A DNA stretch of 64,000 nucleotides from Ylistrum balloti (Eukaryota). The stretch lies in contig NW_026782241.1 of NCBI RefSeq assembly GCF_031769215.1, positions 124,001-188,000 of the forward strand. The letters run 5' to 3'. Below are positions 1 to 64,000 of this stretch, piece by piece. Position 1 is the first letter of the stretch; every line of letters starts with the position of its first letter. The position numbers and the translations under genes were made by a program. Below the pieces are notes generated by a model that saw only the letters and a program-made list of their open reading frames with translations, was not told the DNA's origin and did no database searches.

Positions 1-14625: not shown

Positions 14626-16815
14626 AAAGGAGTGTTATACCCATTTCAAGATTTCAAGTACATTGTTGTCTGTTATCTGTCTTTACTAGCTCGATAGAAG
14701 TTCGATTTTATTAATGATGTAACATTTTCTGTTCCTTTCAACTTCCTTCCCTCCTTCTCCCTCCCCCTTCCTCCCCTATCCCTCCCCATCTGCCGATCCT
14801 CGAACTCTACCAGAACCTATAACAGTGATCACTCTGTTTTCATCGCTTCCATCTCAATCTATATAAGATATATAAAACATTGTCAAAGTCTAGGCGTAAG
14901 AAGCTCGACATCCACTGAATACTACAACAATAACATCTTATAATCACGTCTGTTACGATACATCTCATTGTAAACATTTTTAAATTATAAAGTAAACATA
15001 TAAGAAAATGTAAATACACTTACCCCCTGCTGAACGTAATAGACAATTAAATCCACGAAATAGTTCACACACAGCCCGTGTAGTACCAATAACAGACATG
15101 CGGGCTTTTTTCTCGCTGTAGCTATTATACTCGGAGTGTATAGCCCTTTAAAACATTAAACAATGCAGATAATTTCATTTTAAACGCTCCTACTGGCACA
15201 GTGGTATCCCACACATAACTTCCACAATGAGTATCAGAAAGATCAAGTTCTCCCTTATTTCCGTTTTAATGAGGCAAAAGACAGGGTTTTTTGTTGTTGT
15301 CTTAATTTTTGTACACAGACAATAATCCGGACGAATTGAAACCACGTTGAAGCATTTCCATATACAATAAAAAACAGACTACTAACTATTTTCATTGATA
15401 TTGATGGTAAATATTAGCAGTAGGTATATAAGAGTAGCGGTCATGGTTGAGTGATAACGGCTGTGTATCACATATCTAGTGTATTGAACGGGTGCATCTA
15501 CCCGTGTAGAGGAATTTTCACCTGTTAGCGGTCCATGATCGACAAATGACCTGGCCAATAGATAGCCGAGGACAAATACGTAAGAGGAGGTGTCACGCGA
15601 CAGTGTGCCCCGTAGGTAGGAGCATAATGGAAAGAGATATAGGAGTAGGGCAAAGGGGAGGGGCACTAGGTCAAATGGTAAAACAGGTAGATGAAAAATA
15701 AATTACAGCTTTGTAGCTTGTGGGGAGCATAGTGAGTAGACTTTTTATGAAGGAGGGGAACAATTAAAGTTACAGGGTAAGTTATGATAAAGCCTACTAA
15801 GCATTTTACCATCATGTAGTATAATTACGGAAAAAAGGAGAAATGTCAAGTCAGTAAGCGAGTTATTTCCCTTTCTAAGATAAAATGAGATACCTTTGGT
15901 CCCCTAATTCTTCACCATAACTAAAAAAGGACAAAGTTTCAATGGTCAAATACGTGTGAGGTCTAGCAGTCAACATGATCAGTCTATATCTGTTCGTTAG
16001 CGATACAGAATATTTTTCATTTTTTATGCTTAAATCGCAGATATATACACAAAGGATATTAAAGGAGGTTGTGAGAGATGGCCATGAAAAAATATCTATC
16101 GATGACCTGCAGTTTCATGGGCCTGGGCGGTATAACACGCAGCATCGGTCATTTCAACAGATGATAAATAGAAATAAATTGGTTCACTAGATTAACACGT
16201 CGACAACCGTGAGTATTTGGCCATACATGTCGATATCGGTCCCTTTGATCCCCGGTCACCTGAGATATCACATGTGTTATACAAATATTTGGTCTAAATG
16301 CAAGTCTAAAAGTGACGTTTACGATTTCCGAATCTGATCAACACATAAACAGGCCTTACTCTTAAGGTCGTTCACGGGTCCACCAGTGATGAGGGTGCTG
16401 GGGATGGCGGGTAACCAGTTTGGGGCAAAAAGGCCAAAACTGTCTCTTGTGAGGACGAAAATAGAGGAATAACCCAAAGAGGAGCGGTGCACCATGGGAA
16501 GGGGTAAAGGAATGAGTTGGGACTGAAGAGGGCATAAAGAAAGGGACGGTCCGCTCGGAAGGTTGAAAAGGCGATTAACTGACTGAAGGATGAACTAATA
16601 AATGATGACATGACTGAAAATTAGTCTACAACTTGTTTTACATGTACTAAATCATTTATCCTCTATAAATAAAGAATCTGTCATTATTATTAAAGGATGC
16701 TATAAGGGAGACCGCAAAGAAAAAAGGGGGCCATTAGGAATGGCGTAACTTATGGAATGGGTGGTCACTGGTAAGGTGGCTAAGAAAGTGTGATCAATAG
16801 GGGAATTCAAAGGAA

Positions 16816-17012
16816 ATGGCGAGACTGGAGGAGTGCGAGAAGGAAAAGGCGGGACTGGAGGAGCGCGAGAAGGGAATGCGAGACTGGAGGAGAGCGGAAA
16901 AGACGAGACTGGGGAATGCGAGACTGGAGGAGTACGAGAAGGGAAAGGTGAGATTGGATGAGTACGAGAAGGAAGATGCACCGGAGGAGTTCGAGAAGGG
17001 ATATGCGAGACT
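16816..17012 (+). repeat. Degenerate 30-bp purine-rich repeat (GCGAGACTGGAGGAGTRCGAGAAGGRAAAG), about 7 units
   Basis: Direct reading. Confidence 0.75.
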
Positions 17013-20000
17013 TTAGGTGTGCGCAAAGAAGATAACAACCACTGGGAATATCGACAAGGAAGGGACAACAACAGGGGAAGGCGTTAAGGAAGGGGATGGA
17101 CTAATAAGGGCAGAGGAGGGCGACCATTGGGACGGTGTAAAAGAAATAAGTGGACACGTGTGTGTGTGGGGTGGGGGGGGGGAGAATACTGTGAAAGGAC
17201 AGGTGACCGCCGAAGACGACGCAAAGGCAGGGGTGATCATTAGGGAGTGGGGGAGGCGAAAAGGAAATGGGGGTACAAAACACGAAGAGGAGGGAGAGAT
17301 CATTAAAGGGAGGGAAAGGAAGAGACGGTCTCAGGAGGGGACAACGAGAAGGATGCCTGCCTGGGTGACACGGGAAATCTCTGGCGATGTTGTTTACTTT
17401 TCTGTTCATGGAAAAGTTATTTGCATTCTATATTTATTCTTGTATATGAGCCTGACGCCTTTCTGCTGTTGTTACTTATCACGATTTTTGTCATTTCTGG
17501 ATATCTCTAATAATAGGTTTGTTGTGATCATACCTCTTCAAAGCTCATGTTTGTTTCTACATATATAAATCAAAATATTTTTTCTAGTGTGTGCTAGAAA
17601 CTTTGTAACAATATTTCAAACACTGAACAAATTAATGCGACACGCGCTCACAATACACCCTTATATTTACATCCTGAAACCATCCACTGTGTTGTCGAGG
17701 GTACATAAGTATATAAAGGTATCACATAGAGAAATTCACTCTAGCGTAATTCATTTATGCAGAGCATGCACAATTTTACACGAGTTCAGATCACATGACC
17801 CATTATGGTTTATTACGGTTTCGGTAGAATAACTGCGAGGCGTGTGTGTAGGAATGTATGTTTGTCAAAAGGAGGAGAATTATCTCGTCTATATATTCAT
17901 TAGAGAAAAACGACTTTGGAAGAAATGTTGTTATGATGGAATGGGGATCCGAAAGCGATGTCGCACCCTCCCCTCAATGAATTCGAGTTAATTTACTTAC
18001 CGTTAAACAACCTTCTGGAGTAATCCACACTTCAAAATGTTCCACAGATGGCCAAACATCCACAGTGAAAAGTTGTGTTGTTGGTTTGAGCAGGGGTATA
18101 CTTTTCCATAACGAATAAATCCTACAGAAACATGCGAAAATCAAGCACAGCTCCCACATACAAAGTGTAATTCCATAGAATTGTCTAACTCCTCGTCCAT
18201 CTTCCAATCTCTCTAAGACAAGTATGTACAGATCAGATAGTCATTAATCCGATACAGCTTCATATATCAGAAACACACGTATCTAACAGGTATTATATCT
18301 AATAGTTATGTAGCCCAGGTGTTTAAATATCTACTGCAGTAGTATTGTCTAGCACCATAAATTCATTCCACCAGGGCTAATTAAACCACCACAGACCTAC
18401 AGATAGCGACACATTCGGACATGCACCGTTCACCAGAACGTCTACAATATCGTTCCGTTTCCTTATTTTTGTTACACGCTGTGAACATTAATCAGAGAAT
18501 TAAAGGGCGGTGACCTATCGAAGCGTTGTCAGCTTACAACCTACATACCTAACATGTGGACACTTTTATACATATATAGGAGTAAACTCAAATCGCCTTA
18601 TACAGACGGCGCTCGTCCGAGAAAGCACTGTCATCTCAAATTATAGCAAGTATGAGAAAATGCATTATGTGCAGTTATAGCATTCGAATGAGGTCAACAC
18701 ATTGATTTATCAACCTAGGACATTATCATGTTAACCGAGACGACGGTATCACAGAGACTAGACCATAGAAGTATATTATGACAATAATTGGTTGGACCAG
18801 TTCATTTGAAGCAGTATCATCTTGTAAAGACCGATTACTCTGGGTCTAGAATAACATCAGATGTGTAGGTGTTTGCCATTTCATCTTTTTTATAAAAGGC
18901 AATCGACTCGGTCTAAGATCTAAACAAGTTATATATCTGTTCTTCTTTATTAAACAAATTAAAAATTTGCTTCCAATTCATAAACAGTTCGTCGACATAA
19001 AACTATGTACTACAATTTTTCACTCAACGTCGTGCTTCAGATCGCTCTAAGTTTGAAGTTCAGCGAAGTTATTCTTACATAACTTGCTTCAAGTAGAGGT
19101 CGTTCATATTTATTACAATTTGATTTGCAATAATATGTGTCTATTTACCGAGTGGAGGTAGAATGGTGACCAGTATGATCTTGAATTTATCTGCTTTTTG
19201 TTCTGTGTTAGCCAGTCAATATTTGCTCCACTCTAGCTAGAGGGCTAATGTCGTGTCTATCCTCAAATTTCACAATAGAACCGGATTAACCATATTTAAA
19301 TGACTTGTGATTTGGAAACAGTAGCTAAATTTAAAGGGATACTTTATTTGAACGATTCAAGACAATATGTATTATTAAAGATCTTTTCTAACATCAATGA
19401 CTAAACATAACGCACTGTATCGACTAGAGACAGGAGGATATCACGTTGGAATAGGGGTGTTAACTAGTGGCGTTGTGGTGATTTAAATATTATAGTAATT
19501 GAAAAAAATCTATTTTAAAAAATATGTATCTAAAGGACTTATAATCAACTGTATGACCTGGAACATTTATCTATACAATGTCTATCCCAGATATAAGTAA
19601 TTTTCTTTGACCGACTTTTTGTCCTCGCGCCACGAATAACAAAAGTAAAGTTGGTAATTAATTAAAGGAAACAGTAATGTACCAGTAATTCCCTTAAAAA
19701 AACTCCAGTACAAAACGGCATGGAAATATATGTAAAAAGTGAAGTGACTTAATACTTCAACTCTCTGGTAAGTATTTTTCCCTGTTTCAAATATGTTTTT
19801 TTTTAAATTATCATACTGGTGATAATAATGAGAGTTCTGTTATTTTTCAAAATATTTTCGTCCATTTAAAATACAACTCGTGATAGTGTGCTTCCCTTGT
19901 TGTATAGACTGGTATATTGGCTTTATCTTAGCTATGTTGAAATAATTTAGAAATTCTGATCTGTCTTCAATGTTAATGGTATTTCAGGCGATGTTATGTA

Positions 20001-20229
20001 TTGGGAGTCTACATGGTGGTAGATTTCGTGACGTATCAAACGAATATACATCAAACCATACGAGGTGGTGTCAACTGTAGCTACCACCAATAGGGTAGCT
20101 CTTCAACACCTTATATAGGTCACTGTGACCTAAATTTTCCGATCCAATCGATTTTTTAGGTTGGGTAGTGAGTTTCCAATGCAATCTTAAACAGCGAAAC
20201 CTGATCTGAATATAAAATGCATTACCATT

Positions 20230-21058
20230 ATAAGAAAAGATATCACAGAGGGACCATTGTTTGATCTTTATTTGTCATTTGAAAGTTCCCCCTTCTTTTC
20301 TCTGCTTTCCATTGCTTTTGCTCTTAATCATACGGAATTTGAACATTTCTCTAATGAAATAGCGATAACAAACTTTCTTTGCAAAAATCCAAGATGGCCG
20401 CCTGTTTGTCATTTTTTTTCCTTATCTGTCCCGAAATCAAACGGGTAATAGGGATCAAGTAGAACCAATATCTTAAATTCAAGAAAGGTTCATCTCATCC
20501 AGTGCTTCTCAAGAAATGGCGAGAACCAACTTTGATTGTAAAAATTCAAGATGGCAGCCTGTCGGCCTTTTTGCTTTTCTGATCAGTTCGAAAATCAAAC
20601 ACGCGCGTCTAGGGACAAAGTTAAACGTACAAATGAAATTTGAGAAAGATCCATCCAGTAAGTCTCACGAGATAGTATAACAAACTTTCATTGTCAAAAT
20701 CCAAGATTGCACCGGTGGTCAATTTTGATTTTCTGATCAGTATCAAAATTAAATGGGCACAACCAGGGACTATGGGGAATCTAAGTAGAAAATTTGAGAA
20801 AAACCATCTGGTCCTTCTAAAGAGATTGCGATGGCAAGTTTTTTTTCTTCAAAATCGAAGACGGCCTACTGGCGGCCATTTTGTTTTGTTTCTCTTTATC
20901 AATCCCAAAATCCGACAAACGTGCTCATCTAGGGACCAAGGAGAAAGATCCAAGCAGTACTTCACACTTCTAGCAATAACCAAAACTGTTAATGGCCAGA
21001 TGGATGACTGACCCTGATTTGAATAGCCTACTATCTAATGAAGGTGGGCTAAAAACAC
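20230..21058 (+). mobile_element. Non-autonomous Helentron-associated (HINE-like) element with four internal units of about 155-160 bp
   Basis: AAAAT(C/T)CAAGATGGC-type motif recurs at about 20382, 20541, 20695 and 20850. The element ends in a hairpin, ATAGCCCTAC...GTGGGCTAAAAA, like bivalve HINE termini. The left boundary is uncertain. Confidence 0.55.
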
Positions 21059-21477
21059 AAACAAAAAAAACCATGAACAATGAAATTGTCAATTTTATTT
21101 GTCAGTGCAAATACATTTCTCTTTATTAACATAGCACAATCAATCATATTATAAATGACCTAGCAATAATCATCTTGATCATGATACACTACAACACAAT
21201 AATAGTAGATAATCATCGATACAGGCAAGCTCTACAACACTTGTCTAACATGAAAGACTGTTGAACATGATCAGATGAATTCACTTATCTCTCAGCAAAA
21301 AATAATCATTGTTTTCTCATCTGGTTAACACCACACTTTGGCGAGATTCTGGCGAGATTATGATAACTGACTTATCAAAATTAGCAAAGAAGTCTACAAA
21401 TTATGTATATTTGCTAAAAATTAACACAAGAAGTGACAATCTTACATCATGCATGTAAGTGATAACTGCAAAGACAG

Positions 21478-22314
21478 ATGTACATATCATATTTAACCAA
21501 TAAGGATATGAAACCTAACAATTCCGAGGTTTCATTCACAAAGATAGACATACATGTCATATTTAACCAATAAGGATATGAAACCTAACAATTCCCAGGT
21601 TTCATTCACAAAGACAGACATACATGTCATATTTAACCAATAAGGATATGAAACCTAACAATTCCGAGGTTTCATTCACAAAGATAGACATACATGTCAT
21701 ATTTAACCAATAAGGATATAAAAACCTAACAATTCCGAGGTTTCATTCACAAAGATAGACATACATGTCATATTTAACCAATAAGGATCTGAAACCTAAC
21801 AATTCCGAGGTTTCATTCACAAAGATAGACATACATGTCATATTTAACCAATAAGGATATGAAACCTAACAATTCCCAGGTTTCATTCACAAAGATAGAC
21901 ATACATGTCATATTTAACCAATAAGGATATAAAAACCTAACAATTCCGAGGTTTCATTCACAAAGATAGACATACATGTCATATTTAACCAATAAGGATA
22001 TGAAACCTAACAATTCCGAGGTTTCATTCACAAAGATAGACATACATGTCATATTTAACCAATAAGGATATGAAACCTAACAATTCTGAGGTTTCATTCA
22101 CAAAGATAGACATACATGTCATATTTAACCAATAAGGATATGAAACCTAACAATTCTGAGGTTTCATTCACAAAGATAGACATACATGTAATATTTAACC
22201 AATAAGGATATGAAACCTAACAATTCTGAGGTTTCATTCACAAAGATAGACATACATGTCATATTTAACCAATAAGGATATGAAACCTAACAATTCGGAA
22301 GTTTCATTCACAAG
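21478..22314. repeat. 70-bp tandem repeat, 12 copies, most with a 9-bp inverted repeat (ATGAAACCT-N10-AGGTTTCAT)
   Basis: CATATTTAACC recurs every 70-71 bp from 21488 to 22260. Confidence 0.95.
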
Positions 22315-23020
22315 AATTGAAAAGCTCAGGGAGGTACATAACCTCACATGTTGGAACAAATGAGAGTCAAAGGAAATTCAACTGAAAACAAGGGTTAAAA
22401 TCACAGCTGAGCCATTGAAATAAATAATGACGTGTGTTACATGTATAGCAGATAAAGAGATGACACACCCAAGTAGTTTTCTCTGAAAAAAGGAAATGAA
22501 AATGTCATAGCTGACATTATAAATTGATGCTTTAGTTATTTTGTTTCTCATGTGAGGTTGGCTCAAACATTCAAAAGGATTGTGACTTTGTGTGAGGCAG
22601 TTCTCACATCGTTCTGGTGTAGTACGATAAAGTGAAGCCCATGGTAAAGCGAACAGCAGTTCACTTCACCATGCTTCACAATACCATGCCACACCAGCTT
22701 TCCTAAAAGGTCAGTCCTCAGGTCTATATGGATGTTACCTTGTGAGAATCTGCTCTCAGTTATTGATTTATAATCTTCTAAGAAGTCAGTCTACAGACCT
22801 TGAGAATACAACTGTCTAAAACCAAAATAATTGGTATTGCCAACTCGCAGCAAAACATTTATGAAGATATATAAGTTCTATTATGAAAATTGAAATTGCC
22901 ATACATAAAATGTTTGTACTTCTTTGATAAGATAATGATAATCAATGAAGTGATATTTTGTCAAATAAATAAAATTGATGCAGCACCAAACATATAAAAG
23001 CTACATATAAATAGTGTTAT

Positions 23021-24140
23021 CAGGATCAACCAAACCTGACTTAATCCCTTCTTCTTTTTTGTCTCCATCATTCTTCTATATCATCCAGACCACACCATTC
23101 TCAGACACCTGGTGTGACACCTTATCTTGGTCTGACCTCTCAACCACACCATTCTCAGACACCTGGTGTGGCACCATATCTTAGTCTGACCTCTCAACCA
23201 CACCATTCTCAGGCACCTGGTGTGGCACCATATCTTAGTCTGACCTCTCAACCACACCATTCTCAGGCACCTGGCGTGGCAACTTATCTTGGTCTAACCT
23301 CTTGTCCACACCATACTCTGACACCTGGCGTGGCAACTTATCTTGGTCTTTTCTGTGTAACCTCTCAACCAAACAATTCTCACACACTTGGCGTGGTGCC
23401 TTATCTTAGTTTAACCTCTCATCCACATCATTCTCACACACCTGGTGTGGCACCTTATCTTGGTCTAACCTCTTGTTCACATCATTCTCAGACACCTGCC
23501 ATTGCACCTTATCTTGGTCTAACCTCTTGTCCACACCATACTCAGACACCTGGCGTGGCAACTTTTCTTGGTCTTTTCTGTGTAACCTCTCAACCACACA
23601 ATTCTCACACACTTGGCGTGGTGCCTTATCTTTGTCTAACCTCTCGGTCACACCATTCTCAGACACCTGCCATTGCACCTTATCTTGGTCTAACCTCTTG
23701 TCCACATCATTCTCAGACACCTGCCATTGCACCTTATCTTGGTCTAACCTCTTGTCCACACCATTCTCAGACACCTGGCGTGGCAACTTATCTTGGTCTA
23801 ACCTCTTGTCCACACCATACTCAGACAACTGGCATGGAAACTTATCTTGGTCTTTTCTGTCTAACCTCTCTACCACACAATTCTCACAGGATCAACCAAA
23901 CCTAACTTAATCCCTTCTTCTTTTTTGTGTCTATCATCATATCACCCCGACCACACCATTCTCAGACACCTGGTGTGACACCTTATCTTAGTCTAACCTC
24001 TAGGTCACATCATTCTCACACACCTGCCATGGCACCTTATGTTGATCTAACCTCTCGTCCACTTGGTCTAACCTCTCAGCTACACCATTCTCAGACACAT
24101 GGTGTGGCACCTTATCTTGGTCTAACCTCTCAACCAAACA
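23021..24140. repeat. 54-bp tandem repeat (ACCACACCATTCTCAGACACCTGGTGTGGCACCTTATCTTGGTCTAACCTCTCA) with +9-bp variants and a duplicated leader at 23021 and 23887
   Basis: Direct reading. Confidence 0.9.
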
Positions 24141-26689
24141 AATATCGAACCCCTGTCACTAAGTTCTCTTGGTCTTCACATTTAACATTGCACTGAATGA
24201 TGGCAAGTCAAACACAAACTATCTTCTACAATAAAATTGCACTGCATGAAAAGTGATCTCCTGTGGAATTTATACAAGCACAGTAAATAATTGTATCAAA
24301 ATTATGCACAAAGTATCAATAAGTCATACTTCCTTATTGATAAAAAACTTAAATTGTCCAACAAGTAAATGTACGGAGTGTAAAATTAGATCGACATGGA
24401 TAACAAGAGTAAACTTGATTGATGACTACTATCAGTAAAATTAATACTGTCAGTATCACTTCTACAAAGGGATTATACAATGGAATTCTGATCACTCAGT
24501 CTACTGCAATATTAATATGATGTAAATCAAAAATATCACTAAAGAATCTTACAAACATAAAGAAACGAAGAAATTATCATAATTTTCAGCTGATAAAACA
24601 ATATCACATATAAAACATTATCAGTAACTTATTTTCCAACTTGTTTTCAAAAACACAATAAAGTAAAATTTTAATGAATTTTCTTTAAAACCATCCATCA
24701 GGATAATATGATTTACAAGAAAGAACTTCCCACAAATTCCTGGAATGTACAAAGTATCTCATTAACACATACAAACTGATGTCCAGTGTCAGTTACATTA
24801 CGAATCTACCAACAGAGACCCTTAAGATACTCCATCACAACACTATATAGAGTCAGGTGATTTTTACAGCAAGGAAAATACCAAGTCATACTTCTGACAA
24901 TATTTATCACTAATCTTTAAAATAAAAGTAAGCCTGACTATTTCAAACTTCAATGCAAGAGACCATATTGATATATTTCAAACTTCAATGCAAGAAACTA
25001 TATCAATATATTATCATAAAAAACCCGATTTGTGCACATACCTTTTGGGGTTGAAATGCTGATAACTGCTTCTACTTGCATAATCCAAAACATCATAATG
25101 CTATGCCTTGCACTGAATATTATAGTACATAATTCTATAATACTCCCCTTGGTATGTGTAAAATACCCAGACAATGACTGATTGAAAACAAAACTTTGAT
25201 AGTTTTCAGGTCATTAGTACTAATAAAGTCAGATGTGCCATTACGGAACAAAGTGTAACATAATTCAAAATCAAGTCAATTATGTAAGCATTACAGGTTA
25301 AACAACAACCAAAAAAAATCATACTGGAAAGCATTGTCATAAAGCAAAACTTTGGATCAGTTTTCTCGTAAAAACGGAGAAACATGTCACTTCCAACTAT
25401 GAGTTAATGTGATGATAGAGCAAAAACATTAAGCAGATAGATTTTGTAGTAACTAAAATATTAGCATCAAAAGATAAATACACAAAAATCTTGTAACAAA
25501 TCCTCAAAGCAAGTCTGTCAAATTTATGTTGATAATTTCAGACTTTTATGGTTATCCTAAAATAAAACATTTATCTAAAGTACAAGTAGCTATATAAGAA
25601 AACCTCATAGAAGATCTTAAGTCATTACCCTTCTCTAGGTATTACAAAAAACATCACACTCAGCATGCATTTCCTACCGTGAACATTTCTAATTTCATCC
25701 TTTCTTTAAAACATTAATATTATTGTTCCTTTAAAATCTCATAATTTCTGAAAATTCTCTCAATCTTTTAAATTTCTATGAAAAAATACAGCAAGAAGAA
25801 CACTGCATACAAAACGTTGCAAAAATAAAATCATGCTCTAAATATGTTTTATTCATTTTTTTATCAAATGGCGTTCTGTATTAGTCTGCTTAGTGATCAG
25901 AAGTACACACATACAACCAGGCGACCACTATTAATGACAACAAACTAACCACCAGTAAATGCAACCTACTGGCTATTTACCAACAGCTGTACCATATTTA
26001 TTCAACAAAAAGCCCATGTTTGATAGTAACCCCCACCAATTTATATTGCCGTTCGGTAAAATGACCAACTATTTCAGTGTTCTGTACTGTCCAAGTGAAG
26101 ACTTTGACTAAGAATTTATATTAATAAGCTTAAAGTAGGATATTGTAAGCCAAGCCAAGAACCACAACTACATACAACCAAGCGACAACAAGCAGACATG
26201 TAATTTGTTCACCAATTTTACAAATCTTGTTAATCAGCTGTATATTAATAACAATATACATTCTACAAGGCAATAATACATATAAAACATCACACAGTAA
26301 ACTGCACTCCTACACAAAATTATATTCACAAAGAAAATTACAGAATGCCTTTGATAACATCAAATTAAAAAACATTTGAAATATTAACGTATAGTATTAC
26401 AGTATATCATCACAAGTATAGATAACTAGTATACTTTACTATCATGTACAATGTAGAGTTGAAAATATCTATTTATAAAATAGACATCTAGAAAATCATT
26501 TAAATTGAAACAATCACAGAAGAATAGTTGATTTAATTGATGGAATTCAAATATATCATCCTAGTCAAACTCTCATCACAGTCGAAAAATATTTCTTCTG
26601 TTGATATCAGGAACCAGTATAACAATCAGTATTCCTAAAGAGATAAGGGGTCTGCAACATGATGATGGTGTTACTAAAACAGGTTAACT

Positions 26690-26905
26690 GTTTAATGATG
26701 ACTAAGGTTAACTAATAATTATCTGGCATACAACGTATAACTAATCATTAACTGGTGTACAATTGGTTAACTAATAATTAACTGGTGTACAACAGGTTAA
26801 CTAATTATTAACTAGTGTACAACAGGTTAACTAATAATTAACTGGTGTACAACAGGTTAACTAATAACTAACTGGTGTACAACTGGTTAACTAATAATTA
26901 ACTAT
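26690..26905. repeat. 30-bp tandem repeat (ACTAATAATTAACTGGTGTACAACAGGTTA), about 6-7 copies
   Basis: Direct reading. Confidence 0.88.
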
Positions 26906-27839
26906 TGACTGACTTACCTATCAAATTTCGAGTGTCTGTTTGAAGTGTTATTGATTCCATTTGCTTTCAATAAAGAATCCTTCAGACTTGGTTTAGATGA
27001 CATAAAATAATTTTCATATTTTATGCATGTGTATATGAAAATTTTTTATCATATTATGATTATGATAAAAAATGAATTTTTAATATTGTTTAGGCACCTT
27101 CTCTTTCATTCCTTTCCTCTGTCTTTTCTTACCTACAACTGTCTCTAAAAACAGTAAAAACCACTTCTCTCTCTGTCCTTTCCTCAGTAAAAACCACAAT
27201 GTTTTCAACTCTTGAAATAATTTTTCTGCTTTGCTTTATTTACATATATAAAAGTATATGCTATTTGGTATTAAGATAACGGAAGCTTTTAGTATTTTAA
27301 ACGGATGAAAAAAAATACAGTTTCAACTTCCCAAGCATGCAGTAGACTTCCCAAAATCCCAAGAGGAAAATTTGACACTCCTGCCAAAACAAATATGACT
27401 GAGTTTGACATGAATGTTAGTATCAACTTTTGTTCCAGATATCTATTGTTCTATATCACATGTATTTAGTATGTAGATCTAAATCAACTCTTACAAAATG
27501 CTAATTGATACTATATGTATCATGAAAGAATACATTTTAAATACACTTAATAGTAGCAATGGCAACACTGATAAACAGTGTACAAAAGGGACAAAATATT
27601 ACATTAAGAAAAAAAATCAAGATGGTCATTAAAATAATTTTTTCCACCAGAAAAAATATGGAAATACCACAATGCAAAATGCATTACAATGGTGATGACA
27701 TGGACATTGACAAAGACAGACCTTAGTGTATGGATTGTCTCCCCTCTCACCGTAGCCAACAGTCCCACGTATATCAAAAGTGAGATTACATTGAGATTTT
27801 AACACTTCATCATCTAACTAAAACATCATAAAATGAGAA

Positions 27840-28145
27840 AACTCTCGGGACAGTGGACAATTTGAAATAATTAATTGTAGTACACAATTATCTGATAACG
27901 ATTAAAATCCTCAGGAAAGTGGACAATTAAAAATATGATTAATTCTGGTGGTACAAAATATCTGATATCAGACGTTTGAAAATTATCAAAACCCCTAGGA
28001 CAGCGGACAATTAAAAATATTATCAACAGTGGTAAAAAATATCCGATATTAGATATTTGAAAACTATTAAAACCCTTGGGACAGTGGACATTTCAAAATA
28101 TAATTGTGGTAAAAATATCTGATATCAGACATTTGAAAACTATTA
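27840..28145. repeat. Degenerate repeat with core GGACAGTGGACAATT...ATATCTGATA, about 4 copies
   Basis: Direct reading. Confidence 0.65.
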
Positions 28146-28569
28146 AAACAATCACATTTAGATTTAAGAAAATAACCTACCACCTTTAAAATTTACTTTC
28201 CACTTTAGGACTGAATATGTTTAAAATAAGGCATAAGAATAGCAAACTCTAGCAAAAATTGTTCATTTGAGTGTACTCTTTAAAAGTCTGTAACCATGAA
28301 ATTCAACCAATCAAATTTGTTGTAAAGTTAAAAAACATTTCACTACAAATCGAATCAGATAAGAAAATATTGCTTTGGTGTGAAATGATATGCATTATAT
28401 TGCGAGCCTTACCTAGAAACCATGTTTAGAATCTAACACGGTACAAAATACATTTAACAAAATAAGCAGCATTATGCTCTAAGCGAGAAATTCACACTGA
28501 AACAAGCACTAATCACAACATCATGTTTTCAGACCTTTTCCTGTTGTGAACTCTTCCAACATCAATGTC

Positions 28570-28941
28570 TTAGTTTGGGAAAAGTGCCTCCCCATTAGGG
28601 CCAGGGATAAACACCCCAGCTTTTGTAGCTGTATATAATGACAGCACAGTCGCACCTAAGAAGATGACTGTCCCTGCAAGGGCTTTCAAGTATGACTTCC
28701 AAGTGGGACTGAAGTAACCAGGGGCAATGGTTGCCAGGAAGGCTGAGCAGACAGTTAGTGAATACACAATGGACACAGAGGTGTTGATGGCTACTATCTG
28801 GCCAAACTTGGAAAAAGGCTTGATGATCGTCTGGGTTAAGGGGACAGCAGCCACAATAGTGGTTAGTGCACTTGACAAGATGGACACCCCAATGTGTGTT
28901 ATAGCTGCCTTTGTTCTCCAGCGTCGGGCAGAGGAAGCAGA
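28570..28941 (-). CDS. DISP3: DISP3 coding exon 15 (last; TAA at 28572-28570)
   Basis: ttttctcatcag|TCT GCT; RRWRTKAAITHIGVSILSSALTT...PFSKFGQIVAINTSVSIVYSLTV...ALFPN*. Confidence 0.95.
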   Translation of the reverse strand, partial: SASSARRWRTKAAITHIGVSILSSALTTIVAAVPLTQTIIKPFSKFGQIVAINTSVSIVYSLTVCSAFLATIAPGYFSPTWKSYLKALAGTVIFLGATVLSLYTATKAGVFIPGPNGEALFPN

Positions 28942-29544
28942 CTGATGAGAAAAATGGAAAGAAGATGCTGTGTTATCACAATATGTTAAGTAGTGAATTA
29001 GAAGTAGTAAAGCAAAAAATATATATATTGTATCAAACAAGATCTCAGCAAACTCTGTGGCTGTTTTTTATTGTGGGACTTACTGGCTTAAGGTACAAGA
29101 GAACTTACAAAATGCACAAGTATCGCATACACTTCCTTGTTTTACAACATATACCAAGACCAGTATATGGTAGACTTAACAAACACAAATCACTTGAGCA
29201 GCTTTTCAGTAACCCGGTAACAGACAATAACCAAATTTACCTGCATCTGAAGTTCAAAATATTATGTAAAACTCAAAATGTACAATTTCCATTTTTTCCT
29301 TTCAAACATAAAAACAGTGATAAAATGTATTTCATTTAACCCTTACTGAAATACATATGTGCACCGCCCCTAATTTATGCAGAAATTCTAAAAACTTAGT
29401 TGTGAACTTGTACTACTGGCCCTTGGCAAAGCATTTCTTGTGCACATTCAGCCAGTCCAATCGTTTCAACTACAAACTTGAAAGGGATCTAGTATAAATA
29501 TGTAAATGACTAAATACAAATATATATAATATTAAACTTCTGAC

Positions 29545-29711
29545 CTGTTTGTGGTCCTGGGGGAGTGCCTTGCCTGCCAGTAGGTATCCTTCCACCAGAT
29601 GTACACAATAGTCAACAGAAGAACCGACCAGTATTGACAATGAGATGGCTTCAACTCCACCCATCTCCCATCCAGCCAGGTAAAATATCCCCACCACCAG
29701 GCAAATCATCT
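29545..29711 (-). CDS. DISP3: DISP3 coding exon 14 (GSSVD motif)
   Basis: ctttatag|AG ATG ATT TGC; GWEMGGVEAISLSILVGSSVDYCVHLVEGYLLAG; phase-0 donor CAG|gtcaga. Confidence 0.93.
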
Positions 29712-29977
29712 CTATAAAGAAGGGAATGTACTTTTAATCAATTAGTCACTATACAAATTATCTCTGTAAAGAAGGGAATGTACTTTTAATCAATCAGTCA
29801 CTATATAAAACATCTCTGCAAAGAAGGGAATGTACTTTTAATCAATTAGTCACTATATAAATCATCTCTGCAAAGACGGGAATGTACTTTTAATCAATTA
29901 GTCACTATATAAATCATCTCTGCAAAGAAGGGAATGTACTTTCCAATCAATTAATCAATATTCAAATCATCTCTGTA
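29703..29977 (-). repeat. 52-bp tandem repeat containing the DISP3 exon-14 splice acceptor (5 full copies + 1 partial)
   Basis: Units start at 29703, 29755, 29807, 29859, 29911 and (partial) 29964. Confidence 0.93.
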
Positions 29978-30003
29978 TTTTAAAGGATATAGTCAAAAAG
30001 GTA

Positions 30004-30178
30004 CAGTCAAACCTGTGTATAAAAACAACCAAAATGCTAGGGACAAAAAAAATTGTCATTACGTGCAGGGGGCCTTTATGTAGAGGTTCAATTACTAAGA
30101 GTTGTACTATACTGAGATTCAACACTAAAGGCGTTTATAGACAGGTAGTTACAGGTGTCCTTTAGACAGGTTTGACTG
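30004..30178. mobile_element. 175-bp MITE, Tc1/mariner-type
   Basis: Perfect 13-bp TIRs (CAGTCAAACCTGT / ACAGGTTTGACTG) flanked by TA on both sides. Confidence 0.8.
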
Positions 30179-30202
30179 TACTCATAAATCATTATGATAA
30201 GG

Positions 30203-31194
30203 GACATAATAGTAGCAAGTCTTGAAGCCTGTCTAAATGACATCAGTGCTTGGATGAACACAAATATGCTCAAGCTCAATCAGGAAAAGACAGAACTGAT
30301 CGTCTTTTCCCACAAGTGTCAACGCACTAAAGGTCTCCAGTTAAAGGTCAGTGCCCAAACTATTGAGGCCGTCCAAGCTGTGAGAAACCTTGGTGTACAC
30401 TTTGATAGCTCTCTGAACATGGAGAAACAGATAAACTCAATTGCCAGTTCCTGTTATCACCAAATCAGAAACATTGGGGGTATCCATCAGTTCATCACCA
30501 CAGATGCATGCAAGACATTGGTACATTCTCTTGTTACTTCTAGGTTAGACTATGGTAACGCGTTACTCGTTGGTGTATCTGATACACTAATGAGCCGTCT
30601 GCAGAGGGTACAGAACACCGCAGCACGCCTAGTTACCCGTACTCGAAAGAGGGACCACATTACACCAGTCCTTTACTTATTGCATTGGCTGCCCGTGTGA
30701 TTCCGGTCACAGTACAAGATTTTGATGTATACATACAAGGCAATAAATGGAACAGCTCCTGAATATTTGCAGGAACTTGTCACCGTTTATCGGCCGTCAC
30801 GATCATTACGATCGGAGACAGAATCCTTGTTGTGCGTTCCGAACTCTCGGACTGTGACTTATGGTAACCGATGCTTTGGAAAAGTAGCGGCCACTTTGTG
30901 GAACAGCTTACCATCTGCTACTAGAAAGTCAAAATCCCTGGCCAAATTCAAGAGGATATTAAAACCCACCTGTTTACGTCTGCATTTTAGACTCTCACGC
31001 AGACGTCCTGTATATACATACTTTCACCACTACTTACTTGATTTGGTTACTGTGTTACATATGTTGATTACTGTGTTATACATGTTCTGTAAATTTTGTA
31101 GTAAGATTATTATGTAATTGTGAAGCGCATTAGAGTATTTTGTCAAAATAGATAGTGCGCTATATAAATGTTGTATATTATTATTATTATTATT
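30203..31194 (+). mobile_element. 5'-truncated L2/CR1-group LINE (C-terminal RT region), antisense within the DISP3 intron between coding exons 13 and 14
   Basis: WM..NMLKLNQEKTELI, VRNLGVHFDSSL, LVTSRLDYGNALL, RLQRVQNTAARLV, HITPVL..LHWLPV. One in-frame TGA at 30698 and a 1-nt frameshift before (K)THLFTSAF*. (ATT)n tail. Candidate TSD ATAAGG at 30197-30202 and 31195-31200. Confidence 0.92.
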
Positions 31195-31239
31195 ATAAGG
31201 TCCAGACATCTAGTGATTAAAGGCTAATGTTATACAACA

Positions 31240-31540
31240 TGGAGGATGATCATCCTTACTCAAGGACATGTTACATGTAGTACGAGTTCTACATTTGTTT
31301 CTCTGTGAGTAGGCATGCTCTTAAAATAATGAGCAGTTGTGATTTGTGAATGAAAGTTCGGAAATTTCATTCCATGCGTCAATTTGATTTCATTCCTAGA
31401 AATATATGTTAAATCTATCATTTGACTCTGTCAGCGATCCATAGCAAAAGTTCACAGACAAATGGATGGACAGATGGACAGATGTCGCGATATCCATATA
31501 GCTCAATTGGCCCTTTGGGTAAATTGTTCGGCAAAAAGAC
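31240..31540 (+). mobile_element. HINE-like 3' relic
   Basis: (GACAGATG) microsatellite followed by ATAGCTCAATTGGCCCTTTGGG...GGCAAAAAG, a decayed terminal hairpin. Confidence 0.4.
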
Positions 31541-31612
31541 CAGACTACATCCCATTATCTGTCCAACCCACTGACCTTATAACATGCATATTAATGTAAG
31601 GTATTTACTCAC

Positions 31613-31745
31613 CCAATATGCATATGAAGACAATAAACAGTAGTAACACATGACCCGTAAATAGTGCCACAGCAACCATACACACAACCATAGAGAGAAC
31701 AAGCCCATAGATGGCGCTGTTCACTGCCACTACTTCCATCAGTAC
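31613..31745 (-). CDS. DISP3: DISP3 coding exon 13
   Basis: gtttcag|GTA CTG ATG; VLMEVVAVNSAIYGLVLSMVVCMVAVALFTGHVLLLFIVFICIL; phase-1 donor G|gtgagt. Confidence 0.93.
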
Positions 31746-31945
31746 CTGAAACATGACAATAGTCATATAAGATTTAATAGAAAAAAAACTTTTCATAATA
31801 TGTAATTATAATCACACCTGAAATTCTATATCTATAACAAACCATAAATTGCCAACAAATAGTCTTGGTAATTAAAAAAACTTAAAGAAAAGTGCTTTTG
31901 AAATTGAATAAAGTTAATTTCTACAGTGACAGTGTGTATACTAAC

Positions 31946-32089
31946 CTTAGTCCAGAACTGTGACGTCTGAAACATGGAATCAAGAACCTCTATATATTTA
32001 TGTTCGGTGGATTTGATGTTCTCTATCAGGGCCTCCCACTTCAGATACTGCTTGTATGCTTCAAAGTATGAAATTCCTTTTGGAGTTGT
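31946..32089 (-). CDS. DISP3: DISP3 coding exon 12
   Basis: aattgcag|ACA ACT CCA; TTPKGISYFEAYKQYLKWE...FQTSQFWTK; phase-0 donor AAG|gttagt. Confidence 0.92.
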
Positions 32090-32255
32090 CTGCAATTAAA
32101 GGTATGTGATACAACATTTAATCAGGAAAAAATAATTTAATTAACATATCCCGATTTCTCGCTGAATAATTTGAATTCAGCATTACTGTTGACTGAATTC
32201 AGTTTAACTTAATAAATTCAAATTCTGTAGCTTTGAAGAGAAAGATTTTACTTAC

Positions 32256-32398
32256 CGATTCGAAGGCAAAGGCCCACCACAAGAGACCTGAATTATTGGC
32301 TGCGAGACCCCCAGCATAGTGAGCGGGGGCCTGACGACCATATACTGACTGGGTCTGCTGAAGATCTCGACACTCGGGGATCTCATCCAGGCATGCCA
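32256..32398 (-). CDS. DISP3: DISP3 coding exon 11
   Basis: gtgtttag|TG GCA TGC; ACLDEIPECRDL...GLLWWAFAFES; phase-0 donor gtaagt. Confidence 0.9.
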
Positions 32399-32883
32399 CT
32401 AAACACACATAATGCACAAACAGAATCAATATTTGTTTCTGGTAGTGTTAAGATTCATCATATTAATCCTTAATTTATAGCGGTTTTAAGACTTATTTGT
32501 GAAAAGATTAAAGGATTAATCTTGACAAATTTTACTAACGGAAATGAGTAGTATTCCCTAAGTGTTCTGTTTTCAAAATTCCAGACTAACCAACGCTTTT
32601 TTTAAGGGAGAAAAGGAAATATTTATACAACATGTACATGTAGATGACAGTTAAATGTTCACAAATTATCTAGTGTCACTTCTTATTGTATTTGTTTGGT
32701 ACACAATGAATGATATAACATATTTTTCAACAATTTTAATGCAAAGACACAACAATACTGTTGAAATCTACGGACTAAAACACATCAATATGCTTGTATA
32801 GTGTATTGATAAGTTTTCATTTTGTACATAAAATGGTACAGGTTAGTATTCAAATGCCATTGATCACAGCTACCTGTACTTAC

Positions 32884-33046
32884 TTTTAGCTGGGAAACAT
32901 TGAGCACTTCCTTTACGAACGAGACTACTTTCGTTGGCGATGCGACGACAGATCCGACAGAGAGTCTTTATACCATCCAACACATTAATAAGGTCATGTT
33001 TAAATGAGAAGAACTTGCTGAATTTAGAGTCAAATTCTACTGTTCC
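32884..33046 (-). CDS. DISP3: DISP3 coding exon 10
   Basis: tgtttcag|GGA ACA GTA; GTVEFDSKF...LCRICRRIANESSLVRKGSAQCFPAK; phase-1 donor A|gtaagt. Confidence 0.92.
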
Positions 33047-33241
33047 CTGAAACAAATATAAAACACTGACTTTGTATTTTAGTGAATGTTTTCTCTATAC
33101 CAAGGTACTTTTGACTATAAACCTTTTATATTTATAACATAAACATATATAGTCTCAACTCATAAACATTGTCATTTAATATTAAATTTAATTTCTTCAT
33201 TTCTTCAAAATAACATATCTGCAAGCAAATAAAAGACGAAC

Positions 33242-33579
33242 CTGAGATTGATCGAGTACATGGCTGACAGAGATTTTACTTTTGTCGATGCCTTTAATTC
33301 CAAACACGACATGCACCACTGCACCACTTTCTAGCATGGGACGGTCCTTAGCATTGGAGCAGTCGTGACCCTGGCAGACACTGACACCTTTTGACCCCTG
33401 ACCCTTAGTGGTCGTACTTGGTCGGGAGGAGCCAGGAGTCCAGTGTAAAGCAGTGTTTGTAGGATGTACTGGAGGTTTTGGCGTGATGGGTTTTGACGTT
33501 CCAGTGGGTGTTTTCATTGAAGTTTTAGTTTTAAGGGTAGGTTTCATAGTCTTCACTTTTGGAGGCTGGGTTTCTTGGC
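33242..33579 (-). CDS. DISP3: DISP3 coding exon 9
   Basis: cccattacag|GC CAA GAA; Thr/Lys-rich stretch then CSNAKDRPMLESGAVVHVVFGIKGID; phase-0 donor CAG|gttcgt. Confidence 0.88.
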
Positions 33580-34608
33580 CTGTAATGGGAAACCATTACT
33601 ACTTCTAGATTGACCTAACAAGGATGTTAGTATAGATGAGAACAACTGGAAAACTGATCATATGGTAACAAAAATATACCTTTAAGACATGAATGCACTC
33701 GTTGCAAACCAGCATCTGATCACTGATCAGTTGTAGAACTTGATATTATGATGCTATGGGGTGAATATGAAACAAATCTGTTGAGAGGCTGTGAAGATAT
33801 GAGACTGATTGGGAATGGAATGCGGGGAGAAATGATACAAATGATACACAGAACAGATGGACAAATCGGTAACACCTCATGTCTTTCCCAACCAATTAAA
33901 TGACGGTGGCTTGAGTATCCATTTATATCTAACAATAACCAGGTGGGGCCAACACCCAAATTTTACTTAGGGTCGTGTTAGTCATATTATAGGATACTTA
34001 TGCATCATTTAATGCAAAGTCATGAGAAACTGAAATAGACGTGGGATGTCTTATTCCTATATAATGATTTATCAGTTGATAAATATGAAATGGACCACGG
34101 AAAATCAATTAAAGGCTGTTAATCAATATAAAGATTCAGTATACTGCATAACTTGTGACATTAAAAAAGAATCTTCCATAATAGAGTTTAATGAGTGTAC
34201 CAAGTATATGATGTATTATTAAAATAATGTTATTTAATATATCACAGTGTTAATCAGCCTATTGCATTTACACAACAGGTGATTTCTGTTAACTTAAGTT
34301 GAATGTTATGTACAATAATCCTTTGGTCAGTCTCAACAAAATTAAACAATATGCTGAACCCATTCACAGTTGATATACAAAATTATGCTTATGAATATAA
34401 ATTAGAGTTTGATCTATCAGAGTCAACATTGCTCAAGATCATGACAAAGTGTTTTAAAGCGTCCCAGCAAGCAGGGACATAAAATACAGATACTATATTA
34501 TATGTCCCTGTAGCAAGGCAGTAAACTACAGACTGTTAATGGCATTTTCTGAAAAAAAAATGAGTGAATTATAATTTAAACAGAGATTTAACATACAGAG
34601 CAACCTAC

Positions 34609-34768
34609 TTTTAGTTGTGGGCACTTTAGTCGTAGTAAGTTTAGTCAAGGATCCCTTAGTTACGTGCTGTAGAGGTGACTTTGTAACATGTCTGGTGGGG
34701 GATGTTACCGCAGGGTGGGACAAAGAAGGATGATAGGCTGGGTGCTCATGGTTATAAGCAGGATTCAT
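34609..34768 (-). CDS. DISP3: DISP3 coding exon 8 (His/Pro/Thr-rich, low complexity)
   Basis: attttacag|ATG AAT CCT; MNPAYNHEHP...TTTKVPTTK; phase-1 donor A|gtaggt. Its 0-to-1 phase is required to join exons 7 and 9. Confidence 0.8.
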
Positions 34769-35343
34769 CTGTAAAATATAGATTGAGGTAGATATAGATA
34801 AAAGGTTTCAGGAAAAGTGATTACATTAATCATAAATTATCCATGACATTTCATATATAATGCAAAATTAAATTGATAGAGGACAACTAGTACATGGTCT
34901 TCAACTTAACAATATCTGTATAATTGTCTACCCTTTTGTAAAGAGGCCTACCATAAAATACACCAGAGATGATGCTCATACCTACACACCAGCTCTAAGT
35001 TTCAATACCATTTACCCACAAGTTATGTTAATTCAACCTTCAATATTCAATGTTATGACACTATTGGTTAACTATGAACCAAATCTGTTGCGAGCTTGAC
35101 TCCACAGATGAACATAGGTAGTATTTTAAACCCCTAGTAAAATGGCATAAGAATGAAAACTAAAAATCAAGTATAACACAGAGCAAATATTAATAATCAC
35201 AGTGAAACAGACACAACAATAAAAATGCTGACATATTAACAAAATCTTCGTCCAAGCTAAAACTTATAGTATAAAAGTGAGAGGTGTTTGGGAGGGTTAA
35301 GCGTTTTCTGCTTCATCAACAATACCTGTGCCAGTGTACTTAC

Positions 35344-35516
35344 ACTGTATATAGCTGAACAGCGGGGACAGGAAATCGTGTCCACACTTAGGTTACTCTT
35401 CAGGTCCAGTAACATCTGTAGATTAGTGTCGGCTCGGAAAAGCTGTGGAGGTCGTGTGGCAGGAGTAAGTTGGATCATCAGGCCAACAGATACACCGAGA
35501 ATCACCAAGGACAGGA
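35344..35516 (-). CDS. DISP3: DISP3 coding exon 7
   Basis: gtgttatag|TC CTG TCC; LTPATRPPQLFRADTNLQMLLDLKSNLSVDTISCPRCSAIYS; phase-0 donor gtaagt. Confidence 0.93.
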
Positions 35517-36354
35517 CTATAACACAGGTCAGTAGGACATTACATTAACTTTATACCACATTACTGTTACACATTATTGTTTCATCTGAAGTCTAATTTG
35601 TTACATCTAATCATTGTAAAAATAACAAAAATTGGTGTCTACACAAAGATAACATACTCTGTAAAGCTAATATAACATACATGTTATATGATATATATTT
35701 CGAGACTGCAAACACAATAGAAAATAAACAATGAAAGTTGTATATTGTGTGGGTGCTATATATACAGAAGTATGAGTGAATCAAAACTTATTACAGAACA
35801 TTTTCTTCTGGTTAGTCAATAAAACAGAAATACGAGTAGAATAACTGAGTGTGAAATTTCAATAACACTGTCACTTTCAGCAAGAAGCATATTAGTACCA
35901 AAATATGGAGTGTATAAGATCAATAATTTGGCAGTTAAAGATCATTCCACACAGGAATATCATATCACTGACTGGAAAAATTCAAAAATTGTCGCGAGGA
36001 AAACAAGCTTTTCAGGCATCTGACTGAGGAAGCCATCTGGATAGCTTAATCGACTACAGTACATTGTTTTCATCTTCTGTATGTTTTCTTATTATCTTTT
36101 TTCCATCTAGTCACACTATTTTCCACCTTAGTATACATAAGATTATAGTATTGACAAAAAATAGTGTCAGTTTTGTACCATCTTGTACACTCCATACGTC
36201 AATGTTAATGGGCTTCGTGGCAGCCATTTGTCTGATGAACCTCATATTGTTGTCAAGGAAAATATCACACTTAAATCTTCTACTGGCTGCATTATCAGGA
36301 CTCATTTTCTATCATCAAAATCAGATTAGTAAAGAAAAACAAAGCCCTGCCTAC

Positions 36355-36495
36355 CTAAAACGACCCAGCGTATATGAGTCATTGGGCGCGCTATGCAGTG
36401 AAACATAAAGCCTTGTAACATCTTGCTGAAAAGTAGATCTTCTTTCTCTTGTTCTAATGCCAAGTCCAGCAGAGTTTCATCATTATCAACAGCAT
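36355..36495 (-). CDS. DISP3: DISP3 coding exon 6
   Basis: cttttccag|AT GCT GTT; AVDNDETLLDL...MLQGFMFHCIARPMTHIRWVVL; phase-1 donor G|gtaggc. Confidence 0.85.
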
Positions 36496-37106
36496 CTGGA
36501 AAAGTCAGGCACAACCTGGTAGTTAATCATTACTACTAACAAGTAAAGAACAGCAGAGTAAAATGATACAAAGCAAATCAAAATATGACGTTTCCCTGAA
36601 AAATATCTGTAACGCATGAATGTCCACCCCTCCTAAAAAATTAGTTATGATTTACTATAAATAGTAAGTGACCTAGACTTTGAAAAATCAAAACATATAT
36701 TCATCCAAAGTATTCTTATACTTGACCTTCATAGCTTATCAAATTTGCAAAAAATTTTCTTAAAGCAAATGAGGTCTGTAGGGTAATGACAATTTATATG
36801 ATATTCTGGTGTATTTAACGTGGTCAGAAGGGAACAGTAACACTTTGATAAATCATCATAAAGTAGTAGGATATACTGTAGAATCATATATTTTCATTAG
36901 CCTCAATTTTTGAGGTTTTTCTAAAAAATAAATTACTATTTATTAGTCACTTGACTCCTGGATAATTGTACCTAAATCAGTCTACTGAAACTGATTTTAA
37001 CAGGTCATGGACAAATTAATTCATGTATTACAGTGCCCACGAAATCAATGAAAAAGAAAACTACCACGAAAATAAATGATTTTATAGTAAATGAATCAGT
37101 TCCTAC

Positions 37107-37321
37107 CAAAATATTCTTGCATAGGGTCTTCCATCATCAGCATAGGGACATCATCCTCATCTGGAGAGTCTGACCCTTCCACAGGACTGTCTTGATCAAA
37201 GATCTGAGTGAGTGCAGATAGGTTGTCAGGGACACGTCCCTGGACAAAGTGTGCTATATCAGCAGGAAGGCACAGCTTGGCGGACAATGTACTCTTGGAC
37301 CGACCGAGTAGGCGAGATATA
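37107..37321 (-). CDS. DISP3: DISP3 coding exon 5 (cytoplasmic loop)
   Basis: gttacag|T ATA TCT; ISRLLGRSK...DSPDEDDVPMLMMEDPMQEYF, similar to the vertebrate DDDIPLL segment; phase-1 donor G|gtagga. Confidence 0.85.
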
Positions 37322-37824
37322 CTGTAACCATAAGACAAGTAATATCCTATGATACATTAACAAAGTAATCCTTCCGGACTTCTACCTAAACATGTTAACT
37401 ATTCATATTTTGATCCTTGATAAGAATTGTCTAAGGGGTGTTCCATTAAAGCATCTATTGGTCCTAGGATTTTTTAAAAACAAATTATTTCTATCAATGG
37501 CCCGGTTTCCTGCCTAATGCTTTGATGCATATTATCACATAAATTCTGTGTGAGGTACTTGGATTAATCTTGTTCTGGGATAAAAACTATTACATCAAAC
37601 CAACAGCAAAGTTAAATTTCCTTTTTTATTTTCTTCTATTCATTTTCTTCTTTGTAAAAGCTGCATATTTTCTCGTTTGTTTGCTTTTCTTTAATATCTG
37701 TTTGGAACTTTAATCATTTCATGTCAGATAGTCATGAAAACATGTATTGTCAGCAGCAACCATTTAAAGGGAAACAACTCTGACATGACCAGCTACAAAA
37801 TGAAAATCCTATCTGGTGACTCAC

Positions 37825-37964
37825 AGTCTAGCTACAGCTTCTTCACATTTGTAGATAGATAAGGCCCAGATATAGAGCGCAGCTGGCATGATCAGCATAA
37901 CAGTAAACCAGCAGCAGGCCACGATGAGTGACATAAACAGGCCAAACTGGTGCACAGCAGGAAT
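37825..37964 (-). CDS. DISP3: DISP3 coding exon 4 (absent from the supplied ORF track)
   Basis: ttttgacag|ATT CCT GCT; IPAVHQFGLFMSLIVACCWFTVMLIMPAALYIWALSIYKCEEAVAR; phase-2 donor CT|gtgagt. Confidence 0.95.
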
Positions 37965-38523
37965 CTGTCAAAACCAAAAGTAGTGCACAGGTTAATATTC
38001 CTACTAGTCACTAAACAAATGACACATACTTTTCTGAATTGTCTCATTAAAACGTTTCAACATGCAATATATAGGGCATGTCTTGTTAGTTGCTTGTCTT
38101 TTTAGTAGTAAATGTCTCTATATTTTAAAATGTAGATAAATCACTGATAGTGTACAATATTAACATCAACAATAGCCATTATATACAAACAAAATATGGT
38201 GTGACAATGTAATCAGAAATAAAACACCTTACTGGTGTGATCATGTGATTAGAACCATCAAACTGTACACATAATATACACAGACACTATACAAAATATT
38301 GCTTGAAGTCACTCTTGTTGGCCTGGAAAAGAAAACAGTGTACCTGTGGAAAATTACCTTGGTTTACACCATTGTAGTAAATTACATGTCCCTCCTCCAA
38401 TAAGCAACAGCTGAATCAAAAGTCTGATTCTATGAGTCAATATTGAAATAGTGACACAAAGGCTCCACAACAAAGAAAGTCAATAAAAGACTGCTAGTGT
38501 TTTCAACACTAGGAACAACTTAC

Positions 38524-38684
38524 TGAGGAGAACACATTAGCAGCAAATGCAGCAGTTGTGGTAAATGATGTGAAAAAGGTAGCTTTGCCAGCAGTTATCA
38601 TTGTATGACGGATTCTCTTTGAGACACTCTTTTGTCCACTCGACTGACGGAAAATGTTCACGAATACAAATACATCGTCCACTC
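38524..38684 (-). CDS. DISP3: DISP3 coding exon 3 (GVDD motif)
   Basis: tttcag|GA GTG GAC GAT; VDDVFVFVNIFRQ...AGKATFFTSFTTTAAFAANVFSS; phase-0 donor gtaagt. Confidence 0.95.
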
Positions 38685-38946
38685 CTGAAACAGAAATTAC
38701 CTCAGATTTTGGTACAAATTGTTGAAGTGTTACATAAACTAGCAAAGGTTACAATATACAGTTCAACTGTTGAATGCTTGAGTGGCCTTTTACCAGGCAA
38801 ATAGCATATAAAGTTAAATAAACATATAAATTAAGGCACAATACGTTCTAAATATTGAAATTTTTATTAGCTCATTCACTCTCAATAGATTAAAAACCGA
38901 AGAAAAATTATTTGTGAACTTTAACTTTAACTATAATTATACTTAC

Positions 38947-39215
38947 CGATTCCTATGATGACAAAGGCAGCCACTCCATTCAGGATACCCAGGGCTGATA
39001 TCCTGAACACGAACCGGTAGAGGAACAGTGCGAGAGGAAAACACAGGACAATACTGGTCACGCCCCAGAAGGTGAGCCACACAGAGAAAGTCAACAACAG
39101 CATAATGATACATATACAAATCATCGTAATGTATGCCATCTTGACATCCTTCCAAAAAGTGCTGTCTACCTGGTAGTCAAATATCTCTGTTCCCCCATAG
39201 AGCACCTGCAATTTA
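38947..39215 (-). CDS. DISP3: DISP3 coding exon 2
   Basis: ttgttag|T AAA TTG CAG; KLQVLYGGTEIFDYQV...GILNGVAAFVIIGI; phase-1 donor G|gtaagt. Confidence 0.95.
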
Positions 39216-39894
39216 CTAACAAAAAGGAAAATTTTGATCATTTATAATGTCTCTCAACGAATTTTTACAGTGATATGTAAATACAGATTATTAATTGTAA
39301 ATGTATCTTACGTCCCTATCCAAAAATATGTATGTATAATGAATAACAGGTTGTTACATTAACTCTGCCTCAAAGTACCAAGACAAAGAAATAAGATAAA
39401 GAAATAAGATCTGTTGTTATTTCTATATGGAAAAAAAATTATACATGAGGGTGGGCTTATCAATAGACAGACTTATCACCTGACAAATGTAATTTTTAAA
39501 GATATGATAATAATTTTATAGATATATATGCATAGTCATATACATTGACATGATAAGATGTTTAATTGAGAACCATTGATTTCAGCTACCAACAACTGCA
39601 GTCTGTAAACAAATTCAATAGATTTACTGAAAAACTTTTATTTCTTGTAGGGTCATTATTTTTGTGGTTACCTTTTATCCACAAATTCATTAATCCACAA
39701 AAAAATAACTTCACATGTAATAGTAATATTGGCTTTGCAAGATTTATCAATGAAATCAAGTGTCAATAAAAATGCATATTTTGTAAAACAACAATAATGT
39801 GCTCTGTGAAAATTTGTGAAATTTATGTGTGTAAATGTATTAGTCATCTTAAGAGAGAGTCATCACAGCAAAACTATAAAATGAACATACTTAC

Positions 39895-41030
39895 TCATTT
39901 GATAACTTGGACAGAAGATCGATGTATGTCACCACAAATGCTTTGAATTTTTCTGATTGCTGCTTGATTTCAAAATATGGTGACCTATATCCCTGTAGAG
40001 GTGTTCCAAACTTCACTTCCGTCCTCAAAAAGCGACTCTTGTGAAAAGTTTTGTTAACATGGGGATCAACAAAGTAATAGGACTTATCTGATGTGAATGC
40101 CCATCGTAAGCCTTCACTGATGTTTCTAATAAGTGTCTCACCAAGACCGTCAAACAAAGGCCTGTTGTGATCATCCAACGAAGGGTAAAAGAAAGACATA
40201 AGAGAATTTAGCGGTGCGCATGAGTTCTGGGCGCGGACAGCAGGATCCATACGAGCTATAAAATAGTCTTTAAAACAGAAGTTGTAAAAATTTGGATGCT
40301 TTATGATCTTTTGTTCAATATCATGTATCATCTCCAGTCTTTCCTTTGTAAATATGTTGTCGTCCTCCTCACCTTTAGCCATAAAAACAACCTGCATCTT
40401 CCACTGTGCATGGTATTGATGCGCCATGATGCTAAATGAATCAGACGCTGAACGTTTTGATACACCAGGAATAAGATCATGGGTTCCATCTCTTGATGAT
40501 TTATGATTCCACAAAGGTTTGTTAGATTGTACCAAGTCACTTTCTCCACCATTGCTAAATGACCTGGGAGATCTCTTGTGCTTCTGGAAAAAAAGACTAC
40601 TACAGCTGTTAAAGTGAATGGAATGCTTGCTACTGTTTTGTTGTGCTGCACTTTGAAATGCATCATAGTTAATGGAGGCAGGATGGTTTGGGATTGTGAA
40701 GGCATGGATGGATTTGTCTATAACTGGCGTAGGCTGAAGTACAAACATACTGTAATAAAACAAGGCCGCACATACAGCTGGAGTTATAATCAACAGTCCT
40801 ACTGACACCAGCAATCCTATAACAGATGCTTCACGATTCTTTCCTACTTTCTTATTACAACAGCTGTCTTCACAAGATAGATTACATTTTAATTTCTGAA
40901 TACAGCTGAGTTGACCAGTTACAACAGTTGTCTCCCTTGGTACTGGTTCTGTGGAATCGTCACAATAGTCATCCAGTGGAAGCTGGTTGTACTGGACAGT
41001 GTCCCCACAGGATGTCAGCAGGCACGACAT
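39895..41030 (-). CDS. DISP3: DISP3 coding exon 1 (ATG at 41030; N-terminus, TM1, extracellular domain 1)
   Basis: MSCLLTSCG...HAQWKMQVVFMAKG...NIFTKERLEMIHDIEQKII...FVVTYIDLLSKLSN. Acceptor ttacag ends just upstream of 41043. Phase-2 donor GA|gtaagt after 39895. The start codon is inferred. Confidence 0.9.
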
Positions 41031-42532
41031 CCTGGTACTTCAGCTGTAACGTTACAAGACAATGTGGTAAAAAGTTGAATATCTTCACTCATATTTAGAT
41101 CAATATCTAGCTAAGTGTATGTATATATACTGACAAGACAAAACTATGATAATATATTCAGTGTTTCAGCTAAGATTCTAAAAAGGCAGGGTACATGAAG
41201 AAATAAAGCTAGGTAGCTTTTCGTGGCAAATAGGAATTAAAGGGCATTTCTAAACTGTGTGCTATTTTCAGACAATGCAAATGTATTCATTATGTATAGC
41301 ATTTGCATTAATCATATTTCTGTTATAACATGTTTCACTTTATTTAATAACATTTTCTTCACATTGGTAGTGACAATAGAATAGCCACAAGATAAGAGTG
41401 TGACATTTCAATGATTACACAGTCACACTCTAATCTTCTACTGTTTGTGTTATAAGAACTTCTATTCTATGTTTTTTTCCATTTTAAGGTGTATCATATC
41501 ACTTTAAATTATGTTTTTCATACCGTTTTGATGAGATTTTGATCTTTGTTTTTCATTTTCAATTATCATTTATCATATACATGAGCTTGTCAATTAAAAT
41601 AAAATGTAAGATGAGAGAGTGCATTGTGTCTACATGTGCATTCCCTTACAAAGCACAAATGTAATATCATGGACATGGCTGCTCTAAAAATTAAAATTAG
41701 TCATTGACATTTAAGAAGTACAGGAGGTAAAAGTGATTATCTGCTTGTTTTTTCTTCTGATTTTAACGTTTAAATCTGACTTATTCATTTCAAAACTTTG
41801 TCATGTTTGATGACGATAAGTAAACTTTGTGATTCTGTTATAGTTTGTCTGGTTCTCTTTCGTGTACAAGACATTGCTTCATTTGACTGACCACGATTTA
41901 CACCACTGTGTCACTGATGCCGAAGCTGATCATGATTTACCCTTACAGAACCGTTACAAATGGTGTTTTTCTACTTATACCTTTTCAAGTGTCACTGCGT
42001 AAATCTTTCTTTTGTTCCTATCTCGCCATAATTCCATAAATCTGAGGTTGAAATGCGATTCTGTCTGCAAGTCAGTAGAATTATCTGTGGATCTGTGATT
42101 GTAATGATTTTACGTCCTCGAAATGTCCGGGATGTTTAAATGTTAACATGAAGGCACTTCATATTCAATAAAATGTCCATGTCCTTGATGGCAAGACAAA
42201 AAATCACGACTGTCAAAACACCAGCCTCCTCTAGCTCTGCTGAAAACGTCGTCTGATCGACGATCGAAGTCTCAACGCCAATTTAACTCACATTAAGCAG
42301 GAAAAACTATTTCTTCCCTCTGGTCGAGGGTTAAATGAAACATTAGTCCTATACACCCGTTCTTATCAGTTTAGCAAAGCGGATGTTCTAACGTATGTGT
42401 TGGTATGTAGCCTATATCAAAAAATAACACATGAATTTCACGTCCCCTGTTCGGATATGTACCTGCAAAGTTTAACTGACTGAGAAACTCCGAAAGAGAA
42501 CACAATAAAACTAGTAAATATTGTATACTCAC

Positions 42533-42589
42533 GAATTTATCAGACGTAGATATGGTCTGCTATATTCATTATGTTGTTGTGACGATCCT
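42533..42589 (-). other. DISP3: Probable non-coding first exon of DISP3
   Basis: Donor TTC|gtgagt after 42533. Initiator-like TCA at 42591-42589, about 30 nt from a TATA-like element. Would splice to the acceptor just before 41043. Confidence 0.5.
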
Positions 42590-42613
42590 GATGTGTTTTG
42601 TTTTTGTTCGGGA

Positions 42614-42631
42614 GTATATAAGTCACGTGAT
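42614..42631 (-). promoter_or_regulatory. Putative DISP3 core promoter: TATA-like TATATA next to a palindromic E-box (ATCACGTGAC on the minus strand)
   Basis: Plus-strand gtatataagtcacgtgat. Spacing to the putative initiator fits a core promoter. Confidence 0.45.
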
Positions 42632-43234
42632 CGATCAGGGGGAGATTACTCTAACGGGGATTAACCGAAAGTGAGATCAGCTGATCTGGGTTACTGGCAT
42701 TCGGGATTAATGAAGAGTAATTATCATGTGTATTATTTACATGTAAGATTCTTGATACACGTGGTCATATATTGTCAATGCATATTTAATTGTTAAATAT
42801 AAACTATATTAACTTCGAAGACACCTACATAAAATATTTGAAGTATGTGCTGCAATGTATTAAAATTATTAACATTACGTCCTTTATTCTGTTTATTCAT
42901 GTATATTAACGTGAAAACAGATTTCTTTGAAATTTATTGATAATTGATGTACTTGTAGTACGGAACTGCATAAGTTTTTAGTTTTATCGTTGCACTCTGG
43001 GGGCGTGGGGGAAGTAAAAAGCATATACATAAGCTAAGTTTATGATAGCGAGAATGAAATGCGCATAAAGGCCTCATAAGCTACATTTTATGTATAAGTT
43101 GATAATCTGTATATACTATTACCTAGATTCTAATAGCTTATCATATATACTATATAATATGTAAAGGGGGGCTTATTAATGTTTAAATGTATATTCAGTT
43201 TATATTTTAGGGGTCAAGCCACCTTAATATACAG

Positions 43235-44625
43235 TATGGATGTATCATATATTTTAGTGTTGTGTATTACGTCATGTCAATTAAGTATGCATGTTTTGAC
43301 ACCTGACTGAAGACGAAAACTTAATCTATTGCGTGCCTTTAAATTTAAAATTGATCGTTCATCCCTCCAACAAATGTATTTTTCTTTCATCCGTCCAATC
43401 TTGGAATACGGAGACGTTATTTGGGACAATATGTCTATTGCCCAAGAACAAGTCATTGAAAACATCCAATTAGAAGCAGCACGCATTGTGACGGGTGCAA
43501 CCAAACTTACCAGCATTTTAAAACTTTACAATGAGACAGGATGGGATCCACTTAAAACTAGAAGAAACTATCATAAAATTATCCAGCTCCATAAAATGGT
43601 CCATAGCAAAACACCGCCATATTTACAAGATATACTTCCTCAGAGACACTCCAATATACACGGTCACAATACTAGAGAAGCCAATAACTTTCTTCCAATT
43701 CGCTGCAGAACAAATACATATAAAAAGTCCTTCTTACCTTCAACAATCCACCTTTGGAATGATCTCCCTGCTGCTATTAAAAATATTCCCTCTCTTTCAA
43801 AATTAAAATTGTATTTAAGTGCCAATGCTACTTCAGTGCCAACATATTATTTTGCTGGAACTAGACTTGGACAAATCTACCATGCTAGATTGCGTATGGA
43901 ATGTAGTTCCCTAAATGACCATTTATTTAAGAAAAAAATTGTTGAATCTCCGTTGTGTAGTTGTAGGTTATCAAATGAAACCGTCGAACATTATCCTTTA
44001 TATTGTACCAAATATAGTAACATTAGACAAGACTGTTTTGCTACTTTACCTTTACAAATAACCTTGGATACTTTAGTTTATGGAAACACTAACTTACCGA
44101 GAAATACCAACGAAATAGTATTTCAAAGTGTTCAAAATTACATTTTACGCACTAAAAGATTTGAATGATTGTTACATTATTTTTGTATGATAATTAAATA
44201 TTTATATACATATAGTATCAGTATCGGCGCGTCACCAGCTGGTTGAATATCCATCCGACATACGTCTACTTACTAACTCCTTTCCTTGATCTCCTACTCT
44301 CTCTACCCCTCTACTCTGAACTGATAACATGATTTCTCTTGTTTTTCGATATCCATATGACGTTATTTCTTTAAACATTAATAAATGCTTACAGTGCTGT
44401 TAAGTAGAATCACATCAAGGAGACAGATTTATATAAGTGTTCATCACTTGTTTCTGAATCCTTTTCTTTTGTATACCTAAGTACTCTGTAATATGTTATG
44501 TAATAAGAAAGAAATAAAGTTTAAACTAATGTACAGTGTACGTATATATGGATGTATCATATATTTTAGTGTTGTGTATTACGTCATGTCAATTAAGTAT
44601 GCATGTTTTGACACCTGACTGAAGA
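43235..44625 (+). repeat. Perfect 79-bp direct repeat (43235-43313 and 44547-44625) bracketing the CR1-like LINE
   Basis: Base-by-base comparison shows identity. Confidence 0.95.
43314..44526 (+). mobile_element. 5'-truncated CR1-like LINE (ORF2 C-terminus with Cys/His knuckle, plus 3' UTR)
   Basis: Open frame 43311-44168: FIRPILEYGDVIWDN, IENIQLEAARIVTGA, LYNETGWDPLKTRR, SFLPSTIHLWNDLP, HARLRMECSSLNDHLF, CSC..ETVEHY.LYC. Ends AATAAAGTTTAAAC. Confidence 0.92.
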
Positions 44626-47600
44626 GTGACCAATGACTGGTGTAGGTTGTGACCTCAGACAAGACCTGTTCTATCGGTTTCGATACCCGGGCACTTTCAC
44701 CCGAGACGCACAGACTGCCGGTCACACAGAGATATATTCATTACAAGTGTACATGTATACACGGACCACGCCCGCACATACATTCTGTTCCGCATTTAAC
44801 ATGAATTGGGAACCTCTGCACCACGTTTGTAGGGGTTCTTCTTGTTATCTTCCTACATGCAATAAAATGCCTAGAGAATCCACCCAGGGTCTTGAGTTAC
44901 GATTGGAAAACCAATAACTGTAACACGTATATGACCACGAAATTCGTTGATGTCCAAGATACATATGTATTTCACATAAAGATTGCATTTCGTAAACTAT
45001 ATCCCATTTAGAATACGTCAGAAATACGGTTGTCATTCATTGTAGAAACTCAAATTAAGCTATGAATATATTACTGCCTGTTACAAACGAATATACAAAA
45101 AACTTTAAGTTCCTTTTTTGAAAATTCAAAATAAAGCTAGCCTTTAAGATCAGAAGGACTGAGCTAAAAGTTCAGACGTTGGAGTTAAATAATGAGTGAA
45201 ATATCCGTGACTGTAGACTAAATCAAAAGTATACTTGTACGAAAGCACTATATTATTAAGCTTTTTAGAACAATTTCACAAAAAATCCGCAATCCAGAAA
45301 AAATATGAATGACGAAAAACCGTACCTAATTCAGGAGATTAGATCTTGTGTGATACTAGCACAGCTATAACACACGGGAAAACTTATAAAACAGAAGTTT
45401 TTTTATATATAATGGAGGAAATCATGGTATTATATAAAATCTCAATACAAACACTGCATATGAGATAACCTTTACTACCCTCAAATTTTTGAATTGACAT
45501 GAAACATTGGTTCGGTCTACTGGGCGATTCTAGTCTAGTAAGATATAAAAAGATAACTGATTGATATCCGTCTGGTCATGTTTGATAACCCCGTAGTAAG
45601 GTCACCTGACAATACATAGTGACATATAGATATATGTAAATGTATAGACCATGTTTACAACTTGCAATGCGTGTAGCAAATCGTCTTAGTTATATCAGCT
45701 GGTTGTTTCAGTTTCCTTGTGAATATTGTATTTCATTGTAATAATTCATATCACATGATGTTCACGTGTTAAGTCACATCTAACACAAAACCGTAGATTT
45801 CTACTTTTTCATGAATCCGAAAGTGATGAAGACTGCGATTTTAACAATGTGCCTTTAACTTTAATTTGACTTAGCTAAGCAGAAACTTTTTTATACCTTC
45901 GCAGCACACCTGGTCTTATTTCCTGGGACATTTTCAATGGTCTCTGAACAAATCTCTATTTTTGTGCATACTTTGTCCCCGTTTCATTTGTTTTTTAATT
46001 CAATTAAGGTTTTCTCTACTCACCTGTATCTTCTTGTTGGTATTAATTTCAGTTACATGCTGGTGGCCTTGTAATGCTATTTTTAAACTACGATGTCACA
46101 CTTTTATGATGTCTACCTGTATTTTTCGTATGTCCTGTACTCCATAAGGATGTTTATGAGCAGACACTGTCGAGTTCGAACTAGATCTGTCAGTTACATA
46201 TTACAGATAGACACGATCATAGTGACCCACGGACGCAACATGTACTCAGTTGATCTCTCAGAAATTACCAGTGCAAAAGGATGCAAACATAACGTTTCCT
46301 CCAAACGTTTTTCAGCTTAATTGCATAATTTTAAAATTTAACAAAGAAGTTCAAAATAAGTCTAAAATAAAATATCAGTACATAAAAACTATTGGACAGT
46401 AAGTTAATGTTTTGGCCAGTGTGATCCCGAACACTGGTACATACAGTCAGTTAGAATAACAAAAAGAATCTAACGAATTTAACAGTAATTTCCACTTTGA
46501 TATGGTAACAGTTTACATACCTGCGATACATTAATTCAGTGAAATAGACCGTCAGACTGATTATCAGTGTTCACAGATTTCAGGAAAATTCTTCCTGCCT
46601 TTCACTGTCCGGGTCATTCACACTCTTAATGTTTACCTTAAATTTTATGACATCCTGTTGTATGTAAATCACGTGATGATACTCCATGTATTGGGGATGG
46701 TAAAATATTAATGACAAGCACATGTTATTGACCAATTTCGTGGAAATAGCATATGATGTGCTCGCCTCACCCCCTTTTTAAATTTTCATTTCACTGCATA
46801 TCGTGAAATTCGATAAGTTTTCAATACGGCAATAACGTTTTCCCTGTGGTACGTTTATCGCTGTTTTGAATGTGTCTGTTTGACAAACAGTATATGGATT
46901 TTTTTCAAGAGGTTGTTTAAGTGTTTGAGTTACTAAATATTGGTTCACACCGGCAGGGTAAACAACTCTGGTAAACATATCACTGGAAATTTTATAACTG
47001 TACTTCATTTTGTACGTTATATCTAGATGTCACGGAAACTCTTAACACACACGGATATCGTTATCTTAACATGGACTTTTATTATTTTATTCAGTTATTC
47101 AGAAGCGCCGGTTCTGTACACAGTCTATAATATCATTTCATAATTGTAGGCGTTCTCCACAGGATTGATATACATGTATTTGCCGCGAATAACGTAGTAA
47201 GGAATGAGTTATGGTACACATTTCATGATGTAGAAAATATATCATATGAATTTCGTGTGAAAGAATACATGACAAAACAAAATACAAAGGGAACTATATC
47301 AAACTTTAAACTTGACCATTTTAAATAATATTTGATATCTTGTGGTATTTTTAAAGCTCAGTTTCATATTAGATATGTCTTAATATACATATATTTACGT
47401 TACTTATATGCGTATAAGCTGTAAGAATGAATGTTAATATTTTCCCCACAGATCTGGAGCTGACGTATGTGCATACGGAAGTATCCATTCGTTCCATTGA
47501 TTTTAGACAATTAGTATTAACAGTGATCTCTCGAGACCAACAGCTAGTATATCTTATATCTCGGCAATGGTAGGCCGGATATAATCTCCGATGTCATTTT

Positions 47601-48498
47601 ATGTCATAGTTCATGAAAAATGAAGATAAACGATTTAAACTTACAATTGTACGTCAATGAATTACATATTTCCATGTTTATAGTATAAGTATGTGTCACG
47701 TGCAGTATATTAATTATTTGTAATTTTATTTATTGAGAAGAGTTCATAAGTTGTTAGAACTTGTCTCTGATCCATTCATCAGCTACAGAAAATAAAATGT
47801 GTTTAAATCAAGGATTCTATGAATACATACATAAATTTAAGTCAGTTTCAACCCATTATTACGCAATAGACATATAAACGATAAATTCATAGTTATTTGT
47901 TTGAAGTCTACAAAGGTTACCTCCCTTGAATACCATCTTCAATGATTTGTAAGTTGTCCATGTTATCACGGATCAACATCTACTAATTACATTTTTACCG
48001 ATGAAATACACTGTAAAGGAATTGATCAGTATTGTTATCACTAGTGATGAAATTTGCAGTCCAGGTTTCTGATCCCTGCATTGAAATTCGCCCTTTTTTC
48101 TTCTTCAGACGCAAACGAAGGGGAAGTTGAATTAATTGGTTTTCCTTTAAAGCATTTCTGGTTTTCCCTAAGTTAGTGAATTAAACTGTTCTGTACGCGA
48201 TTCTTACAAGATAACAGCATAAAAACGGTAGAATACCACTTAAACTGCGGCCAAATCAACATGGCGTTTTCTGGTTTTCAATCGTAACGTCAAACAATCC
48301 GACGTCAAAGAAACTGATATTGACTTCTTGATCATCACTTTGTTTTATGTTTGGACCGGCAATTAATATAACGAAATGAAAAGTAATGGTTTCTCGTATG
48401 ACAATATATCTATATTTTGTTTTTGCACCTGTTTTTTGCAATTGAAAAAGAATAAAAAATATTCTGTCATATTTGTGATATACTGCGGAACTCGTTTA

Positions 48499-48694
48499 CT
48501 GACATGCTTCATACTTATTTTTTTTTTCGAGATAATATTTCGTTAAGAAGAAATATTTCGAGAAAACGTAATACGATTTTTTAAAACAAAATATCATTTC
48601 GAAAAAAACGAAATACCATTTCGTTAAAACGAATTGATAATTCGATATAACGAAAAACGAGAAAACGAAATAAAATAAGTTTGAAGCTTGTCAG
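48499..48694. mobile_element. MITE of about 200 bp with imperfect TIRs, flanked by TA
   Basis: CTGACATGCTTCATACTTATTTT versus AAAATAAGTTTGAAGCTTGTCAG (2 mismatches). Confidence 0.65.
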
Positions 48695-50119
48695 TAAATG
48701 GTATAGAATAAATACAGCCCGATAGCATACACCCGGGAAATCAATTACGCCATTTACCATTTATTCCATGTTAATGCTATATGCCAATATCAAACATTTA
48801 AATGTCTTATAAAGCATTAATTGTAAATCTTATCTTATTTTCACGTTGTTCTAATATTATCTGATATATGAAAAGAACCCAATTTATTTAATTATGGGGC
48901 TTGTGCACCTTCCCGTCTTGATTTTTCACTTTTCTTTCGATCACCTTTGATTTTCATCAGTTGCCTCCTAGGCTTCTGAAGATAGGCCCTTATCATCACT
49001 GTGAAGTCCTAGAAGGACGAAACAGCTGTATAGTGCAGTTTGATTGTTTGACTCTATTGTATTTAATTCTAAATTTGTATTAAAAGATGTTATTCACTTG
49101 TGTGTCTTTTGTACAATCCTTAAATGTTTAAAATGAGTGACCCCTGTTTTTATAAAATTGTTTTTTGTTAAATGCCTTAGAATCAATTTGTTTACTGTTT
49201 TAGTGAAGATTCGACGTATTTACTAAGAAATTCCTACAGCAACAATAGACGACACTATTGCGGATTTATTTCAGGAAGTAGTATACACATGGTGAAGTCG
49301 GTCAGCTTGCTAAAACAATTTCTCCTGTAAAAATGAATTATGGTTAAGAAACATTCATAGCCCATACGATTTATCTAAATACACTGTATAGTAACCTATA
49401 AATAATGCACGTGACACTTATCGTCAACAGAGGTCAACTGTGTCCCGAGAGACTGCTTATAATCTATGTCTTGCCGGTAAACAAATACTATTCTGACATA
49501 TCATTTAACTCGCCTGGGCACCATTAGTTGACAGTACAAATCGCCAGCTTGACCTTTCATGTCCACCTCAGGACAGGTATGCAGCCTTACATGTATTCGG
49601 CCATGTCTGCTGTAATTGAGGGTGTACTCTTAATACAAAAGGTCCATGCAAGCATTGTGATGAATGACACACAGTCGGAAAATATGTAAACACGATTTAT
49701 CACAAATCATATAGTAGAACTGTTACGTACATGGGAGGGAACAGCCATGTTCTGCTGTTCTAGTGACACAGATTATCTAGGCAGCTTCACCTAATCTTGT
49801 CAGCAAAATACCACTCCCTCTTCGCTGTTCGTTGTTGCAAGTATCTTTGGAATAGAAAAGGATTATTGTGTCGACCATGAACATAACTTTTATGTTTGCA
49901 CGGTACTTGGAGCTCATCAGCTAATGAAATCGGATATGTCATGATTATGAATCTCAGCGAAGGATAACTAAAAGTTGATGCATCCTCTAACATATCGATA
50001 CATGTGATTGGTTCAATATTTTAAAAAAAATCAACATTTATACCGAAAAACAGTTCCGTGACAGAATTATGATTAATCTAGCGATAAAAAGATTTCCACA
50101 GTGTCACAGAAGAGTGGAA

Positions 50120-50610
50120 AAATCATACCGACAAAAAACTGCTTCTAAAACCAACACATCCCGACAAAAAACTGCTTCTAAAACCAACACACCCCGACAA
50201 AAAACTGCTTCTAAAACCAACACACCCCGACAAAAAACTGCTTCTTAAACCAACTCACCCCGGCAAAAAACTGCTTCTTAAACCAACTCACCCCGACAAA
50301 AAACTGCTTCTTAAACCACAACACACAAAAAAACAAACCCGGCAAAAAACTGCTTCAAACAGACAAAAAACTGCTTCTTAAACCAACACACCCCTACAAA
50401 AAACTGCTTCTTAAACCAACTCACCCCGACAAAAAACTGCTTCTAAAACCAACTCACCCCGACAAAAAACTGCTTCTTAAACCAACTCACCCCGACAAAA
50501 AACTGCTTCTTAAACCAACTCACCCCGACAAAAAACTGCTTCTAAAACCAACACACCCCGGCAAAAAACTGCTTCTTAAACCAACACACCCCGACAAAAA
50601 ACTGCTTCCC

Positions 50611-50641
<31 letters not shown>

Positions 50642-50910
50642 AATACTACTTCTTAAACAAATACACCCCGTGAAAACCTCGCATCTAAAACCAACATACC
50701 TCGGAAAAAACTGCTTCTGAAACCAACACACGCGTCAAAAACTCGCATCTAAAACCAACACAACCTGGTAAAAAAAAAAACGCATCTTAATTCAACACAA
50801 TTCAACTCACCCTGGTCAAAGAACGCATCTAAATCAACAATAAACTTACTCCGGTCAAAAAACGCATCTAAATCAACACACCCCGGCAAAATGTTGCATC
50901 TGAAACCAAC
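50120..50910. repeat. Minisatellite of about 33 bp (AAAAAACTGCTTCTWAAACCAACWCACCCCGAC), degenerating rightwards, with a poly-C/poly-A run near 50607-50642
   Basis: Direct reading. Confidence 0.92.
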
Positions 50911-52138
50911 ACATGTTAAATTTACAAGTCTTACTATACGTTATGATTCTTACATGATTTGGATTTTTTCGGATGAGATGACTGACCATGTGATCTGGTT
51001 TTACTTTGGCTTTGACAAGTGTTACGAGGTCTGTCTTGACATTTCTAGGTACATTTCACAATAATCAGAATTGTCCTTATTTGTTTATAGAACCTATAGT
51101 AAACGTGTTAAATACCGTAAGTAGTGCAACATGTAAGCTTGAAAGCTTCTGAGAATTTAAGTATAAGAAAGCTTATATAATAATACTTTGCAGATTGTGA
51201 TAGTCTGATGAATTTTATTTTGCCATATTTTTACAGGTAATTTCTTTTTATTTAAGAAAAAGTCAGTGTTGCTTAGCAATAAAACTTTGTGTAATTATGT
51301 TTTCAATACAGAGTATAATTTAAAATGGATAATAACAGGTATTTTATTCAACATTTACTATGCCACTTCTGACTTTTACTGGTAAAATAATTACATGGTG
51401 GGGTAGATGTATTTGATAATCGTGTGTGTGCCTGATTGTTCAATGGTTTTTTGATTGATGCTTGACAACACGGGTGTCGTTGATGAAGCAAAAGACGCTT
51501 ACTCTTCCTGAACACCTTTTTAGAACTTGGGCGTGTAAATCCTCCCTTTGTTAATACTTTTCCATAGATTAATTGAATTTGAGTTTCGATTATGATTCTG
51601 TTCGCATGTAGGCATTTTTCGTTAATATGTTTTTTTATCGTACTCAGCAGTTTGTGAAATTAAAATATATAGTCGATATGAAATTAAAAATTAACGTGCT
51701 GACGGAGATGGAAAACAAGAAAATACATACATTATAGAGAAATAGGAAAACATTCGTAGGAACGGTGACGGAAATTTTAAATTTTACATATTTTTTTATT
51801 TTTGCACAAATTCATACAATCACGCGTAAACCAAATTTCTTTATTAATATTTTTACATATTATTGTGTTTATTGTAACGCGATTTGGAAATAAAACGTTT
51901 TTGTTTGTTTTATAGCTTTTGTTTAAATATTTCAAAACAATAAAACTAAACCACTCTTGTTGTCGTGCCAGTATCAAACAGATCTTAACGGTTGTTCTCT
52001 AGACACATTTCTTGTCTCATATATTTATTTTTCTATTAATTATCTGTCAGACATTACGTTAAAACTACGTTCTCTTCCTCCAATGAAAAACAGGCAAGAT
52101 CCTTAGTTACCTGTTATGGAGTGATGTCCCTATGCAGG

Positions 52139-52146
52139 TATATAAG
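52139..52146 (+). promoter_or_regulatory. TATA box (TATATAAG) of the secreted-protein gene
   Basis: Begins 91 nt upstream of the ATG at 52230, implying a transcription start near 52170 and a 5' UTR of about 60 nt. Confidence 0.55.
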
Positions 52147-52229
52147 TTTCTGGTAAATGATGTACACTGCAGACCCACAGAAAACTTTCAATACAGAACA
52201 GGTATACAGTGTGTTGTTATAGAACCAAG

Positions 52230-52434
52230 ATGTACTCTTCTGTTATCACTGTGACCTGGCTCTGTTCTACCATTCTGTTCGGTGTCTGCCATGGATTTTT
52301 GTTTGGAGATTTGTTCGGAGCAGGAGGAGGCATGGGTGGGGGGATGGGAGGAGGAGGAATGGGAGGAATGGGAGGAGGAGGAATGTTTCAGATGATGGCT
52401 ATGGGAGGAGCTGACAATTATAATTCCATGATGG
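52230..52434 (+). CDS. Exon 1 of an uncharacterised secreted protein: signal peptide plus Gly/Met-rich tract
   Basis: aagATG start; MYSSVITVTWLCSTILFGVCHG|FLFGDLFGAGGGMGGGMGGGGMGGMGGGGMFQMMAMGGADNYNSMM; consensus phase-1 donor G|gtaagt at 52435. Confidence 0.85.
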
Positions 52435-53299
52435 GTAAGTCATGATTTTTTTGTTAATAAAGTTAAAAATGAAAACTTCAAATCAATATCTCTATATAAA
52501 CTAACATTTCCCCTATATATCAATAAGTGACTTTGACGTCATTTGTAATCTTTTTGTTCTCTTGCATGTATAAAGTTATTAATTATTAGCTTTGAGAATG
52601 CAATGTAACCTTCGTAAATATCTCTAGAGGACACAAAAATAACAGTAAAATAGAAAACATTCGTCTAATATCATTACAATGTTCAATGTCTTAAGCGACA
52701 AGGAAGATCAAAAAATAAAAATGAAAAAAAAAAAAAAAAAATCAAAAAATAAATTTGAGAAATAATTAAGACGATTATCAGGAAGCGATCGCTGAGATAA
52801 ACGATGAAATACTACCTAGGTCATTATTTGTAGAACTTGAGACATCAAACACTCGTGGTTGTTTGTATCACTTAGTGGTGTAACTTGTCGACGATATGTA
52901 ACCTTCAACAAATTATCAGGATTATACAAAAGAACAAGGAAATAACTGGTTTCAATGCATATTTAGAATTAACTGCAGTAGAGTCAAATAATGAATACAG
53001 CTCTGAGAAGGGAGAAATACTGAAAAAAATCTACATACATGTGTGGAGATGTACCGATACCATAAAAAGTGCTATTTTACAGGTTATGATAGTAGGAAAA
53101 AGACGATGAATATGTTATATCACAATTAAACAATGATAAAACAATTTTAAAAAATGCACCTAGTACGGTAGGAAATGCACAAGCTTACGGAATATTGTTG
53201 TTGTCAGTACTATCAACACGATCCCGATTGTTAATTTCACATTAAAATCAATTTATCTAGAATAATTGTAATGAGGAAGTTTCTGCTCTTAAAAGTGAG

Positions 53300-53875
53300 C
53301 TGGTCTCCAATCCTTACAGAAAGCTAGTTTGTAATCTGTGCTATCAGTTATTCTCTAATAATCCTTAGAGCAGGTTAATCTCTAATCCTTACAGTAACCT
53401 AGTCTGTATTCCGTACTGTCCGCTAATCTCTGATCCTTACAGTAGGTTAATCTCTGATCCTTACAGTAAGTTTATCTCTAATTCTTACAGTAAGTTTATC
53501 TCTAATCCTTACAGTAAGTTTATCTCTGATCCTTACAGTAAGTTTATCTCTAATTCCTACAGTAAGTTTATCTCTAATCCTTACAGTAAGTTAATCTCTA
53601 ACCCGTACAGTAAGTTAATCTCTAACCCGTGCAGTAGGTTAATCTCTAACCCGTACAGTAAGTTAATCTCTAACCCGTACAGTAGGTTAATCTCTTATCC
53701 TTACAGTAAGTTAATCTGTAATCCGTACTGTCAGCTAATCTGTGATCTTTAGAGTAGGTTAGTCTCTAACCCGTATAGCAAGTTAATCTCTTATCCTTAC
53801 AGCAAGCAAGTCTGTAATCAGTACTGTCAGCTAATCTCTGATCCTTAGAGTAGGTTAATCTCTTATCCTTACACA
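53300..53875. repeat. 25-bp tandem repeat (TCTCTAATCCTTACAGTAAGTTAA-like) in the intron of the secreted-protein gene
   Basis: Direct reading. Confidence 0.88.
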
Positions 53876-55179
53876 CTAGGTACATAGACACCGTATCCCT
53901 CCTCTCTAAAACACATTAAAATGACCTTACACAGCAGGGACATAACTTCCTATCTGTCCCTGCAAACACCTGATTATGACCAAATTCTTAATATTCATTC
54001 AATGCACTTTAAATCTTTAAATTCATAAAGAGATATGATACCACAGTGTTGCTACGTTTATCTGATATTTCAACCACGGAAAACTAAAATGTTTTATCAG
54101 TCTCGATTGAAATGGAAACTAGTGTAAAAACCTAAAAATAGTCCTCTACCTAAAACATCTGTTGTTCAAAAAGAAATTTAAGGATATTCGTTGAATGTCT
54201 GAGATAGGGTCAGGAATCTGCATCTAAGTATGAAACACATATACCTTAGAACTCGAAAATAAAACGCGACTTTTCTTTAATAGTAAGCAAATATTTTATC
54301 TATGTAAGAAACTATTGTTTTAGAGGTAATTTGTTTATGGATTTTTGAGATATCTCAAAACAAAATAATGAAATAAAGAAATATTTAAAAACAACGCGTT
54401 CCGTTCTCATATCGATATTAGTAGTTTAACAGGCTTGTCGGAGCCGGAACATCTGAACATCTGACGAGGACGAAAAGCAGCCTATCCACAATCGTATCCA
54501 GCTTCTTTGACAATTTGATTTTATTAATAATTTTTGACATATGTTGGATGTTTATATAAAGTAGTCAGATTATGTGACGTGTTATACTTATCATGTCGGG
54601 AGTGCCAAGTTATCTATTATTTTTGTTAAGCACTATACTTTGTCTTTGTCTGCAAAACATGTCACGAGAATATTAATGTTTTTATACTTTGTACTATTAT
54701 GCGCTAACTGTTTGTATGATATAAATGTAACGTTTACGAGGTGTTGACAACCATTAACTTGTATAATTAAGTAATTAATGCGTATTAAACAGAGTCATCA
54801 CGTTAGCCTTGTTTTAACACCTTAACCCTTGACCATAAATTCTCCAGGACGTGCTTACGAGATGAACAGTTTGTGACTTTTCAGAACTAGATTAAAGATG
54901 TTTTTAAAATTGTTTGCACAATCTTCAATGGGACTCCGTGTGAATGTTTCTTTTGATGGACTTTTTCATCATTTTAATAATTTTGAGTTTATATTAAAAT
55001 TTTGTTCACACATTGCCATGGTAATCTCATCAACTTCAGTCAACAAAATGTAATTCATGATAATGTATCTTTACCTTTTTAGGATTGCATAACCTTTTAT
55101 ATACAACAAGTTATCATTACCACATCAATACAGTCTTGTGTTTGTTAATACACTGTAGTATAATTATCATTACTATTGA

Positions 55180-55740
55180 GCTCCCTGCTGTAGCCAGTTG
55201 CCTCTTTGTCTTAGAAACTCACTGTTGTAGCCAGTAACTTCTTTGTCTTAGAAAATCTGTCGTGGCCAGTAAATTCTTTATCTAGAAACTCTTCCTGTCG
55301 CAGCCAGTAGCCTCTTTGTCTTAGAAACTTTCCCTGTCGTAGCCAGTAGCCTCTTTGTCTTAGAAACTTTCCCTGTCGTAGCCAGTAGCTTCTTTGTCTT
55401 TGAAACTCTCCCTGTCGTAGCCAGTAGCTTCTTTGTCTTTGAAACTCTCCCTGTCGTAGCCAGTAGCTTCTTTGTCTTAGAAACTTTCCCTGTCGTAGCC
55501 AGTAGCTTCTTTGTCTTTGAAACTCTCCCTGTCGTAGCCAGTAGCTTCTTTGTCTTAGAAACTTTCCCTGTCGTAGCCAGTAGCTTTTTGTCTTTGAAAC
55601 TCTCCCTGTCGTAGCCAGTAGCCCCGTTGTCTATAAACTTTCCCTGTCGCAGCAAGTAACCTCTTTGTCTAGAAACCCCGTTTCGTAGCCAGTTGCCTCT
55701 TTGTCTGGAAACTCCTTGTCGTAGCCAGTAACCTCGTTGT
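55180..55740. repeat. 39-bp tandem repeat (CTTTGTCTTAGAAACTTTCCCTGTCGTAGCCAGTAGCYT), about 14 copies
   Basis: Direct reading. Confidence 0.92.
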
Positions 55741-58700
55741 CACAGACGTGGTTGTTAAATGTCATAATAACAGATTGGTTAAAGGGTACAAACGCTTACT
55801 GATTGCATAAAAACAGCACCAGGAGCTAAATGTTATTCTTTAACACCGAGACTCGTGTAGGGTTCTCGACGACACTGCAGTGTTTTTGTCAAAGCATGCT
55901 TTATGCTGTAATTTAGCTATTGGGTATTGATACTGTGTTCCATGCTCATGCTTTGATATAGCATTTGCGATTTGATACTGTGATAAATGTTTGTTTTTGT
56001 TTTGTGTTTGAAACACCTGGCTTACGTAAATGACTGGTTATCGTCTTTTGTGCAAAATCGTGTAGGTAGCGTAGATAACAGACAATATAAGCTGAAAACG
56101 GAATGTTTACTTCCCTCTGACAATAGTCTCAAACCGAGACTGTTTCGAATAAGCTGTATATTTAAGTCAGAATGCCTATTTTATTATTTCACATTATTTC
56201 ACTTATGCAAGGTATAAGAGAAATATAGTGGCAGAATATCTTACAATGTTTTAAAGTAAATAATTTTAACACTGATTTTAGCATGGACTCAATGCTGTAT
56301 CGAACGCTACATGAAACACGAGAAAAGATTAAAATGAAACATTTCTTTCATACTTGGTACATTTTTGTACTCAACTACGTCGTATCATATTTTTACGGTC
56401 TGGTGCATTAAGCCCAAGCAAAGTGCCGTCTAGACAACAGGTGCCCCAATGTTAAGGTCCATGTCAGTAACGTCCCTCCTTTAAAGGATATCATCATGAT
56501 TCTGACCTTTTTATATGCATTTTTGACATTTTTTAAGCAAGTCAAGTAACAAATAAATATTCCCTCGGATATCAACATTGAAAGTTATACTTTTTAAAGG
56601 GGAAGTAAAATGATGGAAATGATATTTTCAAGGAAATTCGTAGGAAAATGGATATGTTTTTTTCGATATTTCCAATACACTTTTTCCAAAATACTTTATG
56701 TTGCGGCCATCACTTAAAAATTCATTGGCATTAGCAGGCTTTCGTAAGTTTGAAAGGATTAGGATAAATTTACACATGGAATTTTTCCAACGCAGAGGAT
56801 CAGTTTATGTTTCTGATAACTTTAATGGAATTTTGCTTATGGCTTATAGGTCAAAAGTATGATACTGAACTGAATTATGACATATGCCCCAGTGAAAAGA
56901 GTTATCTTTGATTTTCGTAATGATATCACTGATGTCCCTCAACACAAGCGCTTCCGTAATGGACTAAGTTGCAAGTTAATAGTATATTACAGTTACTAGA
57001 TATGGAGAAAGTCTTTTGTCATTGAAAATTCATTTGCGATAACGATGGCGTTAAAACCAGATAAATATAAACAAACAATAAAATACGTCAAATTTTTAGT
57101 CTGAACTGCTTTTCTGCGGTTATTTCTTAGCTTCTATTCCTATCTGTAACCGTTTCTTATTCTTTATTAATCTTAACTCTTCACACTTGGCTTTCGGTAT
57201 GATCTGCTTCTCTGGGTTCTTTCTTAAATTCTACTCCTATCTGTAACCGTTCCTTAATCTTTATTAATCTTTGGCTTTCGGTATGTAGGACACGGATTCA
57301 AATGGAAATGGAAAATCATAACATGATATGTTCTACTTCGCATGAAAACAATACAAAAGCTAACGTTCAAATTTATGAGTGTTAAAAAAACAAGAAAATA
57401 CGAACATGTCAAAATAATCATTACCCATACTCAATGTAAATATAACTAGGGCAGCATCAATCTTTAAGTCAACCAACTTTGAAACTTAGGGGGCGACAGA
57501 GGGAAACGAATTAGCTATTCCCATGTCTGTTTGATTCTACTCTGGGTTTCTAGTAGTGCATTACAGAAATATTATATTTTTAGATTGTGCATTTTATGGG
57601 ACACGACATTTGACTTATCTGACGGGTTTTGCTTGATAAACTATGTCCAGAAATTCTTCTCCTGACAAGATTAATGACTTAACGTATGTTTGAAGACTTA
57701 TATGTTCACACGTTGACTTAAAATGACTGGTTAGTTTGTAAAAGAGAACTGTTTTATTGTTCAAAATAAAGCGACGTCTCTGGCATTACATAATTTAACT
57801 CAACAAAGGACATGTACATTTTGTTTTCTGTTGATATGAAGTTCACTAAATGAAATGATTTAGTTAGTAAAGTGTACAATTCTGGAGAAAATTTAATTGA
57901 TTAATTGATGCTCTAGGATAGAACAGTATGAACAGGACACAAACTAATCACAATATCACAATATACCACACAATATGCAGATGATGAAATAACACCGTAA
58001 ACCACACACAGTACACTAGTAATTATATAACACATTGTACCACACACAGCACACTGGGGATGAGATAACACTATGTACTATCGGTGGTTCGTTTAGAGTC
58101 CCTGCTGACTTATTTTATGACTGATTGTCGCTTGACCGATGACATGAGGTTTTGTGGTCAGTTTAGATGAAACCCATATTTCCTATCCGCCAAGCAGTTG
58201 TCAGATGAATAACAGTGTCGACTTTTGATGTTATGGTCATGCTCATATGACCACAGTACCTTATTGTGGAGGTCAAGCTGAGGTAATGGCAGTGTCCAGT
58301 ATCCTTGATACTCTGATACCAAACACTACGGACATTGTCCGAGAAATTGTGTTTCTATAGTCCACATGATGTTATAAATACAGTAATTTTAAAAATTGTG
58401 AAAAATGAAGTTTTGTATAGAGTAATGTAGGCTACAGGTTATGAAGTGATAACAACACTCTTCTACAGTTTAGAGTCTATTTTCATTTATGAAATGAAAA
58501 TATTTTTGCAGGTCTATCACATACCTTAGGTCATTAGGTGATAAATAAATTTGTTAAATGTACTGTAAACTTCGGTATTTGAGATTATTTATGTTTTGTT
58601 TTGTAAACATATCACAAATTTAATGTACATATTGTACATTTTCTATTTTCATGTTACTAAACTCCTTTGTTGAATAGAAACGGATATCATGTCGTAAAAA

Positions 58701-60814
58701 CAAAAAAATATTTGCTAGGCTTTCTCCATTAGTTGATTTTGATTCAGAGGTAACCTTGTTGTCCTTTGATGTGAAAACTAACAATTTATAATCATGATGA
58801 CAGTACTTAGAAATCTATTCTTCTCTGCACCAGGTAGCTACACAACGCTTTTGTTTTAATAAATCATAGCTTTTGTCAACCTTGTACATACGACATGATG
58901 TACTGCTACGCTGCTAAAGAAAGGGTGCGGATTTCAAGAGGTAGCCATAGGGATATTGGCCTGAATCGTCATGTTTTATCATTAGTTTCATTATGAGTAT
59001 ATACAAATAAATGATTAAAGGCATTTGATAAAAGCAAAGTAAATAAAAAATGAAAAATGTAATATTTTAAAAGTTAATTTAAAAAAAAATATTTTAATTT
59101 CATATTTTTTTCGGCTTACCTTCCTGCTGTTGTTTATAGCGTTGACTAGGCATAAAGATAACAGTCCATTAATTCCAACCTATGATGCTGTGTCGGAATG
59201 AATGATTTATTAAGATGACCACACATTGCTTGACCTATAAGGAGGGGTGTGAGCGAAGTTATCAGTAAACGGCGTTTGTCCACTGAAACATTCAGAATCT
59301 TCACTAACGATGTCATCTTTCGGACTGATTTCATTCTGTATTGTACTGATATTGGCATCACCATGTCTCGGATTTTTCGATTTCTTTGACATGTACGATG
59401 GTTTCCAAGGTAGGTCAATGCTTTAGTTGAAATTATACTGATTCATGGACATATATGACGGTGACAGGATCAAGGCAAATTCAACGAATCTACGTTTGTG
59501 TTTCATATTGAATTATCTATCTTAAGGTATTCATAACACATGAATGCCAACTGAAAACACTTTAATACATATATTGACCGTTTTCAATTTTCATTTTATC
59601 GTAAAGGAAGACAACTTCAGTTTGCTTATATTACTTACAAAATTCAGACACTGTTGGCAGTTCATGAGCTGGTAATACACAACTGACTTTGGTAAGGTTT
59701 CATCGTCCATCTGAGCAATGCAATACAATTGTAAAAGGATCCTTTACCTGATTAAGACTTTTTAAAGTCCGTAATACCACTTGATGGCAAGGATTTTATT
59801 AGATGTTTTCCAGAAGTCTATTTTTACCGTTCACAAACATCGTGTTTTTATTGTGTATTATATTATGTTGCATTTGTTTTATATCAAATAACTAAAAAGT
59901 CAATTATATCTCTTAAAAGAAAGGTAATGTGTCAATAAAGAAAAAGATCATTTTTGAGGTATCTCTATATTGTGTGTAAATCTACATAATGAAGTGACAT
60001 ATGATATCAATACAATAATGAGAATTTTTATTCTTGCTTCTATTTCTTAATTTAACAGTTTGTTTTCGAGACGACTCAGGTCGCGAAGTGATATGTAAAC
60101 ATCCATGCAGTGTTAGGTTTGTTACCGAATATTAGATTTATAAACAGAATTTTACATCACGAATTTTCCATGTTTTAAAATATTATGATGTTTATCAGTT
60201 TAAGTATTCGTGAAGCCTATAACTTGTATCTAAAAATGATATTAATGGTAAAGAAATAACAATCAGAAAAACAAAGACAACTTTAATCGACTAAATGGGT
60301 TTTAAAAAATAAATATTCAATTTACATTCATACAGGAAACAAAGAGGTTAATAATTCGAAAATATATGGGTAACAACTAACAAAAATAAAAATAGAAGAA
60401 TTATTTATCAGACAATGTTATAAAAGGAGTGAAAAACAAGGGAGATAATAAACAAAGGGTGTGATAATAAGGTTACGATAGAAGGGGAGGACTAAGGTAG
60501 AAAAAATGATATGTTAACGTGAGTGATAATTACAATACAAATGATAAACAGTTGATGTGATATAGGGGTGATAATAACAAGGGAGATAAAAAGGGGCTAT
60601 AATATCAGGGATGATATTGGCAACGAGAGATAATCATAAAAATATTATAGACGTGGAATTAATTGACAAAATCAGAGATAAGATGCGATTGAATATGACA
60701 TTATTATTTTTTGTATTGATATTGGTTACATGTATATCATGATAACAGTCGTGTTTTTTTATCGTATAAACATATCGGTTATCGGGTGGCGCAATAGTAA
60801 TACAATGTAATGTC

Positions 60815-61315
60815 ACTAGTTTCTACGAAAGATAATGTAACATCACCTCATTCTACGTAAAATAATGTAACATCATCTTATTCTATGTAAGATAATATAA
60901 TATCACCGTTTTCTATGTAAGGTATTGTAATATCACCATTTTCTGCGTAACATATTGTAATATCACCATTTTCTATGTAAGGTATTGTAATATCACCAGT
61001 TTCTATGTAGGGTATTGTAATATCACCAGTTCCTACGTAAAATATTGTAATATCACCATGTTCTATGTAAGGTATTGTAATATCACCATTTTCTATGTAA
61101 GGTATTGTAATATCACCATTTTCTGCGTAACATATTATAATATCACCAGTTTCTACGTAAAATAATGTAATACCATCATTTTCTACATAAGATATTGTAA
61201 CATCACTAGTTTCTACGTAAGGTACTGTAATATCACCAGTTCCTACGTAAAATAATGTAATACTATAATTTTCTACGTAAGATAATGTAACATCACAAGA
61301 GTCTACATAAGATAA
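60815..61315. repeat. 30-bp tandem repeat (TTGTAATATCACCATTTTCTATGTAAGGTA), about 16 copies
   Basis: Direct reading. Confidence 0.9.
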
Positions 61316-63256
61316 GTGAAATTACAAATTATTAGGTTATAACATTAGTTTAACTGTTCCGCTATCAGTCTTGGTAAGCAAATAAATAATTCACCACAGA
61401 AAGTGACCATGAATCACTCGTGAAATTATGACATTAATATATTTCTTATGTCGAGCGATATAATGTCGGCCATTAGAACCTAAAACGAACATAGGTGATG
61501 GACATCAGAGGTGTGTGAATTAGGAAAGACAGTTGTTCCCATCTCAGATGTTAACCGTTGATATGTCTTCATCTGGATTTTGACATTTTATTTTCTCCAG
61601 TTGCCCCGCAAGTTTCAACAATTCAGGTACTAAGCATAAAAGAAGAGTACTAGAAAAATAAAATAACTGAGTGATAAAGTTTTATCAATTATCTGGCTTT
61701 ACTAAATCCAATTTTAAATTTGAATCGGGTTATTATTGTGTGTCGTTTGTAAAATTTGATCAAATATGTATGTTTCTGAATACAAATTTAAGTGCATAGT
61801 ATATGGTTTTATGTCGTCAGGTGAAAAAATATTCTTTAATGTTAATGTCATAGTAATAACGTTGTTAGAAATCCAGATGTTATATACGTTTGTATGTAAA
61901 AACGTGGTAATATAAATCACTAGCTAAAAATATAGCCTGGAATGTTATGGCTACGGTAATATGAGTCGTTAGTGACCGGACGAGACATATTCTTAAATGT
62001 TTTAGTTGTGGTTATATACGTATACTTAAACATTGTTATAACCCTAAATCATTTGTTCTTTTTGGTATGTACTCTGTCAGCAACTGAAAAAAAAAACTTC
62101 ATAATAGAAAAAATATACCGAATTTAGTTTGTGTGTTGTTCTGATGATTATGTTTATAAAGGCTGTTCACGCAACCTTTATTTAATAGGTATTATAAATA
62201 TGTAAACAATATGTATGAACGAGGGCGTATGTGAGTATTATAAACATTAGCTGATATACCAGTGGGAACATTTGATAAGATATTGACTTTTTCTCCCTGT
62301 TTTTCATTGTTTTCATATCCATAGGCTAAATGGTTTTATTTTAATTTCTGCAGATTAAAGTTTTTATGCATTTAATGAACTTTTTATGAATTTACATTAA
62401 TGCTTATGCTGTCTGTTTGATTCTAATGGCAAAATATTTTTGAACAAAATTTAAAGATTGTAAAAACGACACACATGGGAATAACACTTTTTCATAATTA
62501 AGTGTCAGATACGGTAAAGCCAAACAATGAATTAACCTGCATTATACAGCTGTCGTTCCAGAACTCGTCAGGGATGCCTAAACTTTGAAGCCTAGTAGGC
62601 GACGAATCCAAAATGATTAAACGAAAAGTAAAAATATAGACAGGGAGGTGCAGCAGTCCTATAGTTAGAAGTTAAAAAAGTTGAGGTCGGTGTTATGAAC
62701 ACATTTAGTGACAAGGTATAATCAGAACACTGTTATCCTATCATACTTAATGACGTTTCTAACATTTCATGTATACAATAAACACGACAATGGATAAGAA
62801 ATGTGTAATAATGATAATAAAAATACATGTCGTGGGTGATAGACAAATGTGAAATCATACATTACAACAAGTCCATATTGGGGTAACAACGCATTGTTTG
62901 AAAAAGAACAAGAAACGGTACAGTATGCATTTGATGGCTATAAAGACGGCTGTGTCAATGTCTTATACATTGTGATTGATTTTGTTTTGTTTTGTTTTTT
63001 TTTCATTGATTTTTGGTAGGAGCCACGTCTGGGATCAATAATGTCCCGAATTCAGTATTCATTCCATATGAGACACTGGCATAGCCTTCGCTCAAGTCTT
63101 CAAAGACACCGCGTATCGTTAGTGGTACTTTTCAAACATTGTGAAGTCACTCCAAACTCTTGACTAAGCAAAAGAGGAGATGATTATATAAACATATTTC
63201 CATATATTGTTTTGGTACTCACAACTTACCATATTTGTCTATTTGTGTGATTACAG

Positions 63257-63612
63257 AGCAGAGATATGGTTGCCAAACAGACGGAGGTTATTGTTTAGAT
63301 ATGTACCCACCTCCAGCATCACAAGGAGGTGCTGGAGGAGAGCCACCGGAAGTCGAAATGGAAGGAGGAGCACCAACTGCTCAACCTCATCAGCCAGCTG
63401 GAGGCCATGGAGGCCATGGAGCCCCTGGAGCCCACGGGAGAGGAAAAACCCCAGGCAGACCTGGCGCGAACCCTCCCCCGGCCACACCAGCACCTCCACG
63501 AAGGATGGTTGCTCACCCGATGCATTACATCCGTCAGAACTGTAGGAGTTTTGATTTTGACTACTTCAGTTGCGGTAGAACAGGGGGCGTGTGTTGTTAC
63601 CAGAGGCCATAG
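63257..63612 (+). CDS. Exon 2 of the secreted protein: six-Cys beta-defensin-like spacing split by a Gly/Pro/His-rich loop
   Basis: gattacag|AG CAG AGA completes G+AG=Glu in phase with exon 1. GC-rich island in AT-rich DNA. CQTDGGYC-x82-CRSFDFDYFSCGRTGGVCCYQRP*. The link to exon 1 across a 10.8-kb intron is inferred from phase and from the lack of another partner exon. Confidence 0.8.
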
Positions 63613-64000
63613 TCATCGTTCATACCTCAGGTACATGTATCGTCTTATTTAGTGTCGTGGAAATTGCTAATTGCTGTATGCATTTAGATATATGTTTACA
63701 TTTGTGTAATACTAACAAAATCAGGTCATTTCCAAGACGAAATTTGTTTATGCTCCTTGTATGAATGATTAATGATTGTAAAACCTTATCACAGATTCTG
63801 TTTTATTACACGTAATTCGTAAGTTAGTTTCGATTTGCATAAATGTTATGGTAAGAGCGTTGCTAACAACACTATGATAAAAAGTGATGTTTATTCCACA
63901 TTTATTTATTATTGATACAGCCGTTTAGCCTCAATAGAGTATATCATCATCATTGTGTTGTTAGGAAATATTCTGCTTCTATGATATGAAATTAGAGGTA

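Follow-up and report, generated by a model that had tools for sequence, protein, structure and literature searches.

The window, a stretch of 64,000 nucleotides of DNA from the scallop Ylistrum balloti, contains a single-copy gene that, on balance, probably encodes a member of a secreted family built on a split beta-defensin (trans-defensin)-like unit and serving outside the cell as a conserved module for binding or signalling rather than as a membrane-killing cationic peptide. With its relatives in scallops and oysters, the protein appears to represent an undescribed bivalve family of small secreted proteins, possibly a split variant of the trans-defensins. This reading follows from the combination of a neutral-to-acidic cysteine core, a single gene copy (a search of the Y. 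balloti genome revealed no paralogue) and strong purifying selection.

Gene model and alternative first exons

The first-pass annotation had proposed a two-exon open reading frame of 186 aa, and splice sites, phase, RefSeq joining and conservation in A. irradians all agree with it (exons 1a and 2, Table 1). Positions 52230–52433 translate into 68 aa, which leaves base 52434 (G) ahead of the donor GTAAGT (GT at 52435), and the exon 2 acceptor restores the common phase-1 split codon as G/AG (Glu69); from 63259 the frame gives 117 aa ending in CCYQRP before the stop codon TAG at 63610–63612. The two exons have already been joined by RefSeq in Y. balloti (XP_060073717.1, P0003), where the product is misnamed 'EspB-like', and the RefSeq isoform X1 of A. 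irradians has the same build. Cysteines 98, 105, 188, 198, 205 and 206 of P0003 become 74, 81, 164, 174, 181 and 182 after subtraction of 24, so that translation and RefSeq protein yield the same six positions and the same 82-aa loop that had initially been reported. The predicted 1a/2 junction is thus supported by RefSeq models in two species together with a conserved phase. The initial suspicion that the gene might be annotated already was correct in that a RefSeq gene is present, but this consists of automatic models with spurious names, and no described family was found. The names 'EspB-like', 'ZXDB-like' and 'SR splicing factor 1-like' are low-complexity artefacts and should not be propagated.

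Table 1. Features of the locus (positions are those of the window)
Feature	Position	Strand	Remarks
Conserved region upstream of exon 1a	52028..52229	+	Putative promoter and 5′ leader; blastn island common with A. irradians
Exon 1a, CDS part	52230..52434	+	Identical to RefSeq P0003 residues 25–92; also kept in isoform X1 of A. irradians
Conserved block upstream of exon 1b	59205..59248	+	TATA-like CTATAAGG at 59235–59242; blastn island common with A. irradians, and alignment
Alternative first exon 1b	59310..59409	+	Located by tblastn with A. irradians isoform X2 and own sequence; inside the 1a–2 intron
Exon 2	63257..63612	+	All six Cys and stop codon; acceptor AG at 63255–63256
N-terminal cysteine half, QRYGCQTDGGYCLDMYP	63259..63309	+	Cys74 (63271–63273), Cys81 (63292–63294); invariant alignment columns
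82-aa loop, Cys2–Cys3	63295..63540	+	Predicted disordered; pLDDT <50 for residues 90–133
C-terminal cysteine half, CRSFDFDYFSCGRTGGVCCYQRP	63541..63609	+	Cys164, 174, 181, 182; preceded by predicted helix PMHYIRQN

The length of the intron between exons 1a and 2 (10.8 kb) and the LOW QUALITY flag of the RefSeq model might hint that two reading-frame pieces from different transcripts, or non-coding DNA, have been put together. The flag, however, concerns only a 5′ extension, in which a short upstream ORF (52157–52222) was brought into frame with the CDS by leaving out base 52202, and does not touch the junction. Moreover, a scallop of another genus has kept exon order, phase and coding sequence, with dN/dS close to 0.1, and the two-exon plan is kept in oysters; we therefore regard an artefact as scarcely credible.

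Exon 1a starts with a 22-aa signal peptide (MYSS...VCHG, 52230–52295) followed by FLFGDLFG, a Gly/Met tract of the GGGM type (residues 30–60, 52317–52409) and ADNYNSMM. Exon 1b, which had been missed in the first reading, contributes a signal peptide of its own (MSSFGLISFCIVLILASPCLG), then FFDFFDMYDGFQ, and ends in phase 1 with a donor GT at 59410; joined to exon 2, it would yield a predicted 151-aa isoform devoid of the Gly/Met tract. Both first exons are compatible with phase-1 splicing onto exon 2. A. irradians shows the same exon order, 1a–1b–2, and the same phase, its isoforms X1 and X2 being of the 1a and 1b type, respectively, and the first exons of oysters resemble exon 1b; RefSeq models and conservation together suggest that both first exons are used. 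The three exons and the two blocks upstream of the first exons are the only DNA islands that blastn could align with A. irradians. The region preceding exon 1a, which includes a TATATAAG box at 52139–52146, a CCAAT-like motif and a ATTACGTTAAAA motif, is probably its promoter, its TATA box being identical in the aligned Y. balloti and A. irradians sequences, and the block preceding exon 1b, whose TATA-like element is likewise conserved between the two scallops, is a candidate second promoter.

All coding exons are under purifying selection, with dN/dS of about 0.1: between Y. balloti and A. irradians the ratio is 0.116 for exon 1a (over 65 codons), 0.171 for exon 1b and 0.111 for exon 2, where identity reaches 68% by BLASTP and 78% by pairwise alignment. 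Subdivided, the N-terminal and C-terminal cysteine halves give 0.03 and 0.02, and the loop 0.20.

The cysteine halves, the loop and the Gly/Met tract

The pattern C-x6-C, a loop of 56–88 aa and C-x8/9-C-x6-CC-Y is kept in 12 of 12 family proteins, taken from scallops, oysters and ENA/Logan assemblies, the C3–C4 spacing being nine residues in scallops and eight in oysters. Since the framework is invariant across these proteins, it is more than a chance arrangement. The members listed are the Y. balloti locus, A. irradians X1 and X2, and oyster LOC111138375, LOC130050890, LOC133196534 and XP_062581161.1; hmmsearch returned family members with E-values of 4e-68 to 5e-4 in one search and 2.6e-44 to 2.4e-16 in another. 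In the N-terminal half, the Gly two residues before Cys2 is invariant and the Gly preceding it nearly so, and AlphaFold2 predicts a strand at residues 80–82 with pLDDT of ~75. In the C-terminal half, the residues C, D, F, C, C, C and Y are invariant across the family alignment, and strands are predicted at 166–169 and 180–183 with pLDDT of 84–88. An alternation of aromatic and acidic residues (FDFDYF, WDYDF, FFDFFD) is also conserved in the family.

Between the halves, the loop follows the order that had been described from the sequence: the acidic part (EPPEVEMEGG) comes first, then a His/Gly part (GGHGGHG, containing HGGHG) and finally a Pro-rich one, which is basic and has PPRR at its end. 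The same acid-then-basic polarity is seen in 9 of the 10 proteins analysed, and the composition is rich in G, A, R and P. Genomic DNA reads from a second individual carry an in-frame 9-bp insertion behind position 63398, so that loop length is polymorphic. Net charge ranges from −3 to +2 in the N-terminal half and from −2 to +2 in the C-terminal half, only the second half of the loop being basic, and the mature pI is 5.2–7.8 in scallops and oysters.

The basic residues gathered at the end of the loop (PPRR/M in Y. balloti; PPRR/V, PARR/V, RRPR/V and RQRPR/V in oysters; RRRR/Q in an ENA species) raise the alternative of a two-chain secreted hormone or prohormone, in which the loop would be a connecting peptide and a proprotein convertase would cut before the C-terminal half; disulfides between the halves would then keep the N-chain and a C-chain of ~35 aa together, with an insulin-like logic, the product being a signalling ligand. 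A single gene copy, very strong purifying selection on both halves and a non-cationic core would likewise be more in keeping with a ligand than with an antimicrobial peptide. However, A. irradians has PPRQ, without a dibasic site, and O. edulis has RRPQ directly before the C-terminal half, with RQRR two residues earlier. Furthermore, no basic site marks the transition from the N-terminal half to the loop, so that the loop would not be excisable, and no amidation signal is present. The C-terminal CCY recalls the lophotrochozoan CLCCY neuropeptide precursor (PMC3890597, PMC8398477), likewise small, secreted and ending in ...CCY, but the present family ends in G-[VI]-C-C-Y, without the extra Cys of C-L-C-C-Y, and comparison by eye with the single Cragi-CLCCY peptide given in a PMC8398477 supplement reveals no visible resemblance. 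We thus consider processing into a two-chain hormone unlikely.

The other low-complexity segment, the Gly/Met tract, is a hydrophobic stretch of ~30 aa made of a 24-bp unit repeated 2.5 times, and was initially described as abductin-like. Over nearly its whole length, abductin is a series of some twelve decapeptide repeats rich in Gly, Met and Phe, and it is not known to carry a cysteine domain. Like the Y. balloti protein, it is a secreted, Gly/Met-rich scallop protein with GGM-type motifs; its repeats, however, make up nearly the whole molecule, whereas in Y. balloti a single tract resides in an alternative first exon and is combined with a cysteine domain. The tract was seen in two scallops only and in none of four full-length oyster proteins. 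Searched against its own genome, exon 1a matched only itself, the next best hit (E 0.16) being a junk ORF, although low-complexity matches are hard to score. The likeness to abductin appears to be one of composition only. Identity with abductin was rejected, the remainder of the protein beyond the one tract being loop and six-Cys domain.

Such segments could nevertheless belong to a protein of the shell, ligament or another extracellular matrix. Its low-complexity parts would then be the Gly/Met tail of scallops and the loop rich in Gly/Ala/Arg or Pro, and the cysteine unit would serve as a knob for cross-linking or anchoring. Indeed, insoluble proteins from the shell and ligament of Pinctada fucata commonly contain low-complexity regions rich in Met (PMC7591529), the tract and the polymorphic, G/A/R/P-rich loop are both repeat-like, and the aromatic–acidic alternation is conserved. 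This explanation is nonetheless improbable: the tract is short and was seen in none of the four full-length oyster proteins, which are otherwise conserved, no significant second match to exon 1a turned up in the genome, and the accession numbers of family members were not found in the searchable literature.

Comparison with defensins

Vertebrate beta-defensins (trans-defensins; PF00711, PF13841) are likewise small, secreted proteins with six cysteines, starting with C-x6-C and ending with C-x(8-9)-C-x6-CC. Measured against the pattern C-x(4-8)-C-x(3-5)-C-x(9-13)-C-x(4-7)-CC, the family fits in C1–C2 (6), C4–C5 (6) and the final CC, and is borderline in C3–C4 (9 or 8); C2–C3, by contrast, spans 56–88 residues in all 12 members instead of 3–5. 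The Gly-Gly-x preceding Cys2 may resemble that of human beta-defensin 1. The predicted models comprise a helix and three strands, with crocodile CpoBD13 (7t9q_A) as the best PDB match. On the other hand, the Y. balloti protein did not match the defensin Pfam HMMs PF00711, PF13841 and PF14862 at E-values up to 10, the C-terminal halves alone matched no defensin HMM, and Defensin_beta_2 gave a weak hit (E 5.1) in one of 11 members. The mature peptide is not cationic, its core being neutral to acidic. Hence, of the beta-defensin-like framework claimed in the first-pass annotation, the C1–C2 and C4–C5 spacings and the final CC hold, while the Pfam searches and the non-cationic cysteine core speak against it.

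In vertebrate beta-defensins, a signal-peptide exon is separated by a phase-1 intron from a single cysteine exon. In both scallops and two oysters of the present family, the phase-1 intron precedes Cys1 by five codons, and acceptor sites in two further taxa fit this position. In Y. balloti it stands directly upstream of a single six-Cys exon, which corresponds to the gene plan of big defensins, where a phase-1 intron precedes the cysteine exon, also in a non-canonical clam big defensin (PMC7203481). In big defensins (PF14862; bivalves, horseshoe crab and amphioxus, with non-canonical forms in Ruditapes and Dreissena, PMC7203481), one exon holds the leader or the hydrophobic N-terminal part, and the six cysteines are encoded on the last exon, as in the Y. 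balloti gene. This plan carries low weight, since it is common among secreted proteins. Big defensins occur in the same animals (bivalves) as the scallop and oyster family, and isoform 1a, with its hydrophobic N-terminus, offers a loose analogy to their hydrophobic N-terminal part, but the Gly/Met tail of Y. balloti is of low complexity whereas the hydrophobic domain of big defensins is globular. Their cysteine spacing is C-x6-C-x3-C-x13/14-C-x4-CC, without a long insertion, and they are cationic, in contrast to the core of the present family.

Cysteine spacing, the Gly-Gly-x-Cys2 motif, the phase-1 intron and the defensin-like top structural match, together with a hydrophobic 1a tail and a basic second loop half, may suggest a classical host-defence peptide, i.e. 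a non-canonical big defensin or a beta-defensin-like protein in which the Gly/Met tail replaces the hydrophobic N-terminal domain of big defensins. Yet the core is neutral to acidic, the pI of the whole mature protein is 5.2–7.8 in scallops and oysters, and Defensin_big and Defensin_beta HMMs gave no match. In addition, oyster and mussel big defensins are often multi-copy, with lineage-specific duplication, rapid diversification and presence/absence variation (PMC7203481), whereas the present family is single copy, conserved and under strong purifying selection; scallops, for their part, keep a single big defensin gene (PMC7203481). A classical host-defence function seems to us quite improbable.

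Proposed organization and implications

The two predicted products have the cysteine domain in common; at the mature N-terminus, the 1a form (186 aa) carries a hydrophobic Gly/Met tail and the 1b form (151 aa) a short aromatic–acidic one. After removal of the signal peptide, the C-x6-C and C-x9-C-x6-CC halves would pack into a helix and a three-stranded sheet, and three disulfides would hold the unit together. Pairing as in beta-defensins (C1–C5, C2–C4, C3–C6) would tie the halves to each other and close the 82-aa, acid-then-basic disordered stretch as a loop. The variable N-terminal tail and the charged loop may then modulate how the protein associates with itself or attaches to a surface or matrix. 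Among the sequences seen, the Gly/Met tract is presumably an addition confined to two scallops. Whatever the fold, the locus neatly illustrates how two putative TATA promoters can provide a single secreted domain with alternative signal peptides and mature N-termini.

It is tempting to go further and to speculate, tentatively, that the family is an undescribed branch of the trans-defensin (big defensin/beta-defensin) superfamily, in which the three-disulfide fold became interrupted between Cys2 and Cys3 by a disordered, acid-then-basic loop of 56–88 residues and cationic character was lost. Strong purifying selection would have maintained this design in a single-copy gene of scallops and oysters alike, and in the two scallops examined a further promoter and first exon would add an elastomer-like Gly/Met tail. 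Loss of cationic character would imply a non-microbicidal role, as a ligand or a surface binder. Defensin-type folds are regarded as leaving very little room for change from one cysteine to the next; if this scenario is true, a three-disulfide scaffold can close round a disordered insertion of that size, which would be of interest to protein engineers. It would also bear on the diversification of big defensins and beta-defensins in invertebrates, and a non-cationic, single-copy, slow-evolving member would join a superfamily known mainly for fast-evolving antimicrobial peptides.

Gene structure and alternative N-termini

The first-pass annotation had described a two-exon ORF of 186 aa with six cysteines, and this gene model held, since both ORF pieces are in place and the splice sites and the split codon fit. 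Exon 1a, the first exon bearing the Gly/Met tract, encodes in order MYSSVITVTWLCSTILFGVCHG, FLFGDLFG, a GGGM-type tract and ADNYNSMM (translation), with a GTAAGT donor directly after base 52434 (G). Exon 2, the six-cysteine exon, has its AG acceptor at 63255-63256, closing a pyrimidine-rich stretch, and the split codon (G plus AG) yields Glu. The joined protein carries Cys 74, 81, 164, 174, 181 and 182, with a loop of 82 aa between Cys2 and Cys3. The suspicion that the gene might already be annotated was also borne out: RefSeq XP_060073717.1 (210 aa) of Ylistrum balloti joins the same exons, and its residues 25-210, taken here as the joined form (P0003), were letter-identical to the 186-aa protein in an exhaustive HMMER search. 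The LOW QUALITY flag of this record stems from a 24-aa 5′ extension, not from the exon junction: by skipping base 52202, the record fuses onto the CDS an upstream ORF of 21 codons (52157-52222, opening with ATGATG). The stop codon of this short ORF, at 52220-52222, is separated from the main ATG by 7 nt. Given the TATA-type box ahead of exon 1a, transcription probably starts downstream of the upstream-ORF ATGs.

A word search with exon 2 retrieved Argopecten irradians XP_069122837.1 (isoform X2, 144 aa), whose cluster mate XP_069122828.1 (isoform X1, 177 aa, named "ZXDB-like") matches exactly the architecture of the 186-aa Y. balloti protein. Isoform X2 begins with a signal peptide other than that of the 1a form, and tblastn with this isoform located an alternative first exon, 1b, in Y. 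balloti. Exon 1b encodes MSSFGLISFCIVLILASPCLG, then FFDFFDMYDGFQ, and ends in phase 1 at a GTAGGT donor; exon order (1a, 1b, 2) and phases are the same at the A. irradians locus (L006). BLASTP gave no alignment between exons 1a and 1b, and the two leaders have in common the cleavage motif C-x-G↓F, within a C-x-G↓F-[LF]-F junction recognized by eye only. The protein is predicted to be secreted, the predicted product of 1b and exon 2 would comprise 151 aa, and the gene, judging from its sequence, appears to have two promoter-specific N-termini. The one sequencing run over 58100-64000 consists of genomic contigs from another individual that run through introns and is uninformative on splicing; searching for transcripts by exact match to the scallop and oyster proteins yielded genome records only.

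Within the gene, only three places align between the two scallops by blastn (Table). The dN/dS ratios, rough because dS exceeds 1, were 0.116 for exon 1a, 0.171 for exon 1b and 0.111 for exon 2. Inside exon 2 they were 0.03 for the N half (the C-x6-C part), 0.02 for the C half (the C-x8/9-C-x6-CC-Y part) and 0.20 for the loop, dS again exceeding 1 and the values being rough. Together with the interspecies conservation, these ratios indicate that exons 1a, 1b and 2 all evolve like coding DNA, and exon 1a with its Gly/Met tract is no accident. Above the exon 1a TATA-type box, 52050-52100 contains ATTACGTTAAAA(C/A)TACGT and the CCAAT-like CTCCAATGA, both nearly identical in A. irradians, which are candidate regulatory sites.

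Features of the window (window positions) and of the A. irradians locus L006
Feature	Position	Strand	Remarks
Minisatellite arrays	274-2487, 12920-14714, 23114-23910, 50128-50880, 53359-53873, 55181-55741, 60806-61314		units 24-39 bp where measured
Long open frame, hydrophobic	28570-29040	-	156 aa
ORFs resembling retroelement ORF2 tail (non-LTR type)	30194-31117, 43329-44168	+	by eye
Long open frame	39891-41030	-	379 aa
Fourth blastn island	49477-49564		upstream of gene
blastn island	52028-52440		exon 1a and 200 bp upstream
Conserved TATA-type box, exon 1a upstream block	52139-52146		alignment with A. irradians
Exon 1a CDS	52230-52433 and split base G 52434	+	translation: 68 aa
blastn island	59205-59248		just upstream of exon 1b
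Conserved TATA-type box, exon 1b upstream block	59235-59242		alignment with A. irradians
Exon 1b	59310-59409	+	tblastn with A. irradians X2; within 10.8-kb intron
blastn island	63251-63608		exon 2
Exon 2 frame	from 63259	+	117 aa, QRYGCQTDGGYC to NCRSFDFDYFSCGRTGGVCCYQRP, then TAG
Pyridoxal-dependent decarboxylase gene (PF00282)	L006:16358-17941	-	downstream neighbour of A. irradians orthologue

As to the surroundings, three of the minisatellite arrays lie inside the 10.8-kb intron, and such arrays give rise to long spurious ORFs. N runs occupy about 9030-10000, within repeats at 4000-10100 that are rich in GC and strongly skewed. Pfam gave no match at E ≤0.01 for the two long minus-strand frames, which could represent exons of an adjacent gene, nor, at the same threshold, for the two retroelement-like ORFs. 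The Y. balloti stretch matching the decarboxylase neighbour of A. irradians lies past the window end.

A bivalve family under automatic names

HMMER and a profile-based word search gathered family members from Saccostrea cucullata (XP_062581161.1, named "SR splicing factor 1-like"), S. echinata (LOC133196534), Crassostrea virginica (LOC111138375) and Ostrea edulis (LOC130050890), as well as an oyster-like Logan contig and four ENA proteins. Every member has C-x6-C followed by a 56-88-aa loop and C-x8/9-C-x6-CC-Y, and ten columns are invariant in 12 of 12 proteins, namely the six Cys, the Gly at Cys2-2, an Asp and a Phe within an aromatic-acidic strand, and the Tyr closing the framework. In both scallops and two oysters, a phase-1 intron precedes Cys1 by five codons, and acceptor sites fit this position in two further taxa. 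The oyster leader is 1b-like (GFFDFFGEYRDIM); the two scallops alone, among the sequences seen, carry a Gly/Met tract. The Y. balloti gene is single copy, as exon 2, exon 1a and the C-half profile each match only their own locus in the genome; the next-best C-half match (E 0.118), considered as a paralogue candidate, has no open frame.

The automatic names of three RefSeq members (P0002, P0003 and P0005) are 'zinc finger X-linked protein ZXDB-like', 'ESX-1 secretion-associated protein EspB-like' and 'serine/arginine-rich splicing factor 1-like'. No Pfam domain backs the ZXDB-like, EspB-like or splicing factor names, which look like misleading low-complexity artefacts of the Gly/Ala/Pro/Arg loop. 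The gene is already annotated, yet only under misleading automatic names. The accession numbers of the family members occur in no searchable paper, and the family appears undescribed. The contigs L003, L004 and L005 (ENA assemblies ERZ23487774, ERZ25069870 and ERZ25069866), which carry members, are filed as metagenome or unnamed assemblies, where exon 2 was called as a stand-alone ORF by a prokaryote-style gene caller; the DNA is evidently animal and bivalve-like.

Predicted fold and resemblance to known proteins

An AlphaFold2 model of the 186-aa protein, built from an alignment of 12 sequences, has pLDDT values of 74-77 for residues 70-89 and 84-88 for residues 150-180; in the Gly/Met tract and the loop, pLDDT stays below 50. 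Cys81 falls in a modelled strand (80-82), which is followed by a helix (156-163) and two further strands (166-169 and 180-183), and a model of the mature O. edulis protein has the same element order. Foldseek found no match to the 186-aa model in the PDB. A wider PDB shape search with that model was swamped by the signal-peptide helix, and a PDB shape search with the mature oyster model gave no matches. In the ESM Atlas, the shape search reached TM ≤0.35 and the feature search gave no usable match; Pfam searches of the family proteins and PDB sequence searches found nothing. A complex prediction of N half versus C half scored 0.01, made without alignments or controls, and counts neither way.

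The cysteine framework had been read as beta-defensin-like, which stands in part. Four of five Cys intervals are alike in spacing, the Gly-Gly-x-Cys2 motif and the gene plan resemble those of beta-defensins, and the predicted model may agree. The family departs from beta-defensins in charge, in the length between Cys2 and Cys3 and in its lack of HMM matches. It is not filed as a beta-defensin member; it would rather be described as a small secreted protein with three disulfides that may represent a split trans-defensin. Among other candidates, the CLCCY neuropeptide was dropped, as the single peptide listed shows, by eye, no resemblance, and the lone PF14862 match for a big defensin in the Y. 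balloti genome (20.7 bits) is a junk ORF.

The likeness of the Gly/Met tract to abductin appears to lie in composition only; the tract is a 24-bp unit repeated 2.5 times. Bivalve shell and ligament proteins typically contain Met-rich low-complexity regions (PMC7591529), which would fit the less likely reading as a matrix protein.

Loop, charge and probable role

The conserved cysteine unit would, on alignment and model, sit around a variable, predicted-disordered loop, which, in all but one of the ten proteins analysed, is acidic in its first half and basic in its second. In the second individual (run X1, genomic), an in-frame 9-bp insertion (TGGAGGCCA) behind 63398 extends the GGH repeat of the loop, so that loop length is polymorphic within Y. 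balloti with the frame kept; this individual further differs by G>A at two sites, 63397 and 63603, the latter change being synonymous. Basic sites ahead of the C half in most members may hint at a two-chain hormone cut by a convertase, but A. irradians has no such site, and this explanation seems unlikely.

In the arrangement that we envisage, three disulfides would clamp the N half to the C half and the loop would be displayed, while the N-terminal tail, hydrophobic Gly/Met in the 1a form and aromatic-acidic in the 1b form, might tune self-association or attachment. The Cys core has a charge of -3 to +2 per half, and the mature proteins of scallops and oysters have a pI of 5.2-7.8. Oyster and mussel big defensins are duplicated and fast evolving and show presence/absence variation (PMC7203481). 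Since, unlike these, the present gene combines a non-cationic core with a single copy and strong constraint, its product is more probably a conserved extracellular module with a binding or signalling role than an antimicrobial peptide of the classical kind.
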